Assembly (NCBI GenBank): GCA_963719085.1
Contig: CAVRAL010000005.1
Coordinates: 32,001-96,000 of the forward strand
Length of the DNA: 64,000 nucleotides
Reading direction: 5' to 3'
Origin: a candidate division FCPU426 bacterium
GTDB taxonomy: Bacteria; Oederibacteriota; Muellerivitia; Muellerivitales; Muellerivitaceae
This document shows positions 1 through 64,000 of this stretch, piece by piece. A program made the position numbers and the translations under genes. Positions within the stretch are counted from its first letter, which is position 1. Each line of letters begins with the position of its first letter. The notes under the pieces are model-generated. The model had not been told where the DNA came from. It ran no database searches and worked only from the letters and a program-made list of their open reading frames with translations.

Positions 1-293
1 CCATCAAGAGAAGTTTGGAAAATACGACCGGTTGATCCTACAACACCAATATATACCATGTTTAACATAGAAACATTATTAATAAGTGCGCTTGGATTTG
101 GCAAACCTTATAGCCCAGCAGTTATAACAGTTATTGGTTTTTTCGTAAATTTTTGGATATCATTAATTTTTCCAGGTGTTATGGATTGGAATGAAAAGAC
201 ATTATCGGTGCTTGTTGTTCTCGCATTATCCTGTCAATTTTTTTGGTCACGTGTTTGTCAAATTTATCGGAGATATTTTAATTAGATTGTGTT
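1..293. repeat. Direct repeat copy 1 (partner 2889-3253), probable degenerate gene fragment on the minus strand
   Basis: Near-identical to 2889-3253; copy 2 has ~70 extra bases at ~3113-3185. Confidence 0.85.
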
Positions 294-651
294 ATGTATG
301 CCATACTTTTATTGTTAAAAATTATGCTATATATGTTCTTATGTAGTGTTATGTGGTAGTTCATATATTTTTATTCGCTTTCTGATACATATGTTCTTGT
401 TATTTTCCTTCTTGTTCAGTTGGTATTTTCCTTTCGTTTTTCTTTTGTCTCTTCTTCGTATACATGTCACAGCTTGGACTTCTCCCTTTCTCTATATCAC
501 ATATGTTAGAACTTTTCCTTTCTTTCTCTATATGTCATCTTTTGAAATCTTCTTATTCCATTTTATTCTTCATCTCCTCATTCTTCTAACACAAATGATG
601 CTGAACTTATTCTTGAACTTCGTCGTGAAATCACTTGATGTCGTTCCTTAT

Positions 652-2061
652 TAAGGTAGAAAAACTGCAAAATTACAGTGGATTTTTCTTTTCGTTTATT
701 TATATATGGTTTGATAGAGCGTGAAAAGCTGATCACGAATATATATATTTTATTTCGATTTGATCGCTATTTGGCTGAAAAACGTTAAACAAGTTGAACG
801 ACTACAAATGTCGTATATGCAGCTAAAACTCGTTTCTTTTACAGAAATTGTTAAATTTCAGGGTCATTTATTTTGTTAAACTTTTTTTAAATATTATATT
901 CTGAATCAGCATGAAAAACTGAATTAGAAAATGCTATTTGATTAGACTCAAAGCTAAAAAAAGTTTAAAAAATTCGGTCCAGTATAAATACCTCGACATG
1001 CTCAAAAGTGACTAACCGTGTAAACCTATCTAGTTTTTTGTAATAAGAGATAAAAACAACTATCATATCTCGTTAGAATCGTCAGATCGTGGGCTACAAA
1101 AGTACCTATTTAGTTTTCTTAAATTTTTTTTAATGTTGAGAAAATTAAAGTTTTTTCATATTTGGTGGCAAAATCAAGTGAAAAGACGAAAAATGCGTTA
1201 GTTTTTGGGAAAATCCAATACCATAGCTCAGTAGAAATGAAAAATAAATAAGATATTCAGAATCAGCGTAAAAAACTACGTCGAATCACATATGTTTCAA
1301 AAAAAAAGAAATTTTATGAAATTTCAGCCTGTGGGGGACCCCAGGCAAAATCTTTACGAAATTCTGCTGAGGGGGAGTACAGGTCATTTTTGCGATGGAA
1401 ATATTTTTGCCTAAAGAATATGTGATTCGACGTAGTTTTTTACGCTGATTCTGAATATCTTATTTATTTTTCATTTCTACTGAGCTATGGTATTGGATTT
1501 TCCCAAAAACTAACGCATTTTTCGTCTTTTCACTTGATTTTGCCACCAAATATGAAAAAACTTTAATTTTCTCAACATTAAAAAAAATTTAAGAAAACTA
1601 AATAGGTACTTTTGTAGCCCACGATCTGACGATTCTAACGAGATATGATAGTTGTTTCTATCTCTTATTACAAAAAACTAGATAGGTTTACACGGTTAGT
1701 CACTTTTGAGCATGTCGAGGTATTTATACTGGACCGAATTTTTTAAACTTTTTTTAGCTTTGAGTCTAATCAAATAGCATTTTCTAATTCAGTTTTTCAT
1801 GCTGATTCAGAATATAATATTTAAAAAAAGTTTAACAAAATAAATGACCCTGAAATTTAACAATTTCTGTAAAAGAAACGAGTTTTAGCTGCATATACGA
1901 CATTTGTAGTCGTTCAACTTGTTTAACATTTTTCTCAGCCAAATAGCGATCAAATCGAAATAAAATATATATATTCGTGATCAGCTTTTCACGCTCTATC
2001 AAACCATATATAAATAAACGAAAAGAAAAATCCACTGTAATTTTGCAGTTTTTCTACCTTA
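652..2061. mobile_element. Foldback / long-TIR non-autonomous DNA transposon (arms ~652-1293 and ~1418-2061, spacer ~124 bp)
   Basis: taaggtagaaaaactgcaaaattacagtgga... is the reverse complement of ...tccactgtaattttgcagtttttctacctta over ~640 bp with a few differences; no transposase ORF. Confidence 0.85.
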
Positions 2062-2198
2062 TTTATGCTGTAGATTTGTTTTTGGAGTTGAAAAAAACAA
2101 CAGTCACTCACTTTGTGAATCAATTTGGTCTTTCTATTGTTACAGAATGCTATCTATGTAAGAAGAAATAAGTACATCTATTTGTTTTATCAAATAAA

Positions 2199-2860
2199 CC
2201 AAATACGGATTCCGGTTCTCATAGTATAGCTCCGTATACGCGAGATTGTATACGGAACGTGTGTATGACCTCCGTATATCTCCGTTTCTCTCGGTAAACG
2301 GTCGTTTACGAGCCTGCCTGTTCGACCTGGGTATACATATATAGATATATAATTGTTTATTTCTCACGGTCAATGCCACTTATAACTAATTCGTCCCCAA
2401 CCAGTTAAAAAAACGATTAAAAAAAAATTTGTCCATTCTGCCGCGGACGAAAGTCGTCAGCGGGTATGAAAATTTTTTATGACTTCAGGAAAAATAATTT
2501 ATTCTTCGGCAATAGACAAAGAGAATAGAACAGTAAGTATTTTAATCTATTTTTTATTTATTTTAGGTCATTTCCAGTCAACAGTTTAACGAATAGTGAG
2601 TATTTTTTTTAAATTTATTTAATTTATTTTTTCTTTTAGATTGTTTTTTTTATGGATGAATTCGATCGTATGGAAAGGGTAGGGAGAGAGGCAGAGTCAG
2701 ATATAGAACCGGTCTCGTGCCCGGTCTGATAAAATGGCTTGTGGTTCCAGTACGGTAAAAGTCACGATCTGTGTACCGTGGTTTACCTGCATACGCTCGT
2801 TTACGACCGTATACAGGACAAATACGGTCGTATACGGAGTCCGTAACAGGCGATCTGGGT
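2199..2860. repeat. Two degenerate TACGG/CCGTA-rich repeat ends (~2199-2332 and ~2745-2860), both ending cga(c/t)ctgggt; probable MITE fragments
   Basis: Local clusters of tacgg/ccgta motifs in an AT-rich background and a shared terminus. Confidence 0.45.
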
Positions 2861-2888
2861 TGCACTTATTATCACATCAACTCTTTTT

Positions 2889-3253
2889 CCACCAAGAGAA
2901 GTTTGGAAAATACGACCGGTTGATCCTACAACACCAATATATACCATGCTTAATATAGAAGCATCATTAATAAGTGCGCTTGGGTTTGGCAAACCTTATA
3001 GCTCAGCAGTTATAACAGTTATTGGTTTTTTCGTAAATTTTTGGATATCATTAGTTTTTCCAGGTGTTATGGATTGGAATGAAAAGACATTATCGGTGCT
3101 TGTTGTTCTTGCATTTCATTTAAAAAATTTTTTGAATTCTCTTCTTTGTTAATATTTCATTCTTTATTGCACTTACTGTATGAATTATCCTGTCAATTTT
3201 TTTGGCCACGTGTTTGTCAAATTTATCGGAGATATTTTAATTAGATTGTGTTA
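2889..3253. repeat. Direct repeat copy 2 (partner 1-293)
   Basis: Aligns by eye to 1-293; ORF-track peptides 58..285 and 2946..3152 are nearly identical. Confidence 0.85.
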
Positions 3254-3644
3254 ACCAATACGATATGTTAGAATAACACATGTCACTGTTAATTGTTAAT
3301 AAATATCTTAGAATGTTGGCAACTCACATTCATTTTGTGCATGTCTGCTAGTAAACCAATGATAAAATATTGAACTATTTTTAAAAAGAAGTATCCGCGA
3401 ATTCTCTTCATCAATTATATACAAGAAATTTTCTTAGTTTTTCCCATCGATTTTAGTCTCTTATGTAATAAATTTTATTCGTAACTTCGGTTTCTATGAA
3501 CAAATTTTACGAGCATCGCTTCTGATTACCAATATCATGTTGAGAAAAAATCAATCTTACCTGATTATTAAAATAGTATTTCGTGAAGTTACTTTTTCAA
3601 TTGTTATAATCTTTTTTGACTATTACTAAACTACTGCTTATAAT

Positions 3645-3723
3645 TAGGGATGCAACGGTGACGGTGAGCCACCGGTCTCACCGGTCTATCGGTGGACCGG
3701 TGACCGTCACCGTTGCATGCCTA
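3645..3723. mobile_element. hAT-type MITE, 79 bp
   Basis: TIR tagggatgcaacggtgacggt...accgtcaccgttgcatgccta; perfect 8-bp TSD cttataat at 3637-3644 and 3724-3731. Confidence 0.9.
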
Positions 3724-4214
3724 CTTATAATGGTTACAAAAAAATTAGAAGGGAGCCGTACAAGGTCGGAACTATAGAAAGATAAGATACAGCTGATAGT
3801 TTCAACATTATTGGTAAACTCCATCAGTCTGACTTAGAAATTGCTGATGAAATACGTCATATAACAACAGATGTCTAGATTCAACTACAAATGACATTGG
3901 ATAGAGCTATTATAAGCAAGAATCATAGATCTTGATCAAGAAAAGAGTAGCTCCACCACTTGTAAAGATTATCTGATAAATATCAAGATATTCGAAACTT
4001 TAATTTGTTATTGAATATAATTAGAAGATAAAACACCCAATTCACAGTTAAGAATATATTCATTTAATAATCTTCTTTTTCTACAAGAATAAATTCACAT
4101 ATAACAAAGATACACACAACACACACAATTAACTAGAGAATTAGGAAGACGAAAATACATAGAAATAATAATGTACAGAGACAAAAAAGGGTTAATGTTC
4201 ACTGATCAACAATT

Positions 4215-7200
4215 TTACACGCGAAATCGTCTAAAAACAAAGAAAAATGTAATTATAAAATAAATTAATGAGTGATTAATTTACTTAGGTGCAACAGCCG
4301 GACCCTGGCGGGACGAAGGTGATTGTGTATTTGTCTAAAAAATAAAAAATTAATTTAATTTTAAAATAAATATAATTTACTTCTTGAAGAATTCGTTCTT
4401 CACTTTGACATCGTTTATGTAATATTAATGGATCTGGTGGTGATGTACATGTTAATCGTTCAACATCATTAAAAATGACATTAACACCTCCAGTACTTGA
4501 TTGAAGAACATCACCCTAATAAATCAAAAAAATAAATTTATATTTAAAGTAAAAGAATAATTTACTTTAACAAAATCAGTAACAATTTCGCCTTGTGCAT
4601 CAAGATTTTGATGTGTTAAAACATATTTTGTTGTTCGCACTATTTCATTTTTAGCTGGTGCTTGTTGAGTAGACACTTTTTTATGAAATTTTGGTTGAAG
4701 AAGAGTCTCTAGATTAAACCAAAACATTTATTTTACAAGAATAACTATCTCTTTACCTGTTTGAATTGTTCCTTGTGGTCTATGTTCAAGCCACACTTCA
4801 CGTTAATGAACGTGATCTTCGATGTTGTTGTCTTGGATGACCAACAAGAACATGTCCATTAGTATTTTCAATATTCATTGGTTCAGTATTTGGAATATTC
4901 GGACGACGATGAGGACTTGTATTTTTTGATGTTGGTGTTTTACAATTTTGAGATATAATCATTTCAACACGATGATATTGTTGTTGTTGATTTTGATAAA
5001 CATGATCCATTGGACTTCTAGAAAAAATAATCTCATCATAAAATGTTTTTGTTTTTAAAAATATTCTTTACTCGATATTAACATGTGATGATGGTGATTT
5101 AATTGGAATTAAAAATTGTTCATTTGTAATGTTATTATTTGCAGCCATTGATCGAATAATATTTAATTTATCATCATGTTGTCGTTCAAGTTCACGCATT
5201 TGAATTTCTTTATTTTTTATTTCATTAATCTTAAGAAAAAAAAGTTGAAATAAGATTTTTAAATAAATAAATGATTTACATATTGTTGTTCAATTTCATT
5301 TAATTTTAATTTTTAATTTATTTTCAAAATCAATTTTATCTTTTCGTCGTTCAGATTTTAAAGATTTTATTTCATTATTTCGTTCTTCAATTTGAGATTT
5401 TAATGTTTTATTTTCACGTTCAATTTGATTTGTTGTTTTATATAAATCATTTTGAGATTTTTCTAATAATTTAATACGTGTTTGTAAATGACGAATTGTT
5501 TTTGTTTGTTGATCATTTTCTTTTGATAAATCATCATGATCAGATATTGTTGAATCATAATCAGATGCTAATTCAAGTGTAAATTTACGTAAATAATTCT
5601 TGTTGTTCTTGAATAAGCTATTAATGAACAAAGAAAATAAATTAGATTATAAGAAAAATAAAGATTTTTACCATATTAAATCGTTGTCGTTCATCCATAC
5701 GTCGTCGTAAATGTTCTTGAAGAATTAAAATAGCTTCATCATCACCAGCTCCATCCAATAGAGAATATTCAAGTGATGGAAATGGAGCAATTAATGCTTG
5801 AGCACTAGAATGAGAAATAAAAAGTTTTTTCAATAAAATATTCTCTTATTTACTTGAATTCAGTAAAAAGAATTGGTTGTGCATTTTGTTGTTGTTGATT
5901 ATCAATTTCACGTAAAGCCCCAACACGAGTGAATTTTGGTGGAACTGGTGGAGGTGGAGGTGGTAAAGCACGTGGTACCATAACATCTTTAGTTAATTCA
6001 CCAAATTTAAGTGCATGCTAAAAGTACAATTATTCAAATAAATAAAAATAATAAAATAAATATTTACTTGAATTTCTTCATAACCATCCACAGTTGGATT
6101 AACACAAAGAATCATTCGTATTCGACCTTCACCATCAAAATAACTTTTAAAAAATGATGTTAATTTTGATTCACGATATGGTACCATCTATATAATAAAA
6201 TCTTGTATTTTTTTCAATTAGAAAAAAGAAATAAAGTTTACCTTGCTTGTACCTTGTGCTTGATTTTCTCGTAAAGTTTCAAAACATTGTCGAAGAACCA
6301 TTAATGATGAATTAATATTACCTAAATCAAAATTTGAATCAATCACGAAATTTCAAATAATTCACTTACTTGCTTCTTTAACTCGTTCACCAACAGTTTT
6401 AGCTCGATTAACACGTTCACTTCCAGCTAAATCAACTAAATGAATTGTACTAATTGTTAAATCATCTTTTGTCTATTATAAAAAAAAAACAATATTTTAT
6501 AAAAATATAAAAAATAAAACATACAAGTGATGTTGGTGGAATATCATTATGAAATTGAACAAGACGCATTGATAGAACACTATGTGATCGACTTGATTCA
6601 GTATTAATTGTGTATGAGCAATACGACGTCGTTTTAAACCCATATTAAGTAATTCAATTGCTTCTTCACTTGATACGTACTTCAATTTCTTTAACATCTT
6701 TTATATATGGTCGACCACGATTATCTTCACGTAATTGTTTCGATTGTGGTGCTCTAAAAAACAAAAAGATTTATTTCCTTGTTTAAAATATATCTAATCT
6801 TACTTATTAAGAATATCATCATCGAATAAATCATAAATATAATTATTATAAATTTCAACAAATGTAACAAAGACAAAATATGAACAATTTTCATTTAATT
6901 GTGGATTCCATAATGATGTCGTATCTAATGTACGACCATTTGATGAATCAGGAATTCTATATAATGATATTATTTGAATTATAAAAATGATGAAAGAGTT
7001 TATCTTACTTTCCACGTTGATTATTACCATTTCTAGCCATTTGAATTTCTTTTCGTTGTCGTTCAAGTAAAATATCAGCTTCACTTTGAATTTCATAACC
7101 ATTTTGACGATCAGAACGAAGAAGCTAAAACAAATCAATATAAAGAAAACATCAAAAATTCGAATCAAACTCACATATTTCTTTCCAAGATGTGATCCAA

Positions 7201-7841
7201 TTGAATTAAAAATAACATCAAATGAACGTGGAATTAAACCAGGATTATTCAATGGTCCCATCATTGTATAAGTTTTTCCTGAACCTGTAATTCCATATGT
7301 AAATAATACACCTAAATTTTTTCATAAATAGAATTAAATGTTTACTTTAAGAAATAAAAACAACATACTGTTTTTTCCTTGAATAAGATCATCAAGGAGA
7401 GGTATAGCTAATTCTTTAAAAGCAGCTGATTGTGAAACATCATCAGTAAGAATATGAGTAAATTCATAACGAGACTAAACAAAAAAAATTTTAATAGGAT
7501 AAAAGTATCAAAGACGAAATGACTTACTTCTCTAATTTGTCCATTTTTAGCATTCTAGAAAAAATATAATCAAGTATTCGAATAATGAACTATTAAAATA
7601 AATCCTGACCTCAGATGAGAAGAGAGTGAGTTCTGTTGAACTTGAAACTTTGAACATGATGATGAATTATCTGTTTCTTGATCATTATTATTATCTTTTG
7701 GTGGTCGTAAACGACAGAAGACCTTTGTTAAAATAAATAAAAATAATTAATTATCAAAATTCGATAGAAATTATTCACTTCAACAGGACAACCACCACCA
7801 TTGGCAAGTAAATCTCGCGAGCCAAGATGTGTTTTCTTCAT
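4215..7841 (-). pseudogene. KIF23: Kinesin-6 KIF23/MKLP1-like multi-exon gene with at least 5 frameshifts as assembled (pseudogene or consensus errors)
   Basis: Exons give VFCRLRP, GITGSGKTYT, the kinesin-6 insert [43 protein letters not shown], a coiled coil, RRSRS, and the MKLP1 tail KYVLTHQNLDAQGEIVTDFVK|GDV; short GT-AG introns; start codon uncertain. Confidence 0.88.
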
Positions 7842-9059
7842 TGGAGTGCGTGATATTATTAAAATCAAAACAATTTATATAGACGAAAAGAAACAAAAGG
7901 AAAATAAAAGTTCGAATAAAGAATGGAGAAAATTGGTCGAGGTACTATATCTATATTGATCGTGATCGTCAGTCATAAGTGATCGAAGAACGTATCTATT
8001 GGTTAATTCATACAAAAGACAAAACGTCATTACTATATATCAATTATGCTCTGTTTCAGAGAATATAATGAAGAAAACTATATTCAAACTTAAAATATAT
8101 AACATGCGACTGTCGTAAAACCCAATCTGGAATAATTACTTAATAGATGTCGTCGCTAATAACAACTTTTTTTTTAACCATCTTTCTCATAAAGTACTTA
8201 ACCAGGGTCACAACATCTCCTGATTTTTTAGACTTTTCTTCTGATAAAAAATCTTCTGGATCTAAAACTGCTTTTTAATGTTTTCTCCTAATTTTTATTC
8301 TTTTCATTCTCGATTTTGAAAATTGAAATCGAGTTTCACTTGTTAAATTTGTCACAGTCATTCATTGGACATTGTGCAGAACAAAGCGTTGATGGACAGA
8401 AAACACCAGGCTCAAACCCTTTGAACAGGAGTATCGCTCTAAAATTTTTATAGTGCCTGGAACATTTGCGTACATAATCTACCGATCAGATTTTTTAGTT
8501 GTTTTCGAGCTTCGTTATCAATTTGACAAATTGTATCAATTGAAGTTACCGTAACGGATATAGCTCAACAAACTCCAGGAATCGAATAACGATAAAAACG
8601 CTGTGTAATCTCTCTGACTTAAATACTTACTGTAGCATGCACAGCCTACATCAAAACTAAGCAGTGTCAATAAAGAAGCACTGGCTCCTAATGTCACGGA
8701 TTTTTCCTCACCAGTTCTTACTTGAAAATGGATTATCATGAGCAAACTAGTTATCGGTCTGAAATTCGTGATAGGCTGGTTCAAAATCAACTCCAGCTAA
8801 CCTAGCCGAGGTTAACAGAGCCCGACTTATGAGTCAACTCATCAAAATAGAGAAACCATGGGATGATATTGGCCGAGCATCTTATGTGATATGCACTCAT
8901 CATTCGAGTAGGTAGTCGAAAAAAATGTCTGCACGCAACTTTTGTGATCAGTTGACCATTTTAAAAAATGTCTTTCAATGTGTTTTGTTCCAGGGGCACT
9001 TTTCAGAAAGAAAGTTTTAAAGAAATACGAAAAGAAAACGCAATTATATATTTGTTGAC

Positions 9060-9169
9060 TAGGGATGCAACGGTGACGGTGAGCCACCGGTCACCGGTTC
9101 ACCGATCCACCGGTCTCACCGGTCTATCGGTGGACCGGTGGACCGGTGACCGTCACCGTTGCATGCCTA
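9060..9169. mobile_element. hAT-type MITE, 110 bp, same family as 3645-3723
   Basis: Same TIRs; perfect 8-bp TSD ttgttgac at 9052-9059 and 9170-9177. Confidence 0.9.
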
Positions 9170-9769
9170 TTGTTGACCTTTTCCTATTCGAGTTTGACCA
9201 ATTTAACTCCACGCACGTTATCTTTCTTTTTTTTCTATAGCTATTGCTATTGTCTGCTCTTCAATATATATCTTCCGACAATCAGAATTTTCTCGTTTTT
9301 CTTTTAGATTTTATAGAACAACCCAATTCTTCATTGGTGATCAAAATCATTTCTCAAACAGAACACAGACAAGAAGTTCTTCTCTTTATTCAAAGAATTT
9401 TCTCTTCAAATTCAGTCTAAGATCAAATGCATGCCGATAAAAGACAACAATCCTAGCGGACACTGTGAATTCTAGCCGCGTTTATATTTTGTTACTTTCT
9501 TACAAGGCGTCGTCGAAACATGAAGAACAATAACCGTCTCACTTGTCTTTAGTGCGCTTCCTATCTTGATGGAGGGTTCACTCGAGTGAAACGGTCAACT
9601 AAGGAAAGATATATATATATATATATGTATATTTGTCGTTCGTCCATTTATCTTCAGACTAATAAAACAAGCACGACGTTCATTGTTGTTGTTATTCAGC
9701 TCGATATAAGAGGAAGAAGGAAGGCGTTCAACTGTGTACATCTAATTTTCGTTCATGAGAGAAAGAACA

Positions 9770-10997
9770 ATGTCGACCACCTTCGAATCACTCTGCAACG
9801 ACGTTCTCATGATCATCTTCGAGTATATCGGCGAAGTGAATCTCCTCCTCGACGGTTTTCTCAACCTGAACCAACGGCTGAACTCTGTTCTTTTCGACCA
9901 CCGCCTTCGCACATTCTGGCTGATCATTGCCAGTGACAGTGGTGCTGAGAAGCGAGATATACACTGTCTGAAACAACATCTCCGCTCACTCTGGCTAATT
10001 CAGAAGAACTGGTCACCTTCGTTATTTATTACGACGGTGCGTCTGCCCTCTCTTTGCCACCTGGTCATCTATGGACTCAACTTCGATAGTGTCAAGCTAT
10101 TATTTGCCAAAGCTGAGGATCACTACCCGAATCTAAAGTATTTAGTTGTGAACAACGCAGGTGAGTAGCCGAGACTCTCTCCCATTTTTAACTTAGTTCG
10201 AACCCAGCTCTTTCTCCATAGGTTACACGACAGAATACAAAGATTACTCCGAAACCGGCGCCGCCCTCTCAACTATCGTGTCCAATGCTCTTCAGCTAAA
10301 ATCACTGGCGTCACTTGAACTCACAGTTTACCGCAATCCATGCATTCTGAATATACCTGTCTTGGAACAACAGCAACAGCAATTCACTCTCCAGTACTTG
10401 ACTCTGACGGACCGATTCAAGATCGATAATCTCTTTCTCCTCTGCCAACAGCTACCTTTTCTCAAGCGACTCCAGCTGCGAGCTCAGCTGGGAGACGATG
10501 TATCTAATAATTTTACTCATATTCGTTCCGTGTTTTCGCTGAAGTGCAAGGTAAAACTGAACCTTGAACTAGTCTGGTTGAAGGCGCAGTTCAATCTACT
10601 CACACTGCTCCTTACGAACATGCCGAATCTCTACGACCTATACATTTTTGGCACTACTGCTCTTGACACTGTTCTTCTGATGAAGAAGTACCTTAGTGCA
10701 TACTACTGGAATGACACGCTGCTGGCACAGTTACCACGACTGAGAAAGCTAAAAGTGGATCTGAAGGCATATGGTATGTTGCTGCCTGCTGATGAAGAAA
10801 TGCTCGAACGGGAAATCATCGCTCCGTTTCGAAACGAACAGGAAAAATACCAGAAATTTCTTCTACGATTGTACCCTCGTTGTCTGGGAGAAGGTTATTT
10901 AAGCTACCTTCATTTACAATCTCAACAGAAGACTACTACAACTGGAAGAGACAGCTGGGTTGACGGCGACTACGTGCCAGATATATATATCGGATAA
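9770..10997 (+). CDS. F-box-like / LRR-like protein, two exons (intron 10161-10221)
   Basis: N-terminus FESLCNDVLMIIFEYI..GFLNLNQRLN resembles the F-box-like family expanded in bdelloids; removing the gtgag...atag intron joins ORFs 9755..10168 and 10278..10997 in frame. Confidence 0.75.
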
Positions 10998-12138
10998 ATG
11001 TAGTAGCTTTGTAGTGGTATAATTTCTAATAAAAATCAGCAAGAAAACTGTAGTAGTCTGAACTAGTAAAACAGAGAAAATGGTCTAGAGCTCAAGAAGA
11101 CCGCCACAGAAATATTTTTCTCCTTTTACTCTCTGCAAAATAAGTAGTACTGCTTGACATTCAACCTTTCTGATCTGAGAACCAAACTCACTTGATCAGC
11201 GACATAGATTTTAAACGAATGTACTGTTCTCTGGATCTTTATTTCATGATTAACATAAGTGGTTTCAAAAAACACATGGTTTGCAACCATGGCGAATAGG
11301 AACTAAAGCAAACGCTTGTGCTGTGTGGCTATTATTCGGGTGTGAAAAATAAGAATGTGTCGTACAATCGATGCCCACATGAGCAAGACAATGATTGTCT
11401 GCGCTCGACATTAAAGAAAACGAAATGTGAGGTGAGAACCCATGAGTTCGGAGGACGACTGAAAATTAGACAACAACTGCCACTGCTCAAATTTTTCGAA
11501 GCTAAACCAGGAACTTGCTTTCTAATCAACATTTTCTCACTCGATGGACGTATATGGGCCAATGAAGCGAATTCATGCCACAACAGAGACCGTCAGGACG
11601 ACGTTTTTTCTGTCCCGTCCCGTCCCATTTCTCGCAGGAAATTTTCTTGTCACATCGAGATCAATCATCACTTTTTGCTAACACATTGCCTCTCTACTTG
11701 GTTATTGTTTCCTCATTGAAGTCAAATCTTATCATTCATTTTCACACACAACCTGCACAAAAAAAAACTTGTCAATCATTGCAGGAGAAAAGACCATGAC
11801 TTTATATTCCGGGCACATCGAAGAAGATCATTTTCGAGTGAAGCTAATCGAAGGAGCACGGCGCTGTCCACTTCAGATAATGAAGAATCTATCTAGAAAT
11901 AAAATATAAGAAGAATTTTTACTAGCATTATTTAAGTGGATGGACAAAGCTAAATATCACAGATGTTTAACAGCAATAATATCAGTATTCTATTCCTCCT
12001 CCTGTATTAATAGTCATAAGACGTATTTATACATTTCTTTTCTTTCTATAATAAAAGAGCACGTGCACATACACGTGACTTTTTTCTCAATAAATAGTTG
12101 ATAAATAATAATCGATTATTTATTTTCCTCAACGAAAA

Positions 12139-13890
12139 ATGAAAAAGAGCTCAAAATGTTTTATGGATCCAAAGGAAAAATTGGTTAGTCATGAAGCACT
12201 TGAAGAATACAATAAGCAAATACGAAAAAAAAATAATTCTGGTGAAAAACGTTCACCACCACCTGATGATGATGGCATTAACGTGATTAGCATGGATAGT
12301 AATAGTTACCAACTGTCAACACCACAAGAAAAGAAGAAACCAAAGATAAATAGAGATTTATTATTAGTGAATAATTCTCGAAGTGGTAATCAAGGATTGG
12401 TACAACATCAGGCATCAAATGGATATAATAGCAGTAATGTGCAACAAGATGTAATTAATATATCGAACCAAGCACTATCATTTACAATTGAAAATAATTT
12501 CGCACCAGTGAAAATTGAATGCTCACCCCCTTTCCAACATCGTGAAGAAGCAAAAAGATTTATTGTGAATTTTTTCAAGGTTATAAACAATGAATTTCGC
12601 AAAGAATATCCAAAGAATCAATAACCGTTAGGTTTCCATCATTGGTGGATAGATACAGGTGGTAAAACATTATATGGTGTCACGAATGATGTCGATCTTT
12701 ATATCTATTTATGTGAAATCAAAAATTATCGGAACGAATCGACAATATCAAAATCGAACCAAATCCACCGAATCGACTTCCACCCCAAAACACAGTCATT
12801 ATTAAATTTGTATCAAATGAGATATGTAAAGAAGATATATCAAATGAGATCAAAAATTAAATATCATCAAGATTTGTAGTCGACGATATGATGGAAAAAA
12901 TGAGATCAAATAGTCGACATATCAGACTAGCATTGTATCAAAAGGATGACTATATTAAAATTATAAATGATGGTAAAATTGCATTACAAGGACAAATATT
13001 CGAAGTAGAAGAATATCTTCCGCCTCCAAAAATACTCATATGTTTTAAATACAATAAACCTGGTCATGTGAAGAAAACATGTGAATCACCTGTTGAATTA
13101 TGTCGAAGATGTGGCGAAAACAGAAATGATGGTAATAAACATAGTGAATGTAGTATCAAGTGTCGCCATTGTGACGGTGATCATATAGCGACAGACTGTA
13201 AATGTCCCTTGATATTAAAATTTCGGCAAGAACTACTTAATCGATTAAAACTGATCGAAATAAATTACCACCAAATATTAAACTTTTTATTCCGGTCGAC
13301 TGCAGAACGACGGGTGATCGAAATAGATACTTAACTCCTGTGAACAACAACGAAATTCAAAATCTTGTTCCATCTCAGCCTCCAATTATGAATCCATGGT
13401 TTGACAAACAATGCACAAACAATGAAACATCGTCTACAACTGACGCTGGTCAAATAGTGAAGGTCTTGCAAATGAGTTGCAGGAATGTAAAAAGAAGTTT
13501 GAGATTGAATATGTGAAAATCAAAAGTTCCTACGATACGCTAATGAAATCAATTCAGCAAGCATGGCTCATGTTGCAATAACAGGTTCAAGCACAAAACC
13601 AATATTTGTCACTCATGTCAACGATGATCAAGGACAATGTAGTAGCAATGAACCAACTATATAACACCGATAATAACGACATTCAATGAAATTATCAAAA
13701 TAAAGCTTGATGGAATAGACAGAAATAAAATAGAAATGTCTCAAACACTTATCAATTCGACATTAAACCATATGAAGAATTTAAATGATTCATATATTAA
13801 ACATGAGCAAAATCTAACAATGATCATGAATAAACAGGTGACAGTGTTTGAAACGGCAATGGACTCCTTCTTTCCGCCGATTAATGTGAA
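12139..13890 (+). pseudogene. Degenerate gag-like ORF1 of a non-LTR retrotransposon
   Basis: Three zinc-knuckle-like motifs (CFKYNKPGHVKKTC, CRRCG..H..C, CRHCDGDH....C); stops and frameshifts; no ORF2 follows. Confidence 0.7.
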
Positions 13891-14242
13891 GTTGGTACAT
13901 GCGCGGCTTTGTTAAGTTTTTCTGGAGATTGTTATTCAAGCGTAGTTAATTTAACCAATACAGAATATGTAAAAAAATGTACTTCGAATTGGTTCTTTTG
14001 GTCTTATTCACTTAATAATATTATATTAATTATTGAAACAGAACTTACTCAACAACGTCATGATTATACAATTTCTCTTGATAATGAATGTATAGTGGGT
14101 GCTATTTTACATGTTTATCGAATCTTTAATAATCAAGGAACTGATGTAACAACGCGAGATAAAACACTTATAGAATATTCCGATTCAAATTATCAAATTA
14201 TCCGGTTGGTACATAAGTTCTGCACGTTTTTTTGTTCACCAA

Positions 14243-15101
14243 CAAAGGACGGGGGTGCATAAGGTCGAGCTGTTAGTTCATAGTGGAGTCGACGCAGAAT
14301 TTTACGGCGAATCTTTTGGTAATAAAATATAGCCTTTCTGAACGATTCTGGGTCACTTATACTCGAAATACTGAAGATGGGTCATGGCATGCCTCTACGA
14401 GAGCGGTACGAAGGGGCGAATTTTTCGGCGAAAAAAAGTTCAAGAAAACGTTTGAAACATACATTAGTCGACTCAGTTTTTGATGCTGATTCCAAATATG
14501 ATGTTTATTTGAGATCAACTGAGGGTTCTTCTGACCGAAAACCATGGAATATCAGTCAAAAATGTCAAAAATCAGGTCTCAAAAATAGTATGATTAGGAT
14601 TTGGTCAAGTGGCCCACTTTTTTAGATCCTAAAAAGTAGCTAGTTTTGTAGCCCTTCAAAAGCTCTATCGAATGGCATACAAAAGAATTGGGGTGGAAAT
14701 ACAGTTGTAATTCATATATGATAACAAAATGATAAAAATCTTGTTTTTTATACATACTGAACCTATTGTTTGATGTTTTTGACCTATTGGTCAACTTTTT
14801 TGGATTCTTAAAAATAGTCAGTTTTGTAGAGCTTAAAAAGCTCTATCGAATGGTATATAAAAGAAATGGGAAGAAAATATAATTGTAATTCATATATGAT
14901 GAAAAAATGAGAAGAATCTTTGAGAGTGTTATTGACTAATTAATGGGCCCTGATGGCACCTAAAATCTTATAGGAATACATTGTATTTAGCATCAAAATG
15001 ATCAGAAAGTCATAATCTATCAATTTATGTATGAATCAATTAGTTTTAATAGTGAAAATCAAAAGGGGCCAAAATACGTCCTTATGCGCCCCCGCCCTTT
15101 G
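14243..15101. mobile_element. Non-autonomous TIR element, ~860 bp, CAAAG termini
   Basis: caaaggacgggggtgcataagg vs ccttatgcgcccccgccctttg (20/22 inverted match); internal ~100-bp duplication; no TSD seen. Confidence 0.6.
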
Positions 15102-15253
15102 AGAGCATACATGCCACACAGCTGAGAACAGGAAGAAAAAAAATGAACAGTTAATGAGAAAATAAACAAGAAGAATTTCAGCTTTTGTCGAATCAGAGTA
15201 AGTTTCGCCAAACTATAGGATCATGATCAATTTCTACTTCTGAAGAATCATCA

Positions 15254-15898
15254 TCAGTTTCTACTTCGGTAAGACCATGATCGATTTCTACCTCTATAGG
15301 ATCGTCCATAAATTTCTACTTCTATAGAATCATTTAGAGTATTATGATTGTTATGTGAAAAACGACGACCGCCTCCGAGAAAGAATATATCAAAGGCCAC
15401 GCCCAAAAACAGAAGTATCCCAGTACCATGAAGAAATGTATTTACATTATAATAAAAACAATTATCACGATAAATACCATTTGTAATAAAGACGAAGATA
15501 AATACGGAAATGATCCATAAAACCCAGACAAGAATACGACTGTACTTTCCATTCACCGAGAAAAGTTCTCGAATAGTATAGATCTGTAGTATGAATAGGG
15601 CTTATTTCAGATAAATAGGGCTACCCAGAAGATAATAATGAGTGAGACAGTTTTTCAGTTGTTCATGTTTCGTTGATTGTATAGAGCAAAGACAATCTTC
15701 ATAAGGAATACCACAAAGTAAGTCAACTGTAATTAACTTCAAATTTGGCGTCCGCGAACGAAGAACCGATTCATAAGCGTCGTCTATAGTCTTTTGAAAT
15801 GAAGCGTACAAAAAAATGGTGCTGTTAAAAATGATGGAAACAAAAATTTGAGCGCGAAATGATTCTATGGCGAGCGGAATGCCAAATTTGATTTCCAT
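15254..15898 (-). pseudogene. Hypothetical membrane protein interrupted by one in-frame stop
   Basis: ORFs 15602..15898 and 15254..15556 share a frame; hydrophobic segments. Confidence 0.35.
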
Positions 15899-16840
15899 AT
15901 TGATATTTGTTCGATTTCAATAATAATCCAATTGAAAGAGTATTCAACTAATCTAATGAATATATATCTGAAATAAAACATGAAAAATATTTAGAGACGA
16001 TTGATAAAACAAAAGATGCTTTAATGCATCAATCAGAATCAATATTAAACCTAATTCTCATTTATCTTTAGCCTTTTTTCTTGTTTAACGTTCAAATATA
16101 AATCGCATAATGAAAAATAGATAATACGAAAACCAAAATGACAAGAAAAGAATGTTGTTCGCGATCGAATATCGATATTAGCAGAATAATTTGATGTAAA
16201 TATTAAAGGTAATAGCAAAAAAATCTATGAAATTAGTTGAAAAAACTAATTTCGTTTAGAAAATTTCCATCGAAAGAGTAATACATACACACTGATTTTA
16301 TCCAACTCTAGGTGAAAAGACATGCCGTAATTATTCGATTGGAATATATTGTCATCGAACACATTATAAACATAATTCTTATACATTGTAGGAAAAATAA
16401 TAAGAATAAACTATGAGATTTTTATCGAAACTTACTTTTATAGATCCAGATTTATGTAATACTCAAACAACTAATGCACATCTATATTTTATGTTCATTT
16501 CATTTAGATAAAAAATAAGAAGGTTTAACTTGATATATTGACCATCAGTTAACATCTGCTTATTTAAACCGCTTTAGATTGCCTTTAGAATAGAGTTATT
16601 CATCATTTTAAAGATGATAAAACATTAAATGATCGATATCATTGAAAGATATGGTAAAAAACAACGTCAAGAAAAAGAAAAATGGAGCACAATAAATACA
16701 TATTTCGTTTTGAAATATTAACAGATTCTCATCACATTAAAGTGAAGCAGTGTGTATATGTTTCATCATGACAAATATATTTTCATAAGAAAAAGAATGA
16801 AAATGCTTTAAAATTGTTAACGAAGAAATATTATGTAAAA

Positions 16841-17882
16841 CCACCACCAAAATGCCTTCTTCCAATAATTTGGCGGACATGGCGACCGCCTTTTCGTTGT
16901 CGCCCACCATCACGGGAATAATCGGGCTCTCGCCCGCCGGAACCTCAAAACCCAAACCCTTTAACCCATTGCGGATTTTGTCCGCGTTCTTCTTTAGCTT
17001 TTCCACCCGGTCCGGTTCCTCTTCCAAAACTTCCAGGGCGCCTAAAGAGGCCCCGCAAACCGAGGGCGGCAAACCCGTGGTATAGATAAAAGTCCTGGCC
17101 TTATTTAAAAGGATGTCGGTCAGCAATTTAGAAGCGCAGACAAATCCGCCGATGCTTCCCAAGGCCTTGCTATAGGTTCCCATGACCACGGTTGGAAGCG
17201 TCCTCAAGGGAAAATGATGGGCCGCGCCGCGCCCGCCCACCCCTAAAACCCCCGTTCCATGGGCGTCGTCGATTAAAACCATGGCGTCAAACTCAGCGGC
17301 CAAATCCATGATGCCTCCCAAAGGAGCCAAATCCCCGTCCATGCTGAATAAAGAATCGGTCACAATCAAGCGCCTGCGGTAATTGCGGGCGCGTTCCAAA
17401 CAGCTTTTTAAATCATCCAGGTTTAAATGCTCATAGACCAGCAGTTTGGCTTTCGACATCCGGCAAGCGTCGACCAAGCTGGCGTGGTTGAGCCGGTCGC
17501 AAAGCACCGCGTCCTCATCCCCCACCAGCGCCGAAACAGCGGCTAAATTGGCCATATAACCCGTGGGAAAAGCCAGGCAGGATTCGGTCCCTTTAAAGAG
17601 GGCGGTTTTTTCCTCAAGCAAATCATGGATGGGAAAGTTGCCCGACACCAGCCGGGAAGCCTGCGCCCCGGCGCCATAGCGGTCCAAAGCCTGGTGGGAC
17701 ATTTTGAGCACGCGGGGATGGTCGGATAAACCCAGATAATTATTGGCGCAAAAAAGGGTGCAGTCTTGCCCGTTGACGCGGGCTTTCGCGCCGCCCAAAA
17801 GATCGACGGTGCGCAATTGACGCTTCAGGCCTTGGGCTTCCCAGTCCTTCAACTCTTGTTCAAGTTCCGCCATCCAATCCAA
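16841..17882 (-). pseudogene. bioF: 8-amino-7-oxononanoate synthase, 3'-truncated at the bacterial/eukaryotic junction
   Basis: NNYLGL, DRLNHAS, FSMDGD, DDAHG, GTYSKA motifs; family similarity stops after GILVV where IRPPTV is expected, and the ORF reads into AT-rich DNA to 16737. Confidence 0.9.
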
Positions 17883-17892
17883 GCGGTTCCCC

Positions 17893-18357
17893 TTAAACGA
17901 AAGTGAGTTCGAAAAAGTACTCGGCGTCCGGTTCGTCGTTGTAACGGGGAATCAATCGGAACCCGTATTTTTTGAAAAGGTGGATGGCCGCGGGGGACTT
18001 GGAGTTGGTGTCCAACCGAAGTTTTCTAAACCCGAAAGTAGGGGCGCTTTGGATGACTTTTTCCAAAAGCATCTTGCCTTGGCCCTTGCCGCGTTTGTTC
18101 GAGTCGACGAAGAAGCGCTTAATCTCGCCCGTGCGGTCCTCAATCCAGCGAAGCGCGATGGTGCCGACGATTTTACCGTGATCCCGCAAGACCCAAAAAT
18201 CCCCGGTTTTCTGGTAGAACTCCGGGATGCGCCGCAGGTCCGATTGGCCGCCCTCGAGGTCGAGCTCAATCCCGATTTCCCGGAAAGGGCCCTCCAGAAA
18301 GGTTTCCAGTTCTTTTTGAAATTCCACGCGATAGGGTAAGCATTCCATAGGTTTCAA
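17893..18357 (-). CDS. GNAT family N-acetyltransferase
   Basis: EIKRFFV..RGKGQGK and A..LFKKYGF motifs. Confidence 0.88.
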   Translation of the reverse strand: MKPMECLPYRVEFQKELETFLEGPFREIGIELDLEGGQSDLRRIPEFYQKTGDFWVLRDHGKIVGTIALRWIEDRTGEIKRFFVDSNKRGKGQGKMLLEKVIQSAPTFGFRKLRLDTNSKSPAAIHLFKKYGFRLIPRYNDEPDAEYFFELTFV

Positions 18358-19553
18358 CCTTTAGAAAAAATAACCGCGCCCAACTGTCCCCCGATGCCGT
18401 ACGACAGGGACATCACATGTTCCCAATTTCCCGTCACGCCGCCCGGCGGCACATGCCGCACCCGGCATTCCGGATCAGGGTCTTTCAGGTTCCGGGTCAC
18501 CGGAGCCCGCCCGCGACTGACAGCCATCGCCGTGAAAACCGCTTCCACGCTGCCGGCCGCCCCGAGCAAATGGCCCGTGGCGCCTTTGGTGGAACTCACC
18601 CAAACCGAACGCGCGCCAAAAACCTCAGCGAGCGCTTCGGACTCTACTTTATCATTGGCCCGGGTCCCAGTTCCATGGGCGTTAATATAACCGATATTTT
18701 CCGGTTTAAGTCCGGCCCGGCTTAAGGCCCGCTGAATGACCCCTATGATAGAACGACCCCGGGGTTCCAGTTCCAAAATTCCATCCCCGTCGGCGCCCAA
18801 GGCCCAGCCCGTCATCCGGACTAAAGGAGTCGCTCCCCTCCCCAAAGCCGAACTTTCCGACTCTAAAACCATCGCGCCGCACCCTTCCCCCAATAAAAAA
18901 CCATCTCGGCAAAGATCAAAAGGCCGTCCACCCTGGGGATTTGAGGTCAAAAGCCCCATTTGGGCGAAACCAGCCAGAACCAGGGGATGGATGGAAGATT
19001 CGGTGCTGCCGGCTAAAACCGCCCCGCAGGATCCCCGCTCAATCCAATCGGCGGCCTGGATCAAGCTGGCCAGCCCGGTGGCGCAAGCGGCCGAGAAAGA
19101 CAAGGCGGGACCTTTAAATCCAAGCTGTTCCCGCAGGAAAATTCCGGGCGTGGAGGGAAAAAAATCTTGAAGAAAATTGAGCGGGGGCGCCTGCCCCCGC
19201 TCCAAATCTTCCCGGGCCCGAAGCAGGCTTAAGAGCCCGCCTTTGCTGGAAGAAAAAGTCGTCCCGACCGCCGCGGGGGAAACTTGGCCCAGCGCGGCTT
19301 GGTCCCAAGCCTCCTGGGCCGCCAACGCCGCCAATTGAAGGGAGCGGTCCCGCGGCGAGGTCCCCCCAGGCGGCGTGAAGGACGGCACCCGGGCCGCTCT
19401 TGGCGATTTAAATTTCAGCCACTCGGGGCCGGATAAACGCTCACCTTCCGCGCCCATCCCCTCCATTAGCGCATCCCAGCTTTGGGCCGCGTTCAACCCC
19501 ACGGGGCAAACCACTCCCCAACCCGTCACCACCAAGGCCGCGTTTACAGCCAT
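18354..19553 (-). CDS. Beta-ketoacyl-ACP synthase, FabF-like and divergent
   Basis: SAACATG, HGTGT, KGATGHLLGAAG catalytic motifs. Confidence 0.88.
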   Translation of the reverse strand: MAVNAALVVTGWGVVCPVGLNAAQSWDALMEGMGAEGERLSGPEWLKFKSPRAARVPSFTPPGGTSPRDRSLQLAALAAQEAWDQAALGQVSPAAVGTTFSSSKGGLLSLLRAREDLERGQAPPLNFLQDFFPSTPGIFLREQLGFKGPALSFSAACATGLASLIQAADWIERGSCGAVLAGSTESSIHPLVLAGFAQMGLLTSNPQGGRPFDLCRDGFLLGEGCGAMVLESESSALGRGATPLVRMTGWALGADGDGILELEPRGRSIIGVIQRALSRAGLKPENIGYINAHGTGTRANDKVESEALAEVFGARSVWVSSTKGATGHLLGAAGSVEAVFTAMAVSRGRAPVTRNLKDPDPECRVRHVPPGGVTGNWEHVMSLSYGIGGQLGAVIFSKG

Positions 19554-20272
19554 CCCGGAATCCGGGAATCCAAATTAAAAACCTGGCCCGAAATGGACCG
19601 GCTTTGGGCCAGCCAAAGCATAAACTGCTCCACTTCGCGCAAATCAGTCGTCGCGGGCAGAAGATGCCGGGAGCGGATCGCCTCTTCCGCTTCCGGCGTC
19701 AACCCGTCCGATAACCGGGTTTTATGAAAACCGGGGCAAACCACGTTGACCCGGATATTTTTAGATCCATATTCCCGGGCCAGGCTTCGGGCCAAACCAA
19801 TCAAACCGGCCTTGGCGGAAGCGTAGGAAACTTGCCCCGGATTACCCGTGGTGGCCACCACCGAGGAAATAAAAATAAGGTGGCCTCCCTGGCGCAGCAT
19901 GGGCTTTAGGCAGGCTTTGGAAATCAGGAAGGAAGCCTTCAGGTGGACGCCTAAGGTGGCGTCCCAATCCGCCTCGTCCACATTCATCACCCGGGCGTTG
20001 CGGGTGAAACCCGCGTTATGAATCACGCAATCGATGGTGGAAAAGCGATCCCGGGTGGCCGTCACCCAAGCGTTCACCTCACCGCTTTGGGTGACATCGG
20101 CTTTGAGGACCAAAAAATGGGGAGTAAGTTTCGCCAGCTGGGTTTTGGCTTCGGCGGCCGAAGCCTCATCCTCATGATAACAGGTGGAGACGGCCCATCC
20201 CGCGGCGGCGAAAGCCCGGATCAATGCCCATCCAATTCCCCGGGTGCCCCCTGAAATTAATAGAACCGGCAT
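19544..20272 (-). CDS. SDR family 3-oxoacyl-ACP reductase-like
   Basis: SGGTRGIG, HNAG, YASAK. Confidence 0.88.
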   Translation of the reverse strand: MPVLLISGGTRGIGWALIRAFAAAGWAVSTCYHEDEASAAEAKTQLAKLTPHFLVLKADVTQSGEVNAWVTATRDRFSTIDCVIHNAGFTRNARVMNVDEADWDATLGVHLKASFLISKACLKPMLRQGGHLIFISSVVATTGNPGQVSYASAKAGLIGLARSLAREYGSKNIRVNVVCPGFHKTRLSDGLTPEAEEAIRSRHLLPATTDLREVEQFMLWLAQSRSISGQVFNLDSRIPGWL

Positions 20273-20319
20273 CGCCCACTCCAAAAATTAAAATTCACAA
20301 GCTCAATCTTATACGCGTT

Positions 20320-20483
20320 CATGCCCCGGGATTCCATGTTGAATTCATAGATACCCGGAACAATGCCGCTTTTCCCCTAACTACGATATGGAGAAGCGAC
20401 GCGAACGCGGATGAACGCGGATTAGAATAAACATTTGTTTAAGTCGTTTCACATCGGCGTTCATCTGCGTCCATCATTGTAAA
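20320..20483 (-). repeat. GAT-decamer REP-like palindrome carrying the 80-bp double-hairpin insert (20324-20403)
   Basis: Reverse-orientation homolog of the copies at 24540, 53445, 54497 and 59012. Confidence 0.85.
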
Positions 20484-20540
20484 ATTGATTTTGGGCCTTT
20501 TAGGTTTTCGGATGAAAAATGTAGACGTCGGGAAAAGACT

Positions 20541-20828
20541 TCAACTTCCCCCGGAGAAGGCCTGGGAGAAGAGCGCCGCCAAAGCGATGGTTCCAACCAG
20601 AACAAGGGCCACCAAAACCGCCACCGGAAGCACGACCCAGACTAAAAAGCCGATAAAAAGGCAGGCGCGGCCGACCTGCCGAACCTCCCGGGAATCCTGG
20701 TCATAAAGAAAAAGACCGATCAAAATTCCGCAAAAGGGAATGAAGAGCGACAATCCGTACCAAGCCCATCGGTTGGACGTCACCAGATTCGGTTCGGTTT
20801 GGGTTTTCGCCAAGGAAATTTTTCGCAT
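20541..20828 (-). CDS. Small membrane protein
   Basis: Two to three hydrophobic segments; abuts the upstream ORF. Confidence 0.7.
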   Translation of the reverse strand: MRKISLAKTQTEPNLVTSNRWAWYGLSLFIPFCGILIGLFLYDQDSREVRQVGRACLFIGFLVWVVLPVAVLVALVLVGTIALAALFSQAFSGGS

Positions 20829-21356
20829 TTAAAACACCTTAAACATCAGGCTGAAAAAAACGACCAGCACGGCGAAAATCGAAAAAGGCAAAAACACAAA
20901 AAGAACCGCGGTCCACCGGGAACACCGCAAAACCCGCTCCATGCCCCAGACTTGAAAAAGCACCGTCGTCAGCGATAAAAGTTTGCCGAACCAGCCCCCC
21001 AAACCTAAAAACAGCAACCCCGCCGACGAATAACCCACCATCAGGCGTAAAAGGGAAAAGGGAAGATTTTCTTGGAGTAAAAAAGCGCAAAGCTGGATAA
21101 AGGCGGACCAAACATAAACCCAGGCCATTAAAACGACCGGCATCACCACCAGCATTAAAAGGGTCACCAACGCCACGATCGCCGGCGAACTGCTGGCAAA
21201 AGCTTCCGAGATCCCGAGCTCCAAAGCGATGCAAACACCCGTCAGGGCCGCGAATTCCAAGGCCTTGGGCAAGCTTGATTTTTGAAGGGCTTCGTCAAAA
21301 AAACGCCCCGGCCGCGTGTAAGCCAATTTGACTTGATCGATATAAGCGTTGAACAT
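20829..21356 (-). CDS. Yip1-like multi-pass membrane protein
   Basis: N-terminal RPGRFF followed by ~5 TM helices. Confidence 0.65.
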   Translation of the reverse strand: MFNAYIDQVKLAYTRPGRFFDEALQKSSLPKALEFAALTGVCIALELGISEAFASSSPAIVALVTLLMLVVMPVVLMAWVYVWSAFIQLCAFLLQENLPFSLLRLMVGYSSAGLLFLGLGGWFGKLLSLTTVLFQVWGMERVLRCSRWTAVLFVFLPFSIFAVLVVFFSLMFKVF

Positions 21357-21423
21357 GGCTTAGAGTTTAACATAAACCCACGCGGGTGAAATGACTTTCC
21401 CGGACGGCGACCGCCTTAAAATA

Positions 21424-21454
21424 AAAATCCCCGGATCCTTTTGAACCCGGGGAC
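21424..21454 (-). terminator. Probable intrinsic terminator
   Basis: tccccgg...ccgggga stem followed by a T-rich run on the minus strand, after the acidic ORF. Confidence 0.55.
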
Positions 21455-21483
21455 TAAGGCGTTAGGCGGAAGGCGAAGTTGGC

Positions 21484-21942
21484 TTAGGATTCTTCCAGCC
21501 GAGTCAAAGCCTCTTCCCAGGCTTCTTCCATGCTGACCACTTCCCCCTCGGCGATGACTTCGTGCAGGAAACGCTTTAGTTTCGGCGCGTCCTCGACGTC
21601 CATCTCGTTTTCCCGGAGGACTTCGGTCACATCCTCGAGGGTGATGTGATCGAGAATTTCCTCGGCCTCACCCTGGAAAAGACGGCGAGCCTCTATTTTT
21701 TCGACGGAGCTGTTTTTTTCCTCTTCGTCATCATCCTCGTCATCGTCGTCGTCTTCCTCTTCTTTTTCGGCGCTGTCCAGGTCAATGGTGTCCTCGTCGT
21801 CGTCCGCGTCATCATCCTCTTCGTCGGCCGCCGCGTCGTCATCATCCAAATCCTCGATATCATCTTCATCATGATTGCTTTTACGAGCCAAGATGAACCC
21901 CCCGATTGGATTTAAGAAGGAATAAACCAAACTTCGCCCCAA
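21484..21942 (-). CDS. Highly acidic hypothetical protein (true start probably TTG near 21891)
   Basis: Long D/E tract plus a short helical C-terminal domain. Confidence 0.7.
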   Translation of the reverse strand: MGRSLVYSFLNPIGGFILARKSNHDEDDIEDLDDDDAAADEEDDDADDDEDTIDLDSAEKEEEDDDDDEDDDEEEKNSSVEKIEARRLFQGEAEEILDHITLEDVTEVLRENEMDVEDAPKLKRFLHEVIAEGEVVSMEEAWEEALTRLEES

Positions 21943-21976
21943 TGAATACTTCGACTTTAAAAAGAAGTCAAGTGTT

Positions 21977-23737
21977 TCAACTCGGGGTTAAATAACGGCG
22001 GCGTAAATTTTCCCACACGCTTCGGTCCACCAGCTCCACGCCGGAAATTCGGGCCAGGGCCCGGGCCTCAAGGGAAAAATAAGCCGGGGCCATAAGCAAA
22101 CCACGGTAACAAAACTCGGAGGCCATCACATGGCTGAATTCACTCACGATTTCGCCCGGAATTTGAGTGGTTTCGGGGAACTGTTTGGCCAAAACCGCGA
22201 ATTTCCCCCCGATCACGGGATGGGAATGCTCCACCACGGCGATGACCGCCCCGCCGTCGGCCCGGCGGATTTTGGTGATCCGAAACCCTAAGGTTTTTAA
22301 AAAGCGGTCGGTTTCATGCTCAAAATCCAAAAGCGACATTTGGCTCAAATCCAGCAAAAGTCCCTTTTCATCCCCCAGGTTGAAAACCCAGCGCTGGTCA
22401 TAGGCCGGTTCTTTGAGGAGATCTTGAAGACGGCGCCCATCGATTAAATCCACCGCCATCTTCCGGCCGCTGTTCTTGGCTTCCTCGGTGAATTGGCCTG
22501 TCACCAAATAAATTCCCCGCTTGCAGCCCTCTTCCCGGGCCAACTCATCCAATTCCCGAACCAAGTCCGCGTGGACCTGGGCGTTTTCCGGATATTGCCG
22601 GGCCAGGATCATGAATTGCCCCCCTAAAACAGGGTGCTGAAAATCGGCCAACATTTGAAGCGTGCCGCCGGGTATTTTCTTGACCTTCCCCACCTCAAAT
22701 CCCAATTGGGTCAAAAAGGTCTGGGCCAAAGCCTGGAATTCGGACAAAGCGATCCCGCTGAGGGGTTTCTCCCGCTGAGGGTCTTGGCCGCGCGCGGAAT
22801 CTTCCAGCGGCTTCGCTTCTTCCCATCCATCATCGATTTTTTCTTGCTTAGATTCGTAACGAACCTCCAACCGGGGCGCCTGGGCCTTGATGCGCTCCAA
22901 GATCCTGGCGTTCTTGCTTTCTTCCTCGGGAAAAGCCTCCACTTCCATTCCGTCATTGTAACGCAGGTCAAAAACCGCCAGTCCCTTCAAAAGGTTCGCG
23001 TCCGTCAGATGAACCTGGCGGTATATGTCCCGGGTCGCCCGGACGCTTAAAACAGCCCCATCATAAAACTTGGCCTTCCCGCTGATGAAGTTCATCATGG
23101 CGTCAACAATGATGGCCGGCACATTCTCCGAAATGGAGAATCCGGTTTCCAGGATGTGGGCCGTATCCCGCAAGAGTGAATCCCGGAACAACTTGTAATT
23201 CCCGTTCACATCCCCGCCCATCTCGGCGCGGAACATCCGGGCCGCGAACTTGATCCGGGGCACCGTATCAACGACGTGGATGGACTTTATCGCGACCTCG
23301 GGATATTTTTCCTTTAAGGCCAGCCGGAGCAATTCGTCAAAGTGCCCCATGGCGCCCCGGGCCAAGGATTCCTTGCGGGAAATGATGAGGGCCTGTTGTT
23401 GGCGCGCGGTAATCTTATCCGAGGCCGCCTTTTCTTCCCGGTGGCCCGCCATTTTAAAAAGCACGCCCAAAAATAAAACCGTCACGAAAAAACCAAGCCC
23501 CACCGCGTCCATGGGATTTTGCCCGATGAAATCCCAAACTTCCGAAAAAAATCCGCGGATCATGCCCAGGATAAAGCTGTTGAGCATCATGACGAAAACA
23601 AAGAGGACCAGCCCCGCCATCAAAAGGCCGCCCGCTTCCGCCTCCTGCGGGGTGTGCCCTTGATCCGTCAAATGACGTACCACCCACTGGGCGCCGGGAG
23701 TCTTGAGCAAACGTTCCTTCCATTCCGATGGCAGCAT
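21977..23737 (-). CDS. Membrane-anchored protein with two Mrr-like restriction-endonuclease-fold domains
   Basis: Two N-terminal TM helices; two repeats of LGF....HPV(L/I)GG.F..LA.Q(Y/F)PE...V.E..RG...F..EA....V.L(I/V)D. Confidence 0.72.
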   Translation of the reverse strand: MLPSEWKERLLKTPGAQWVVRHLTDQGHTPQEAEAGGLLMAGLVLFVFVMMLNSFILGMIRGFFSEVWDFIGQNPMDAVGLGFFVTVLFLGVLFKMAGHREEKAASDKITARQQQALIISRKESLARGAMGHFDELLRLALKEKYPEVAIKSIHVVDTVPRIKFAARMFRAEMGGDVNGNYKLFRDSLLRDTAHILETGFSISENVPAIIVDAMMNFISGKAKFYDGAVLSVRATRDIYRQVHLTDANLLKGLAVFDLRYNDGMEVEAFPEEESKNARILERIKAQAPRLEVRYESKQEKIDDGWEEAKPLEDSARGQDPQREKPLSGIALSEFQALAQTFLTQLGFEVGKVKKIPGGTLQMLADFQHPVLGGQFMILARQYPENAQVHADLVRELDELAREEGCKRGIYLVTGQFTEEAKNSGRKMAVDLIDGRRLQDLLKEPAYDQRWVFNLGDEKGLLLDLSQMSLLDFEHETDRFLKTLGFRITKIRRADGGAVIAVVEHSHPVIGGKFAVLAKQFPETTQIPGEIVSEFSHVMASEFCYRGLLMAPAYFSLEARALARISGVELVDRSVWENLRRRYLTPS

Positions 23738-23834
23738 AGGGACTCTTTCAAGATGCGATTTAAATAACCCGCCGGGAAGCCGATTGGTTTCGAGACGACT
23801 TCATGTTAAAGTCCAAAAACTCCGGAGGCAAGCC

Positions 23835-24530
23835 ATGGATTACGTCAAACGCCTGGAAAAACTGATGACCCGCCTGAGGGCGCCTCACGGCTGTCCCTGG
23901 GACCGCCGCCAAACCCATAAAAGCTTGAAGCCCTATCTTTTAGAGGAAACCCACGAGGTTTTAGACGCCATCGATAAGGGAAACCCGGCCGATCTGCGCG
24001 AGGAATTGGGCGACCTTTTACTTCAAGTTATTTTCCATTCCCAAATGGCCAAGGAAAAGGGTTCGTTCAATTTTCAGGCCGTGGCCAAGACCATCGGCGA
24101 CAAGCTGATCCGCCGGCATCCCCATGTTTTTCAGCGAGCCGGGGGCGTAAGCCGTAAAATCAAAGACATCAATCAAAAATGGGAGCAACTCAAAAGGCAG
24201 GAAAAACCTGAGCGAAAGTCCGCTCTCGACGGGCTTCCCAAATCCCTGCCCGCGCTTCTCCGGGCCCAGCGGATGCAGGAAAAAATATCGAAAACAGGCA
24301 GACCGAAATCAAGCACCAAGGCGCGGATCGACGAGAACTTGAAAATCTTCAAAAAATCGGCTGCCCACAAAAATCGGAGCCGCCAAGAAAAAGCCCTGGG
24401 CGAAATGCTTTTAAGCCTCACCCGGTGGGCCCAGGCCCGGGGTATCCACGCCGAAATGGCGCTCCAAGCCGCGGCTTCCCGTTACGAGAAGGAGTTCAGG
24501 AAATCCGAGCGGCGGATCAAACACCCCTAA
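23835..24530 (+). CDS. mazG: Nucleoside triphosphate pyrophosphohydrolase MazG
   Basis: GCPWD, EETHE, EELGDLL, KLIRRHPHVF; ggagg RBS; second domain degenerate. Confidence 0.9.
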   Translation: MDYVKRLEKLMTRLRAPHGCPWDRRQTHKSLKPYLLEETHEVLDAIDKGNPADLREELGDLLLQVIFHSQMAKEKGSFNFQAVAKTIGDKLIRRHPHVFQRAGGVSRKIKDINQKWEQLKRQEKPERKSALDGLPKSLPALLRAQRMQEKISKTGRPKSSTKARIDENLKIFKKSAAHKNRSRQEKALGEMLLSLTRWAQARGIHAEMALQAAASRYEKEFRKSERRIKHP

Positions 24531-24539
24531 CAAAAACTA

Positions 24540-24703
24540 TTTAACATTGATAAAAGCGGATGAACACTGATGGGAAAACATTTAATCTTTTGTCCGCCTA
24601 ACATCTGCGTCCGCGTCGCTTCTCCATATGGTAGTTAGGGGAGAGCGACATTGCCCCGGGCATCTTCGACTTCAATAAGGAGGCCCGGGACATCATTGTT
24701 AAA
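24540..24703 (+). repeat. GAT-decamer REP-like palindrome carrying the 79-bp insert (24612-24690)
   Basis: ttaacattgat...atcattgttaa termini; lies between convergent mazG and corA. Confidence 0.88.
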
Positions 24704-24718
24704 ATGCATTTGTCTGAG

Positions 24719-25642
24719 CTATTTTATCTTTTTCACCAGGATCACCCAAATTACCCAGCCCAAAAAGATCATGCCGAGGGTCAAAAGACTGTAGGAAAGC
24801 CATCCGCTGATGGCTTTGGTGGCTTCGCTGTATTCCGACATTCCGCCGATTCCCGCGATCAGATTGAGCGGAAGAAAAACGATGTTGATGATGGTCAGGT
24901 CTTTCAGAAGCCGGTTCATATTGTTATTGATGATGCTGGCCCGGGCGTCCATCAAACCCGAAAGCACCGTGGAATAAATCTCCGCCTGTTTGGCGCATTG
25001 ATGATGCTCAATGATAATGTCTTCCATTAACCCCAATTCCCCCGAAGTGAACCCGATCCTTTCCCATTCTTTATGGAGCTTGGCCAAAACCGTGTTATTG
25101 GCTTCCAGCGCGTCGATGTAGTAAATCAGGTTCTCGCCCAGGGTGAACATCTGCAACAGGTATTGGTTGCCCAACGACGCGTTGAGCTTCTCCTGGATTT
25201 CCCCCGTCAATTGCTTAATGGCCTTCAGATGCCCGAGAAAATGATGGATGGTGTGCTGCAGGATTCGCAGCAAAAGATCCGGAAGCGAGGCCGTTCCTTG
25301 AAATTCTTTTTCCTTAAAAGGAATGACGCCTTCGCTGAGGATGATGGTCAGACGGTTCTTTTGCAGGTACAAACCGATGGAAGAAACTTCCAGTTTAAAT
25401 TGCCGGGCGAAAGACGTGTTATTGGGCCGCTTCCAAATGACGTAAAGATCATCCTGGAGGCACTCCATCCTGGAAATTTCATCCGGATCCAGTGCCGACT
25501 CCAGCGCGTGAGGATCCAAATGGAGATTGCCCAGCAATTCTTTTTTCTCGCCCTCGTCCGGCAGGGTGTAGATCACCACATTGGACTGGGGCCCATCGCA
25601 TTCCATGACCTGGCCGTCTTTTAATTGAAAAAATTCTTTCAT
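24719..25642 (-). CDS. corA: CorA family Mg2+ transporter
   Basis: SALDPDEISR, NNNMNRLLKDLT, GIGGMSE variant motif, two C-terminal TMs. Confidence 0.85.
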   Translation of the reverse strand: MKEFFQLKDGQVMECDGPQSNVVIYTLPDEGEKKELLGNLHLDPHALESALDPDEISRMECLQDDLYVIWKRPNNTSFARQFKLEVSSIGLYLQKNRLTIILSEGVIPFKEKEFQGTASLPDLLLRILQHTIHHFLGHLKAIKQLTGEIQEKLNASLGNQYLLQMFTLGENLIYYIDALEANNTVLAKLHKEWERIGFTSGELGLMEDIIIEHHQCAKQAEIYSTVLSGLMDARASIINNNMNRLLKDLTIINIVFLPLNLIAGIGGMSEYSEATKAISGWLSYSLLTLGMIFLGWVIWVILVKKIK

Positions 25643-25736
25643 GAAGTCTCCGGGCGTCTCGGGTCAAATGGGATGGGCATTAAGCCCGCTCGGTATTGAC
25701 GGAAAGGCACAGGCTCATCAAGCGGGTGTAAAAAAA

Positions 25737-26399
25737 CTACTTCACTTGATAAAGTTTCTTGTCGGGTAGGGAAAGCGCCGTTAGGAAACCCCCATAAACG
25801 CAGCCCGTATCCAAATTGATCCGGTCTTTGGACAGCTCCACTTTCTCAATGGGCGTATGGCCGTGGACCACCAATTTGGGGGTCGGGCGGGGATCCTGCA
25901 AAAATTTCCGGCGGATCCACAAAAGGTCATCCGCCTCTTGTTGGTTTAAAGGCCTGTCGAGATTAACCCCCGCGTGGCAGAAAAAATAATCCGGCGTCTC
26001 ATAGGTCAAAACCAAGGCGTTTAACAGTTCCACATGCGTATGAGGGATATAGGACTGAAGCAAAACATGGGCCCCTTCCCCCCGAACCTCATCCAGTTTT
26101 TCCTGGGACACATAGGACTGCAAAGTCTGATGCCCGCCGTTTAAAAGCCAATTGGAAGCCGCCAAGGAATTGGGCGTCCCCAGCCAGTCCAGCAGCATCT
26201 GCTCGTGGTTTCCGCGCAACAAGTGCCAATTGGGCTTCTGCTCCTTCACCAAATAATCTAAAACGCCCTTGCTGTCCGGACCGCGGTCGATATAGTCCCC
26301 TAAAAAAACCAGCTCATCTTCCGGCTTCACCGGCAATTGAGCCAAGAGTTCTTTGAGTTGTTCCAAGCAGCCGTGAATGTCACCGATGGCGTATATCAA
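25737..26399 (-). CDS. PPP-type Ser/Thr phosphatase / metallophosphoesterase
   Basis: GDIHG, GDYIDRG, GNHE, HGHTP, DTGC. Confidence 0.92.
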   Translation of the reverse strand: MIYAIGDIHGCLEQLKELLAQLPVKPEDELVFLGDYIDRGPDSKGVLDYLVKEQKPNWHLLRGNHEQMLLDWLGTPNSLAASNWLLNGGHQTLQSYVSQEKLDEVRGEGAHVLLQSYIPHTHVELLNALVLTYETPDYFFCHAGVNLDRPLNQQEADDLLWIRRKFLQDPRPTPKLVVHGHTPIEKVELSKDRINLDTGCVYGGFLTALSLPDKKLYQVK

Positions 26400-26417
26400 T
26401 TGATTCTCCCGTTAAAC

Positions 26418-28685
26418 TTATTGGCCAAACAAATTTTTAATCAGATTCTTCCCGGCGTCCACCGCCGCGCTTCCCAGGTGTTTACCGATATTTTTCTTGA
26501 TCCGCGCCCAATCGTAAGAATAGTGATTGTCCGCCGCCTTCCCTGTGAAGGTAAAGTCCACCGGAATATTCCCCTTGTCATCCGCGAACCAATCCAGGTT
26601 TTTGGCCTGGCCCTTTAATAGATCCGGCAGGGCCGCGTCCACGGCGTCCGAATTCAGATATTGTTCCTTGAGGTCGCATTGAACCTTCATATCGGGCGAA
26701 TAGGCCATCGTCACGCAGTCAATTCCGCCCGTTTCCCGCACCGCCCCCACCTTCCCCTCGGTGTTGGCCGTATAGGAGAAAACCTTGTTTTTCATGGCCA
26801 GGTTGCCCGTGATCTGATCAAAATCGATCTCATTGCTCGAGCTCTTCATGAACTTATTGATCGCCGTTACCGCGGCTAAATCCTGAACCTTGGACTTGGT
26901 TAAGGCGTAGTTTCCCGCCCCCTTGAGGTTGGTGATCATCTCGTCGCCCGACAAGCCTTTTCCGGTTCCCGCGTAAGACAGGTTCAAATTCCCGTAAAAC
27001 TTATCTTTGTAGGAACTGTAGTCCTTGGTGGTCACATAAGCGTCGATGCTGGCATCGATGGCTTTCTGAATGTTCACGTTTTTAAGAACCAAAGCGTAGC
27101 CATAGGCTTGGGAGTTAAAGGTATAGGTCACGCCCGCCTCACCCGCGCCGTCGAAAGAATTAAAGCGAATGCCGGGAACCCGTACCACATTACCCGTGAA
27201 ATTGATGGGGCCGGTCATATTTTGAAGATAGGGCTCCTGGGGCAGGGTAATTCCCACGTCCTTCAAAAGAATTTGGCCATTCACGCTGAAAGACGCCGCC
27301 TTGCCTCCGGTCTCGGAAACGGACAAGTTGACGGAACCGGTCCCGTCAAAAGTGGCCCTTTTCAATTTAGGAATCATGGCCGGCAGACCGCCAAAAGGAA
27401 GGGCCTGGGAATGGATCTCGCCCGAGTAAGAACCATCGGCCCGGTAATGAAACGCCCCGGTTACTTCCCAATTATCGTAAGAAACCTTGAGGGAGGGGAC
27501 GTCGTAAATTCCACGGTTCAATTGGTTGATCGTCTTAAAGTCGACCTTACAAGTGGTCGAGGCGGTTTTCACGAAGAGATCCTTATAGGCCAGGGCCAGC
27601 TTCGACGCGTCCGCCGTGCCCGAAAGCTCCAACCCCTTTTGGGCACTGCCGCCCAAATGGAAATCAACCTCGGCGGGTCCGGTCAAGGACAAACCTTCCG
27701 GCATTTTTGAGAGCGACGCCGGAACGAGGCCGGAAAACTTCAACATGTCCAGGGACGCCGTCCCATCCAGATTCGGCGTGGTGTTCCCCGTCATGTCTTG
27801 TACATCGCCCTGGAGGCCAAAAGCCAGGTCATTGACCTTCCCCTTCACCTCAAGTTCCTTGAGTGTCTGGTCCGCCAGGAAATAACGGAAGGAGCCGCCG
27901 ACGACCATGTGGTAGGCGGTTTTGTTGTAGGAAAAAGGCGCGTCCAACTCAAAAACCGTCTTCCCCCCAACCATGGAGATGTTTTTCACGGTCAAATTCA
28001 GGTCTTGCAGATCCGACTTTTGGGTCGGCGAGGTTGTCTCATCCAAATAAACCAGTTTTCCGTGCTCGATCTTCACGCTGTCCACCGAGAGAAGCAAACC
28101 GGTTTTTGACGGAGCCGCGGTCGAAGTCTCACCGGCCCAAGCGGACTCGGCGAAAAAGGAACCAGTCGACATCGCCGTCTCGGGTAATTCACCGGGGACT
28201 TGCGCCCTTTTGTGTTTGGCTGTCTTTTTTTTCTTTTGCGTGGGGACCGCGGGCTCCGGCGCCGCCGGCGCCGTGGACGAACCGGTCATATCGCTGAAAT
28301 TAAATTCGCTGGCGCTGCGGCGCTCCACCAACACTTGAAAATTTTTCAGTTCCACTTGACCCAGGGAAATTTGGCCCCAAAGCAGGGGAAAAAGATGGTA
28401 GGAAATCGAGATTTCATCGGCCGAAAGGAACTTCCCCGGCGCCCATCCGGGCCGGTTGGAAACGGTCAATTGGTTGATCTCAAAACCGCTCAGAACATTG
28501 AATCGAACATCCCCGATGGTGACATCACGTTTCAAAGTCTCCGATAATTTATCGGTGGCCATTTTTTTCAAAACAGCGGGGGGATATTTGACGTGAATAA
28601 TAATGGCGGCGGCCGCCATCAGAATGACCAGCAGGGCTAAAAAGGCCCCGCCGGCGATTAAAGTGAATTTCCAAAATTGACGCAT
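26418..28685 (-). CDS. AsmA family protein
   Basis: N-terminal anchor, AsmA-like N-terminal signature, long beta-rich body. Confidence 0.75.
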   Translation of the reverse strand: MRQFWKFTLIAGGAFLALLVILMAAAAIIIHVKYPPAVLKKMATDKLSETLKRDVTIGDVRFNVLSGFEINQLTVSNRPGWAPGKFLSADEISISYHLFPLLWGQISLGQVELKNFQVLVERRSASEFNFSDMTGSSTAPAAPEPAVPTQKKKKTAKHKRAQVPGELPETAMSTGSFFAESAWAGETSTAAPSKTGLLLSVDSVKIEHGKLVYLDETTSPTQKSDLQDLNLTVKNISMVGGKTVFELDAPFSYNKTAYHMVVGGSFRYFLADQTLKELEVKGKVNDLAFGLQGDVQDMTGNTTPNLDGTASLDMLKFSGLVPASLSKMPEGLSLTGPAEVDFHLGGSAQKGLELSGTADASKLALAYKDLFVKTASTTCKVDFKTINQLNRGIYDVPSLKVSYDNWEVTGAFHYRADGSYSGEIHSQALPFGGLPAMIPKLKRATFDGTGSVNLSVSETGGKAASFSVNGQILLKDVGITLPQEPYLQNMTGPINFTGNVVRVPGIRFNSFDGAGEAGVTYTFNSQAYGYALVLKNVNIQKAIDASIDAYVTTKDYSSYKDKFYGNLNLSYAGTGKGLSGDEMITNLKGAGNYALTKSKVQDLAAVTAINKFMKSSSNEIDFDQITGNLAMKNKVFSYTANTEGKVGAVRETGGIDCVTMAYSPDMKVQCDLKEQYLNSDAVDAALPDLLKGQAKNLDWFADDKGNIPVDFTFTGKAADNHYSYDWARIKKNIGKHLGSAAVDAGKNLIKNLFGQ

Positions 28686-28772
28686 CGATCGTGCCTCCCG
28701 GGCATCCCTAAAAGGGTTTGTTTAGGGTTCCCATTTTAGCAGGAACCCCCGGGACTTTCCGACCGTTTGGAC

Positions 28773-29993
28773 TTATTTTTTCAAAGCCAACTTGGCCTTT
28801 TCAGTGGGAACAAAGGCGGCTTCTTTTTTGACTTCCAACTTCGCTTCCATCTTTTCCTTAGCGCCCACGGCCGCCAGCGGGGCAGCCGATGATGCCGGCG
28901 CCGCCTTCGGCGCAGACGAAGCCCCCGAAGGCGCAGTCCCCGCGGGGGAGGACAAAGCCCCCGAAGGGGACAAAGTCTCCGAGGTGGAAGACGCCGCCGT
29001 GGGGATCAACCCGGATTTTTCCTTCACTTTTTTCTCAATCTGGGCGTAGACGTCGGCGTTTTCCTTCAGGAAGGTCTTAGCCGCCTCGCGGCCTTGCCCC
29101 AATTTCACCTCCCCGTAGCTTAGCCAAGTACCGCTCTTGTCGATGACTTCCATCGTAACCGCCGTATCGATCAAGCTGCCTTCTTTTGAGACTCCCAAAC
29201 CAAAGATGATGTCGAAAAAAGCCTCCCGGAAAGGCTGGGCGGTCTTATTTTTCACGACCTTGACCTTGACCTTATTGCCGATATTTACATCACCGTTTTT
29301 GATCGCTTCCACCCGGCGGATGTCCAAGCGCATGGAAGAATAAAATTTGAGGGCCCGGCCGCCGGGAGTGGTTTCGGGGCTTCCAAACATGACGCCGATC
29401 TTTTCCCGGATTTGGTTGATGAAGATGGCTGAGGTGTGGGATTTGGCCAGTAAGGCGGTGAGTTTTCGCAAGGCCTGGCTCATCAAGCGGGCCTGCAAGC
29501 CCACATGGGCGTCGCCCATTTCCCCTTCGAGTTCGGCCCGGGGCGCCAAGGCGGCCACAGAGTCGATCACCAGCACGTCGATCGCGCCGGAACGGATCAG
29601 CGTATCGGCGATTTGGAGCGCTTCTTCCGCCGAATCCGGCTGGGAAATAAGCAGTTCGTTCACATTCACGCCAAGCTTGGCCGCGTAAACCGGATCCATG
29701 GCGTGTTCGGCGTCGATAAAGACCGCGGTTCCGCCGGCCTTTTGGGCCTCGGCCACGATATGAAGCGTCAAGGTCGTCTTACCGGAGGATTCCGGTCCGT
29801 AAATCTCAATGATGCGGCCCCGGGGAACGCCGCCGATGCCGGTAGCGATATCCAATGAAATAGCGCCGGTCGAAATGGCCTTCACATCCTGTACCTTGGC
29901 TTCACCCAAGCGCATGATCGCGCCTTTGCCGTGGTCTTTTTCGATCTGTAAGATCGCCATATCCAACGCTTTTTGCTTTTCGGTTGCGGCCAT
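28773..29993 (-). CDS. recA: Recombinase RecA with a long C-terminal extension
   Basis: [33 protein letters not shown]; aaggag RBS. Confidence 0.98.
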
Positions 29994-30071
29994 GAGACTC
30001 TCCTTGAAGATGATCACTTTCGTGCAAGAAGGGCACCATCACGACTTTTAAAAGCCCCTCTATGCGAAAAA

Positions 30072-30100
30072 AGAATACAGGCGTATACCACTCGATTCAA
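30072..30100 (-). promoter_or_regulatory. Probable sigma70 promoter of recA with an overlapping near-palindrome
   Basis: TTGAAT-N17-TATTCT on the minus strand; gaatac-N4-gtatac at 30073-30088. Confidence 0.55.
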
Positions 30101-30164
30101 GCCTTTTTTTTATTTTTTTTAGGGGGTATCCGAAGGTCCCAAAAAGGACCTTTTCAGCTCTAGG

Positions 30165-30917
30165 TTAAAGGAACAACCGGGGGTCTTGGACGCCCAGGTT
30201 TTCTTTACTGAAAAAGGGCTCGCCGGTTTGGGTGCCGATCATCGAGCCAAAAAAACGGTTGGCGGTTGAGACAAACTCCAGGGCTTTGCTACCCGGCTTT
30301 TTAATGAATTGGCTTTCGTAGCAACGGATGACTTCGAGTTTTTGGTTGTGATAGGCCGAAGTATCCACGATGAAAGAGGGTTGGACGTTGGGCCGCAAAT
30401 GGGAGCACAAGTGATAATAAAGTTTCGGCGCGTACCAGGGACCGCCCTTCATATCGGTCTTCACCAGCTTGGCCCAAAAACGGGCGGCCTCCACCAACTG
30501 GGAAGCGCCCCAATGGTCCGGATGGGCGTCCACCCAATAAGGCGCGAATAGAATCCGAGGCTGGTATCGGCGGATCACCTCCGCCACTTTTCGGCGGGCC
30601 GGCAAGGTGTCTTGGAGCGATCGGTTTTTTAAGGGAAGAATTAAATAATCATCCAGCTTAAGAAGCCGGGCCGCTTGGGCGGCCTCCTTCAACCGGGTGG
30701 CGTGGTTTCCATAGGGCGTCGGTTCCCCGTCGGTCAGATGGCAGACCACCACTTTGGCGCCCTGGGCCTTGAGCGAAAGAAGCGTGCCGCTCATGGCGAT
30801 TTCCACATCATCCGGATGGGCCCCAAAAGCCAGCACATCGACCTTAAAATCCAAAGCGCCGCCACCGGGCGCCACGGTTTCAAAAGTTCTTATTTTTTTA
30901 CCGCGGGAAGCCGCCAT
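30165..30917 (-). CDS. PIG-L family deacetylase (BshB1-like)
   Basis: AHPDD, HPDH, YESQF motifs. Confidence 0.85.
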   Translation of the reverse strand: MAASRGKKIRTFETVAPGGGALDFKVDVLAFGAHPDDVEIAMSGTLLSLKAQGAKVVVCHLTDGEPTPYGNHATRLKEAAQAARLLKLDDYLILPLKNRSLQDTLPARRKVAEVIRRYQPRILFAPYWVDAHPDHWGASQLVEAARFWAKLVKTDMKGGPWYAPKLYYHLCSHLRPNVQPSFIVDTSAYHNQKLEVIRCYESQFIKKPGSKALEFVSTANRFFGSMIGTQTGEPFFSKENLGVQDPRLFL

Positions 30918-30970
30918 AAAAATCCTTCCGAATTTGAACCCTTAGTTTACTCCGACTCGGCTGAAACAAA

Positions 30971-31120
30971 ACGGAACGATTCACTTCACAAAACAAGACC
31001 TGTTGAAACATTGATGGAGGCTGATAAAGGCCGATTTTTACGCCTCAAATATCAGCCTTCATCCGCACTTATCATTGTTTCAAAAGCCGGACCTTGCCCA
31101 ATTTGTAAAAAAATAGTTCC
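30971..31120. repeat. Outer GGAAC..GTTCC unit containing an empty GAT-decamer palindrome (31003-31083)
   Basis: Homologous over its length to 36894-37041. Confidence 0.82.
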
Positions 31121-31174
31121 AAAACAAAAAAAGCCCCCATCGGTTGGATGGAGGCCTGGATCGATGGGTCGAAA

Positions 31175-31381
31175 TCAGTTCGCTTTAGCGATCACGTTCG
31201 CGGCTTGTTTGCCCTTGGCGCCTTGAACGATCTCAAATTCCACTTCCTGGCCGGCGGTCAAGGTTTTGAAGCCGTCTCCCGTAATCGCGGAGAAGTGAAC
31301 GAATAAATCCTCGCCCCCGTCTTGTTCGATGAAGCCATAGCCCTTCCCGGCGTTAAACCACTTAACTCGACCCATTGGCAT
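31175..31381 (-). CDS. Cold-shock protein (CspA family)
   Basis: [20 protein letters not shown]. Confidence 0.95.
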
Positions 31382-31504
31382 TTCCCGAACCCCTTGTCTT
31401 TCAGCATCTAGTTCACTGCCCGCGCCATGGATGCTTTTCATGACTTGCATTAAGTCTAAGTTAAAAAAAATATTTAATCAACCGCCCCTACCCATTGACG
31501 CAAA

Positions 31505-32527
31505 CTAATTCGCGACCCCCGCCAATCGAAAAAGAAATTGGCAAGCCGCCGCGATCAAGGCCGCCGCCGGGATGGTAAGAACCCAGGCCCAGACAATCCG
31601 GCTGGCCACTCCCCAACGAACCGACGAGAAGGAATTGGTGCTGCCCACGCCAATAATGGCCCCTGTAATGGTGTGCGTAGTGGAAACCGGAACACCTAAA
31701 TACGTGGCAAAGAAGACGGAAATAGCCCCTCCGGTTTCAGCGCAAAAACCACCCACGGGCTTCAATTTGGTGATGCGTTGTCCCATGGTTTTGACAATCC
31801 TCCACCCTCCGGTCAAGGTCCCTAAAGCCATGGCGGCATAACAACAAATAATGATCCACCAAGCAATTTCAGCTCCTTGCCCCCGGCTGGCCCAAGTCTC
31901 ATGACGGGCCGCCACTAAAAGGGCCACGATGATCCCCATGGTCTTCTGGGAGTCATTGGCTCCGTGGCTGAGGCTATAGAAGGAAGCCGAAAAAAGCTGA
32001 CCCACGCGGAAAATACTGTCGATGGCTGAAGGTGTGAATTTCCGAAAAATATTCATCACCAATATCATCATGAAAAAACCCAAAACCATTCCCAGGACGG
32101 GCGCGATAAAAATAAAAAGAATCGTCTTTTGAAACCCCGCCAAAATAAGGACCTTCCAACCGCTTTGAGCTACTGCCGCCCCGCCGAATCCGCCAATCAA
32201 GGCGTGGGAAGAGCTCGTGGGCAAGCCATAAACCCAGGTAATCAAATCCCAAAGAATCGCGCCGATAAGCGCCGAAAGGATCACGAAGACCGTGATGCCG
32301 ATCGGATCCACTAGCCCCTTGCCCACGGTTTTCGCCACCGGGGTTCCAATCGTAAAAGCTGCCAAAAAATTAAAAAAAGCCGCCCAAACCACGGCTTGGC
32401 CCGGGCTGAGGACCCGGGTGGAAACCACGGTAGCGATCGAATTGGCCGCGTCATGGAATCCGTTTAAAAAATCAAAAGCCAGGGCGACCACGATCACGAA
32501 AAAAATGAGGACTAAGTCAGGGCTCAA
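31505..32527 (-). CDS. pit: PiT family inorganic phosphate transporter
   Basis: GFHDAANS, PTSSSHA, HGANDSQK, PVSTTH. Confidence 0.95.
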   Translation of the reverse strand: MSPDLVLIFFVIVVALAFDFLNGFHDAANSIATVVSTRVLSPGQAVVWAAFFNFLAAFTIGTPVAKTVGKGLVDPIGITVFVILSALIGAILWDLITWVYGLPTSSSHALIGGFGGAAVAQSGWKVLILAGFQKTILFIFIAPVLGMVLGFFMMILVMNIFRKFTPSAIDSIFRVGQLFSASFYSLSHGANDSQKTMGIIVALLVAARHETWASRGQGAEIAWWIIICCYAAMALGTLTGGWRIVKTMGQRITKLKPVGGFCAETGGAISVFFATYLGVPVSTTHTITGAIIGVGSTNSFSSVRWGVASRIVWAWVLTIPAAALIAAACQFLFRLAGVAN

Positions 32528-32551
32528 GACGTAACCTCGCAGAGTCAGGAT

Positions 32552-33178
32552 TCAAGCGTTTTCTAACACAACCCCTTCAATGATATTGGCCACGTCCTCA
32601 CAACGATCGATAGCCATCTCCACGTCCTCATAGATTTCTTTCCAAACAATCACCTGAACCGCGTTTGTCTCTTCTTTGAAAAGACGGGCAATGGCCGCGT
32701 CGCGCAAGGCATCGCCGTCGTTTTCCAACTTATTAATCTCAATACAGGACTTCAGGATTTCCTTGGCGTTTTTCAGATTCCGCAAATTCCTCACGGCTTT
32801 TTGCAACTCGAGGGTCGAGTAATACAAGACCTTCGACATTTCAACGAGATCCGAAGGCGCTTCCTTCACCCCGTAAAGCATCATTCGACGGGCCGAGCCG
32901 TCAATAAAATCCATGACGTCGTCCATGAGGGTGATTAATTGATGGATTTGGTCCCGGTCAATTGGGGTAATGAAGGTTTTATGCAATACTTCGGCCATTC
33001 GATGGGTGATCTCGTCAGCTTGGTGCTCCACATCTTTGATGCGCCGGGCTTTCGCGGGGGCATCAGCGAAATGTTCGAGCATTTCCACCAAGATACGCGA
33101 ACCCTCCACACAACAATCCGCGTGCCGGTCAAATTCATCAAAAAAGCCGTACTCTTTTGGAATCAGGAAACCAAACAT
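32552..33178 (-). CDS. DUF47 Pit-accessory (PhoU-like) protein
   Basis: EHQAD, FITPIDR, ENDGD, DRCEDVAN; adjacent to pit. Confidence 0.92.
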   Translation of the reverse strand: MFGFLIPKEYGFFDEFDRHADCCVEGSRILVEMLEHFADAPAKARRIKDVEHQADEITHRMAEVLHKTFITPIDRDQIHQLITLMDDVMDFIDGSARRMMLYGVKEAPSDLVEMSKVLYYSTLELQKAVRNLRNLKNAKEILKSCIEINKLENDGDALRDAAIARLFKEETNAVQVIVWKEIYEDVEMAIDRCEDVANIIEGVVLENA

Positions 33179-33327
33179 GGGAGCCCCCGGGACCGGAATT
33201 GAAAAAACCGGGGAGAGATTGCCATAAGCGCCCCTGGGGGTCAATTCGAAACCAAGGTCGAAAACTTAGATTTCGGCTCTTTTTAGAAAATTAATGGGCT
33301 CCAGGGGTCTATTGAGCCCTAAATAAT

Positions 33328-33354
33328 AAAGGACCGGGGGTCCCGGTCCTTTTT
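33328..33354 (-). terminator. Intrinsic terminator after phoU
   Basis: aaaggaccgg...ccggtccttt hairpin with A/T runs. Confidence 0.75.
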
Positions 33355-33389
33355 AAAAACGAACGCTTTTTCTATTCTATATAGAAGGA

Positions 33390-34046
33390 TTAACCCCGGC
33401 GATGCCGGATATCCTTCCCCTGCACCATGTAAATCACGTCTTCCGCCACATTGGTGGCGTGATCGGCGATCCGCTCCAAATGACGGGAGATCAAAATCAA
33501 ATCAAGCGCCCGCTTAATGTTCGCCCGGTCTTCCAACATATAGCTGATGAGTTCCCGGATGATCTGGTCGTTCAGGTTATCGACCTCGTCATCCCTTTCG
33601 CAGACCTTTTTGGCCGCCTCAGGATCCCGGTTGACTAAGGAGTCCAAGGAAACCTTCACCATCTCCTGCGCGATGGAAGCCATGCGCGGAATGTCGATAA
33701 AGGGTTTCAGTGGAGCCACCTCATTGAGGGTCAAGGCCCGCTCCGCGATGTTGCTGGACAAATCGCCGATGCGCTCCAGGTCGGAGTTGATCTTCATCGA
33801 ACTGGTGATGAAACGCATGTCCCCCGCCATGGGCTGATGCAGCGCCAAGAGCCGGTGGCAAATCTCGTCCACTTCGATCTCAAGATCGTTGATCTCGTGA
33901 TCGCTCTGGATCACCCGGCGGGCGAGCTTGGAATCCCGGTCCACCAACGACTTCATAGCCAGACGGATCGCTTCTTCCACCTTGCTGCCCATGAACAGAA
34001 GCTTTTCTTTTAAACCGGCCAGTTCCTCGTCGAATGATATTTGCAT
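33390..34046 (-). CDS. phoU: Phosphate signalling protein PhoU
   Basis: DLERIGD, LERIADHATN. Confidence 0.96.
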   Translation of the reverse strand: MQISFDEELAGLKEKLLFMGSKVEEAIRLAMKSLVDRDSKLARRVIQSDHEINDLEIEVDEICHRLLALHQPMAGDMRFITSSMKINSDLERIGDLSSNIAERALTLNEVAPLKPFIDIPRMASIAQEMVKVSLDSLVNRDPEAAKKVCERDDEVDNLNDQIIRELISYMLEDRANIKRALDLILISRHLERIADHATNVAEDVIYMVQGKDIRHRRG

Positions 34047-34924
34047 CAGCCGAATCTCCCTGTGATGTAGTCTTCCGTCAGTTTGTTGTCCGGATTAGTG
34101 AACACTTTTTCTGTCGGGTTAAATTCAATCAGCTTTCCATTCAACATGAAGGCGGTCTTTTGCGAAACCCGGGCGGCTTGCTGCATATTGTGGGTCACGA
34201 TGATGATGGTGTAGTTCTGGCGAAGCTCGTGGATGAGCTCCTCAATTTTCGAGGTCGAGATCGGGTCCAAGGCCGAGCAGGGCTCGTCCATCAAGAGCAC
34301 TTCCAGGTCAATCGCCAAGGCCCTCGCGATACAAAGCCTCTGCTGCTGGCCGCCCGACAGGGCCGCGCCCGGCCGATGGAGCGAGTCCTTCACTTCTTCC
34401 CATAAGGCGGCCTTGCGCAGGCTTTTCTCGACGACCTCATCCAACACTTTTTTATCGCGGATGCCGTTCAACCGAAGCCCTACCACGACGTTGTCGTAAA
34501 TGGACAGGGTCGGAAAAGGCGTGGGCTTTTGGAAAACCATGCCGATGCGGCGCCGAACCTCGACCGGATCAATCGCGCTGGAAAAAATGCTCTTTTGTTC
34601 CAGCAAAATGTCCCCGTCATGCCGGGCCGAAGGGACGGTTTCGTGCATGCGGTTGAAACAACGGATCAGGGTCGATTTGCCGCAGCCCGAGGGGCCGATG
34701 ATGGCGGTGACTTCCTTCTCGAGAATGTCCATGTTGATGTCAAAAAGCGCCTGCTTCTCGCCGAACCAGCCGTTCAGGTGGTTCACCTTGATCTTAATGG
34801 GTTTCACCGGGCCGGAAGCGGATTCGGCTTGACCCTGCGGCACCTCGATCTTCCGGGTCTCGCCTTGCGGATGATTTGAGCTCACTTTTTTTTCCTTTTC
34901 CACTAATTCTTCCATCATAGCCAT
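34046..34924 (-). CDS. pstB: Phosphate ABC transporter ATPase
   Basis: [24 protein letters not shown]. Confidence 0.97.
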
Positions 34925-34927
34925 TCC

Positions 34928-35782
34928 TTACCTCAGCGACTGTCTGGGGTTTTTAAAGAAAATTTTCGCCAGCGCGTTGACCAGCAAAACCATCAACAAA
35001 AGCACCAACGCCCCGGTCCAGGCCTGATCCTGCCAGTCCTTGAAGGGCGAAATAGCGTAAGTGAACACCTGCACGGTTAGGGAAGCCGTCGGCTCGTCGA
35101 TACTGGAGGCGCGGTACTGGTTGTTGAAGGCGGTAAACAACAAAGGCGCCGTTTCCCCGGCGATACGGGACAAGGATAGCAAAACCCCGGTCAAGATGCC
35201 GTTCTTGGCGGTGCGGATGACAATTTGAAGGATGGTTTTCCATTGGGGGATTCCCAAGGCCCAGGAAGCTTCCCGGATGGAGTGCGGGACCAATTTCACC
35301 AATTCTTCGGTGGTTCGGGTCACGATCGGGATCATCATAAAGCCCAGCGCGCAGCCCCCCGCGATGGCCGAGAAATGCCCCATGCTCCGCACGATCAACT
35401 GATAAGCCACGATGCCCGTCACGATGGAAGGAACCCCCGACAGCACGTCCGACGTAAAACGCACGGCCCAGGCGAACTGGTTCTTTTTGCCGTATTCGGC
35501 CAAGTAGACTCCCGAGAAAATACCGATCGGCAAGCCCACGCAGGAAGCGATCAAAACCAAAGTCATGGTTCCCACGATGGCGTTGCTCATTCCGCCGCCC
35601 GGAACCCCGACCGGCGTCGGCAGGTGGGTGAAAAAAGTCCAATCCAACCGATGGATGCCCTGAAACACCACGTAAATAATCAGGCTGACCAAGGGAATCA
35701 TGACTAGAAACGAGGCGATCCCGCACAGGAAAACCATCAATCGGTCAATGAACTTCCGACGGGTTTGAAAATCAAAATTCAT
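34928..35782 (-). CDS. pstA: Phosphate ABC transporter permease
   Basis: GVPSIV, RIAGETAPLL. Confidence 0.95.
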   Translation of the reverse strand: MNFDFQTRRKFIDRLMVFLCGIASFLVMIPLVSLIIYVVFQGIHRLDWTFFTHLPTPVGVPGGGMSNAIVGTMTLVLIASCVGLPIGIFSGVYLAEYGKKNQFAWAVRFTSDVLSGVPSIVTGIVAYQLIVRSMGHFSAIAGGCALGFMMIPIVTRTTEELVKLVPHSIREASWALGIPQWKTILQIVIRTAKNGILTGVLLSLSRIAGETAPLLFTAFNNQYRASSIDEPTASLTVQVFTYAISPFKDWQDQAWTGALVLLLMVLLVNALAKIFFKNPRQSLR

Positions 35783-35785
35783 AAG

Positions 35786-36769
35786 TTATCCCTTCCCGTG
35801 GCTGAATTGCTTGGTGGTGGCCCAAACTAAAAGGTTGGCGATAACATTTAAAACCAGGGTAATCACCATCAACAAAAGCCCGATTTCGGCCAAGGCCGAG
35901 AGATAAAGGTCGCTATTGGCCTCCGAAAATTCATTGGCGATCACGCTGGCCATACTATGGGAAGGGGCCAAAAGATTCATCGAAACTAAGGGCGTATTAC
36001 CGATTACCATGGTGACCGCCATGGTCTCGCCTAAAGCGCGTCCTAAAGCCAGCATGATGGCCCCCAACACCCCCACTTTCGAGGGCTTCAAAACCGCCAG
36101 CGCCATGGTTTCCCAACTGGTGGCGCCAAGCGCCCGGGCCGCTTCCCGGTAAGGATTCGGAACCGCCTCAAACACCTCCCGGCTGATGGCCGTGATGGTC
36201 GGCAAAATCATGATCGCGAGAATCACACCCGCGGTCAAAAGCGAAAGCCCCGTCGAGGGTCCTTTAAAAAAAGGTCCGCCGATGACCTTGGCTAAAAACG
36301 GATCCACATAAACCCGCATAAAAGGCGCCAGCATGAAAATACCCCACAAACCATAAACCACCGAAGGAATCGCGGCGAGGATTTCAATGATGAAAGCCAC
36401 CGGATCTCGAAGCTTTAAGGGAGCCAATTCGGTTAAAAAGAGCGAGATGCCCAATCCCAAGGGGGTCGCGATCAATAAAGCCAAGAAGGAAGACGCCAGG
36501 GTTCCGTAAACAAAGGAAACCGACCCGAAAACCTGATTAACCGGATCCCAATCCTGTGTCTGGAGAAACTTCCAACCCATTGTATGAATGGAAAGCGAGG
36601 CGGCTTTCCACAAGGTAAAGGCGGTCAAAAAGGCCAGGAACAAGATCAAAAACGCGAAAAAAGCGGTCATGCCGTGGAAAAGTTTGTCGCCCAAAGCGGA
36701 CTTCGTTAGGCCAAATAAAGTAAAAGGCTTTACGGGCTGCTCAGGCGCGGATTCGGAAGAGTAACTCAC
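35786..36769 (-). CDS. pstC: Phosphate ABC transporter permease
   Basis: AIPSVVYGLWG, GRALGETMAV. Confidence 0.95.
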   Translation of the reverse strand: MSYSSESAPEQPVKPFTLFGLTKSALGDKLFHGMTAFFAFLILFLAFLTAFTLWKAASLSIHTMGWKFLQTQDWDPVNQVFGSVSFVYGTLASSFLALLIATPLGLGISLFLTELAPLKLRDPVAFIIEILAAIPSVVYGLWGIFMLAPFMRVYVDPFLAKVIGGPFFKGPSTGLSLLTAGVILAIMILPTITAISREVFEAVPNPYREAARALGATSWETMALAVLKPSKVGVLGAIMLALGRALGETMAVTMVIGNTPLVSMNLLAPSHSMASVIANEFSEANSDLYLSALAEIGLLLMVITLVLNVIANLLVWATTKQFSHGKG

Positions 36770-36893
36770 CTAGGGTCTCGCTTTCACGGCTTCAGCTTTT
36801 AAGGATCAAAATCAGAAAGACGGACTCACCAAACACTTCGAGTCAATCCGTCTTCCTGATTCAACCTTGCTTCCCAACTACTTTTAAAAAAAA

Positions 36894-37041
36894 ACGGAAT
36901 TATTCACTTCACAACGCAAACCCTATTGAAACATTGATGGAGGCTGATGATGCCGATTTTTGGCACAAATATCAGTCTTCATCGGCATTTATCGTTGTTT
37001 CAAAAGCCGGTCACCGCTCTCTTTGTCAAAGGCATTGTTCC
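36894..37041. repeat. Outer unit containing an empty GAT-decamer palindrome (36926-37003), between pstS and pstC
   Basis: Homolog of 30971-31120. Confidence 0.82.
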
Positions 37042-37092
37042 ATAAAAAAATAAAGAAGAGCGGGCTCATCGCCCGCTCCCCGGTTTACAACC

Positions 37093-38115
37093 TTAGTACT
37101 TAATTTGCGAAATCTTGTCCTGCACCTTGGCGATCAAAGAATCCGGCAAAGGAGCGTAGTACAAATCCTTCACTTCGGATTCCCCGGCGCTCAAATACCA
37201 GGTCAAGAAATCAACGATGGCCTTGCCCGTAGCGTGGTCGCTATAGTTGCGATAAACCAGCAACCAAGTGAACCCGCAGATCGGGTAGGAATCGGCTCCC
37301 GCCGCGTTGGTGATCATCACGCGGAAATCGGACGGCATGTGCTTCAAGGCGCCGGCGGCCGCCGCGGTGGTTGACTCAATGGTCGGCTCCACGAAATTAC
37401 CCGACTTGTTCTTGACCAAAGCGTAGGTCAAGTTGTTCTTGATCGCGTAAGCCAATTCGACGTAACCGATGGTTCCCGGAATCTGGGAGATCAAACCGGC
37501 CACTCCCTCGTTACCCTTACCACCCACGCCGACCGGCCACTTCACGGAAGTGCCAAAACCCACCGACCCGGCCCATTTGGTGCTGACCTTGGTCAAGTAG
37601 TTCGTGAAGATGTTGGAGGTTCCGCTTCCATCGGAGCGGTGCGCCACCGTGATGTCCAAGCTGGGCAAAGTCACGCCCGGGTTCTCATCGGCGATCTCAG
37701 CGTCATTCCACTTGGTCACGACGCCCATATAGATGTCCGCGATCGCGGCGGGAGTCAGCTTCAGCTTTGTCGTCACGCCCGGCACGTTGTAGGCCAAAGC
37801 CACGGCCCCGGCCACGGTCGGGAAATGCAACACGCCCGCGCTGATCTTGGAGATCTGGTCGTCGGTCATCGGAGCGTCGGAGGCGCCGAAATTAACGGTG
37901 CCCGCCGTCAGCTGTTGGATGCCGCCGCCCGAACCGATCGACTGGTAGTTGATCTGAACCCCGGTCTTTTGGTTGTACTCATAGAACCACTTCGAATAGA
38001 TCGGATAAGGGAAAGTCGCGCCCGCCCCGTTCACGGTCAAGGCTTGGACCACTTGGGCTCCGGAGAGCGTCAAGGCGGCCACAGCTCCTAACATGATTTT
38101 TTTCAAATTTTTCAT
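37093..38115 (-). CDS. pstS: Phosphate-binding protein
   Basis: Signal peptide, GAGATFP, GSGGG, RSDGSGT. Confidence 0.97.
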   Translation of the reverse strand: MKNLKKIMLGAVAALTLSGAQVVQALTVNGAGATFPYPIYSKWFYEYNQKTGVQINYQSIGSGGGIQQLTAGTVNFGASDAPMTDDQISKISAGVLHFPTVAGAVALAYNVPGVTTKLKLTPAAIADIYMGVVTKWNDAEIADENPGVTLPSLDITVAHRSDGSGTSNIFTNYLTKVSTKWAGSVGFGTSVKWPVGVGGKGNEGVAGLISQIPGTIGYVELAYAIKNNLTYALVKNKSGNFVEPTIESTTAAAAGALKHMPSDFRVMITNAAGADSYPICGFTWLLVYRNYSDHATGKAIVDFLTWYLSAGESEVKDLYYAPLPDSLIAKVQDKISQIKY

Positions 38116-38168
38116 CGATATTCCTCGCTTTTGGTTTGTAGATTCTAGGTTTTAGAATCCAACTTCAA

Positions 38169-38185
38169 TGTTACATAATTGTTAA
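38169..38185 (-). promoter_or_regulatory. Putative Pho box upstream of pstS
   Basis: TTAACA-N5-GTAACA. Confidence 0.65.
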
Positions 38186-38271
38186 TTAAAGCCCTCCCTC
38201 AACCGAAGGAGGAGGAGGCCCGTTCCGCCCCTGATGAACGGAACGGCCTCCAAGATTTATCGTTACGTGCC

Positions 38272-39669
38272 TTAGAAACGATACCAAGTAGACAATTGCA
38301 CCCGATGATCAATCGCCGTGGCGCCCGACAAATAATGATCATCAAATCGGGAATATTCGACACCGGCACGGACATTATTCGTAAAGTCCTGCACCACGTT
38401 GAAGAATACACCGTTCACATCATCGCAAGTCCCACCGAGGAGGGCGACATTCTGTCCGAATGTTTCGCCGTATCCCAACGTCATATAAGTCCCAATGGAT
38501 TGCGGCAAATGGAACTGTAATTGAGCGTTCCAGCTTTGGTCATCAACCAACGTGAAAGTCGTGCCATTAAAAGCGGCAATACCCGCGTCAATCGTCGGCG
38601 CCGGTGGCGCCGCCACTCCGCCGCCATTCCATCCATTCAAAGCGTCCGCAACACCCTGGCCGATCATCCATTCCCCGGTCAAAATCAGGGTCGAATTATC
38701 GGTCTGGGACGTACCCATCAAAACGGGAATCTGGGTGTCCACAGCCACACCTTGTCCCGTGGTGTCTTTATAATTCGTCAAGCCGACCGGCAAATAAGCG
38801 TAATTGCGCAAAGTGCCCGAAATGCCCACGCTGAAAGGCACCAGTTTCGAGGCCCCGGTCGCGTAGGCGAATTGGGCTTTCCAATCGTTAAAGATAAAGC
38901 GAACGCCACCATTAAAATTCGGGATCATCGAGAAAGCCTGTTCCGGGCGTTCCGCGTCGACCGCGATTTGAACCTGGACATTGGAGCCGATAGTCTTCAT
39001 CACACCGATTCGCGGGGTCCTTTCATACAAAGTTCCCATGATCGGGGACACATCCAAAGTGGCCAAGACGTTATCCATGTTCCAACCAAAGAGAGTCCAG
39101 TACTGTCCAGCCATAATGTCCCACCCATCCTTTTGGGCGTCCAAATAAGCGTGCCGGATGCGGAAAGTAGGCTGGGTGTATTCTTTGTTTTCATTGCCGC
39201 CAACGGCCGTATTCGCGCTACCGCTCGTAACCGCCGCGCCGTTCAATCCGTTGGTAATACCCAAAAAGTCCGCTTCCAAGTAACCCTTGGTCACCCAACC
39301 ATCAATCGTCTGTTGGGCTAAAGCCGACAACCGGCTATTGCGGGGCGAGAACTGGGCTTGTCCATTTCGCTGGGCAACCGAACCGGATTTCGGAATTTGG
39401 GCGTTATCACCTATCGTTTCCGTCCCTAAACCCATTTGGGTGTCGTCAAAAATAGCGTCCAATTCCGCGAATCCATGTATTTCAACTTTCGGCGCATTTT
39501 CCATCGCCGAAACCCGGCTTGAAAGGCTTCCCAAGGCCGAATTTAAATCGTCCTGCATCTGCGACATATCATCGCTGCTTGACTGCGTGTCATCCTTGGC
39601 GATTGCGGGCGCGGTTAAAACCGCCAGGGACCCGGCCGCCAAAAACATCCATAACCAAAGCCGTTTCAT
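38272..39669 (-). CDS. Outer-membrane porin, likely phosphate-starvation induced
   Basis: Signal peptide, short coiled coil, GYLEADF / RIRHAY / GQYW beta-barrel motifs, C-terminal YRF. Confidence 0.75.
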   Translation of the reverse strand: MKRLWLWMFLAAGSLAVLTAPAIAKDDTQSSSDDMSQMQDDLNSALGSLSSRVSAMENAPKVEIHGFAELDAIFDDTQMGLGTETIGDNAQIPKSGSVAQRNGQAQFSPRNSRLSALAQQTIDGWVTKGYLEADFLGITNGLNGAAVTSGSANTAVGGNENKEYTQPTFRIRHAYLDAQKDGWDIMAGQYWTLFGWNMDNVLATLDVSPIMGTLYERTPRIGVMKTIGSNVQVQIAVDAERPEQAFSMIPNFNGGVRFIFNDWKAQFAYATGASKLVPFSVGISGTLRNYAYLPVGLTNYKDTTGQGVAVDTQIPVLMGTSQTDNSTLILTGEWMIGQGVADALNGWNGGGVAAPPAPTIDAGIAAFNGTTFTLVDDQSWNAQLQFHLPQSIGTYMTLGYGETFGQNVALLGGTCDDVNGVFFNVVQDFTNNVRAGVEYSRFDDHYLSGATAIDHRVQLSTWYRF

Positions 39670-39794
39670 ATTCGCTCCTTTGAATTTTAAATTCCTTTAC
39701 TTCTTCTCCGGCACCACTCGGCGCGAACGCGCCTTTGACTGCCGGTCAGGAAGCAAAGGATGCGCGGAACTATAGAGGGAAGCCGCTGTCCGAC

Positions 39795-39822
39795 TGTTGC
39801 AGGATTGTTAAATCAAGGTAAA
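39795..39822 (-). promoter_or_regulatory. Putative triple Pho box upstream of the porin
   Basis: TTTACC-N5-TTAACA-N5-GCAACA. Confidence 0.6.
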
Positions 39823-39948
39823 CTTTGCCCGTTTCGTGTCAAGCATACGAGTAGCGGTAAAATTCAATTCCGTTTTAACCGCGATTGAACTGGAAGGATT
39901 AAAACAGCTGAACCAAAAATGGTTCCACCTAAAAGGCGAAACCTCATT

Positions 39949-40242
39949 TCAATTACAGCTAAAACCAGCTGTACCAAACTGTTGGGAAATAAGGCTTTCG
40001 ATCATCTCCAGAACGACTCGCGGCGCCCGGTCCGGAATGGTGATCTGGAGTTCCATGATTTCACCCAAAGCCACCGGCCAAAAATTCATTTCAAGCGGAT
40101 AGTTTCGCTTCCGGCTCTTTTCCACGACCTTAATACGGCATTGAAGGAATTCGGAAAGTTTTGAAATCTCCATGAAAAATGAGGCCAGCACATGGGGTTT
40201 ATTGCAAACAATAATTTTATAGATTGTCGATTCGGACTCCAC
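39949..40242 (-). CDS. Small hypothetical protein
   Basis: GTG start after a G-rich RBS directly downstream of the tolC-like gene. Confidence 0.45.
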   Translation of the reverse strand: MESESTIYKIIVCNKPHVLASFFMEISKLSEFLQCRIKVVEKSRKRNYPLEMNFWPVALGEIMELQITIPDRAPRVVLEMIESLISQQFGTAGFSCN

Positions 40243-40253
40243 CGAGCCCCCCC

Positions 40254-41555
40254 TTAAGGAAGGGCGGCAACAGTGCCGCCATTTACAAGATATTGATTTC
40301 CCTCCGCCAACCAAAGCCGCGTCTTGACTTCCGCCAGCTGAACATCCACGTCGACCTTGTCTTTCAAAGCTTGTTGTAAATCCGAGAGCGGCCCCAAGAA
40401 ACTCAAATAGCGCTGTTTCGCCAAATCCGCCGCCCGATCAGCGTTTCCCTGTTCCTCTAAAAGTGTTTTCAATTCCACTTGAAACTGCTGGATGGACTCG
40501 CTGTAACCTATATTCAAATCATCCAAGTCCAATTGGGCCGCCGCCACATCCGAGTCCCGGGCTTGGGCCTCGGCTTCGGCGCCTTTTTCTTCGGCGTCGA
40601 TCCGAAAACCCTCGAAAATCGGAAGGGTCACTCCCACGAAAACCGAATAGTCCTGGGAAGGTTCCAAACGCGTCTCGTCCATGAATCCCGCGCTTCCGGC
40701 CACTTCCAGTTTCGGTAGATTCTCCATTGAGTATTTGGAAACAACTGCGCGGGCGGTTTTGGCCTCCAACTTCGTCAAGGAAATGAGGGGGCTAGCGCCC
40801 AGATTTTGAATTGAGCCTAGTTCCTCGCCCGCGAATTGCGTCGGGGAAGGACAGGAAAAACTTTTATCTGCCAATCCGGTCAAAAGGGCGATTCGGGCTA
40901 ATCCCGCCTGATATTGGCGGTCATAATCGTCCACCTGCAATAATGCTTCCGAAAGCTGGTCTTGAATTAACAATCCTTGAACCTCGGAATATTGGCCATT
41001 CCGGACAAAACGCCTAACCGTATTTTGAATTTCAGTCAATTCATCGGCCAGACTCTGCCAAGCGTCCCGGTTACCCCGCAGAAGGACCGTTCCCAAATAT
41101 ATCTCCAGCGCTTTCTGGTCCACCAATGACGTTTGTAATTTGGTCTTTTCCCGGATAGCGTCAACTTCATCATGGGCTGCCGCGGACCGACTCCACTGAG
41201 AAAGGTCAAGCAGATCCCATTTAATAAAGGCGTCGGCGGCCGCTCCCTTTCGATAGGGGGAAGCCACCAATCCGGAAAACCCATCCAATCCCGAAGCAGA
41301 GCCCGGAAAACCTGAACTGTCCACGGCACTAGCGTCCAAGGTTGGAAAAAAACCGGAATCTTCGGCGCGCGCGGATTGGTTAACTTCTTCTTCCCGGTAA
41401 TTTTCCGCCTTTAAGGAAGGGCTGTTTTGCTCCGTCAAACTTAAAAATTGTTTCAATCCCAGCTCCTCGTTTTGGGACCATCCTTTCCCAGAGCAAACCA
41501 ATATCCATCCTCCGAAAAGAACAATCGACCACTTGAATCCTGATTTATTTTTCAT
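40254..41555 (-). CDS. TolC family outer-membrane factor
   Basis: Signal peptide, two OEP-like repeats (FFPTLD, NLPKLE, LPIFEG). Confidence 0.85.
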   Translation of the reverse strand: MKNKSGFKWSIVLFGGWILVCSGKGWSQNEELGLKQFLSLTEQNSPSLKAENYREEEVNQSARAEDSGFFPTLDASAVDSSGFPGSASGLDGFSGLVASPYRKGAAADAFIKWDLLDLSQWSRSAAAHDEVDAIREKTKLQTSLVDQKALEIYLGTVLLRGNRDAWQSLADELTEIQNTVRRFVRNGQYSEVQGLLIQDQLSEALLQVDDYDRQYQAGLARIALLTGLADKSFSCPSPTQFAGEELGSIQNLGASPLISLTKLEAKTARAVVSKYSMENLPKLEVAGSAGFMDETRLEPSQDYSVFVGVTLPIFEGFRIDAEEKGAEAEAQARDSDVAAAQLDLDDLNIGYSESIQQFQVELKTLLEEQGNADRAADLAKQRYLSFLGPLSDLQQALKDKVDVDVQLAEVKTRLWLAEGNQYLVNGGTVAALP

Positions 41556-44500
41556 TTTTTCCCCTTCTCGTGGAATGCGCTGTGAGGATCCAAGGGATCC
41601 AAGGAAGCCGTATAAGTCGGTTTATCCCGGTGCACAATGGCGTAAATGACCGGCATGATCAAAAGTGTAGTGCAGGTGGAGCCCATCAACCCTCCGATCA
41701 CGGCCCTAGCCAGGGGGGCGGTTTGTTGTCCGCTATCGCTCAAACCCAACGCCATGGGAATCATTCCCACGATCATGGCAATGGCGGTCATCAGGACCGG
41801 CCTTAAACGGCTTTGCGCTCCGTAGACCGCCGATTCCCAAGAATGCTTTCCAGCCCGTCGGGTCAAATCCGCGAAAGTGACCAAGAGAATGGAGTTGGCC
41901 ACGGAAACACCCACGGACATGATGATGCCCATGAAGGATTCGATATTGAGCGTGGAACCTGTAAAAAAAAGGAGAATCAGGGCCCCCGAAAGCACAGCCG
42001 GGACATTCGAAATAACAATTAAAGCGATGGGAAAGGACTCAAAACTCCCGGCCAACAGCAACAGGATGACCACCACGGAGATGACCAACCCGGATACCAA
42101 CCCATCCGTCATCTGGGATAAAGTAGCGCTTTGTCCCCGAATCCTGACCTTTACCCCTTTTGGGAGATTTTTGAGAATCGGTTCCAAAATTTTTTGCACT
42201 TTTTCAGAAGCGTGGCCCAAATCCAATCCAAATAAATTGGCTGTGACGGACACCATACGGGCCAAGTTGTAACGGTCATATTCAGCCACCTGGATTCCCG
42301 GCTCAATATCGGCGAAAGTTTTCAACGGAAGCGCTCCACCGTTCACAGCGATGGGGATATCCTTCAAATCGTCCACTGTTTGGACATCCTCCGGTGGAAC
42401 TTCCACCTGCACCTGGTAGTTCACCCCATCCTTTGGATCCTCCCAATAATTGGGCAATGTAAAACGGCTGGAAGAGGTCACGGGGATCAACGACCTGCCG
42501 ATATCGGTCACATGCACCCCCCGCAACCCCGCCTTTTCCCGGTCCACATTCACTTTCAAGTTGGGATAATCGAAAGGTTCCCCGAATCCCAAGTCCCTGA
42601 TCGCCGGCAGGGCCGCCAAGGCTGTTTTAACCTGAGTGGCAACCTGTCGGTCCTGTTCAAGGTTTTGTCCGTTCACATCCACGTCCAACAAGGTCGGCGC
42701 CCCGGCGCTCATGACCTTGTCCACTAAACCACTGGCCTCAAAAGAAATTTCCACACCCGGCAGTTCCTTTTGGAAAACCGACCGTAACTGCTCTTTTAGC
42801 AAAGCGGTTGAAACCTTGAAATCTTTCTTGAAAGCTACTTGGAGGACCGCTTCCTGCGGACCCGAAGTCCATAAAAAAATGGTATTAATCGCGTATTGTG
42901 TTGGTTGGGTCCCGACATAGCCCAGTGTGGTGTCCAAACTGTCCGCGCCGGCGGTCCTTTTAATCAATTCAATGGCCTTTAGGAGGACCTGTTCGGTCTG
43001 GTCAATGGGTGTGCCTGTTGGCGCTCGTAGTCGCAGTTGTAATTCGTGGCTTTCCACTTGCGGAAAGATCTCCCGACCGATATGGGTTCCCAGGAATCCA
43101 ATGGCCCCGGCCGCCATAATGGCGTAAGCGGCCAAAAAAACATGTTTGTGTTTATAGATAAACCTCAAAATCCGGCCGTGGATCCGTTTCATTTTTTCCA
43201 AAACCGTTTCCCCTCCGCCTTTGTGACCTTGCTCTTTTCTCAAAAACCAAGTCGCCAAGATCGGGACCAAGGTCATGGAAAGAAAAAAAGCCGAAATAAT
43301 GGAAAACCCCACCGACAAGGTTAGAGGCACAAAAAGGGCCTTGGACATCCCCCCCATGAAAAAGGCCGGAATGAAAACCGCCAGGATGCAAAACATCGTT
43401 AAAAGCGCGGGGCTGAAAATCTCGCTGGTGCCGTTAATGGCCGCATCGGCCAAGCTGTCCCCTTTGGCCAGCCGCACATGGATGTTCTCAATGGTGATCG
43501 TACTTTCATCCACCAATATCCCGATAGCGAGCGCCAGCCCGCCCAAGGTCATGATGTTGATCGTTTGATGGGCGATTTTCAGACCCACGATCGCGCCCAT
43601 CAAGGCCAAGGGAATATTGATGATGACGATAACGGCGCTCCTCCAGTCCCCTAGGAAAAGCAGCACCATGAGGCCGGTTAAAAGAGCCCCCATCAGCCCT
43701 TCAAAGGCCAACGAGGTAATGGAATCCTTGACTGCCCCGGATTGATCGAACTCATATTTCACCCGGATATCGTCCGGCAGTACATTTTGGAAGGAACTCA
43801 GATTGTCTTTGACCTCATTCACCACGGTCAAGGTGGAGGCATCGGAGCGTTTGATGACCGGAAGGTAAATGGTCCGTTTGCCGTTCAAGAGCGCGTATCC
43901 CACCTGGATATCAGTGGAGTCCTGGACGGTCGCCACGTCCCCAATCAAGACGGTTGGATAGGTCCCCAACCGGATCGGGACTTTCAACAAATCGTCGATA
44001 TTGGTGACGATCGAATTCATGGGGACAATGGGATATTGGTTCCCGATCTTGATCCTTCCCGAAGGAATGATCTGGTTTGATTTGGCCAAAGCTTCCACCA
44101 CATCCTCAGGTGAAATGTTGTAACGTCCCAACTTCTTGGGATCCACACTGATGACAATGGCGCGGGGACTGGAGCCGAAGGAATCCGAAACCAAAAGTCC
44201 GGGCAGGGTCGCCACCAACGGACGCACGTAGTTCAGGGCGTAGTCCTCCACCTCCCCTAGCCCTCTCGTGTCGCTGGAAAAAACCAAGTCACCGACGGGC
44301 AGGTTTCCGCTGTCAAACCGCATAATCAGGGGCGGAAGAGTCCCCGGCGGCATATTCTTCAAGGCTCGGGTGGAGCGGGACACCACTTCTCCCATCGCGC
44401 TCGACATGTCGGTATCGGGATGAAACTGAAGCTTGATTAAGGTGACTTCTCCGATGCTTTTGGACTCGATATGCTCAATTCCGTTAACATAAGAAAACTG

Positions 44501-44767
44501 TTTCTCAAAGTTATAAGCCACGAAACTTTCCATTTGGCTTGGATCCAAGCCCCCAAATGGTTCCACTACGTAAATACTCGGCGTGCCCAAGCTCGGAAAA
44601 ATATCGAATTGCATGTTTAAAAGATTGTCAATCGCTCCCAAGGCAATAGCGACCGCCAGCACTACAACGGTGATCGGCCGTCGCATAGCCCACTGGACCA
44701 GCCCCACACGGGAGAAACGATCGAGTGATTCACGAACTTTTTCTTTGACGGACATGATTTTCCTCAA
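41552..44767 (-). CDS. RND efflux permease
   Basis: 1071 aa; GILVDES, SRLRPVLMT, APLARAVIGG. Confidence 0.95.
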   Translation of the reverse strand: MRKIMSVKEKVRESLDRFSRVGLVQWAMRRPITVVVLAVAIALGAIDNLLNMQFDIFPSLGTPSIYVVEPFGGLDPSQMESFVAYNFEKQFSYVNGIEHIESKSIGEVTLIKLQFHPDTDMSSAMGEVVSRSTRALKNMPPGTLPPLIMRFDSGNLPVGDLVFSSDTRGLGEVEDYALNYVRPLVATLPGLLVSDSFGSSPRAIVISVDPKKLGRYNISPEDVVEALAKSNQIIPSGRIKIGNQYPIVPMNSIVTNIDDLLKVPIRLGTYPTVLIGDVATVQDSTDIQVGYALLNGKRTIYLPVIKRSDASTLTVVNEVKDNLSSFQNVLPDDIRVKYEFDQSGAVKDSITSLAFEGLMGALLTGLMVLLFLGDWRSAVIVIINIPLALMGAIVGLKIAHQTINIMTLGGLALAIGILVDESTITIENIHVRLAKGDSLADAAINGTSEIFSPALLTMFCILAVFIPAFFMGGMSKALFVPLTLSVGFSIISAFFLSMTLVPILATWFLRKEQGHKGGGETVLEKMKRIHGRILRFIYKHKHVFLAAYAIMAAGAIGFLGTHIGREIFPQVESHELQLRLRAPTGTPIDQTEQVLLKAIELIKRTAGADSLDTTLGYVGTQPTQYAINTIFLWTSGPQEAVLQVAFKKDFKVSTALLKEQLRSVFQKELPGVEISFEASGLVDKVMSAGAPTLLDVDVNGQNLEQDRQVATQVKTALAALPAIRDLGFGEPFDYPNLKVNVDREKAGLRGVHVTDIGRSLIPVTSSSRFTLPNYWEDPKDGVNYQVQVEVPPEDVQTVDDLKDIPIAVNGGALPLKTFADIEPGIQVAEYDRYNLARMVSVTANLFGLDLGHASEKVQKILEPILKNLPKGVKVRIRGQSATLSQMTDGLVSGLVISVVVILLLLAGSFESFPIALIVISNVPAVLSGALILLFFTGSTLNIESFMGIIMSVGVSVANSILLVTFADLTRRAGKHSWESAVYGAQSRLRPVLMTAIAMIVGMIPMALGLSDSGQQTAPLARAVIGGLMGSTCTTLLIMPVIYAIVHRDKPTYTASLDPLDPHSAFHEKGKK

Positions 44768-44970
44768 ATGAACTGAAATAGTTGTGTGCGCTTATTTTCG
44801 GTTAAAGGGATGTGGCATGGATTCGGCGGCCCACGGAGCTAGGCTTTGGCTTTTTTCGGAAAACCACGAATAAGCGGAAACCCCTCCAAGGGCCAAAACG
44901 ATCCCCCATGAATGAAAACAGGATATTTCGCAACACCCGCTTCACTCTTAACGGAATCCCGGGTCCAGCG

Positions 44971-45762
44971 TCACTGAACCTTCGCGATATCCGCAGATGT
45001 TTTATTGTCCGCTTCCGCTTTTTCTTTAGCCGGCATTTCGGCGAGGTTTTTACGCCATTGGGCAAAGGCACCGTTTTTGAAATAGTCATCCGAAACATAA
45101 ATCAAAAAACCGGCAGCCGGCTTCATGGGATCCGAAAGATCCTCATAGTAGCTGTTAGCCTTCACAAAATAGGCTCTCGACCCGGGATCAACCGCATAAC
45201 GCGTATAAAGCAGTTGGAGCATATTCCAGCCATCATCAGCGCTATCGTGATTCAGAAAAGAACGGTAATCAGAGGAATCCAAACGTTTGCGCTTTTCCCC
45301 AATCGCCTTTTGGACTTTATCGCAATCTTTTTCAGCGATGGGTGTCAAAGCCATGCAATATTTTCCGTCGTAAAAAACATAACGGGTGTCGTCATTCCGA
45401 GCTTTGAGCACGGAAAAGTTTCGAGGTCTTGCCGGATCATCCGGTTTCACTTCGTGAAAATCCATCAGCAGATAATCCGCGGCCCTGGCCGCAACCGGAT
45501 CCAAATCTACCGTCGCCGAAAGGCTCTTTTCTTTTCGGGCATCCGCTAAGGAGGTCCCCCAATCCATGCCCAGATAGCCCTTTACCTCCGGAGTCGGATC
45601 GCCGAACGACATCATTGGACCCAAGCTTAAAAAAAGCATGGCTAAAAAAATAAAAAAAGAACTATTGAACAGAAATTTTTTTTTCATTGAAAGGCTCCTT
45701 AAGAAATTGACCCAATCCCGAATCGAACGGGATTTTGGCCTTTTGGTTCCACAAACAAACAA
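44971..45762 (-). CDS. Secreted hypothetical protein (start probably MKKKF)
   Basis: Signal-peptide-like N-terminus followed by GYLGMDWG. Confidence 0.6.
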   Translation of the reverse strand: MFVCGTKRPKSRSIRDWVNFLRSLSMKKKFLFNSSFFIFLAMLFLSLGPMMSFGDPTPEVKGYLGMDWGTSLADARKEKSLSATVDLDPVAARAADYLLMDFHEVKPDDPARPRNFSVLKARNDDTRYVFYDGKYCMALTPIAEKDCDKVQKAIGEKRKRLDSSDYRSFLNHDSADDGWNMLQLLYTRYAVDPGSRAYFVKANSYYEDLSDPMKPAAGFLIYVSDDYFKNGAFAQWRKNLAEMPAKEKAEADNKTSADIAKVQ

Positions 45763-45825
45763 GTCTGTAACCGGGGAAATTAAAACGAACCCCGGTTAAA
45801 GCGCTTCGTTATTTTGCGGAACTTT

Positions 45826-46248
45826 TCAGATTCTTAAGGTAAGAAACCGGCTCGGAACGGAAGGTGAAAATCGAGGAGAAGTTGACGAAAAAAAATTCTC
45901 TCTTATTCCCCAGGAAAATTCAGTCATTTTTCCCGAGGGCAAAAAAGAATGTACAAAAACATCATTTTGTTTCTTGTTGTCCAAAAAAGAGCAACGACAA
46001 GAATCAAGATGAACCTCCGAAGAGGGAGATAATCCATGGCTTGAGACGGGATGGCTCAAATTGGTTAAAAAAGAAATTTGCGAGGCATTCGTTATGCTCG
46101 GCCTCATTGAAAAAAGGAAAAACGCCATTACCAATACGAAATAGTTAAAGATTTTCAGCGAATGACGCATATGGGCATAAAACCTTATTAAAAATTTACG
46201 GTTGAGGCCACTGGAGATTAGACGGTTTAATATTCTCTCAAGTTTCAC
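45826..46248 (-). CDS. Small hypothetical ORF ending FLTLRI, possible leader
   Basis: Hydrophobic N-terminal part, His/CxC middle, Pro/Ser-rich tail; start uncertain. Confidence 0.4.
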   Translation of the reverse strand: MKLERILNRLISSGLNRKFLIRFYAHMRHSLKIFNYFVLVMAFFLFSMRPSITNASQISFLTNLSHPVSSHGLSPSSEVHLDSCRCSFLDNKKQNDVFVHSFLPSGKMTEFSWGIRENFFSSTSPRFSPSVPSRFLTLRI

Positions 46249-46269
46249 AATAAATTACCCGCCAAACAC

Positions 46270-46809
46270 TCAAACACATAAGTGACTAACCATCAAACCT
46301 ACCTGCGCGCTGAGCAGTCCCAGAATCATTCCGGCCAAGACATCGGTCGGGTAATGAACACCCAAATAAACCCTGGAAAAGCCGACTAAAAAGGCCCAGA
46401 GCATCGCGGGCAAAGCCAGGATGGGAAAAGCCGTCATGGCGATGGAAGCCATGAGAAAAGCCGCGGCGGTATGGCCTGAGGGAAAACTAAACTCATCCGG
46501 CGGGGCGATTAAAAACCGGACACCCTCGAGCGTTTTAAAGGGACGGGGGCGGCGGATTCCTTTTTTCAAAAGGTAATAAAGGCTTAACTCCAGACTAAAA
46601 GCAGCCAAACCCGCTAAAAGAAACGGGAGCGTCACCGAAGGTTTGATCGCCAGACCCAAGAGGGCCAGAAGCGCGCAAGAAAAACCATCGGCGCTCTTGG
46701 AAAGGCCGTAAAAAAAACGCTTCAATGTTTTCCGATCCATTTGGCCGAAAATCCATTGAAACACTTGGGTATCCCAAGCCGTCATTTGTTGAATCCAAAT
46801 CCGAACCAT
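46270..46809 (-). CDS. PAP2 family phosphatase
   Basis: K..IRRPRP, SFPSGH, SRVYLGVHYPTD. Confidence 0.92.
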   Translation of the reverse strand: MVRIWIQQMTAWDTQVFQWIFGQMDRKTLKRFFYGLSKSADGFSCALLALLGLAIKPSVTLPFLLAGLAAFSLELSLYYLLKKGIRRPRPFKTLEGVRFLIAPPDEFSFPSGHTAAAFLMASIAMTAFPILALPAMLWAFLVGFSRVYLGVHYPTDVLAGMILGLLSAQVGLMVSHLCV

Positions 46810-46995
46810 AACGATTCCCTTTTCCCCGATGAAATACGGGCTTTCGACGGGGTAAGTGTAGAATTCGCGTGTTTCGGGCTTGTAAAAAGCTCATCAAAAG
46901 GCCGGAAACTTATCCACATTTTCATCAACCCAAAATCTCTATATTTTCGGGGCAAAGTCCTGTTAAAAAACCCCCAAAAACGGTGGTTTTAAGGC

Positions 46996-47012
46996 TTTAC
47001 AGTGAATTAACA
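46996..47012 (+). promoter_or_regulatory. Putative Pho box upstream of ppx
   Basis: TTTACA-N5-TTAACA. Confidence 0.65.
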
Positions 47013-47101
47013 TAGAAACTTCGAAAATCCTCTTATATATCAGGTTCATTCGCGGGATTTTTCCGCGTTTTTAATGAATCACTCTTATTCGAAGGACTGC
47101 C

Positions 47102-48613
47102 ATGCCGACCTTAGGTTCTATTGACGTCGGATCCAACGCCATGCGTTTGGCCGTTGGGTTCGTGGACCGAAACCGCAACCTTCATGTCGTGGAGGATATC
47201 CGCGAGCCGGTTCGTTTGGGACAAGACGTTTTCACCAAAGGTTCCATCAGCCGGGAAACCACCCAAAAAGCCGTGGAAGCTTTCAAACGTTTCCGGGAAG
47301 TGCTCGAACAGCACCAGGTCGTCCAGGTTCGGGCCGTCGGAACCAGCGCCCTGCGGGAAGCCCGCAACCGGGATATTTTCCTCAAAAAAATAGCGCAAAC
47401 CAGCGGCCTAGAGCTCAAGACCATCGGGTCCGAGGAAGAAGCCCTCTTGGTTTACCTGGCTGTCTCCAAAAAAATAGCCCTCGAGGACAAGACCGCCATG
47501 CTGATTGATATCGGCGGCGGCAGCGTGGAAGTGACCCTGGCCCGCAACGCCAAGATTTTGGCCACCGAAAGCTTCAAAATGGGCGCGGTGCGCCTGATGC
47601 AGGTTTTGGAACAAAAAACCTACGGCGAAAAAAAATTCAACCTGATGCTCCAAGAATACGTGGAAGCCGCGCGCAAACGGTTCAATCAAAAATTGGCGGG
47701 GCAAAAAGCGGAAATCTGCGTGGGCACCGGCGGCAACGTGGACGCCCTCTCGGATTTAAAGGGCCAGCTTTTGCGCTCCACCGACACCGGCTTCGTCACC
47801 CAAAAGGAATTGGATCTTTTAATCGCCAAGCTTCGCAAACTTTCCTATGAAGACCGCATCCTGAAGCTACGCCTGCGTCCGGACCGCGCGGACGTCATTT
47901 TACCCGCAGCCATCGTGCTTCGGGAAATTATGAAGGTCGGCAAAGCCACCCGGGTCTACATTCCCCATGTGGGCTTGAAGGAAGGCATCCTGATCGACAT
48001 GGTGTCCGAGCTTCTAAGCGGCAAGCCTCCCCTGCACCGGGACGAGGTATTGGCCGCCGCCAAGTTGCTGGGACAGAAATACCAATACGACGAACCGCAC
48101 GCCCAGCAAGTGGCCAAACTGTCCGTTGAGTTGTTCGACAAAACCAAAAAACTCCACCGCCTGGGCGACGACAACCGTTTGCTTTTGGAAGCCGCCGCCT
48201 ATGTGCATGACATCGGCCAATTCGTCAATTACGCCGCCCATCACAAACATTCCTATTACCTGATCCGTTCCTCACAAATCATGGGGCTCAACGACCATCA
48301 GCTGGAACTGGTGGCCAATATCGCCCGCTACCACCGCAAAGCCGTACCCCTTTTAAAACATGAGTCTTACCGCGCGCTGGAACCCAAAGACCGGGTCCTG
48401 GTCGCCAAGCTCGCTTCCCTTTTGCGCGTCGCCGACGCCATGGACCACGAGCACGCGTCCAAAGTCCAAGGCTTTAAAGTGCAGTATAAACGGCCCCATT
48501 TTTCCGTGACCCTGCGCGGGCATGACGATCTTCTTCTAGAAAAATGGTCCTTGCTAAAAAAATCCGATTTGTTCCAAAAGACTTTCAAGCTTAAATTTTC
48601 AGTAAGAAGCTGA
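47102..48613 (+). CDS. ppx: Exopolyphosphatase Ppx/GppA with HD domain
   Basis: IDVGSNA, TSALREA, DIGGGSVE, RADVI, HDIG, HHKHS. Confidence 0.95.
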   Translation: MPTLGSIDVGSNAMRLAVGFVDRNRNLHVVEDIREPVRLGQDVFTKGSISRETTQKAVEAFKRFREVLEQHQVVQVRAVGTSALREARNRDIFLKKIAQTSGLELKTIGSEEEALLVYLAVSKKIALEDKTAMLIDIGGGSVEVTLARNAKILATESFKMGAVRLMQVLEQKTYGEKKFNLMLQEYVEAARKRFNQKLAGQKAEICVGTGGNVDALSDLKGQLLRSTDTGFVTQKELDLLIAKLRKLSYEDRILKLRLRPDRADVILPAAIVLREIMKVGKATRVYIPHVGLKEGILIDMVSELLSGKPPLHRDEVLAAAKLLGQKYQYDEPHAQQVAKLSVELFDKTKKLHRLGDDNRLLLEAAAYVHDIGQFVNYAAHHKHSYYLIRSSQIMGLNDHQLELVANIARYHRKAVPLLKHESYRALEPKDRVLVAKLASLLRVADAMDHEHASKVQGFKVQYKRPHFSVTLRGHDDLLLEKWSLLKKSDLFQKTFKLKFSVRS

Positions 48614-48620
48614 GGCATTC

Positions 48621-49053
48621 AACAATGATGGACGCAGATGAACGCGGATGAGAACTATGGAAATAAATGAAATAACGGAAAAGACGATTGGAGCCGCCTA
48701 TAAAGTGAGCAACGCCTTGGGAGCGGGGTTTTTGGAAAAGGTTTACGAAAACGCCCTTTTCCTTGAATTACAAAAAATTGGTTTGAAAGTTAACCGGCAG
48801 CATCCGATTGTCGTCCGATACGAAGCTAATATTGTCGGGGAATATTTCGCGGATTTGCTAGTCGAGGATAAGGTCCTTATCGAACTAAAGACGGTCGAAA
48901 GTCTCTCGTCTATTCATTCAGCACAATGTTTAAATTATTTGAAAGCAACCGGTTTTAATGTGTGTCTTCTAATGAATTTTGCGGAAAGAAAATTGAAAAT
49001 AAAACGTTTAGTGAATCATTTTTAATCTGCGTTCATCTGCGTTCATCATTGTT
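48621..49053 (+). mobile_element. 29-bp inverted-repeat cassette enclosing the GxxExxY gene
   Basis: aacaatgatggacgcagatgaacgcggat (48621-48649) pairs with atctgcgttcatctgcgttcatcattgtt (49025-49053). Confidence 0.75.
48648..49025 (+). CDS. GxxExxY protein (PD-(D/E)XK nuclease-like fold)
   Basis: LGAGFLEKVYENAL, ADLLVEDKVLIELK, Q.LNYLKA; more AT-rich than its neighbours. Confidence 0.93.
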   Translation: MRTMEINEITEKTIGAAYKVSNALGAGFLEKVYENALFLELQKIGLKVNRQHPIVVRYEANIVGEYFADLLVEDKVLIELKTVESLSSIHSAQCLNYLKATGFNVCLLMNFAERKLKIKRLVNHF

Positions 49054-49073
49054 AATTGAAGGAGTGTTTTATT

Positions 49074-49772
49074 ATGGTCACAAAAGCGAAGCCCAAAGAA
49101 ATTGAAGGCAAGTTGATCGCGGTGGAAGGCCTGGACGGCTCGGGTAAATCCACCCAAATCCGCCTTTTGAAGCGTTGGCTGGAATTGGAAGGCTATAAGG
49201 TTTTTTTCACCGAGTGGAATTCCTCCGAGTTGGTGAAAAAAGCCACCCGTAAGGGGAAAAAGAAAAAACTTTTGACGCCCACCACCTTTTCCTTGATCCA
49301 TTGCACCGATTTCGCCGACCGTTACGAAAGACAAATTTTACCCCTGCTGAAGGGCGGCTATATTGTTTTGGCCGACCGCTATGTCTACACCGCCTTCGCC
49401 CGAGACGCGGTGCGCGGCTGCGATAAGGATTGGCTGCGGAAGCTCTATCGTTTCGCCCGCAAACCCGACATCACCTTCTTTTTCGAGGTTCCCCTGGACG
49501 TCGCCCTGGGCCGCATTTTGGACGGACGGCCGGCCTTGAAATACCACGAAGCCGGTATGGACATGGGCTTTTCCAAGGACCCTTATGAATCCTTTAAAAT
49601 TTTCCAGGGCAAGATTTATGAGGAATACGGGCGCATCTTCAAGGAATTCCCGGCTGAAAAAGTGAACGCCACCGAGCCTTCCGAAATCCAACAGGCCAAG
49701 ATGCGGGACATCGTCAAAAAACGAATCGACCTAAAATCCTTTAAATTGAAGACCCAGGGAGCGCGCGTATGA
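49074..49772 (+). CDS. Thymidylate-kinase-fold protein 1 (candidate polyphosphate kinase subunit)
   Basis: EGLDGSGKST, ADRY; ggag RBS. Confidence 0.85.
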   Translation: MVTKAKPKEIEGKLIAVEGLDGSGKSTQIRLLKRWLELEGYKVFFTEWNSSELVKKATRKGKKKKLLTPTTFSLIHCTDFADRYERQILPLLKGGYIVLADRYVYTAFARDAVRGCDKDWLRKLYRFARKPDITFFFEVPLDVALGRILDGRPALKYHEAGMDMGFSKDPYESFKIFQGKIYEEYGRIFKEFPAEKVNATEPSEIQQAKMRDIVKKRIDLKSFKLKTQGARV

Positions 49773-50557
49773 GATCCAAACGTTTTTACGGCAAAGGATT
49801 GCCGAATGTGGACCCGAGCCAGCTGAAAGGAACCCTGATTGTGCTGGAAGGATCCGATGGCAGCGGCCGCTCCACCCAAATCGGGCTTCTTCAAAATTGG
49901 CTGGAACGCCGGGGATTCCCCACGGTCGTCGTCGGGCTGAAGCGCTCCGAGTTGGTGGGGGAAGCCCTCGCCGAGGCCATGCGGGGAAACACGCTGAACG
50001 CCATCACCTTGAATCTTTTTTACGCCACCGATTTCGCCGACCAGTTGGAGCGGGTGCTTTTACCGGCCTTGAAATCAGGTTTCGTGGTTTTGGCCGACCG
50101 CTATATCTATACCTTAATGGCCCGGGACATTGTGCGCGGGTCATCTTTGGAATGGCTGAAAGAAATCTACGGCATCGCCCTGGTGCCGGACGCGGTTTTT
50201 TACTTGAACGTCAGCCCCAAGCTTTTGGCCGAACGCAATTTCCGCAAACGGGGATTTTTGGACTATTGGGAATCGGGAATGGACATCCAGCGGGTGGGCG
50301 GCATGTACGATAATTTCATAAAGTACCAGTCCAAGCTGCACCGCATCTTCGAGACGCTTCAAAAAGAATACGCTTTTACCACCATCCAAGGCGGCCGGTC
50401 CGTCCGGGCCGTCTTCAAAGAAATTAAAACCAAGGTGGAAAAGATATTGACCGCTTCCTCCGCGGCGGAAAAGTCGGCCATGGCCTTGGAAATCTCAGCC
50501 GTCACCGTGGAGCCGACCGAGCACCCCTCCGAAAGCGACGACTCCACAGCCAAATAA
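49769..50557 (+). CDS. Thymidylate-kinase-fold protein 2 with a variant P-loop
   Basis: EGSDGSGRST (K replaced by R), ADRY; ATGA overlap with the upstream paralog. Confidence 0.85.
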   Translation: MRSKRFYGKGLPNVDPSQLKGTLIVLEGSDGSGRSTQIGLLQNWLERRGFPTVVVGLKRSELVGEALAEAMRGNTLNAITLNLFYATDFADQLERVLLPALKSGFVVLADRYIYTLMARDIVRGSSLEWLKEIYGIALVPDAVFYLNVSPKLLAERNFRKRGFLDYWESGMDIQRVGGMYDNFIKYQSKLHRIFETLQKEYAFTTIQGGRSVRAVFKEIKTKVEKILTASSAAEKSAMALEISAVTVEPTEHPSESDDSTAK

Positions 50558-50581
50558 CGGACAAGACTCAAAAAGGCGTTT

Positions 50582-50665
50582 ACCACGAAGTTACGCGGAG
50601 TGAACCGAGTCAGGCCTTCGACATAATTGTTTTTTAACTCCGCGTAACTCGGTTAACTCCGTGGT
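50582..50665. repeat. Second-family (GAGT-unit) palindrome between convergent genes
   Basis: accacgaagttacgcggagtgaaccgagt ... actccgcgtaactcggttaactccgtggt. Confidence 0.75.
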
Positions 50666-50683
50666 TCAATCGATTTAAGGTCC

Positions 50684-52003
50684 TTAAGCTTCATTCACGG
50701 CGGGCAGGACGATTCTAAAAACGCTTCCTTTTCCCACCTCGCTGGCCAAATGAATCTCGCCGCCCATGCGGTCCACCAAATGCTTGACGATTGAGAGTCC
50801 CAGCCCCGTTCCCCCCGCCTCGCGGTTGCGGGCGGCGTCCACCCTGAAAAAACGCTCAAAAACACGGCCCTGGGCCTCCGCCGGAATCCCCGGCCCCTCG
50901 TCTTCCACCGACAATTCCACGCGTCCATCGGCCAAGATGCGCGAGCGGATAAAAACCTTGCTTTTAGCCGGCGAATATTTGATCGCGTTGTCCAATAAAT
51001 TTTCCATCACATGAAAAATCCCCTCTTTTTGCGTAAGGGCCTTGCGTCCCGCCGGGATTTCTTGAAGCACCTGGATTCGCCGCGCCTCCCACTTGGCTTT
51101 TAATAATTCAACGGCTTGTTGAGCGACTTCGGACAGATCCACCGGTTCCACCGCTTCCAGGTAAGCCCCGCTCTCAATGGCAGAAAGTTGGAGCACGTCG
51201 GCGATCAAAGCGTGAAGGCGCTGGGCCTGTCCCGAAATTTTTTCCAAGAATTGAACCCGGTTTTTTTTATCATCAATGGCGCCTTCCAGCAGGGTTTCCA
51301 CATAGCCCAGGATGGCGGTTAAAGGCGTCTTTAGCTCATGGGAAACATTGGCGGCAAAATCGGTGCGCATGCGCATTAGTTTTTTGAGGGAACTGATATC
51401 GGAAAAAACCATGATTTGGCCCAACAAATGGCCCCGCTCCACCCGGATGGCGGCCACGCTGACTGCGAAGGTCCGCTCATCCTTACTGGAAAACTCAATT
51501 TCCGCGCTGGCCGGGTCCCCCTCGGTCCTCGCCCGGGTTAAAAGATCGGACAAAACCGGGTGCCGGACAACTTCCAAATAATTCTTTCCCATGGCTTCTT
51601 TTTCAGAGGTTCCCAGGATTTTTTCAGCCGAGGGGTTCATCAAAACAACCCGGTTCGCCTGGTTTAAAAGAAGAACACCCTCTCCCATGCTGTTGAGGAT
51701 GACATTGAGCATGGATTCGTTGGAACCCAGCCGCTGGAGCATCTCGTCAAAATTGCGTCCCGGGATAAAAATATCCCTTTCGCTCGGCTCCACGGCAGGC
51801 GGGGGGGCCTGCGGCGGGGCGGACGACAGTTCCGGCGGATCCGAGGAGAAGGGATAAAAGACATAAAGGAGAAACGCGGCCAGGAATCCCGCCGCGAAGG
51901 CGAAAAACAGTTTGCTTTCGCCCGCGCGGAAAGCGGCGATGGAAAAAATGATTAAAACACCCATCAGTCCGGCCCATAGCAACAGATGCTGAGGCCTTTT
52001 CAT
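50684..52003 (-). CDS. phoR: PAS-domain sensor histidine kinase PhoR
   Basis: Two TMs, PAS, NVSHELKTPL, NAIKY, GGTGLGL; phosphate-cluster context. Confidence 0.88.
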   Translation of the reverse strand: MKRPQHLLLWAGLMGVLIIFSIAAFRAGESKLFFAFAAGFLAAFLLYVFYPFSSDPPELSSAPPQAPPPAVEPSERDIFIPGRNFDEMLQRLGSNESMLNVILNSMGEGVLLLNQANRVVLMNPSAEKILGTSEKEAMGKNYLEVVRHPVLSDLLTRARTEGDPASAEIEFSSKDERTFAVSVAAIRVERGHLLGQIMVFSDISSLKKLMRMRTDFAANVSHELKTPLTAILGYVETLLEGAIDDKKNRVQFLEKISGQAQRLHALIADVLQLSAIESGAYLEAVEPVDLSEVAQQAVELLKAKWEARRIQVLQEIPAGRKALTQKEGIFHVMENLLDNAIKYSPAKSKVFIRSRILADGRVELSVEDEGPGIPAEAQGRVFERFFRVDAARNREAGGTGLGLSIVKHLVDRMGGEIHLASEVGKGSVFRIVLPAVNEA

Positions 52004-52042
52004 GGCGCCGTCCTTGGTTTAAATGGAATAAGCGAAGGGAAA

Positions 52043-52726
52043 TTACTTCTCGTCTTTGAAAAGGTAGCCGTAACCCTTGACCGTATGGATGTATTTTTGA
52101 TAGGTCCCCAACTTTTCCCGGAGCCGGCGGACATGGACATCCACCGTTCGGGTGGTCCCAAAATAATCATACCCCCAAACATTGTTCAGGAGAATATCCC
52201 GGGAAAGAACCCGGTCCGAGTGGGTTAAAAAATAATCCAAAAGCTCGAATTCCTTGGCGGTCAGGTCCAGGCCCTGGTTTTTCAGGGTGACCTCGTGTTT
52301 TTGGCGGTTCAGGACCAGATCCTTGAACTTTTGAAGCGGTTCTCCTTCCTGCGCTTTATCAAAGCGGCGCAAAACCGCCCGAACCCGGGCCAGGAGCTCT
52401 TTCACGGAAAAGGGCTTGGTAATGTAATCATCCGCGCCTAATTCCAGCCCAACGATCTTATCCGATTCCTCTCCCTTGGCGGTCAACATGACCACGGGGA
52501 TATGGGCGGTTTTGGGATTTGATTTTAAGGTCTTGCAGACGGTCAATCCATCCGTCTTGGGCAGCATCAGGTCCAAAAGAACCAAGTCCGGCATCTTGTC
52601 CGGGATTTTCTTGAGAGCCGTTTCCCCGTCCATCTCGCTTAAAACCCGGTATCCGTCTTTTTCCAGGTTATAGGTTAAAAGCTCCACCAGGTCTTTTTCG
52701 TCTTCCACCACAAAAATTTGTTTCAT
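52043..52726 (-). CDS. phoB: OmpR/PhoB family response regulator
   Basis: Receiver DLMLP, GADDY, TRTVDVHVRRLR; upstream of phoR. Confidence 0.88.
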   Translation of the reverse strand: MKQIFVVEDEKDLVELLTYNLEKDGYRVLSEMDGETALKKIPDKMPDLVLLDLMLPKTDGLTVCKTLKSNPKTAHIPVVMLTAKGEESDKIVGLELGADDYITKPFSVKELLARVRAVLRRFDKAQEGEPLQKFKDLVLNRQKHEVTLKNQGLDLTAKEFELLDYFLTHSDRVLSRDILLNNVWGYDYFGTTRTVDVHVRRLREKLGTYQKYIHTVKGYGYLFKDEK

Positions 52727-52788
52727 GTTGTTTACCGATTTTCCTTCCCGGACACCCGGGCCGCTTTTGCGCTTCTTATTTTCGAGGG

Positions 52789-52831
52789 ATTATAACCAAG
52801 CCTCCCCCGGATCATGTTAAAAGCTTGTAAA
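52789..52831 (-). promoter_or_regulatory. Putative Pho box (52815-52831) and -10 TATAAT (52789-52794) of phoBR
   Basis: TTTACA-N5-TTAACA 20 bp upstream of TATAAT. Confidence 0.65.
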
Positions 52832-53027
52832 ACCCCGCGGAGGCCCAATCATAAAATAGGCAATTTAGGCCGTTTTTTTCAGCCTGAACTCTCGTTTTTA
52901 TCCGTCGGGCAGGTCTCGTCATTTGTCTTTTCAAATTAACTTTTAATTAACCCCTGCTTTAAAACCCGGACCCGCCGCGGCCCTATTTTGGCGCTCATCA
53001 AAAATAAAGAGCGAAAAAGGAACCCCA

Positions 53028-53426
53028 ATGTTCAAAGTCATGGTCATCGACGAGGATGTGCGTCAAATCCGGGAAATCACCGATGAGATCGGTTTGCACT
53101 ACGCGTTATTAAATTGCAGCCGGGGAATGAAGGCGTTGGAATTGTTGAAAGCCTTTCAACCCGACGCCGTGATCCTGGATCCCGCGACCCCGGATCTGAA
53201 CGTCCAAGAACTGATTACGGAAGCCCGGCGCCTGCCCGGAACCTCCCGCACCCCGATCCTGCTTCTCACCCAGTTCACCACCATCCGGCACATTGAGAAA
53301 AGCTTCGATTGGGGCGTGGACTTTGTTTTCTCGAAACCTTGCTCCACCGACCGCATTGGCCGCAAATTGGCCGAATGCCTGGAAAAAGCCCACCGATACC
53401 GCCATAGCCAGCTCGTGGAACTCTGA
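53028..53426 (+). CDS. Single-domain response regulator
   Basis: VIDED, ILD, LLT, SKP receiver motifs; TTAACT-N5-TTAACC upstream at 52936-52952. Confidence 0.85.
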   Translation: MFKVMVIDEDVRQIREITDEIGLHYALLNCSRGMKALELLKAFQPDAVILDPATPDLNVQELITEARRLPGTSRTPILLLTQFTTIRHIEKSFDWGVDFVFSKPCSTDRIGRKLAECLEKAHRYRHSQLVEL

Positions 53427-53636
53427 AAGCGACGGCAAATTCTATTTAACATTGATAAATGCTGATGAAGACTGATGTGTGAAACACAAAAAATCGGGCC
53501 CTATCAGCCTCCGCATCGCTTCCCCATATAGAAGTTAGGGGAGAGCGACATTGTCCCGGGCATCCTCGACTTCGATATAGAGCCCCGGGGCATCAATGTT
53601 TCAATATGTCTTGCTTTGCGAAGTCAATGATTCCGT
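53417..53636 (+). repeat. Fully nested copy: outer unit, GAT-decamer palindrome (53445-53604), 79-bp insert (53512-53590)
   Basis: Right flank is a reverse-complement homolog of the left flanks at 30971 and 36894. Confidence 0.88.
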
Positions 53637-53777
53637 AAATATTTATCTGCGTAAATCTGCGTCTATCACTGCTAATTGCCCTGGTTGGAGACCCCAGCCC
53701 TGGGGTATTTGTTACTGGAACGTAACAGGGCGTTTCACGATGCCTTACAAGCAAATCTTAGACTCATCCCCGACAAC

Positions 53778-54482
53778 ATGAAAAAAGCCGACCTCCACCT
53801 TCACACGGATTTCTCCGACGGGCTCCACAGCCCCCGGGAAATGGTTCAAGCGGCCTCCCGGGCCGGACTTGAGTTTATGGCGGTGACGGATCATGACACC
53901 ATGGAAGGGGCTTTCCGGGCCCAGGAATACGCCAAGCGCCGGCCGGACTTAAAAGTCGAAGTGATCTTGGGCGAGGAAATCAGCACGCTCAACGGCCATG
54001 TGGTCGGTTTATTTTTGAAAAGTTTCATCCCGCCCCGCCTCAGCGCCAAAAGAACCGTTGAGTTGATCCACGCCCAAGGCGGCGTGGCGGTCTTAGCCCA
54101 CCCTTTTCATCTATACACCGGCAAGTACCCGGGCCACGAAAGGGCCGTCGATATCCTGCCGGACATTCACTTTGACGGCATTGAAACCGTCAACCACGGC
54201 GACGCGCTTTCTTTTTGGAGCAACCGCAAGGCCGAGAAGGTGATGACTCAATCCCGGTTATCGAATATCGGCTGCAGCGACGCCCACAGTTCCCGCTTCA
54301 TCGGAATGGGCTATACCGAGTTTGCCGGTTCCACCCAGCAAGACTTAAGGCAAGCCATCCTCGATCAAACCACCCAAGCCCGTTACGCCCGGTCCTGGAA
54401 GCTGAATGACATCCTGGTTCATTTGCGAAACGCGGCGCCCGTACTTTCCCGCTACTCGAAAGTCCTTGAAACCCAAGCCTAA
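53778..54482 (+). CDS. PHP-domain phosphoesterase (frame open from 53676)
   Basis: DLHLHT..SDG, TDHD, GEE, AHPF, SDAH. Confidence 0.9.
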   Translation: MKKADLHLHTDFSDGLHSPREMVQAASRAGLEFMAVTDHDTMEGAFRAQEYAKRRPDLKVEVILGEEISTLNGHVVGLFLKSFIPPRLSAKRTVELIHAQGGVAVLAHPFHLYTGKYPGHERAVDILPDIHFDGIETVNHGDALSFWSNRKAEKVMTQSRLSNIGCSDAHSSRFIGMGYTEFAGSTQQDLRQAILDQTTQARYARSWKLNDILVHLRNAAPVLSRYSKVLETQA

Positions 54483-54496
54483 CCCCCCCAAACCAA

Positions 54497-54641
54497 TTTA
54501 CAATGATGAACGCTGATAAATCCAGAACCTCTGTTTTAGTCATCTGCGTCCGCGTCGCTTCTCCACATAACAGTTAGAGGAGGGCGACATTGTCCCGGGC
54601 ATCCATGACTGCAATAGGGTGCCCCGGGACATCATTGTAAA
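54497..54641 (+). repeat. GAT-decamer palindrome carrying the 79-bp insert (54551-54629)
   Basis: tttacaatgat...atcattgtaaa termini; lies between convergent genes. Confidence 0.88.
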
Positions 54642-54657
54642 ATTATTCGTTTTGTCT

Positions 54658-55368
54658 TCACCAGCTGGAACATTGGTTATGAAGCGTCACGTAGTTTTGA
54701 TAGGTGTCCAGCTGGCCCTGCTCGTCCGCCACTTCCTGCCTAAACTGCTGGAAAATCGGGTCGAGGACCGAAGAAATCTCCTGATCCAGTTGGGCTTTCC
54801 CAGCCTCATAAGACGCGGCCGTCACAGCGTGATCGTGATCGGAAAAAGCCGGGTTCTTCTCAAGCGCTTGCCGCAGGATCTGCTGATACTTCAGGTAAAG
54901 CCGCCGGTGGATCGCCACATGGTCGTTCTCGTGGCTGAGCGTCACTTGGTAGGCACAGGTGCCTTCACCATAATCCCTGGTCACATAAACCGCCAAAGAC
55001 TTATAGGCGAAATGAACCGTCACCTGTTCCAGCCACAGGGAATATTTCGAGCTAAACCAAGAATGGTCATAATCCAGCTGATAGCTGGAATCCAAAGTAA
55101 AGTCCGCCACGGTCAAACCTGAAATCCGGCCGTCCTCTGAGGACTGCCCGTCCGACTTTAAGGCTCCAATCTCGTCGTTGCCCAGCTCATGATGATAAAC
55201 CGGATCCGCGAAACTAAAGTCATAACGGATCAAGGCGCCCGACGAGGGCGTCTGACCCAGATCCGCCGGCTCCTGGGCCTGGACTTGGTTTCGCTCATAA
55301 ACCAAAAAGGCGAAGAAGCCGGCCACAAAAATCCCCGCGGCGAGAATGAAATGAAGGCCCCTAGGCAA
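54658..55368 (-). CDS. Exported protein with HExxH, putative Zn peptidase
   Basis: N-terminal TM; LSHENDH motif. Confidence 0.6.
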   Translation of the reverse strand: MPRGLHFILAAGIFVAGFFAFLVYERNQVQAQEPADLGQTPSSGALIRYDFSFADPVYHHELGNDEIGALKSDGQSSEDGRISGLTVADFTLDSSYQLDYDHSWFSSKYSLWLEQVTVHFAYKSLAVYVTRDYGEGTCAYQVTLSHENDHVAIHRRLYLKYQQILRQALEKNPAFSDHDHAVTAASYEAGKAQLDQEISSVLDPIFQQFRQEVADEQGQLDTYQNYVTLHNQCSSW

Positions 55369-56119
55369 GCGCGCCCTCTTTCCATAAGGCGATGCCTCCC
55401 AATAGACCGGCCTGGTTGGAAACCACTTTCATGTTTTTATCGAGCTTAAAATCCAAATGAGTGGCGTTGCCTCCGCCGATATAGATCCAGTCATAGTTGA
55501 CCAGGGTCCGCAATTGATCCAGGGCGCGGCGCACGCGCCGGTTCCATTTCTTTTTTCCTTTTTGGAGAAGGACCTTATCCCCGATATATTCATTATAGGT
55601 TTTATCATCGCGCGCCGGATGCTGGGCCAGTTCCAAGTGCGGCATCAGTTGGCCGTTTCTAAAAAGAGCGGTCCCAACGCCCGTTCCCAAGGTCACCACC
55701 AGTTCCAATCCTTTTCCCTGAATGACGGCCAGCCCCTGCATATCGGCGTCATTGAGAATTCGGGCCGGTTTACCCCACTTTTTTTGAAGGGTTTCGGCCA
55801 AGGGGAAGCGGCTCCAAACCTCGTTTCCAAAATGAGGCGCTGTGATGATGAGTCCATCCCGAACCACGCCGGGAAACCCAACCGAAACCCGGTCGAACGC
55901 GGGCAGGGGTTTTATTAACTGGGAGAGGGTTTCCACCATGACCTTCGGCGAACAGGGATAAGGCGTTTCCACCCGGACCCGTTCAACCTCCATGGCGCCC
56001 TTGGCGTCCAAAACGGATGCCTTTAAGCCCGTGCCCCCGATATCAATGGCCAGGGTATGGGGCCCGGCGAAAGGCTTGGGTGATTTGGGGATCGTCGACG
56101 GCTTTTCGGAAGAAGGCAT
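55361..56119 (-). CDS. ROK family kinase, polyphosphate-glucokinase-like
   Basis: DIGGTGLK, GFPG, NDAD, TLGTGVG, ELAQH, IGGGN. Confidence 0.85.
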   Translation of the reverse strand: MPSSEKPSTIPKSPKPFAGPHTLAIDIGGTGLKASVLDAKGAMEVERVRVETPYPCSPKVMVETLSQLIKPLPAFDRVSVGFPGVVRDGLIITAPHFGNEVWSRFPLAETLQKKWGKPARILNDADMQGLAVIQGKGLELVVTLGTGVGTALFRNGQLMPHLELAQHPARDDKTYNEYIGDKVLLQKGKKKWNRRVRRALDQLRTLVNYDWIYIGGGNATHLDFKLDKNMKVVSNQAGLLGGIALWKEGALA

Positions 56120-56285
56120 AGGGTTCCTCGCGCGAATGATTTTCCCTATGGTAGCCCAACCCAAATAAAAGAGGGAGGCCTTCCGGCCCCCCTCTTAACC
56201 GAGCGGATCCCCCCCCGGCGGCACTGCGCCCCAACCGCCGTTTCCGCGTTAACCTGTTAAAACCTGAAACTTTGGTTACCTCTTT

Positions 56286-56690
56286 TTACCTTTTTAAACC
56301 AGCCACCGCTTCATACCGCCAAGACACCCGATCCCCTTCCCGAAGGTGAAACTGAAAGGCGGGTATCGGCCCCTTCTTGCCATTCACTGAATAAAGCCAA
56401 AAACGTCCGTTTTTTTTGTCGCAAACCACCCCGCCGATCGCTAATACATCCTTGGCGTTGCAACAAACCACTCCTTGTTTAACCAAAACCACATTCCGGG
56501 TTGCTTCCACTACCGTGCTTCCCGGATTGATGGAAACTTTTTGACGTATCAATGGTTTTCCTGCAGGCCCGTAATCGATGTCCACTTCGACGCCCATCTT
56601 TCCCGCCGGGGCGCCCTGGACTGAATGAAAATTTCCAAGGGTCAAAACCGTCATCATAAGAACAATTTTCCAGTTCCCGTTCATTTTCAA
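56286..56690 (-). CDS. Secreted DUF4430 / transcobalamin-C-terminal-like protein
   Basis: FWLYSVNG..L.EGD.VSW motif; downstream of btuB. Confidence 0.7.
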   Translation of the reverse strand: MKMNGNWKIVLMMTVLTLGNFHSVQGAPAGKMGVEVDIDYGPAGKPLIRQKVSINPGSTVVEATRNVVLVKQGVVCCNAKDVLAIGGVVCDKKNGRFWLYSVNGKKGPIPAFQFHLREGDRVSWRYEAVAGLKR

Positions 56691-58684
56691 AGCGAAACTT
56701 TAATTCCGCCGTAGGCCGAAAGTCCGGGAGTCCTGTAACCCAAGACTTCCTCGTAGGATTGGTCGAAAAGATTGTCCACTCGGGCGAATAATTTCACTTG
56801 ATCGTCCAATTGGAAGGAACCGCGCAGGTTGACCAAAAGGTAAGCCGGCATGGTCACCAAGCTGGAGGTGTTGAAATCCTCATCCAACCGGGTTCCCACA
56901 TAATCCAGTGAGCCGCCCAATTCGAATTTTCCAAATTGGTAGGACCCGTCTAAGTCGCCTTGGTGCGCCGGACGGCGAATCAGGGGTAATCCCGCGTCTA
57001 GATCACTGGGGCTCGTGGAAAGGTCTTCGCTGTCAAGATAGGTATAGTCAACCTTCAGCTGTAAATTTCGTACTCCCACCAATTCCAAGAAAGCCTCCAC
57101 CCCTTGGGTGCGGGCCAAGGCCACATTGATGTACTGAAAGGTCAAAGGATCCGAACCGAAAAGATTGGTGTAATCATCGTGATAAAAGGTGGCACCGGCC
57201 TTGAAAAGCCCCAGGGGCTGTTCAATCCCGAAATCAACCCCGGCGTTGGTTTCTGGCCGAAGGGAAGGATTTCCGTAAGAAGGGTCGTAAAGCTGGTATA
57301 AGTTCGGCGCTTCAAAACCCGTTCCCACATTGGCCGTCAACTTGGTTTCCGGTCCCGGCACAAAATAAGCCGCCCCAGCCTGGAAAGTCGCGTGGGTTCC
57401 GAACTGGTTGTGCGCGTCCACCCGCCCGCCTAGATTCAGGAAAAACCTGTCCGCGGCCTTTGTCTGACTCTGCAGGAAGGCACTGGCCATTTCAGCGTTG
57501 GCGGAAACATAATCCGAATAGGTGGCGTCATTGACGTAGCCCCACTCCTTATAACCCTCGACACCCAACACCAGAGTCTCCTCGGGAGCCAGCCTCAGGT
57601 TGTTCTGCCAGGTCACCTTGGCCATTTGCCCATCGTAATTCTCAGTCGAATCGGACGAGGCGGAATAGGCCGCGTCGAATTTGTCCGTGTAGACACGGTT
57701 GTCGTCGACAAAGGATATTCCCAGGACCTGTTCCCAATCCCCCAGGGTCAGCTTAGATTGACTGCCCAGGGTCAATTGTTTTTGATCGGCGAAGTAGTTG
57801 GGGTCCGCCCCGCCCACTCCCGCGTACTGCAAAATATTCGTGTGGGATTGGCTGTAACGCGCCACGAGGTCGGTCGTGAGGTTCGATACCGGGGACGCGC
57901 CCACCTTCAAAAGGCCGCTGGTGTCCTGGTCCGGATTGTTCAAAGTATCCCCAGTGGATTGATCCCCGTTGGGAAAACCATCGGTGTCAAAACGGGAAGC
58001 GGTTAGCGAAAAATTAGCTTCCGCGTCACCACCCTGGGCCGAAGCCTGCTCTTGGAAAGTCCCGTAAGAACCGCCGTCAAATAACAGCGACCCGCTCAGA
58101 GGACCGTTTCCATTACGGGTGATAATATTCACCACGCCCGCCATCGCGGCGGAGCCGTAAAGAGCGCTTTGCGGCCCGCGGACCACCTCAATTTGTTGGA
58201 CGCCGTCCAAGGACAGCTGATCCAAATAATCGTAGGACCTGGAAGCGTCAATCGGATTGTTCAACGGAATCCCATCCATCATGACCAAAGTGGAGTCGTC
58301 GTTTCCCCCCCGGGTGTAGAGCGAAGTAGTCTCGCCGGGCCCGCCGGTCTGGGCCATATGCATTCCCGGAACGTCCTGCAATGCGTCAAAAACAGTGGCA
58401 TCTTGTTTTTGCTCGAAATCTTTGGCCGTCAAAACGGTCAAGGAACCGGTAACCTGGCTGGCCGGCGTATCCAGCCGATTCGCGGTGACCACCACCGGCT
58501 CCAAGGTGGTCTTATCGGCGGCGATCGTATTGGAAGAAGCTTCCGCCGGGAGAGAGCCAACGACGGTTTGAGTCATGGTTGAACTAGGCGTCAATTGCGG
58601 CAAGGTGTTTTGAGCGAAAAGAACGGCGGGATAAAACAGGAAAAAACCAAAAAAATAACGGCAAAAACGGCTGAATTGAGTCAT
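56687..58684 (-). CDS. btuB: TonB-dependent cobalamin receptor
   Basis: VVVTANR, IEVVRGPQSALYG, RVDNLFD; riboswitch upstream. Confidence 0.88.
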   Translation of the reverse strand: MTQFSRFCRYFFGFFLFYPAVLFAQNTLPQLTPSSTMTQTVVGSLPAEASSNTIAADKTTLEPVVVTANRLDTPASQVTGSLTVLTAKDFEQKQDATVFDALQDVPGMHMAQTGGPGETTSLYTRGGNDDSTLVMMDGIPLNNPIDASRSYDYLDQLSLDGVQQIEVVRGPQSALYGSAAMAGVVNIITRNGNGPLSGSLLFDGGSYGTFQEQASAQGGDAEANFSLTASRFDTDGFPNGDQSTGDTLNNPDQDTSGLLKVGASPVSNLTTDLVARYSQSHTNILQYAGVGGADPNYFADQKQLTLGSQSKLTLGDWEQVLGISFVDDNRVYTDKFDAAYSASSDSTENYDGQMAKVTWQNNLRLAPEETLVLGVEGYKEWGYVNDATYSDYVSANAEMASAFLQSQTKAADRFFLNLGGRVDAHNQFGTHATFQAGAAYFVPGPETKLTANVGTGFEAPNLYQLYDPSYGNPSLRPETNAGVDFGIEQPLGLFKAGATFYHDDYTNLFGSDPLTFQYINVALARTQGVEAFLELVGVRNLQLKVDYTYLDSEDLSTSPSDLDAGLPLIRRPAHQGDLDGSYQFGKFELGGSLDYVGTRLDEDFNTSSLVTMPAYLLVNLRGSFQLDDQVKLFARVDNLFDQSYEEVLGYRTPGLSAYGGIKVSL

Positions 58685-58789
58685 GGCCCACTCCCCGAGG
58701 CAGAATTGGCTTAAACGGGAGCTCGAACGGAGGGACCTTCGAAAGAAGGCATTACTCCGCTTCTTACACCCGAAGAAGCATCAACAACG

Positions 58790-58943
58790 CTCAAGGCCGG
58801 TCTCCTGACTTGGGAATCTGACGTTCGCCTTCCCGGGCTTTCACCCAGTGGCCGCCTCATTGAAGAGGCCTGAACGGTAGAATTGCTTCCCTTACAGTGG
58901 CGGGTCCGCGCCGGATTCTCACCGGCTTCCCGATCACCTTGAG
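58790..58943 (-). ncRNA. Cobalamin riboswitch
   Basis: gggaagccggtgagaatccggcgcggacccgccactgt, gccactg..gggaagg, and B12 box aagtcaggagaccggcc on the minus strand. Confidence 0.95.
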
Positions 58944-58981
58944 TTGTGCGTACTTAATACCTGCCTTTTCAAAAACTGTCA

Positions 58982-59172
58982 ACGGAATTTAAATCCTCTA
59001 ATAAAAATTAATTTCACAATGATAAATGCTGATGAAGACTGATATTTGAAAAACACAAAATCAGACCCCATCAGCCTCCGCATCGCTTTTCCATATAACC
59101 GTTAGGGGAAAGCGATATTGTCCCGGGCATCTTTCACTTTGATATGGAATCCCGGGACATCAATGATTCCGT
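58982..59172 (+). repeat. Nested copy with acggaat..attccgt ends and the 79-bp insert (59079-59157)
   Basis: Closest to the 53417 copy, but ~31 bp shorter on the right between two tcaatg repeats. Confidence 0.85.
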
Positions 59173-60042
59173 TTAATTTTGGGACTCGTCAAATATTTTC
59201 GAAAGATATTCCGCCAGCCCCACCATGGTAGGACCGGGAATGAGAAACTCATCTTGTTTCAGGAAATAAATATGGTTTTCGCGCACAGCCTTCAAAGAAG
59301 GCAGGGTGGCCCACGCCTCTTTCGCTTTAGCGATGGTGTCCCCCGTCGCCTCATCGCTGGGCATGGAATCCACGATCACGTCCGGATCACGCTTGATCAA
59401 TTGTTCTTTGGAAACCAAAGGAAAAGCAATGGCGGTTCCGGTCAGAACATTACGTCCCCCGGACAAGGCGATAATTTCCCCCACAAAACAGTGGTCTCCC
59501 GCCGCGTAAATCCGCTGGAGCTCACCCACGTTGTGCCCCACGACGAAAAGAATCGTCACCGGCTTCCGGGCCCCCGCGTGTTTTCGGACCCGATCCAACC
59601 GCGCCTGCAGTTTTTGTTTAGCCGCCCGGGCCCGGACTTCACACCCCAAGGTTTTCCCCAAGCGATCGTAGGTATCAAAAATATCCTGGAGGCTGGAATT
59701 GTTTTGGACTAACACCGGAATTCCCAGCTTTTTAAAACTTTGAATCGTTTGACCGTAAAAAGGAACCAACAAAACCAAATCAGGCCTGAGCGAAACGATC
59801 GTCTCAAAGTTAGGATTAAAAAAACCGCCCACCTTCGTTTTCTTTTGCGCCTCCGGGGGAAACTTACAAAAATCAGTGACGCCGATCAACTGATCTTGCG
59901 CGCCGATGTCATAAATAATCTCGGTAAAATGAGGCGACATGGAAATAACCCTTTGGGGAATGGGGCTAGCCGCTCCCGCGGGCAGAATCCAAGCGCTCAT
60001 CCACCCCAAAATAAATAGTCCCATTCTTAGTCTCATCGCCAT
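59173..60042 (-). CDS. btuF: Cobalamin-binding periplasmic protein
   Basis: RVISMSP..TE, E.IVSLRPD, PGP; context. Confidence 0.85.
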   Translation of the reverse strand: MAMRLRMGLFILGWMSAWILPAGAASPIPQRVISMSPHFTEIIYDIGAQDQLIGVTDFCKFPPEAQKKTKVGGFFNPNFETIVSLRPDLVLLVPFYGQTIQSFKKLGIPVLVQNNSSLQDIFDTYDRLGKTLGCEVRARAAKQKLQARLDRVRKHAGARKPVTILFVVGHNVGELQRIYAAGDHCFVGEIIALSGGRNVLTGTAIAFPLVSKEQLIKRDPDVIVDSMPSDEATGDTIAKAKEAWATLPSLKAVRENHIYFLKQDEFLIPGPTMVGLAEYLSKIFDESQN

Positions 60043-60048
60043 TCCTTT

Positions 60049-60696
60049 TTACGAAGCGTCCATAACTTTCAATACGGCCTTCCCCACCAACTCCGCCAAA
60101 ACCGTATGTTTGCCGGCGTAAACCCGTACACCTTTCCCAACTGGGCAAGCTATTGTCACACAATCGGTCCCGGTTCCCGTAGCCGGGGCCCCCGTGGCGC
60201 GGCTTTTCACCTTGAGGTCCAACACGGCCAAGGTTCTGGCTTCCGTGGCGATTTGGAGAATCTCGAAAAGCGTAGGCAAGGCCAAAGACTTGGAAACCCA
60301 GATCAATAAATTAATCGTCCCGACTTTTTTAGAATCGTGGGCGGTCTTTTCGCCCACCCGGACCGCGTTGGAAAAGCCAGCGGTTCCCGCCGCGAAAACC
60401 GTCCAGCCCTTTTTCGACAGGATCACCTTTTTAAATTTCCGGATATCGCCGCTGGTCATTTGACCTACTACATTGCCGGGCAGGTTCAACCGCCTCGATT
60501 CCCGCCTTAAGGTTTGGGCCGGCGGCTCCAAATCCTTGCGCAGTTTACGGGCTTCTTTCACTTGGAGATTCATCCAGGACCGGGCCACGGTGATTCCCCC
60601 GCCCAAAGGCGCCCAACCAATGGCCCGGGACAATCCAGGCAACCGAACCGTTAAGGCGTCACCTTGAAGCGAAATGCCGGGCAATTTTATTTTCAT
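60049..60696 (-). CDS. cbiZ: Adenosylcobinamide amidohydrolase
   Basis: TAGFSN, GTIN, ATEA, ATGTGTD, YAGKHT; TAATG coupling to cbiB. Confidence 0.88.
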   Translation of the reverse strand: MKIKLPGISLQGDALTVRLPGLSRAIGWAPLGGGITVARSWMNLQVKEARKLRKDLEPPAQTLRRESRRLNLPGNVVGQMTSGDIRKFKKVILSKKGWTVFAAGTAGFSNAVRVGEKTAHDSKKVGTINLLIWVSKSLALPTLFEILQIATEARTLAVLDLKVKSRATGAPATGTGTDCVTIACPVGKGVRVYAGKHTVLAELVGKAVLKVMDAS

Positions 60697-61658
60697 TAAA
60701 ACAGCATCCCCGTTCCGATCAAATAGGCCAAGGTTACACCCGCCCCCGTCCAAAGCAAGCGAACCGCCAAGCCAATATCCCGGGGTCCACAAGGCCGCCC
60801 GGAGGCATTCAACAGCGCCTGGCGGTGTGCCTTTCCGCCATAAAAGTTAGTCCCTCCCAACTTCACACCCAAAGTCCCGGCGAAAGCCGCTTCCCCATGG
60901 GCGGCGTTAGGGCTTAAGTGTTTCAACCGATCTTGTCCAAAAGCCCGGACTAATCCCGTAAAAGATAATCCGGACAAAAAAGACGCCGGCGCCAAAACCA
61001 AAAAACTCAGCCGGGCTGGAATAAAATTCATCGCGTCATCTAACCGGGCGGCGGCCCAGCCAAACTTCCGGTAAGGCGGCTCCGGATGGCCGATCATGGA
61101 ATCCCCTGTGCTCACCGCCTTGAAAAAATAAGCCGCCGCGGGCCCGCCCCAAAAACCCCAAAAAACCGGGGATAGAAATCCATCCACAAAACTCTCGCCA
61201 ATGGTCTCCACCGCCGCCCTTGAAACTTCAGACGCCGAAAGCTTTCCGGTGTCGCGCCCCACCACCCGCGCCAAAAGTCTTCGGGCCCGGCCCAAACGCT
61301 TTTGGGCCAGGCTTTCTTGAATTTGAAGCGCCTCATCCGACAAACCCCGGACGGATAGGCACCAATAAAAGAGAAAGGCTTCCAAACATACCCGTCCCAC
61401 ACCTGATAAGGGAATGAGAAGCATCAAACCAGGGATCAACCCGGAAATTCCACCCACCGCGAGTACGGTCAGAATCCCCGGAAACAGGCCCAAGTTTTTT
61501 TTACTTTTCCAGAAATTTTCCAACCAAGCGTAACCCCAACCCATCCAACGAGCCGGATGGGGCCAAGTTTCCCGGTCTCCCAGCCAAAAATCCAGCAAGA
61601 AGGCGCCGGCCAGAGCCAGGGCCTGCTCCCGGACCCACACCTCCAAAAAGTCAAACAT
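60696..61658 (-). CDS. cbiB: Adenosylcobinamide-phosphate synthase
   Basis: GD...HP, VGRDT, DSMIG, ARLDD..NFIPAR, SPNA. Confidence 0.92.
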   Translation of the reverse strand: MFDFLEVWVREQALALAGAFLLDFWLGDRETWPHPARWMGWGYAWLENFWKSKKNLGLFPGILTVLAVGGISGLIPGLMLLIPLSGVGRVCLEAFLFYWCLSVRGLSDEALQIQESLAQKRLGRARRLLARVVGRDTGKLSASEVSRAAVETIGESFVDGFLSPVFWGFWGGPAAAYFFKAVSTGDSMIGHPEPPYRKFGWAAARLDDAMNFIPARLSFLVLAPASFLSGLSFTGLVRAFGQDRLKHLSPNAAHGEAAFAGTLGVKLGGTNFYGGKAHRQALLNASGRPCGPRDIGLAVRLLWTGAGVTLAYLIGTGMLF

Positions 61659-62736
61659 GCTTTTTCAACGCGGCGACAAGCCTGTCGTTTTCCGTGGGCG
61701 TCCTTAATCCGACCCTAAAATAAGAAGTTCCCAAACCCGGATGCCGCCCCAGGCTTCGAATCAACAGCTTCTGGTCAATCAACAACCGGCTTAAAAGAGC
61801 GTCTGAGGAGAATCCCGCCGTCATTCCCTTAATCGTAAAGGCCGGAATCGGCGCGGGAAAAATTTCCAAGTTTTTAATTTCCGAAAGTTCGGCGAAGACC
61901 CGCTCTTTTTCTTTTTTGTTTTTGATCGAGGTCTCAGCGGCCCAAGCATCCAATTCAGCCAGATAAAGGCCCGCCGCTTGGGCAAAAGGCGATACGGTCC
62001 AAGGTGCCTGGGACTTTCGTAAAAGTTCGGCCAGTGAAGCCGGGGCCGCCATCCAACCCAGCCGCAGTCCCGGTGCCGCGTAGGCCTTGGAAAAAGACCT
62101 TAAAACCGCCAGGTTCGACGGCATGTCCGGCCCCGCCAGGCTATCCCGCGGGTCTTCTGAAATTTCCAAACAAGTCTCATCCACCATAAAAAAAGTCCCT
62201 GGATGATTTTCCATTGATTTGAGCAACCATTCTTTAGGCCAAGAGGTAAAAGGCGGGTTATTGGGCCTGGCTAAAATTACAAAATCGGGATTCTTAGCCA
62301 AGCCGTGCTCCCATTCATCACTCGGAAAGGCCCAGCCATCCCCGTCACGGGCCAAGATAAAAACCGGATCAATCCCCAAATTCCGAAGGGCGGGTTCGTA
62401 ATCTCCGTAAGTCGGGCCCAAAATGACCGCGCGGCGAGGCCGTAAAACGCGGGGGAGTAGATGGATAAACTCAGTCGTTCCCGCCCCTAAAAGAATACGA
62501 TCGGCCGGTATTTTCATTTTTTCGGAAATCTTATTTTGAAGGGTTTGGCCGGAAGCGGGATGCTTTAAAAAATCCCCGGTTTTTTCCGCCAAATACCCGG
62601 CCAACCCCGGCGGCGGGCCTTGGGGATTTAATAGATTTGAAAAATCGACAATCTCGCCCGGCGCGCAGCCAACCGCCTGAGCCGCCCCTTCCAAATCACC
62701 GCCATGTTCGAACTTCAGGGTTTGAGTAAGCCTCAC
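61651..62736 (-). CDS. cobD: Threonine-phosphate decarboxylase (class I/II PLP enzyme)
   Basis: HGG, DFS..NP, PNNP, RSFSK..PGLRLG; context. Confidence 0.82.
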   Translation of the reverse strand: MRLTQTLKFEHGGDLEGAAQAVGCAPGEIVDFSNLLNPQGPPPGLAGYLAEKTGDFLKHPASGQTLQNKISEKMKIPADRILLGAGTTEFIHLLPRVLRPRRAVILGPTYGDYEPALRNLGIDPVFILARDGDGWAFPSDEWEHGLAKNPDFVILARPNNPPFTSWPKEWLLKSMENHPGTFFMVDETCLEISEDPRDSLAGPDMPSNLAVLRSFSKAYAAPGLRLGWMAAPASLAELLRKSQAPWTVSPFAQAAGLYLAELDAWAAETSIKNKKEKERVFAELSEIKNLEIFPAPIPAFTIKGMTAGFSSDALLSRLLIDQKLLIRSLGRHPGLGTSYFRVGLRTPTENDRLVAALKKHV

Positions 62737-64000
62737 TTCAAAACCTCTTCGAGGCCGACAATCCGGTTAAGCCAGGCGGTATCCACATAGGCTTCAACCA
62801 TCTGAGCCAAGCGGTCATAATCAGCTTGTTTGGAAAAGCTTTCAGTTGAAACCACCGCATTTTTTCGTTTCGCTAAAAAGTTCAAGAGACCGGCCCGAAC
62901 CTCCTCGTTCTCAAAAAGGCCGTGCAGGATCGTACCCATCACATATCCGCGAACCGCGCCTTCCGCCTTTCCGGTCAATTTTTTATTCCGGGTCCGGATA
63001 TGAAAAAGCGGCTTTGTGCCTTTATCGACGATGACCTGGCCCGCGTGAATTTCATAAGCTTGAATCGACATTTTTAGACTCGGACCAAAAAAAGAACCAT
63101 TTTCCGAAACCGACGCTTCCACTTGGGCCGTTTGTTTTACATTTTCAAAATGGGTGGTCACCGGCAATAAAGAGAGCCCGGGCGTAACTGATTCATTGGT
63201 TTCGATGTGATGAAGGTCCTCGATCTCCCTCCCTAACATTTGATAGCCGCCGCAGATCCCCAAAATCGGCTGATCGGTCTTCATTCTCTCCTGAAGAACC
63301 GGCTCAAAACCTTTTTCCCGAAGCCATTGAAGGTCCGCCACTGTGGTTTTGGTTCCCGGAAGGATCACCAAATCCGCGCCCCTCAATTCTTCGGGCTTTT
63401 GCGCGTAAATGAGACTGACGGATTTTTCCCGTTCCAAGGGCTGAAAATCATCGAAATTCGAGATGTGGGGAAAACGAATGACGGCGATTCGCAAAACCGC
63501 GTCCCGGGAAAGCCCTCGGGGATTTTCAAGGGCGGTCGAGTCTTCTTCCGCCAGCGCGACTTGCGCGAGGTAAGGCAAGACACCCAATACAGGCAGGCCG
63601 GTTTTTTGCCTCAAAAAATCGAGGCCTGGCTTCAAGATTTCCAAGTTTCCGCGAAACTTGTTAATAAGAAGACCCTTCACCCGGACGCGGTCCTCCGAAC
63701 GCATTAATTCCAGCGTTCCCCACAGCGAGGCGAAAACTCCGCCTCGGTCAATATCCCCCACCAATAATACCGGCGCGTCCGCCAATTGAGCCGCGAAACC
63801 ATTGGCCAAATCCCGGGATTGAAGATTGACTTCAGCGGGGCTCCCGGCGCCTTCCAAAATCACCAGTTCATACCGGCGTCGAAGCCGCTCCAATGATTCG
63901 GCGATGACCGGCCGCAACCGTTCGGCGTAACCGTAATAGGCCTCCCCGGTCATGGACTCCACCGCCCTGCCCCGCGCCACGATCTGAACCCTTTGATCCG
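62733..64000 (-). CDS. cobQ: Cobyric acid synthase (5' end outside the window)
   Basis: EGAGSPAE, DIDRGGVFA, INKFRG, SNFDD, GICGGYQMLG. Confidence 0.95.
   Translation of the reverse strand, partial: DQRVQIVARGRAVESMTGEAYYGYAERLRPVIAESLERLRRRYELVILEGAGSPAEVNLQSRDLANGFAAQLADAPVLLVGDIDRGGVFASLWGTLELMRSEDRVRVKGLLINKFRGNLEILKPGLDFLRQKTGLPVLGVLPYLAQVALAEEDSTALENPRGLSRDAVLRIAVIRFPHISNFDDFQPLEREKSVSLIYAQKPEELRGADLVILPGTKTTVADLQWLREKGFEPVLQERMKTDQPILGICGGYQMLGREIEDLHHIETNESVTPGLSLLPVTTHFENVKQTAQVEASVSENGSFFGPSLKMSIQAYEIHAGQVIVDKGTKPLFHIRTRNKKLTGKAEGAVRGYVMGTILHGLFENEEVRAGLLNFLAKRKNAVVSTESFSKQADYDRLAQMVEAYVDTAWLNRIVGLEEVLK

Follow-up and report, generated by a model that had tools for sequence, protein, structure and literature searches.

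A gapless junction of bdelloid-rotifer-like and bacterial DNA inside bioF, very probably an artefact of sequencing or assembly

The junction between bdelloid-rotifer-like and bacterial DNA at 16840/16841 of the window (the whole stretch of 64,000 nt that was analysed) is very probably an artefact of sequencing or assembly rather than the outcome of gene transfer, and most likely represents no real biological feature. A nuclear DNA fragment of a bdelloid and a chromosome fragment of a free-living bacterium from the same sample would have been joined end to end; an origin of this join in vitro or in silico is inferred, as is the route by which it arose. This judgement rests on sequence, the window being the visible part of a 226,441-bp contig of which the other 162 kb lie outside it. 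The preliminary description had likewise considered a misjoin with an associated bacterium most likely and a recent insertion possible, an interpretation that the evidence given below supports.

A break inside codon 348 of bioF

The window is divided by a real step in base composition, with a GC content of 0.325 to the left of 16840/16841 and 0.525 to the right; in 1-kb windows, the values range from 0.25 to 0.45 over 1–17000 and from 0.44 to 0.61 over 17001–64000. A two-segment likelihood analysis run on 12000–22000 placed the changepoint at 16871, with a 2-log-unit interval of 16839–16874 and a gain of 286 log units. Homology locates the break more exactly than composition does, between 16840, the final rotifer base, and 16841, the first bacterial base. 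Codon 348 of bioF reads GTT (16841–16839), whereas the relatives encode Ala (GCN) at this position, so that bacterial sequence reaches 16841 and the sequence is foreign from 16840 onward. The gapless switch within a bioF codon that the preliminary description had placed at about this point is thus corroborated by alignment, sequence, translation and the changepoint interval.

The two DNAs abut without gap, N or linker at 16840/16841, and no N bases occur anywhere in the window. A repeat search of the window found no repeat family or inverted repeat touching the junction and no link between the junction and other places, in agreement with the earlier statement that neither Ns nor a mobile-element end are present there. 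Apart from a short CCACCACC/AAAA run, the two sides have no visible words in common where they meet, and a target-site duplication is something that a single junction cannot show either way. Because no ORF of at least 60 aa lies in the last 900 nt to the left of the junction, the break on the rotifer side is in non-coding DNA. Taxon and composition switch abruptly at one point and without a gradient, from a rotifer kinesin gene on the left to bacterial protein families on the right, as in a chimera.

The interrupted gene encodes 8-amino-7-oxononanoate synthase (BioF; TIGR00858). Codons 1–347 occupy 16842..17882 on the minus strand and the last 37 codons are gone, replaced by a spurious read-through tail (16737..16841, minus strand) of 34 codons of rotifer non-coding DNA (16841–16740) and a stop (16739–16737), which yields a chimeric ORF of 381 aa running from 17882 to 16737 on the minus strand. 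In an alignment of the window ORF with nine relatives of 381–402 aa, agreement extends up to '...EEGILVV' (residue 347, nt 16842), beyond which the window reads VLHNISSL... whereas all nine relatives read AIRPPTVPKGTARL...; the translation of the tail, VLHNISSLTILKHFHSFSYENIFVMMKHIHTASL*, has no counterpart in any of the nine. The earlier claim that BioF loses its C-terminus and gains a spurious tail can accordingly be put in numbers, 37 residues lost (measured against relatives of 384 aa) and 34 nonsense residues gained. The NCBIfam model TIGR00858 matches the window ORF with 403 bits over profile positions 2–330 of 365, below the curated cut-off of 426.45 bits for a full-length BioF, whereas the intact twin P0126 exceeds it (461.9 bits, profile positions 2–364); the window ORF falls under this equivalog cut-off purely because it is truncated. 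The gene is a BioF cut off by the join. Among the residues missing is the C-terminal IRPPTVP segment, which is nearly invariant in the alignment and the arginine of which presumably binds the substrate carboxylate.

Directly upstream of bioF lie genes for a GNAT acetyltransferase, a FabF-like protein and a FabG-like protein (17893..20284, minus strand; NCBIfam and Pfam), which, judging from stops and starts that overlap or abut, apparently form one operon with bioF. The upstream arrangement matches that of a distant relative, locus L004 (44% BioF identity), where the order is fabG-like, fabF-like, bioF, a GGDEF gene, bioA and bioD. By analogy with this locus, further biotin genes probably follow bioF in the bacterium of the window, at the place where rotifer DNA now stands.

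Bacterial and rotifer DNA on the two sides of the junction

The bacterial chromosome segment extends from 16841 to the end of the window at 64000, with 44 ORFs and 89.5% of the sequence coding. Of the ORFs counted, 36/43 are on the minus strand, and a Shine–Dalgarno-like 4-mer precedes 23 of the 43 longest-ORF starts, compared with a background of 17%. The recA gene (28773..29993, minus strand) encodes 406 aa from an ATG that follows AAGGAG and matches TIGR02012 with 540 bits; the exact RecA sequence is protein P0148, encoded on the 226,441-bp contig. Directly before btuB (56687–58684, minus strand; TIGR01779) stands a cobalamin riboswitch (58778..58956, minus strand), the one element found with Rfam, which covers the full model (RF00174, positions 1–189, 96.9 bits); tRNAs were not found on this side. 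Other family matches include mazG, corA, an Mrr-domain protein, an AsmA-like protein and bshB1; pit, phoU-pstBACS, an outer-membrane factor with an RND pump, and a PAP2 phosphatase; ppx, two dTMP kinases (both tmk), phoR/phoB and a polyphosphate glucokinase-like ROK protein; and btuF, cbiB, cobD and cobQ. For the Mrr-domain protein, an ORF of 586 aa, the Mrr_cat domain was confirmed by Pfam, and an Atlas search returned clusters of Mrr-type restriction endonucleases with a best score of 0.87, which serves as a lead only. With a TonB-dependent receptor, Pst/Pho, RND efflux and B12 salvage, the predicted gene set is that of a free-living cell.

No decay, introns, eukaryotic insertions or compositional drift were seen in 16841–64000. 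The GC content of the bacterial side is the same near the junction as far from it, and the proteins are exactly as long as in close relatives (Ppx, 503 aa in both; PstS, 340 aa; PhoB, 227 aa). The earlier account of 47 kb with intact ORFs, ribosome-binding sites and a riboswitch but without introns therefore holds. Marks of residence in a host, be they introns, decay, altered composition or host signals, are absent from this segment, as they would also be after a very recent event.

The left side, 1..16840, is bdelloid-rotifer-like nuclear DNA, AT-rich (GC 0.325) and containing repeats, a kinesin gene and a gag-like ORF. The gene is KIF23-like (kinesin-6) with short introns and occupies 4284..7850 on the minus strand, where tblastn searches with four of the proteins retrieved in the kinesin search described below (P0208, P0209, P0211 and P0217) against 1–17000 of the window gave exon blocks ordered from 7850 to 4284; the pieces of the kinesin motor on this strand match PF00225 in Pfam. 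Two of the introns could be read directly, are bounded by GT and AG, and measure about 47 and 53 nt, within the intron class of 30–100 bp reported for bdelloids in passages of PMC5916493. The preliminary description of AT-rich, intron-bearing animal DNA giving way to GC-rich operonic DNA is borne out by these GT-AG introns, the 44 ORFs opposite and the two GC values.

A protein search with the 173-aa kinesin ORF at 7321–6800 gave 2914 candidates, of which 2608 reached E ≤ 1e-5. The best 19 matches comprise three entries without a name and 16 named ones (E values from 4e-50 to 2.5e-32), every one of which belongs to Rotaria, Adineta or Didymodactylos, genera that a taxonomy look-up places in Bdelloidea without exception; next come one metaclust entry without a name (E 1.3e-20) and then the first named non-rotifer matches, which are KIF23 proteins at E values of about 1.5e-16. 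With its closest genes bdelloid and its introns short, the left side has the properties of bdelloid nuclear DNA, and the earlier attribution of the animal side to this group stands. The best identity in the kinesin search is 61%, for an ORF that includes a variable loop, and from this value the animal is probably not among the species with a deposited proteome. An intron within the 173-aa ORF was considered and rejected, since the rotifer matches span 98–100% of the ORF, which is hence a single exon with a long loop.

Elsewhere on the rotifer side, an ORF of 266 aa has two protein matches, one of them the window's own, and a large inverted repeat (652–2061) is internal, with a 96-nt spacer and with unrelated sequence and direct repeats on its flanks; it is no less likely to be a natural element than a fold-back read artefact. 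For the ORF that runs past the left end of the window (1–285), an exact look-up in the protein collection gave no match. HGT-rich (Gladyshev-type subtelomeric) regions of bdelloid genomes are said to contain repeats and gag-like ORFs, and the presence of both in the rotifer flank of the junction is an observation that speaks against an artefact.

Translations of rotifer ORFs from the window recur as P0195, P0196, P0200, P0202 and P0204, identical over their length except that P0195, P0196 and P0204 differ from the window in the first (start-codon) residue alone. The contigs that carry these translations are short (3,546 and 5,092 bp; JGI/IMG, Logan and NCBI/ENA), which suggests a mixed-community sample holding both organisms. 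Nothing seen supports the amplified single-animal assembly that had been put forward as context, and identical rotifer ORFs on short JGI/IMG and Logan contigs are at odds with a project devoted to one animal.

Other records of the bacterium and the origin of the join

The chimeric ORF has a letter-for-letter equal, nonsense tail included, in P0128 (381 aa; NCBI/ENA), which lies on the 226,441-bp contig and so supplies the length of the contig behind the window; within the BioF cluster at 90% identity, this form was found on that one contig only. The preliminary description had proposed looking for an intact bioF 3' end on another contig, and such an end is present in two records. P0126 (384 aa; Logan, 10,310-bp contig) shares 347/347 residues with the BioF of the window and is whole, continuing with the normal C-terminus of 37 residues, and P0129 (191 aa; NCBI/ENA, 1,441,998-bp contig) is identical at all 153 overlapping residues and has the same C-terminus as P0126. 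The P0129 ORF begins with the TTG at codon 194, two codons past an in-frame ATG, implying that its gene is cut or broken just upstream in the 1,441,998-bp contig. For the bacterial parent, the sequence thus continues normally past the break in other records, and the intact bioF shows the truncated form to be the derived one and the bacterium to have been present as such in sequenced material. The same description had taken an intact bioF elsewhere as a refutation of HGT, which by itself it is not, since the donor in a transfer would carry an intact allele as well.

Of ten further bacterial ORFs looked up by exact sequence, eight were found, each of them on the 226,441-bp contig. Proteins that cluster with them at 90% identity or more come from JGI/IMG, Logan, ENA and NCBI contigs; in particular, BioF, RecA, PhoB, PstS and Ppx have relatives at this level among the contigs of JGI/IMG, which also contains the exact PhoU sequence. 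The closest BioF relatives are 90%, 85% and 85% identical, with many at about 70%, all from metagenome-type sources. A scan of genome contigs with the BioF alignment yielded 597 stretches and 587 relatives; among the best 80 of these 587, the more distant loci, at 50% identity or less, belong to Omnitrophota, Planctomycetota, Nitrospirota and others, and the best locus among those listed is 50% identical. The lineage is common in environmental data.

Several of these results count for an artefact: the sharp single step without gradient, linker, N or repeat; the likeness of the bacterial side to the chromosome of a living bacterium; the identical bacterial proteins with an uninterrupted bioF on two other contigs; the commonness of the lineage in environmental data; and the rotifer translations on short contigs, which fit a mixed sample of both organisms. 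The likeliest route would be a chimeric long read, formed by ligation or template switching during library preparation, from which the assembler extended the contig, and a graph misjoin would be the other. By either route, the break inside codon 348 would be arbitrary and the open frame would simply run into rotifer non-coding DNA until the first stop, with nothing functional at the site, that is, no integration machinery, selection or expression signal. Contigs of 226 kb and 1.44 Mb suggest that long reads were used. For ligation-based long-read libraries, passages of PMC8495745 give measured proportions of chimeric reads of 0.02–3.17%, and the authors warn that such reads can mimic or falsely validate lateral gene transfer; chimeric contigs in metagenome assemblies are described in parts of PMC8862208, together with a case of false HGT in a tardigrade. 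On the other side of the balance, a join normally has to be covered by several reads to enter a consensus contig, and a lone chimeric read should usually not survive assembly.

Within the artefactual reading, a join made by the assembler or in post-processing, through a graph misjoin at a shared word, gap closing or contig merging and with no chimeric molecule involved, is a possible sub-case, although an unlikely one. Contig merging in metagenomic assembly does yield chimeras, according to passages of PMC8862208, and the lack of any N is what gap closing would leave. A graph misjoin is nevertheless made less likely by the lack of a visible shared word at the join: beyond the short run mentioned above, no shared repeat or low-complexity word is apparent, and the repeat search ties the junction to nowhere else. 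A de Bruijn misjoin in particular would depend on a k-mer that both sides have in common at the junction, and no such k-mer is apparent. The abutment of unrelated DNA within a codon is better explained by a ligated or template-switched molecule. Far more improbable, indeed scarcely credible, is an insertion of rotifer DNA into the bacterial chromosome within bioF, that is, a eukaryote-to-bacterium transfer, the sole support for which is the contiguity of the two DNAs together with bioF as the interrupted gene. The 3' part of bioF never resumes in the 16.8 kb to the left, where there is no BioF-like ORF and no window with a GC content above 0.45, and the identical bacterial proteins occur with an uninterrupted bioF. 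We know of no precedent for a bacterium that carries over 16 kb of animal DNA with introns.

The remaining explanation is improbable: 47 kb or more of bacterial chromosome would genuinely have been inserted at a double-strand break in a bdelloid's nuclear genome, so recently that it had not yet mutated, gained introns or shifted in composition. Such an insertion would agree with the contiguous sequence without N or linker, with the bdelloid-like recipient side, and with a junction that lies in non-coding rotifer DNA, close to repeats and a gag-like ORF. Bdelloids do take up foreign DNA, and a fresh insertion by end joining would also be gapless and without a target-site duplication, which speaks against an artefact. 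The inserted DNA, however, would have to show no trace of eukaryotic residence whatever (89.5% coding, intact protein lengths, no introns or eukaryotic elements, unchanged GC), its proteins are identical to those of a bacterium that has an intact bioF on other contigs, and its donor lineage is environmental rather than a germ-line endosymbiont. Moreover, only the left flank is rotifer DNA, with no second rotifer flank within 47 kb and with bacterial DNA continuing to the end of the window at 64000. To our knowledge, no animal has been reported to contain so large a block from a free-living bacterium. Bdelloids are a group in which about a tenth of the genes are reported to be foreign, HGT having been validated by scaffold linkage to metazoan genes (passages of PMC5916493), and large, nearly unaltered Wolbachia inserts are known in animals (PMC4299567), both of which lend the insertion some plausibility, but the foreign genes documented in bdelloids are, in the same passages of PMC5916493, single genes and often contain introns.

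Significance and comparison with known systems

If the join is an artefact, as we consider very probable, it is most likely without importance as biology and informs on library preparation or assembly, not on rotifers. The contig is public, however, and the chimeric 381-aa 'BioF' (P0128) is already in protein collections. Furthermore, 16.8 kb of animal DNA would enter any bacterial genome bin to which the contig were assigned, and the contig would pass the common test of linkage to metazoan genes that was used to validate animal HGT (described in passages of PMC5916493). There is only a slim chance of the opposite, namely, that a bdelloid lineage without a sequenced genome has freshly integrated 47 kb or more (possibly about 200 kb) of chromosome from a free-living environmental bacterium, end-joined inside bioF. 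Were this true, it would be the largest and youngest transfer of DNA from a non-endosymbiont to an animal on record, and a rare direct snapshot of bulk DNA uptake by a bdelloid.

Among known systems, the tardigrade Hypsibius dujardini offers a case that resembles the window in that unaltered bacterial genes appeared beside animal DNA in one assembly; the apparent HGT dissolved under coverage and independent data, and passages of PMC8862208 cite both the claim and its rebuttals. Unlike the tardigrade case, the two DNAs of the window are physically joined without a gap on one contig, and the usual test of being linked to a metazoan gene would therefore be passed by the window. Chimeric long reads, as characterized in passages of PMC8495745, likewise consist of unrelated fragments placed end to end at arbitrary positions without homology or duplication, although for the contig of the window long reads are suggested solely by the sizes of 226 kb and 1.44 Mb. 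With genuine foreign genes of bdelloids, the window shares a bdelloid-like recipient and a junction that adjoins rotifer genes and repeats. It differs from them in being a 47-kb operonic block of 44 intact bacterial ORFs without marks of residence; the bdelloid surveys proceeded gene by gene through introns, linkage and phylogeny, and scaffolds with at least 95% foreign genes were discarded as likely contaminants (passages of PMC5916493). Nuclear inserts of Wolbachia, finally, are alike in consisting of large blocks of nearly unchanged bacterial chromosome in animal chromosomes (PMC4299567). There, however, the donor lives in the germ line as an endosymbiont and independent methods have confirmed the inserts, whereas the donor of the window has the predicted gene set of a free-living cell and its relatives are spread over environmental metagenome contigs.

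Rotifer gene and repeats to the left of the junction

The rotifer DNA carries a KIF23-like kinesin gene (4284-7850, minus strand) whose product reaches no more than 61% identity with named bdelloid proteins (in the motor-loop exon), and identical fragments of the gene are found on short metagenome-type contigs; the source animal may belong to a bdelloid lineage that lacks a reference genome. Near the start of the window lies a near-perfect inverted repeat, with arms at 652-1307 and 1404-2061 that are 98-99% complementary and separated by a 96-nt spacer. It is flanked by direct repeats (1-294 and 2889-3253; 96-99% identical), each of which carries a similar small ORF. This arrangement may reflect a fold-back element lying between duplicated gene copies, a reading that we rank above the less likely alternative of a fold-back read artefact. 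In addition, a palindromic element of about 90 nt, GC-rich against its AT-rich rotifer surroundings, occurs in two copies (3638-3730 and 9060-9169), with pieces 93-100% identical, and resembles a miniature mobile element. Finally, two adjoining ORFs on the plus strand (12139-13334) form a gag-like unit. A Pfam search with this unit yielded no match. The second ORF contains several Cys/His knuckle-like motifs, and exact copies of the unit are present in Logan and NCBI/ENA. The unit is probably a retroelement remnant.

Phosphate genes and an efflux block in the bacterial segment

The bacterial segment includes a dense phosphate-economy neighbourhood (31505-38115 and 47102-56164) that comprises pit with its TIGR00153 partner, phoU-pstBACS, ppx, phoR/phoB, and a gene for a polyphosphate-glucokinase-like ROK protein. 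The neighbourhood is split by an RND efflux cluster, with which a dip in GC content to 0.44-0.46 at 45-47 kb coincides. Judging from accession numbers, PstS and Ppx are separated by only two genes in a related bin, compared with seven in the window, and therefore the efflux block may be an insertion. Within the second of these intervals, two full-length dTMP kinase paralogues are encoded in tandem, with overlapping genes (49056-50557, plus strand); each spans the whole TIGR00041 profile, with scores just below or near the cut-off.

RecA, vitamin B12 salvage, and the bioF string

RecA (406 aa; 28773-29993, minus strand) ends in a low-complexity, Ala/Ser/Pro-rich extension of about 70 residues; the lengths of its cluster mates (at least 90% identity, near full-length) lie between 374 and 422 aa. 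Genes for vitamin B12 salvage occupy 56286-64000 on the minus strand, with a cobalamin riboswitch upstream of btuB and a DUF4430 ORF, followed by a btuF, cbiS-like, cbiB, cobD, and cobQ string that extends past the window end.

The genes at 16842-20284 (minus strand) form a tightly packed fabG-like, fabF-like, GNAT, and bioF string, with bioF last. These fabG- and fabF-like genes may provide a ketosynthase/reductase pathway dedicated to making the pimeloyl precursor for biotin. Of the 80 best loci among at least 587 relatives, 8, some of them from Omnitrophota, have FabF- or FabG-like genes no more than 4 kb away from bioF, and in one distant relative (L004, 7748-14102 in its own coordinates), the gene order is fabG-fabF-bioF-GGDEF-bioA-bioD.

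What the first reader, a model, noticed from the sequence alone, without database searches (positions are those of the whole stretch)
24612..24690. A 79-80 bp double-hairpin element inserted at the same base of the host palindrome in five places
Seen: copies at 20324-20403 (minus), 24612-24690, 53512-53590, 54551-54629 and 59079-59157, consensus roughly CGCRTCGCTTYYCCAYAT-N4-GTTAGGGGARAGCGAYATTGYCCCGGGCATC-N19-CCCGGGR. Removing it restores the empty arm exactly in two host variants: catctgcgtc|catcattgt (empty at 20462-20480) and atcagcctc|catcaatgtttcaa (reverse complement of the empty arms at 31003 and 36926). There is no TSD beyond a 1-nt C ambiguity. Length is fixed while loops diverge, and stems covary (GTCGCT/AGCGAC vs ATCGCT/AGCGAT; GCATCC/GGGTGC). 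Inference: a site-specific parasite of the repeat, such as a minimal IS200/IS605-type two-hairpin element, an IS110/IS1111-type remnant, or a structured RNA module.
Basis: partly seen in the sequence, partly recalled or inferred. Interest (0 to 1): 0.87.

Follow-up and report, generated by a model that had tools for sequence, protein, structure and literature searches.

The report
Small hairpin insert nested in palindromes
A 79-80-base non-coding piece of DNA that folds into two hairpins sits at the same bond inside the end-repeat of a family of intergenic palindromes in an uncultured bacterium, and most likely is (or was) a tiny site-specific mobile element riding on another mobile element.

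Summary
Five 79-80-nt copies lie at the stated coordinates, against 0 expected by chance. All fold into the same two hairpins, and all lie inside one arm of a palindromic intergenic repeat. In 4 of 5, removing the insert restores an empty arm to the base. The fifth has the same inner junction but an altered outer flank. The claimed stem covariation is not significant.

The "host" is a MITE/REPIN-like family. Its arms are the 39-nt inverted repeats that flank a 122-aa GxxExxY (PDDEXK_3) gene at 48616-49058. Host and insert are both absent from three orthologous sites in a related MAG (about 80% nt identity).

The inserts are 75-86% identical and fixed in length. Their hosts are 56-88% identical and 60-86 nt long. 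One external copy (a spurious ORF, P0122) shows the same junction.

No Rfam, plasmid, phage or species-representative genome match was found. No transposase lies in the window.

Best reading (about 0.45): a non-autonomous insertion that makes no target-site duplication and is sequence-specific, working like IS110-type mini-elements in REPs (MITEPpu9). Membership is untested. Main rival (about 0.3): a long-form module spread passively with its host. IS200/IS605 geometry is not met.

The parts
20324..20403 (-). Insert copy 1 (80 nt, one extra A in hairpin 1). It follows a CATCCGCGTT unit. The outer flank is atypical (CATGAACGCG).
   Evidence: (94.4 bits)
24612..24690 (+). Insert copy 2 (79 nt), between CATCTGCGTC and CATCATTGT
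   Evidence: (102.1 bits)
53512..53590 (+). Insert copy 3 (79 nt), between TATCAGCCTC and CATCAATGT
   Evidence: (99.6 bits)
54551..54629 (+). Insert copy 4 (79 nt), between CATCTGCGTC and CATCATTGT
   Evidence: (94.9 bits)
59079..59157 (+). Insert copy 5 (79 nt), between CATCAGCCTC and CATCAATGA
   Evidence: (99.5 bits)
20404..20480 (.). Host palindrome carrying copy 1 in its left arm. Its right arm (20452-20480) is empty.
   Evidence: similarity to the ends of the GxxExxY element (D10, D14)
24544..24699 (.). Composite: host palindrome (24544-24611 plus 24691-24699) with copy 2. Predicted four-way junction.
53449..53599 (.). Composite: host palindrome with copy 3. Collinear with the composite at 59016-59166.
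   Evidence: (D3: 166 nt, 83%)
54500..54638 (.). Composite: short host palindrome (60 nt without the insert) with copy 4
59016..59166 (.). Composite: host palindrome with copy 5. It lies 60 nt from the 5' end of the cobalamin riboswitch on the minus strand.
31008..31078 (.). Empty host palindrome (GCCTC variant)
36931..36998 (.). Empty host palindrome (GCCTC variant)
48616..49058 (+). Full-length relative of the host: 39-nt inverted repeats (85% complementary) flanking a GxxExxY / PDDEXK_3 gene (ORF 48648-49025; the database form is 122 aa). The whole unit is absent at the orthologous site of L001.
   Evidence: Pfam E 3.8e-40; TIGR04256 E 1.3e-41; P0125
53644..53672 (+). Solitary, degenerate host arm (two units plus TATCACTGC)

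Best explanation
The 79-80-nt unit is a discrete non-coding DNA module with two dissimilar hairpins. It is nested at one fixed bond, 9 nt from the outer end, inside the terminal repeat of a MITE/REPIN-like palindrome family. The full-length relative of that family carries a GxxExxY/PDDEXK_3 gene.

Most likely the unit is a non-autonomous mobile element, or the relic of one. A conservative, sequence-specific recombinase supplied in trans would have inserted it into arms reading ...GCSTC|CATCAWTG without duplicating the target. The best-fitting mechanism is that of IS110/IS1111 elements. There a circular donor recombines with a target at a short shared core, only about 20 bp around the joined ends is needed, and small derivatives such as MITEPpu9 sit in REP palindromes.

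Shown: the anatomy, the exact filled/empty relation, the nesting, and the lineage-specific presence.
Inferred: independent insertion into several host lineages, and the type of enzyme.

After insertion, at least one composite (53512/59079) appears to have spread together with its host.
For: - Exact 79-nt filled/empty difference in two host variants, with no target-site duplication and only a 1-nt C overlap.
- All 5 window copies, plus one external copy read through the spurious ORF P0122, sit directly after a host unit.
- Insert length is fixed at 79-80 nt and pairwise identity is 75-86%. The five hosts, with inserts removed, are 60-86 nt long and 56-88% identical. The host is the more diverged partner in 9 of 10 pairs.
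- In the window, insert position 4 (G or A) tracks the host unit (GCGTC/GCGTT or GCCTC). P0122 combines A with a GCGTC unit. This is inferred from its Cys codon and the following residues.
- All 4 inserts with an intact outer flank lie in the 8 arms of the ...STC|CATCA type; the other 8 arms with a recognisable terminal 9-mer hold none.
- The element's extreme ends are invariant: CGC at the left, CCCGGG at the right.
- There are no terminal inverted repeats.
- Precedents read: MITEPpu9/ssr9 and ISPpu9 in REPs, with transposase-dependent minicircles (PMC12288879; abstract, introduction and part 1 of 2 of the discussion). A 22-bp IS621 donor works with the bridge RNA supplied in trans (PMC11208160; passages).
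- Host and insert are absent from 3 of 3 orthologous intergenic sites in the syntenic MAG contig L001.
Against: - No copy lies outside the host repeat (0 of 5).
- No long version and no transposase of any family occurs among the 50 window ORFs of at least 120 aa that were scanned, out of 74 listed.
- Only 1 nt is shared at the two junctions. ISPpu9 and IS621, the two IS110-family elements read about here, recombine at a 2-nt core.
- The composites at 53512 and 59079 are collinear over 166 nt (83%), and their hosts are each other's closest relatives (88%). That fits passive co-amplification.
- The copies are old (14-25% diverged), so nothing shows present activity.
- No orthologous site has the host present and the insert absent. 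L001 lacks both.
- The higher similarity of the inserts could reflect constraint on the hairpins rather than youth.
- The element pattern found 0 matches in the 185,579 species-representative genomes, so no family context exists.
Confidence: 0.45

Rival explanations
1. Passive module. The 79 nt arose once in one host copy, by any insertion or rearrangement. It is now simply the 'long form' of the palindrome family. It spread through the host's own amplification and was shuffled among host variants by recombination or gene conversion between copies. This would resemble the modular BOX or Correia-type repeats (recalled).
For: - The insert is never found outside the host.
- The 53512 and 59079 composites are collinear, with hosts 88% identical. 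That is closer than either is to the empty hosts of the same variant (79-82%).
- The two host variants differ at only 3 of the 19 flanking positions, about the same divergence as between inserts.
- The host at 24544-24699 is itself a mosaic. Its left arm is 88% identical to that of the 53449 host, while its right arm is the GCGTC variant (D4).
Against: - Hosts of the other filled copies are only 56-75% identical and differ in length by up to 26 nt, while their inserts stay at 75-86% and 79-80 nt.
- Empty arms of both variants match the filled ones to the base. That requires either several precise losses or several precise gains.
- Homology of 9-10 nt on each side is short for gene conversion (inference).
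Confidence: 0.3
2. IS200/IS605-type miniature element (PATE-like). A single-strand 'peel and paste' element with a left-end and a right-end hairpin, inserted 3' of a short target word by a Y1 HUH transposase encoded elsewhere.
For: - Two hairpins fill the element.
- No target-site duplication and no terminal inverted repeats; insertion directly 3' of GCSTY.
- The fold is better kept on one strand: 16 G-U against 4 A-C cells. The plus-strand RNA fold is more stable in 4 of 5 copies.
- PATEs are mentioned in the literature (search listing only).
Against: - The two hairpins have unrelated stems (GTCGCTTCTCC... and CCCGGGCATC...). In the studied members both ends carry similar hairpins bound by the same protein (recalled).
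- The hairpins start 3-4 nt from the left end and finish 0-1 nt from the right end. That leaves no room for the offset cleavage and guide segments of the IS608 model (recalled).
- A 5-nt target word would not confine 5 of 5 copies to one position of one repeat, when similar words recur in the neighbouring units.
- No Y1 transposase lies in the window.
Confidence: 0.1
3. Functional structured module rather than a parasite. A transcribed RNA (small RNA, 3'-UTR stabiliser or protein-binding cloverleaf) or a DNA binding site that selection keeps inside some palindromes.
For: - The composite is predicted to fold as a four-way junction in most of the ten RNA folds (five copies, both strands).
- Hairpin stems are conserved while loops drift, and there is a strand bias towards G-U.
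- All copies are intergenic. By my reading of the ORF map, 4 of 5 lie in sense orientation behind a co-directional gene.
Against: - No Rfam family matches at gathering score or at E up to 10.
- No promoter-like or terminator-like site lies on the element in the two regions scanned.
- Covariation is not above shuffles.
- The related MAG does without the element at 3 of 3 orthologous sites.
- There is no common gene context.
Confidence: 0.1

Closest known systems
MITEPpu9 (ssr9 element) and ISPpu9, IS110 family, in Pseudomonas putida REP/BIME palindromes (PMC12288879; abstract, introduction and part 1 of 2 of the discussion read)
   Same: A small non-coding element without terminal inverted repeats. 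It is inserted at one fixed position of an intergenic palindromic repeat with no real target duplication. It depends on a recombinase encoded elsewhere and occurs in several copies, some tandem or linked to other modules.
   Different: - There is no sequence similarity. At 79-80 nt, the element is short for the sRNA-gene-bearing kind of unit described there.
- Only a 1-nt overlap at the junctions, against the AG dinucleotide of ISPpu9.
- No partner IS, bridge RNA or minicircle has been seen here.
- The target is the terminal repeat of a GxxExxY-associated palindrome, not a Pseudomonas REP.
[quoted passage not shown]
   Same: An element that inserts at a fixed position inside the terminal inverted repeat of another mobile element, that is, a parasite of a parasite.
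   Different: Those are full-length ISs with a recombinase gene and subterminal inverted repeats. Here there is an 80-nt unit with no gene and no inverted termini.
IS200/IS605 miniature derivatives (PATEs)
   Same: Hairpin-rich, no target-site duplication, no terminal inverted repeats, insertion 3' of a short word, one strand favoured.
   Different: The hairpins are unlike each other and flush with the ends. Specificity is far higher than a 4-5-nt word would give. No Y1 transposase has been seen.
REPIN/RAYT and BIME-type mosaic repeats. This comparison applies to the host, not the insert.
   Same: Intergenic palindromic doublets, together with one gene flanked by the same repeat in inverted orientation.
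   Different: The flanked gene is a PD-(D/E)XK (GxxExxY, PF13366) protein of unknown function, not an HUH Y1 transposase. The arms are built from 10-nt units.

Membership tests
IS110/IS1111 family (non-autonomous derivative) | No terminal inverted repeats (IS110 group), no or minimal target duplication, insertion at one specific sequence, often in repeated palindromes | tested here: met
   No pairing or inverted repeat between the termini. Exact 79-nt gap with a 1-nt overlap. 5 of 5 copies in host arms.
IS110/IS1111 family (non-autonomous derivative) | Short core shared by the target and by the joined element ends (AG in ISPpu9, a dinucleotide in IS621) | tested here: inconclusive
   Only a single C is shared at both junctions. 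Core features.
IS110/IS1111 family (non-autonomous derivative) | DEDD/serine recombinase (PF01548, PF02371) and a bridge RNA whose loops match donor and target | not testable with these tools
   None among the 50 window ORFs scanned. The rest of the 226-kb source contig (length) and the genome cannot be reached.
IS200/IS605 (PATE-like) | Similar subterminal hairpins at both ends, set back from the cleavage sites (recalled from the IS608 model) | tested here: not met
   The stems are unrelated, and lie 3-4 nt from the left end and 0-1 nt from the right end.
IS200/IS605 (PATE-like) | Insertion 3' of a short conserved word without duplication | tested here: met
   GCGTC, GCCTC or GCGTT lies directly 5' of all five copies.
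Classical MITE | Terminal inverted repeats and a target-site duplication | tested here: not met
   The insert has neither. The host palindrome does have inverted arms.
Any Rfam RNA family | Covariance-model match | tested here: not met
   At gathering score only the cobalamin riboswitch is found. At E up to 10 over the regions holding three of the copies, there are only chance hits of 16 bits or less.
Modular long form of the host repeat (BOX/BIME-like mosaic) | The module is found only inside the host and is inherited with it | tested here: inconclusive
   Found only inside the host. Co-descent holds for one pair (host 88%) but not for the other nine pairs (host 56-75% against insert 75-86%).

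The most novel reading that the evidence does not exclude
A two-tier selfish system in an uncultured bacterium.

Tier 1: the widespread GxxExxY / PDDEXK_3 proteins, whose function is unknown, are the cargo or the nuclease of a small element bounded by inverted repeats. That element seeds REPIN-like palindromes across intergenic regions. It would be a PD-(D/E)XK analogue of the RAYT/REPIN system.

Tier 2: an 80-nt two-hairpin hyperparasite of an undescribed family specifically recognises the terminal repeat of those palindromes and inserts 9 nt from their end. This turns the hairpin into a four-way junction.
Probability: 0.25. Interest if true: 0.7.

Novelty: new variant of a known kind. Interest (0 to 1): 0.5.

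Why it matters
If the insert is independently mobile, it is a very small example of a site-specific element that makes no target duplication and lives only inside the end-repeat of another repeat family. Its ends would then define the minimal substrate of a recombinase yet to be found. The host side may matter more. A GxxExxY/PF13366 gene lies between the same inverted arms that form the palindromes. The whole unit is missing from the orthologous site of a relative. Together these give a testable lead to the function of a large protein family. At least 7,996 relatives scored E ≤ 0.001, and no function is in print in the searches made here.

Tried and rejected
- Rfam at gathering score over the whole window, and at E up to 10 over 53430-54660 and 24530-24720: no family.
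- blastn ('distant' mode) of the 166-nt composite against the plasmid and phage collections: no match.
- Gapped element pattern scanned in genome contigs: 0 matches.
- The second and last genome scan used the neighbouring PHP-domain protein. It gave 8 loci, of which only L001 is a close relative. L001 holds no host arm and no insert.
- Trick to find further copies through spurious ORFs. A profile of three translated copies was run against 1.84 billion representative proteins. It gave 3 hits. One is real (P0122); the other two are unrelated repeat proteins. Repeating this against the 5.8-billion set returned P0122 only.
- Promoter and terminator consensus scans around three of the copies: nothing on the element.
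- Integron attC-like site, group II intron domains V/VI and tRNA-like structure: considered from the sequence and dropped. There is no match to the recalled consensus features, no Rfam hit and no ARAGORN hit.
- PDB sequence search with the GxxExxY protein: no hit at or below the tool's default 0.001 cut-off (best E 0.1).
- Internal-deletion origin of the host at 20404-20480 from the GxxExxY element. The arms match well (21 of 24 and 26 of 29). The inner 29 nt match only about 59%, so this is suggestive only.

Full report
**Observation**

Five copies of a 79-80-nt sequence lie at 20324-20403 (minus strand), 24612-24690, 53512-53590, 54551-54629 and 59079-59157. A version allowing small gaps matches 5 of 5. 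In both cases 0.00 matches are expected in 100 dinucleotide-preserving shuffles.

I built a covariance model from the five copies. Run over the window and L001 with filters off and E up to 10, it lists 31 matches. These are the five copies at 94-102 bits, their reverse strands, and chance hits of 12 bits or less. blastn-short finds no partial copy elsewhere in the window.

All copies lie in the 50-55% GC part of the window (17-64 kb) and in intergenic DNA.

**Structure**

RNAalifold and single-sequence folds give the same two hairpins in all five copies.
- Hairpin 1: a stem of about 11 bp with a 12-14-nt loop. The edges of the loop are conserved.
- Hairpin 2: CCCGGG paired with CCCGGG, plus a variable inner stem.

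Of 109 pair cells, 95% form standard pairs. However, only one pair in one copy shows a compensatory change, and 420 of 500 shuffles reach the observed covariation score.

The structure does show a strand bias. There are 16 G-U cells against 4 A-C-type cells. The plus-sense RNA fold is the more stable one in 4 of 5 copies.

With the host arms included, the MFE folds of the composites mostly form a four-way junction (five copies, both strands, RNA and DNA parameters). The junction has an outer stem made of the terminal 9-mers, the host's inner hairpin and the two insert hairpins.

**The host**

The 'palindrome' is an inverted repeat. Each arm ends in CATCAWTGT and is preceded by one to three 10-nt units of the form CATCNGCNTY.

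The window holds 16 arms with a recognisable terminal 9-mer. Twelve are empty and four are filled. The atypical arm at 20324 is a seventeenth.

The same arms, as a 39-nt inverted repeat that is 85% complementary, flank a small gene at 48616-49058. Its product matches Pfam PDDEXK_3 (E 3.8e-40) and NCBIfam TIGR04256 'GxxExxY protein' (E 1.3e-41).

Nothing in the searchable literature links this family to a function or to inverted repeats.
- Searches for 'PDDEXK_3', 'GxxExxY', 'PF13366' and 'TIGR04256' gave five distinct papers.
- I read the matching passages of two of them.
- One of these lists the family's function as unknown (PMC3424549).

The host at 20404-20480 resembles the two ends of this element. 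The left 24 nt match at 21 of 24, and the right 58 nt at 74%. That fits an internal-deletion derivative. The inner part is only weakly similar, so I treat this as suggestive.

**Comparison with a relative**

The neighbouring PHP-domain protein retrieved one close relative from the species-representative genomes. This is L001 (DATKNU010000017.1, a MAG labelled only 'bacterium'). It is syntenic with window 46.7-55.4 kb at 67-82% nucleotide identity.

At three orthologous intergenic sites L001 has only 19-99 bp, where the window has much longer inserts:
- the GxxExxY unit (478 bp in the window);
- the composite at 53449-53599;
- the composite at 54500-54638.

L001 contains no host arm and no insert. 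Host and insert are therefore lineage-specific additions, or losses in L001. This comparison cannot separate the insert from its host.

**Is the insert an independent insertion?**

Evidence for:
- Filled and empty arms of both host variants align with a clean 79-nt gap and a 1-nt C ambiguity.
- Inserts are 75-86% identical and fixed in length. The five hosts, with inserts removed, are 60-86 nt long and 56-88% identical. The host is the more diverged partner in 9 of 10 pairs.
- All 4 inserts with an intact outer flank lie in the 8 arms of the ...STC|CATCA type. The other 8 arms with a recognisable terminal 9-mer hold none. The numbers are too small for significance.
- One external copy was recovered indirectly. 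A profile of three translated copies, run against 1.84 billion representative proteins, found P0122. This is a 106-aa spurious ORF that reads through the insert, a GCGTC-type unit, a loop and the opposite arm.
- In P0122 the insert variant with A at position 4 is combined with a GCGTC unit. In the window, A goes only with GCCTC.

Evidence against:
- There is no copy outside the host.
- The composites at 53512 and 59079 are collinear over 166 nt (83%). Their hosts are closer to each other (88%) than to the empty hosts of the same variant (79-82%). This pair most simply descends from one already-filled element.
- The two host variants differ at only 3 of 19 flanking positions.
- The greater conservation of the insert may reflect constraint on its hairpins.

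**Mechanism**

The requirements are these:
- insertion at one bond of a roughly 19-nt sequence;
- no target-site duplication;
- no terminal inverted repeats;
- invariant extreme ends (CGC... and ...CCCGGG).

IS110/IS1111 recombination fits best. These elements excise as circles and insert without scars into specific sequences, often REP palindromes (PMC11208160, passages). [quoted passage not shown] ISPpu9 has a small MITE-like satellite, MITEPpu9, that sits in REPs and forms minicircles of its own (PMC12288879).

What does not fit is the junction overlap. Only one nucleotide is shared, against a dinucleotide in the two elements read about here. Neither a recombinase nor a bridge RNA is in view.

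The IS200/IS605 reading fails on geometry. The two hairpins are unrelated in sequence. They lie 3-4 nt and 0-1 nt from the ends, whereas the studied members have similar hairpins set back from the cleavage sites (recalled).

No Rfam family matches. No promoter-like or terminator-like site lies on the element in the two regions scanned.

**Verdict**

The feature is real and is a discrete nested module.
- About 0.45: a non-autonomous site-specific insertion working like an IS110-type mini-element.
- About 0.3: a long-form module carried passively by its host.
- About 0.1 each: an IS200/IS605-type element, or a functional RNA or DNA module.

It matches nothing in Rfam, the plasmid or phage collections, or the species-representative genomes. 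I rate it a new variant of a known kind.

The more surprising by-product is the link between the palindrome family and a GxxExxY gene.

Noticed in passing
window 48616-49058: A GxxExxY / PDDEXK_3 gene (122-125 aa) lies between 39-nt inverted repeats that are the same arms as the intergenic palindromes. The whole 478-bp stretch is replaced by about 20 bp at the orthologous site of L001. It looks like a REPIN/RAYT-style arrangement with a PD-(D/E)XK protein. No paper found links this family to repeats.
   Followed up: partly
window 1-17000: GC is 20-47% (mostly about 30%), with only 19 ORFs of at least 80 aa overlapping this stretch and no convincing Pfam match among the six of at least 120 aa lying within it that were scanned. 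At about 17000 GC jumps abruptly to 55%, near the 3' end of the aminotransferase ORF 16737-17882. This may be a chimeric join or foreign DNA. No host repeat or insert lies in this part.
   Followed up: partly
window 58778-59172: A cobalamin riboswitch (minus strand, 96.9 bits) precedes a TonB-dependent receptor gene. The composite at 59016-59166 fills most of the 216-nt gap between the riboswitch's 5' end and the upstream periplasmic-binding-protein gene. Any promoter must therefore lie in about 60 nt or inside the element.
   Followed up: no
window 30964-31110 and 36887-37030: The two empty palindromes sit inside a longer repeat of about 147 nt (78-81% identical). Both lie next to phosphate-transport genes (a PHO4-family gene and a pstS-like gene). 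The repeat unit of this variant may extend beyond the palindrome.
   Followed up: no
window 53600-53675 and 59158-59176: A solitary degenerate host arm at 53644-53672. By eye, in the sequence printed, a short stretch (TCAATGATTCCGT) at about 53620-53640 is shared with the flank just right of the 59079 composite. This hints at further mosaic pieces.
   Followed up: no
window 21484-23737: A 586-aa ORF with an Mrr_cat restriction-endonuclease domain lies next to a 152-aa ORF made of acidic D/E-rich short repeats (D1).
   Followed up: no
window 49056-50557: Two adjacent thymidylate-kinase-like genes (238 and 262 aa), conserved in L001.
   Followed up: no
L001 3346-7345: The related MAG carries about 4 kb between the kinase-like gene and the histidine-kinase region. 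The window has only about 200 bp there (50557-50754).
   Followed up: no

Follow-up and report, generated by a model that had tools for sequence, protein, structure and literature searches.

A GxxExxY nuclease gene within a dispersed palindrome suggests an apparently undescribed, REP/RAYT-like kind of selfish mobile DNA with a different enzyme

The cassette, its protein and its copies in the window

The window analysed here, a 64,000-nucleotide stretch of a contig from a candidate division FCPU426 bacterium, contains a small nuclease gene enclosed by inverted arms and situated between a ppx gene and two dTMP-kinase-like genes (Table 1). The arms are 39 nt long and 85% complementary. They contain a 29-nt core (48621-48649 against 49025-49053) in which 27 of 29 positions pair. 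The two exceptions, at 48631 and 48646, are each a left-arm G facing a right-arm T, a G-T on the + strand, exactly as the first-pass annotation of this DNA had described. Its observation that the ends of the open reading frame (ORF) overlap the arms was likewise correct: the first ATG (48648) and an SD-like GGATGAG are located at the inner end of the left arm, and the stop codon TAA extends to the opening nucleotide of the right core. The ORF at 48648-49025 on the + strand encodes 125 aa, or 122 aa if started at the second ATG (48657), which gives the family-matching length. The inverted repeat (IR) score of the cassette is 24, while a score of 14 was reached by 1 of 271 shifted control windows in other loci.

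Table 1. Coordinates of the cassette, its host genes and the gene-less copies of its arms in the window
Feature	Coordinates	Strand	Remarks
Gene-less type-A hairpin	20403-20487		two-hairpin module remnant abuts left side (20365-20400)
Gene-less type-A element	24537-24704		two-hairpin module inserted in right arm
Gene-less type-A element, divergent subfamily	31005-31085		GATGGAGGC units
Gene-less type-A element, same divergent subfamily as 31005	36928-37005		below nhmmer threshold; found via motif search
Ppx/GppA-family phosphatase, upstream host gene	47102-48613	+	stop 3 nt before left arm
Left arm	48616-48654	+	outer tip TTCAACAATGAT, then ~2.5 tandem 10-nt GATGRACGCN units; nhmmer E 1.4e-10
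GxxExxY / PDDEXK_3 gene	48657-49025	+	G24-x-x-E27-x-x-Y30, D66 and E76-x-K78 intact
Right arm	49020-49058	+	mirror image of left arm; TAA 49023-49025 overlaps inner end; nhmmer E 6.2e-11
dTMP-kinase-like protein, downstream host gene	49074-49772	+	AAGGAG ribosome-binding site between right arm and ATG
Second dTMP-kinase-like gene	49769-50557	+	follows the first
Gene-less type-A element	53442-53679		160-nt spacer contains two-hairpin module
Gene-less type-A element with module	54493-54644		between convergent genes; cleanly absent at orthologous site of congeneric G001
Gene-less type-A element with module	59010-59170		adjoins cobalamin riboswitch

The earlier placement of the cassette within the ppx operon also held, as all genes lie on the same strand and a simple scan of 48300-49300 identified neither a sigma-70-like promoter nor a + strand terminator. 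An Rfam scan of the window matched no family covering the arms, its sole match being the cobalamin riboswitch. The nuclease gene is, as had been claimed, richer in AT than its neighbours, with a GC content of 0.379 compared with 0.544 for ppx and 0.514 and 0.550 for the two kinase-like genes.

The 14-kDa window protein is a member of the GxxExxY (TIGR04256) / PDDEXK_3 (PF13366) family, passing both curated cut-offs over its full length (TIGR04256: E 1.3e-41, 141.6 bits against a cut-off of 35, positions 1-116 of 116; PF13366: E 3.8e-40, 137.3 bits against a cut-off of 22, profile positions 1-116 of 117). This family is large, with 15,992 clusters at 50% identity matching at E<=1e-3. Residues G24, E27, Y30, D66, E76 and K78 are invariant among 52 aligned sequences and all are kept in the window protein, such that its predicted catalytic E-D-ExK residues are intact. 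An AF2 model (pLDDT 95.5) has the alpha-alpha-beta-beta-beta-alpha-beta-beta core of a PD-(D/E)XK fold. The closest folds in a Foldseek search are all PD-(D/E)XK nucleases, namely Cas4 (4ic1), lambda exonuclease (6m9k, 1avq) and the archaeal Holliday-junction resolvase Hjc (2wiw, 2wj0), and these matches are weak (E 9e-4 to 1e-2, TM 0.45-0.59, identity 15-19%); tRNA-splicing endonucleases are weak structural neighbours too. Solved structures searched by sequence gave no meaningful match, and Cas4-type Fe-S cysteines were not evident in the invariant columns of the 52-sequence alignment. The nuclease matched nothing in PHROGs or PADLOC, including any PADLOC defence model. The GxxExxY family is scarcely represented on mobile vehicles: in the collections searched, it occurs in 0 phage records and in 7 of 72,556 plasmid records.

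The arm motif matched the window 18 times, compared with 1.31 matches expected, and 0 of 100 shuffles reached 18. All seven gene-less palindromes that the first-pass annotation listed are real copies of the cassette's arm family (Table 1), four or five of them with a two-hairpin module inside one arm. What had been taken for an orphan arm (53639-53679) is instead the right arm of the element starting at 53442, set apart by a module inserted in the spacer.

Arm families within the genome and across phyla

Four GxxExxY genes were identified in the genome, each flanked by arms in which an outer tip precedes 2-3 units of 8-10 nt arranged in tandem. These arms comprise three families: type A (unit GATGAACGCN), with one gene; type B (unit CACCAAGR), also with one gene; and type C (unit CGCAAAGACGCTAAGA), with two genes, one of which has an internal TGA. 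The consensus ends of the arms are TTTaACAATGAT (A), TTCACCAC (B) and CTCACGC / AACCAAC (C). The four genes are of foreign composition, with a GC content of 0.38-0.45 against ~0.53 for the genome, and each arm family is also present as dozens of gene-less hairpins.

A census of the genome recovered 323 arms at E<=0.05, which form 122 plus-then-minus pairs and only 2 close minus-then-plus pairs. Spacers within the 122 pairs are nearly all shorter than 160 nt, and in six pairs they measure at least 300 nt. Four of these six contain a GxxExxY gene, one contains an unrelated 154-aa ORF and one is doubtful (weak arms, 2.9 kb, ordinary genes), so that GxxExxY occupies four of the five well-supported gene-sized pairs. 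Arms flanking random genes as often as GxxExxY genes, which the first-pass annotation had named as evidence against its proposal, are thus not what the census revealed. A further suggestion, that the hairpin captures cargo genes, was borne out once, by the 154-aa ORF, and this is an exception, as GxxExxY fills the other well-supported spacers. We considered and rejected the 154-aa ORF as a second regular cargo, because its homologues, found at 4 other metagenome loci, all lack unit-type arms; it belongs to no Pfam, PHROG or PADLOC family and is absent from 30 family genomes.

Gene-less copies exceed genes by ~30:1 (~120 hairpins to 4 genes). This excess, together with the unrelated ORF in one arm pair, would be consistent with the hairpins being an independent REP-like family that is spread or maintained by host processes or by another enzyme, with GxxExxY as a passenger specialised in hairpin loops, a reading that we regard as unlikely. 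It is similarly unlikely, in our view, that the stem serves to insulate and throttle a GxxExxY protein whose own job lies elsewhere, for example in repair, defence or structured-DNA processing. A different mover is not apparent: we found no other candidate enzyme, and a search for RAYT/Y1 transposases (PF01797) that succeeded in control genomes gave no match in this 99.08%-complete genome. The occupancy of four of five gene-sized pairs and the lack of a matching PADLOC defence model also argue against GxxExxY being a passenger, as does the tip of the arms. The sequence CAWTGAT forms the tip of 112 of the 142 type-A arms in the genome, as it does in the resident cassette, and of 0 of 59 cross-phylum cassettes, of which 49 have CCRCNGAT. 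This genome-specific tip suggests that the gene-less copies and the resident cassette share a common lineage within the genome. When the loops of gene-less hairpins were searched for remnants of gene ends, only an inner ATTTTTAATC-like boundary recurred, which is suggestive rather than decisive.

Close relatives of the window protein (53-65% identity) are distributed across more than 10 phyla plus archaea, and 59 of the 76 that could be evaluated have a flanking IR score of at least 14 and the same 10-nt units, compared with the single control window in 271. Across phyla the arm tip RCCRC is found in 85 of 127 cassettes, and arm identity is 0.86 within a cassette against 0.67 between cassettes (47/49). 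In a tree of 73 family genes, the deepest split (support 100/100) falls between 47 genes with xAAG/CAGAG arms and 26 genes whose arms are GAT-type or not clear, and no gene crosses it. Individual subclades have unit variants of their own, and a label-clustering value this low was reached in 0 of 500 shuffles. Arm type therefore tracks protein clade, to subclade level and across phyla, which again argues against a passenger. Arms and protein would also diversify together through their physical linkage alone. Complementarity between arms was 0.91 in register and 0.87 when shifted by one unit (p=0.10), in a measure biased by IR picking; these values do not discriminate between hairpin pairing and arrays of similar binding sites.

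The co-occurrence of arms and GxxExxY genes across genomes, which had been put forward as a check, was observed: the median number of type-A arm hits is 13 in genomes with a clade-II gene (n=18) and 1 in genomes without (n=13; one-sided Mann-Whitney p=0.011). In four genomes the arm pattern gave 0 hits despite the presence of a clade-II gene. Arms also occur where no gene was detected, as in G046 (89% complete), where type-A arms gave 40 hits and PF13366 none, and in G001 (82% complete), with many B/C-type arms and no GxxExxY gene, and such genomes favour an independent hairpin family.

Occupied sites, empty sites and the RNA level

The ppx/kinase junction could be read in 19 of the 20 relatives fetched. 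An empty site, which the first-pass annotation had proposed to look for at this position, was found in 8 of the 19 (15 nt or less between the genes), congeneric G001 among them, and in 8 of the 19 the stop codon of ppx adjoins or runs into the start of the kinase gene. One additional relative, G009, retains a 192-nt remnant bounded by arms, in which the N- and C-terminal codons of the gene are fused by deletion. The junction bears the gene in four relatives, and all four have arms; relatives keeping the gene without arms, the second finding named as contrary to the proposal, were not encountered. The REP/RAYT-like pairing put forward in the first-pass annotation, of a dispersed palindrome with a flanked enzyme of another class in autonomous and non-autonomous forms, has therefore withstood two in silico attempts at refutation, and it gains further support from the three arm families with their own genes, the tracking of arms with protein clades, the common tip and the lack of a RAYT match.

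The cassettes at the ppx junction fall into two protein/arm groups, and on a ppx+kinase tree the gene-bearing state is scattered, with G000 sister to empty G001 (support 100) and G005 sister to empty G020 (support 98). Gain and precise loss are both compatible with these data, and the junction cannot be polarised. None of the five window type-A elements testable against G001 is present at the orthologous site, and further clean absences were found for AA_1203201 and BB_1197519. At one orthologous site the elements of G000 and G001 differ in their units, which would fit site re-use or in-place conversion as well as transposition. No target-site duplication was seen at clean empty/filled pairs, and by eye none is consistent across the flanks of 116 elements; the 9-12 nt resemblance around AAGGAG at the ppx/kinase junction could be a duplication or merely the ribosome-binding site. 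Among public assembled contigs (Logan, 4 DNA runs), which are blind to rare alleles, there was no direct ppx-kinase join, and the apparent joints are other gene-less hairpins with different loops rather than excision products.

At the RNA level, the predicted fold pairs 48615-48649 with 49024-49058 (z -4.05) and places the start codon within the stem. Among gene-less elements, 89 of 116 are flanked by genes transcribed in the same direction, and their median distance from the stop codon upstream is 20 nt. The first-pass annotation had interpreted the G-T wobbles of the window cassette as a sign of selection on a single strand, and this does not generalise: across 59 gene-bearing cassettes, sense-strand mismatches are 59 G-T and 55 A-C, without bias. 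A skew is found in gene-less copies within operons, where transcribed-strand mismatches are G-T in 123 cases and A-C in 76 (p=0.001; 44 against 21 elements), while intergenic sense-strand skews are small. The fold, the operon positions and this skew would all suit a system in which operon transcripts use the arms as RNA stems, be it as insulators, as 3' stabilisers or as sites for RNase III, comparable to REP elements and to the stems of intervening sequences in 23S rRNA, and the dispersal of copies is secondary. The tRNA-splicing endonucleases among the weak structural neighbours would suit a GxxExxY protein that acts on structured RNA, or is merely expressed from it. We find the first of these proposals decidedly unlikely and the second no less so. 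Gene-bearing cassettes lack the wobble bias, the 123:76 skew could stem from transcription- or replication-linked mutation bias, and the nearest folds are the DNA nucleases Cas4, lambda exonuclease and Hjc. Furthermore, presence/absence polymorphism, foreign GC content, the spread of gene and arms across phyla and arm-protein co-diversification would all be left unexplained.

Many broken copies of the GxxExxY family, with frameshifts and stops, were identified. Together with the G009 remnant, in which a cassette is decaying in place, the start codon sequestered in the stem and the foreign composition of the gene, they would be in line with an addiction or defence module, in which the nuclease acts as effector or toxin, the palindrome serves only as a shell that regulates it, and each gene-less hairpin is a decayed cassette instead of an active non-autonomous element. 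We consider this very unlikely, as no antitoxin-sized partner ORF was found inside the cassette arms and neither PADLOC nor PHROGs was matched. The imbalance between hairpins and genes, with loops that are too short and too varied to be decayed genes, and the insertion-type differences of gene-less copies between congeneric genomes also speak against it.

A candidate mobile element and its relation to known systems

Collectively, the sequence data suggest that the cassette is an apparently undescribed kind of selfish mobile DNA, similar to REP/RAYT systems with a different enzyme. We judge the chances to be evenly balanced that it is the autonomous form of a selfish palindromic mobile element whose non-autonomous derivatives are the gene-less hairpins, with the nuclease as the putative enzyme that moves the arms. 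This interpretation builds on the observed anatomy, copy families, insertion/absence polymorphism, deletion remnant, arm-protein co-diversification and intact catalytic residues. In the mechanism that we envisage, the nuclease would recognise the unit array of its own arm family and cut at or near the arm tips, in the duplex or in an extruded hairpin. We know of no strand-transfer activity in a PD-(D/E)XK nuclease of 122 aa, and it would therefore not be a complete transposase. Since a nuclease of this size cannot join DNA, host repair or recombination would have to copy or move the element, presumably by homing-like copying between arm-bearing sites; the same incapacity for strand transfer, established for PD-(D/E)XK enzymes, would also suit a passenger gene. 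Occasional insertion may take place just downstream of stop codons, without consistent target duplication, and internal deletions would yield gene-less hairpins that persist and still respond to the enzyme in trans. In the transcript, as judged from the fold and the positions, the arms would form an RNA stem of ~35 bp that hides the nuclease start codon and should be an RNase III substrate; by keeping expression low, this stem could make insertion inside operons tolerable.

Several observations count against the element as proposed. These include the persistence of arms without a detectable gene in G046 and G001, the four genomes with a clade-II gene and 0 arm hits, the unrelated ORF in one arm pair, the absence of target-site duplication at clean sites, the near-absence of the family from phage and plasmid records, and the unpolarised ppx junction and different units at one G000/G001 site. 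We hold more tentatively, and as somewhat doubtful, the broader proposal that GxxExxY proteins serve a class of prokaryotic mobile element, hitherto unrecognised, as its enzymes. Such an element would be a palindromic cassette that encodes only a nuclease and has arms made up of short protein-recognition units in arrays; it would spread with its arms across bacterial and archaeal phyla and seed REP-like hairpin families in each host.

If true, this would provide a function for a very large protein family that a survey of PD-(D/E)XK proteins lists as 'Unknown' (PMC3424549), an origin for abundant intergenic hairpin repeats in many uncultured and cultured phyla, and a second way of filling the REP/RAYT niche, with an unrelated enzyme. 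Matched nuclease/unit pairs could then be mined as compact sequence-specific DNA-binding or DNA-cutting modules and, since unit sequences vary together with protein clade, GxxExxY proteins would provide a naturally occurring set of small sequence-specific nucleases whose protein-DNA specificity can be read. The hairpin repeats also break assemblies, with contigs of the public runs ending at arms, and within operons they may alter mRNA processing.

New here are the four armed GxxExxY genes, the three arm families, the junction polymorphism, the tracking of arm type with protein clade and the arms across phyla. In a literature search that extended to journals other than subscription titles, no published description of arms around GxxExxY genes was found, and the main text of a MITE survey does not contain the relevant terms (PMC11602168). 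Similar to MITEs and their parent insertion sequences, the proposed element has autonomous and internally deleted forms with common terminal inverted repeats, the G009 remnant being such a deletion. It differs in forming a near-perfect palindrome over its entire length, in having no transposase of the DDE or another known type, in encoding a small nuclease as its only ORF, and in showing no duplication at clean empty/filled pairs. The intervening sequences (IVS) of 23S rRNA, with an ORF for the S23p four-helix bundle (PF05635), offer another parallel in the Coxiella IVS paper (PMC4990558), as a small ORF within a long stem of inverted flanks in a transcribed unit, considered selfish and expected to be cut by RNase III. 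In contrast to these, the cassette lies in an mRNA operon between protein-coding genes, encodes another ORF family and has tandem-unit arms and many gene-less copies; the Rfam scan of the window matched no rRNA, and PF05635 had no match in the genome.

With Cas4, lambda exonuclease and Hjc the nuclease shares the PD-(D/E)XK core and the E..D..ExK active site, and with Hjc its size, whereas the structural match is weak, sequence-level matches are lacking and Cas4-type Fe-S cysteines are not evident. Hjc cuts four-way junctions, the shape taken by an extruded palindrome. Homing endonuclease genes, which include PD-(D/E)XK-type ones such as I-Ssp6803I, are similarly small nuclease genes of patchy, horizontally spread distribution that copy themselves via host repair, as the cassette is proposed to do. 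Unlike them, the cassette lies outside any intron or intein, and it would target a dispersed repeat instead of one conserved site in a gene.

REP/RAYT systems consist of short intergenic palindromes in tens to hundreds of copies, mostly past gene 3' ends, and of one or few enzyme genes per genome, each located between inverted copies of its own repeat family. Several families with cognate genes can be found per genome, repeats and enzymes co-diversify, and the unit is a hairpin doublet. REP, REPIN and BIME repeats and their RAYT (TnpA-REP, HUH Y1) genes have been described (PMC3116915, PMC3333891, PMC8266576, PMC3733652), the REP sequence having a conserved GTAG or CGTC tetranucleotide at one end (PMC3733652). 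Our cassette differs in its enzyme, a 122-aa PD-(D/E)XK nuclease rather than a HUH tyrosine transposase, with no Y1_Tnp gene in the genome; in its arms, which are arrays of 8-10 nt tandem units with an RCCRC/CAWTGAT tip and no GTAG/CGTC tag; in the placement of the gene in the loop of a single palindrome; and in the occurrence of gene and arms together across more than 10 phyla and archaea. What it has in common with REP/RAYT systems is a population of dispersed gene-less palindromes, mostly after gene 3' ends, an enzyme gene flanked by inverted copies of them, three arm families with one, one and two cognate genes, arm-protein co-diversification and a hairpin doublet.

Anatomy of the cassette and its copies

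The gene between ppx and the kinase genes belongs to PF13366 (PDDEXK_3, E 3.8e-40) and TIGR04256 (GxxExxY, E 1.3e-41), matching both over the full length in profile searches. Sequence searches found no solved relative of its protein. An AlphaFold2 model from a 52-row alignment (pLDDT 95.5) has a helix-helix-strand-strand-strand-helix-strand-strand core, whose Foldseek neighbours are PD-(D/E)XK proteins, all of them weak: Cas4 SSO0001 (E 9e-4), lambda exonuclease, Bax1, splicing endonucleases, and Hjc, which is of the same size (TM ~0.47). Columns G22, G24, L26, E27, Y30, E31, D66, E76, K78, Q90, L95, F108 and R117 are invariant, and the E..D..ExK site is thus intact.

The first-pass annotation described this gene as filling the loop of a palindrome, and the anatomy of the cassette, meaning the gene with its two inverted arms, bears this out. 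The 29-nt core arms (48621-48649 and 49025-49053) pair at 27 of 29 positions, both exceptions (48631 and 48646) being G opposite T on the + strand; the first ATG falls inside the left arm, at its inner end, and on the other side the TAA runs up to the right arm and touches its first base. In each arm an outer tip (TTCAACAATGAT) leads into about 2.5 tandem units of 10 nt, GATGRACGCN, and the window contains 18 matches to the arm motif where 1.31 are expected. The gene is AT-rich, as had been remarked (GC 0.379, against 0.544, 0.514 and 0.550 in its neighbours). Its proposed operon setting stands as to gene order, with a Ppx/GppA-family gene, the cassette and two dTMP-kinase-like genes all on one strand; a simple scan gave no promoter-like site around the cassette. 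The two kinase-like genes score 86.7 and 75.1 bits against an equivalog cut-off of 83.25, and their pairing with ppx is conserved throughout the family.

All seven gene-less palindromes listed in the first pass proved to be true copies of the cassette's arm family. The supposed orphan arm (53639-53679) is instead the right arm of an element starting at 53442, whose spacer carries a two-hairpin module. This module (~74 nt; hairpins GTCGCTTCTCC..GGAGAGCGAC and CCCGGGC..GCCCGGG) also lies within one arm of elements 24537, 54493 and 59010 and adjoins element 20403; where it is inserted within a type-A arm the slot is the same, and further copies occur elsewhere in the source genome (C4:148277 and C1:1034963). 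Other repeats and elements of the window are listed in the table; the long inverted repeat is part of the first 10 kb, which is AT-rich (GC 0.473 for the whole window, 0.502 for 10001-64000).

Table. Features of the window and arm-bounded genes of the source genome (bare coordinates are window positions; C1 and C4 are contigs of the source genome)
Feature	Location	Strand	Details
GxxExxY/PDDEXK_3 ORF	48648-49025	+	125 aa; 122 aa from ATG 48657
Cassette arms (inverted)	48616-48654 and 49020-49058		39 nt, 85% complementary
dTMP-kinase-like genes	49074-49772 and 49769-50557		tandem, overlapping; downstream of ppx
Two-hairpin module	24600-24690, 53505-53600, 54560-54630, 59075-59150; reversed at 20365-20400		
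Cobalamin riboswitch	58778-58956	-	96.9 bits; directly adjoins gene-less element 59010
Inverted repeat, 531 nt	777-1307 and 1404-1934		98% complementary, 96 nt between arms
Separate palindromic repeat family	3638-3730, 9060-9169, 9088-9152		TAGGGATGCAACGGTGACGGT arms twice, plus a 25-nt palindrome of CACCG/GACCG-like units
Type A arms	gene: window gene		unit GATGAACGCN, period 10 nt
Type B arms	gene: C4:972859		unit CACCAAGR, period 8 nt
Type C arms	genes: C4:283826 and C4:693746		unit CGCAAAGACGCTAAGA, period 8 nt; internal TGA in C4:693746
Type-C pair with 154-aa ORF	C4:1219850-1220551	- (ORF)	ORF at 549-1013 of fetched locus L214

Three arm families in the source genome, each with its own gene

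A profile search of the source genome (G000; 3.04 Mb in 5 contigs, 99% complete) returned four PF13366 genes, all of which lie between unit-built inverted arms of three kinds. Profiles built from these arms recovered 366 arms (168 type A, 137 type B and 61 type C), and the 323 with E<=0.05 comprise 122 plus-then-minus pairs and 79 single arms. The minus-then-plus order is seen in just 2 close pairs, and the element thus has a definite inside and outside. Nearly all spacers are shorter than 160 nt, and only 6 of the 122 measure at least 300 nt: four are the GxxExxY genes (363, 415, 406 and 532 nt), one is an unrelated ORF (620 nt, type C), and one, of 2.9 kb with weak arms and two ordinary genes, is probably two unrelated single arms. 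Arms around random genes as often as around GxxExxY had been set beforehand as a refuting observation; the long spacers instead show that arms do not flank random genes. The unrelated ORF belongs to an uncharacterised family with 60 homologues and no Pfam or other family assignment, is found in the source genome alone among 31 genomes of the host's family (not found in the other 30), and has no unit-type arms at its four other metagenome loci; arms therefore do capture other genes, but as an exception.

The 116 gene-less elements lie between co-directional (89), convergent (16) or divergent (8) genes or inside ORFs (3), against background gaps of 1464, 285 and 292, respectively, at a median of 20 nt from the upstream stop, these counts resting on crude ORF calls. 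Type-A arms in this genome end in the tip CAWTGAT in 112 of 142 cases, like the resident cassette, and in CCRCNGAT in 3; among 59 cross-phylum cassettes CCRCNGAT occurs in 49 and CAWTGAT in 0. Within this genome, the resident gene and the copies that lack a gene are thus of one lineage.

The congeneric genome G001 (82% complete) has no PF13366 match and 1 type-A arm hit, against 89 in the source genome, yet arms of types B and C are numerous in it, so that arms can evidently be kept where no gene is detected. This persistence is what would be expected if the hairpins were independent REP-like repeats and the GxxExxY gene a passenger, an account that we consider rather unlikely next to the spacer contents and the shared tip. 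No arms were present at the orthologous G001 sites of window type-A elements (5 of 5 testable); for element 54493 the absence is clean, and the filled/empty pair shows no target duplication. Among eight further sites, AA_1203201 and BB_1197519 are cleanly absent and several sites hold unalignable DNA. At one intergenic site (locus L213), a type-C element (G000:C1:1167712-1167875) faces an element of CGCGGAGG-like units (G001:C11:4860-5019), which could be site re-use or in-place arm conversion. The type-C element at C1:1174232, through which the syntenic alignment runs, appears to be common to both genomes.

Occupied and empty sites, and linkage of gene and arms across phyla

The ppx-kinase region was located by DNA search in 24 of 40 relatives, and the junction was fetched in 20 same-family genomes and readable in 19. 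An empty site, whose existence had been proposed as a check, occurs in 8 of the 19 (G001, G019, G002, G013, G023, G004, G011 and G020), where at most 15 nt separate the ppx stop from the kinase start, the two abutting or overlapping, and the end of ppx contains the ribosome-binding site. G001 is of the same genus, with 91-94% protein identity in the flanking genes. Four junctions (G005, G006, G014 and G015) carry the gene with arms at exactly the same site. The G009 junction holds a 192-nt arm-bounded remnant with the gene's first and last codons fused, a MITE-type internal deletion. The remaining 6 measure 35-173 nt and have no clear arms. In G014 and G015 (loci L016 and L017) the cassette is flanked by extra complete gene-less hairpins of the same family in nested or tandem arrangements.

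On the ppx+kinase tree the gene-bearing state is scattered: G000 is sister to empty G001 (support 100), G005 to empty G020 (support 98), and G014 to the empty pair G013+G023. This pattern would fit either several entries of the cassette or several precise losses, and either way the cassette behaves as a discrete unit; support for the element reading is comparative throughout, and separating gain from loss needs rooted, denser sampling. The junction cassette proteins are 72, 66, 64 and 61% identical to the window protein, and a deltaproteobacterial one 65%. They form two protein/arm groups (G000-G014-G015 and G005-G006), which the trees do not place firmly with respect to each other. Around AAGGAG, the end of ppx and the sequence immediately past the right arm resemble each other over 9-12 nt, which may reflect a target duplication or simply the ribosome-binding site required by the kinase gene.

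A scan of one genome per species gave 587 relatives, the best 80 of which (53-65% identity) span Deltaproteobacteria, Chloroflexi, Planctomycetes, Verrucomicrobia, Acidobacteria, Bacteroidetes, Cyanobacteria, Actinomycetota, Bacillota, Methanosarcinales, Methanoperedens and others. A flanking inverted-repeat score of at least 14 was found for 59 of 76 close relatives with enough flank, against 1 of 271 shifted control windows, and the cross-phylum arms have the same 10-nt GATGAACRCN units and tip AACCRC. Some relatives (P0061, P0064, P0066, P0070 and others) are 250-290 aa long with two tandem GxxExxY domains, and may represent dimers fused into one chain or the read-through of two cassettes. 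In a representative library 15,992 clusters match at E<=1e-3 and 4,424 at E<=1e-10.

Within the host's family, PF13366 occurs in 27 of 31 genomes, and 65 of all 73 near-full-length genes have a flanking score of at least 12. The deepest split of the 73-gene tree has support 100 on both sides, and arm groups never cross it: the 26-gene side has GAT-type (14), variant (8) or no arms (4), and the 47-gene side xAAG (24), CAGAG (14), other (5) or no arms (4), with subclades carrying their own unit variants. Arm labels change 21 times on this tree against 42.1 when shuffled (0 of 200 shuffles as low), and a 118-row tree including the cross-phylum set gives the same picture. Arm identity is 0.86 within a cassette against 0.67 between same-class cassettes (47 of 49), and the tip RCCRC occurs in the outer 14 nt of 85 of 127 cassettes, whereas shuffles have it there in 265 of 2540 cases.

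The co-occurrence of arms and gene, proposed in the first pass as a check, was also observed, with a median of 13 type-A arm hits in genomes with a gene of clade II, the protein clade counted (n=18), and 1 in those without (n=13; one-sided Mann-Whitney p=0.011 over 31 genomes, related ones among them not being independent). G046 (40 hits and no gene; 89% complete), G041 and G011 depart from this, as do four genomes that have the gene and no hit to the type-A arm pattern; inverted-repeat detection was ungapped, and repeats assemble poorly in fragmented MAGs, which many of the genomes are. An addiction or defence module whose gene-less hairpins are decayed copies is the account we find hardest to credit; the many broken PF13366 copies in the family speak for it, and the lack of any PADLOC or PHROG match to the window protein speaks against it. 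Family matches were found in 0 phage records and 7 of 72,556 plasmid records.

A proposed mechanism and its likeness to known systems

The first pass had read the G-T exceptions as single-strand selection; they are present in the window cassette, but are no general rule, since 59 gene-bearing cassettes have no sense-strand bias (59 G-T vs 55 A-C, p=0.78). On the transcribed strand of the 89 co-directional gene-less elements, G-T exceeds A-C (123 vs 76, p=0.001; 44 vs 21 elements), and intergenic sense-strand skews are small (GC +0.015, TA +0.04). The excess is a hint that RNA stems are selected for or tolerated, though it may also come from a transcription-linked mutation bias. The cassette RNA is predicted to pair 48615-48649 with 49024-49058 (z -4.05), enclosing the start codon and an SD-like GGATGAG. 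A function at the RNA level, for which this fold and the wobble excess of the gene-less elements speak and against which the unbiased gene-bearing cassettes do, seems improbable to us.

The reading we put forward, to which we give about even credence on these comparisons, is that the nuclease would recognise its own arms by their array of units and cut near the tips. Host repair would then copy or move the element; it is invoked because a PD-(D/E)XK enzyme this small is not known to join DNA. Gene-less copies would be deletion products acted on in trans, and the RNA stem would limit nuclease expression and make insertion into an operon tolerable.

A 2012 survey (PMC3424549) lists PF13366 as a family of unknown function with multiple transfers. 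In the literature searched, no publication describes GxxExxY genes with flanking arms. The 23S rRNA intervening sequences resemble the cassette in shape only. The REP/RAYT-like pairing with a different enzyme suggested in the first pass is upheld, in that dispersed palindromes accompany an arm-flanked nuclease gene, with no Y1/RAYT or PF05635 gene in the 99% complete source genome. The cassette system is like REP/REPIN-RAYT in its way of working, but differs from it in the defining features of enzyme class and REP tag.
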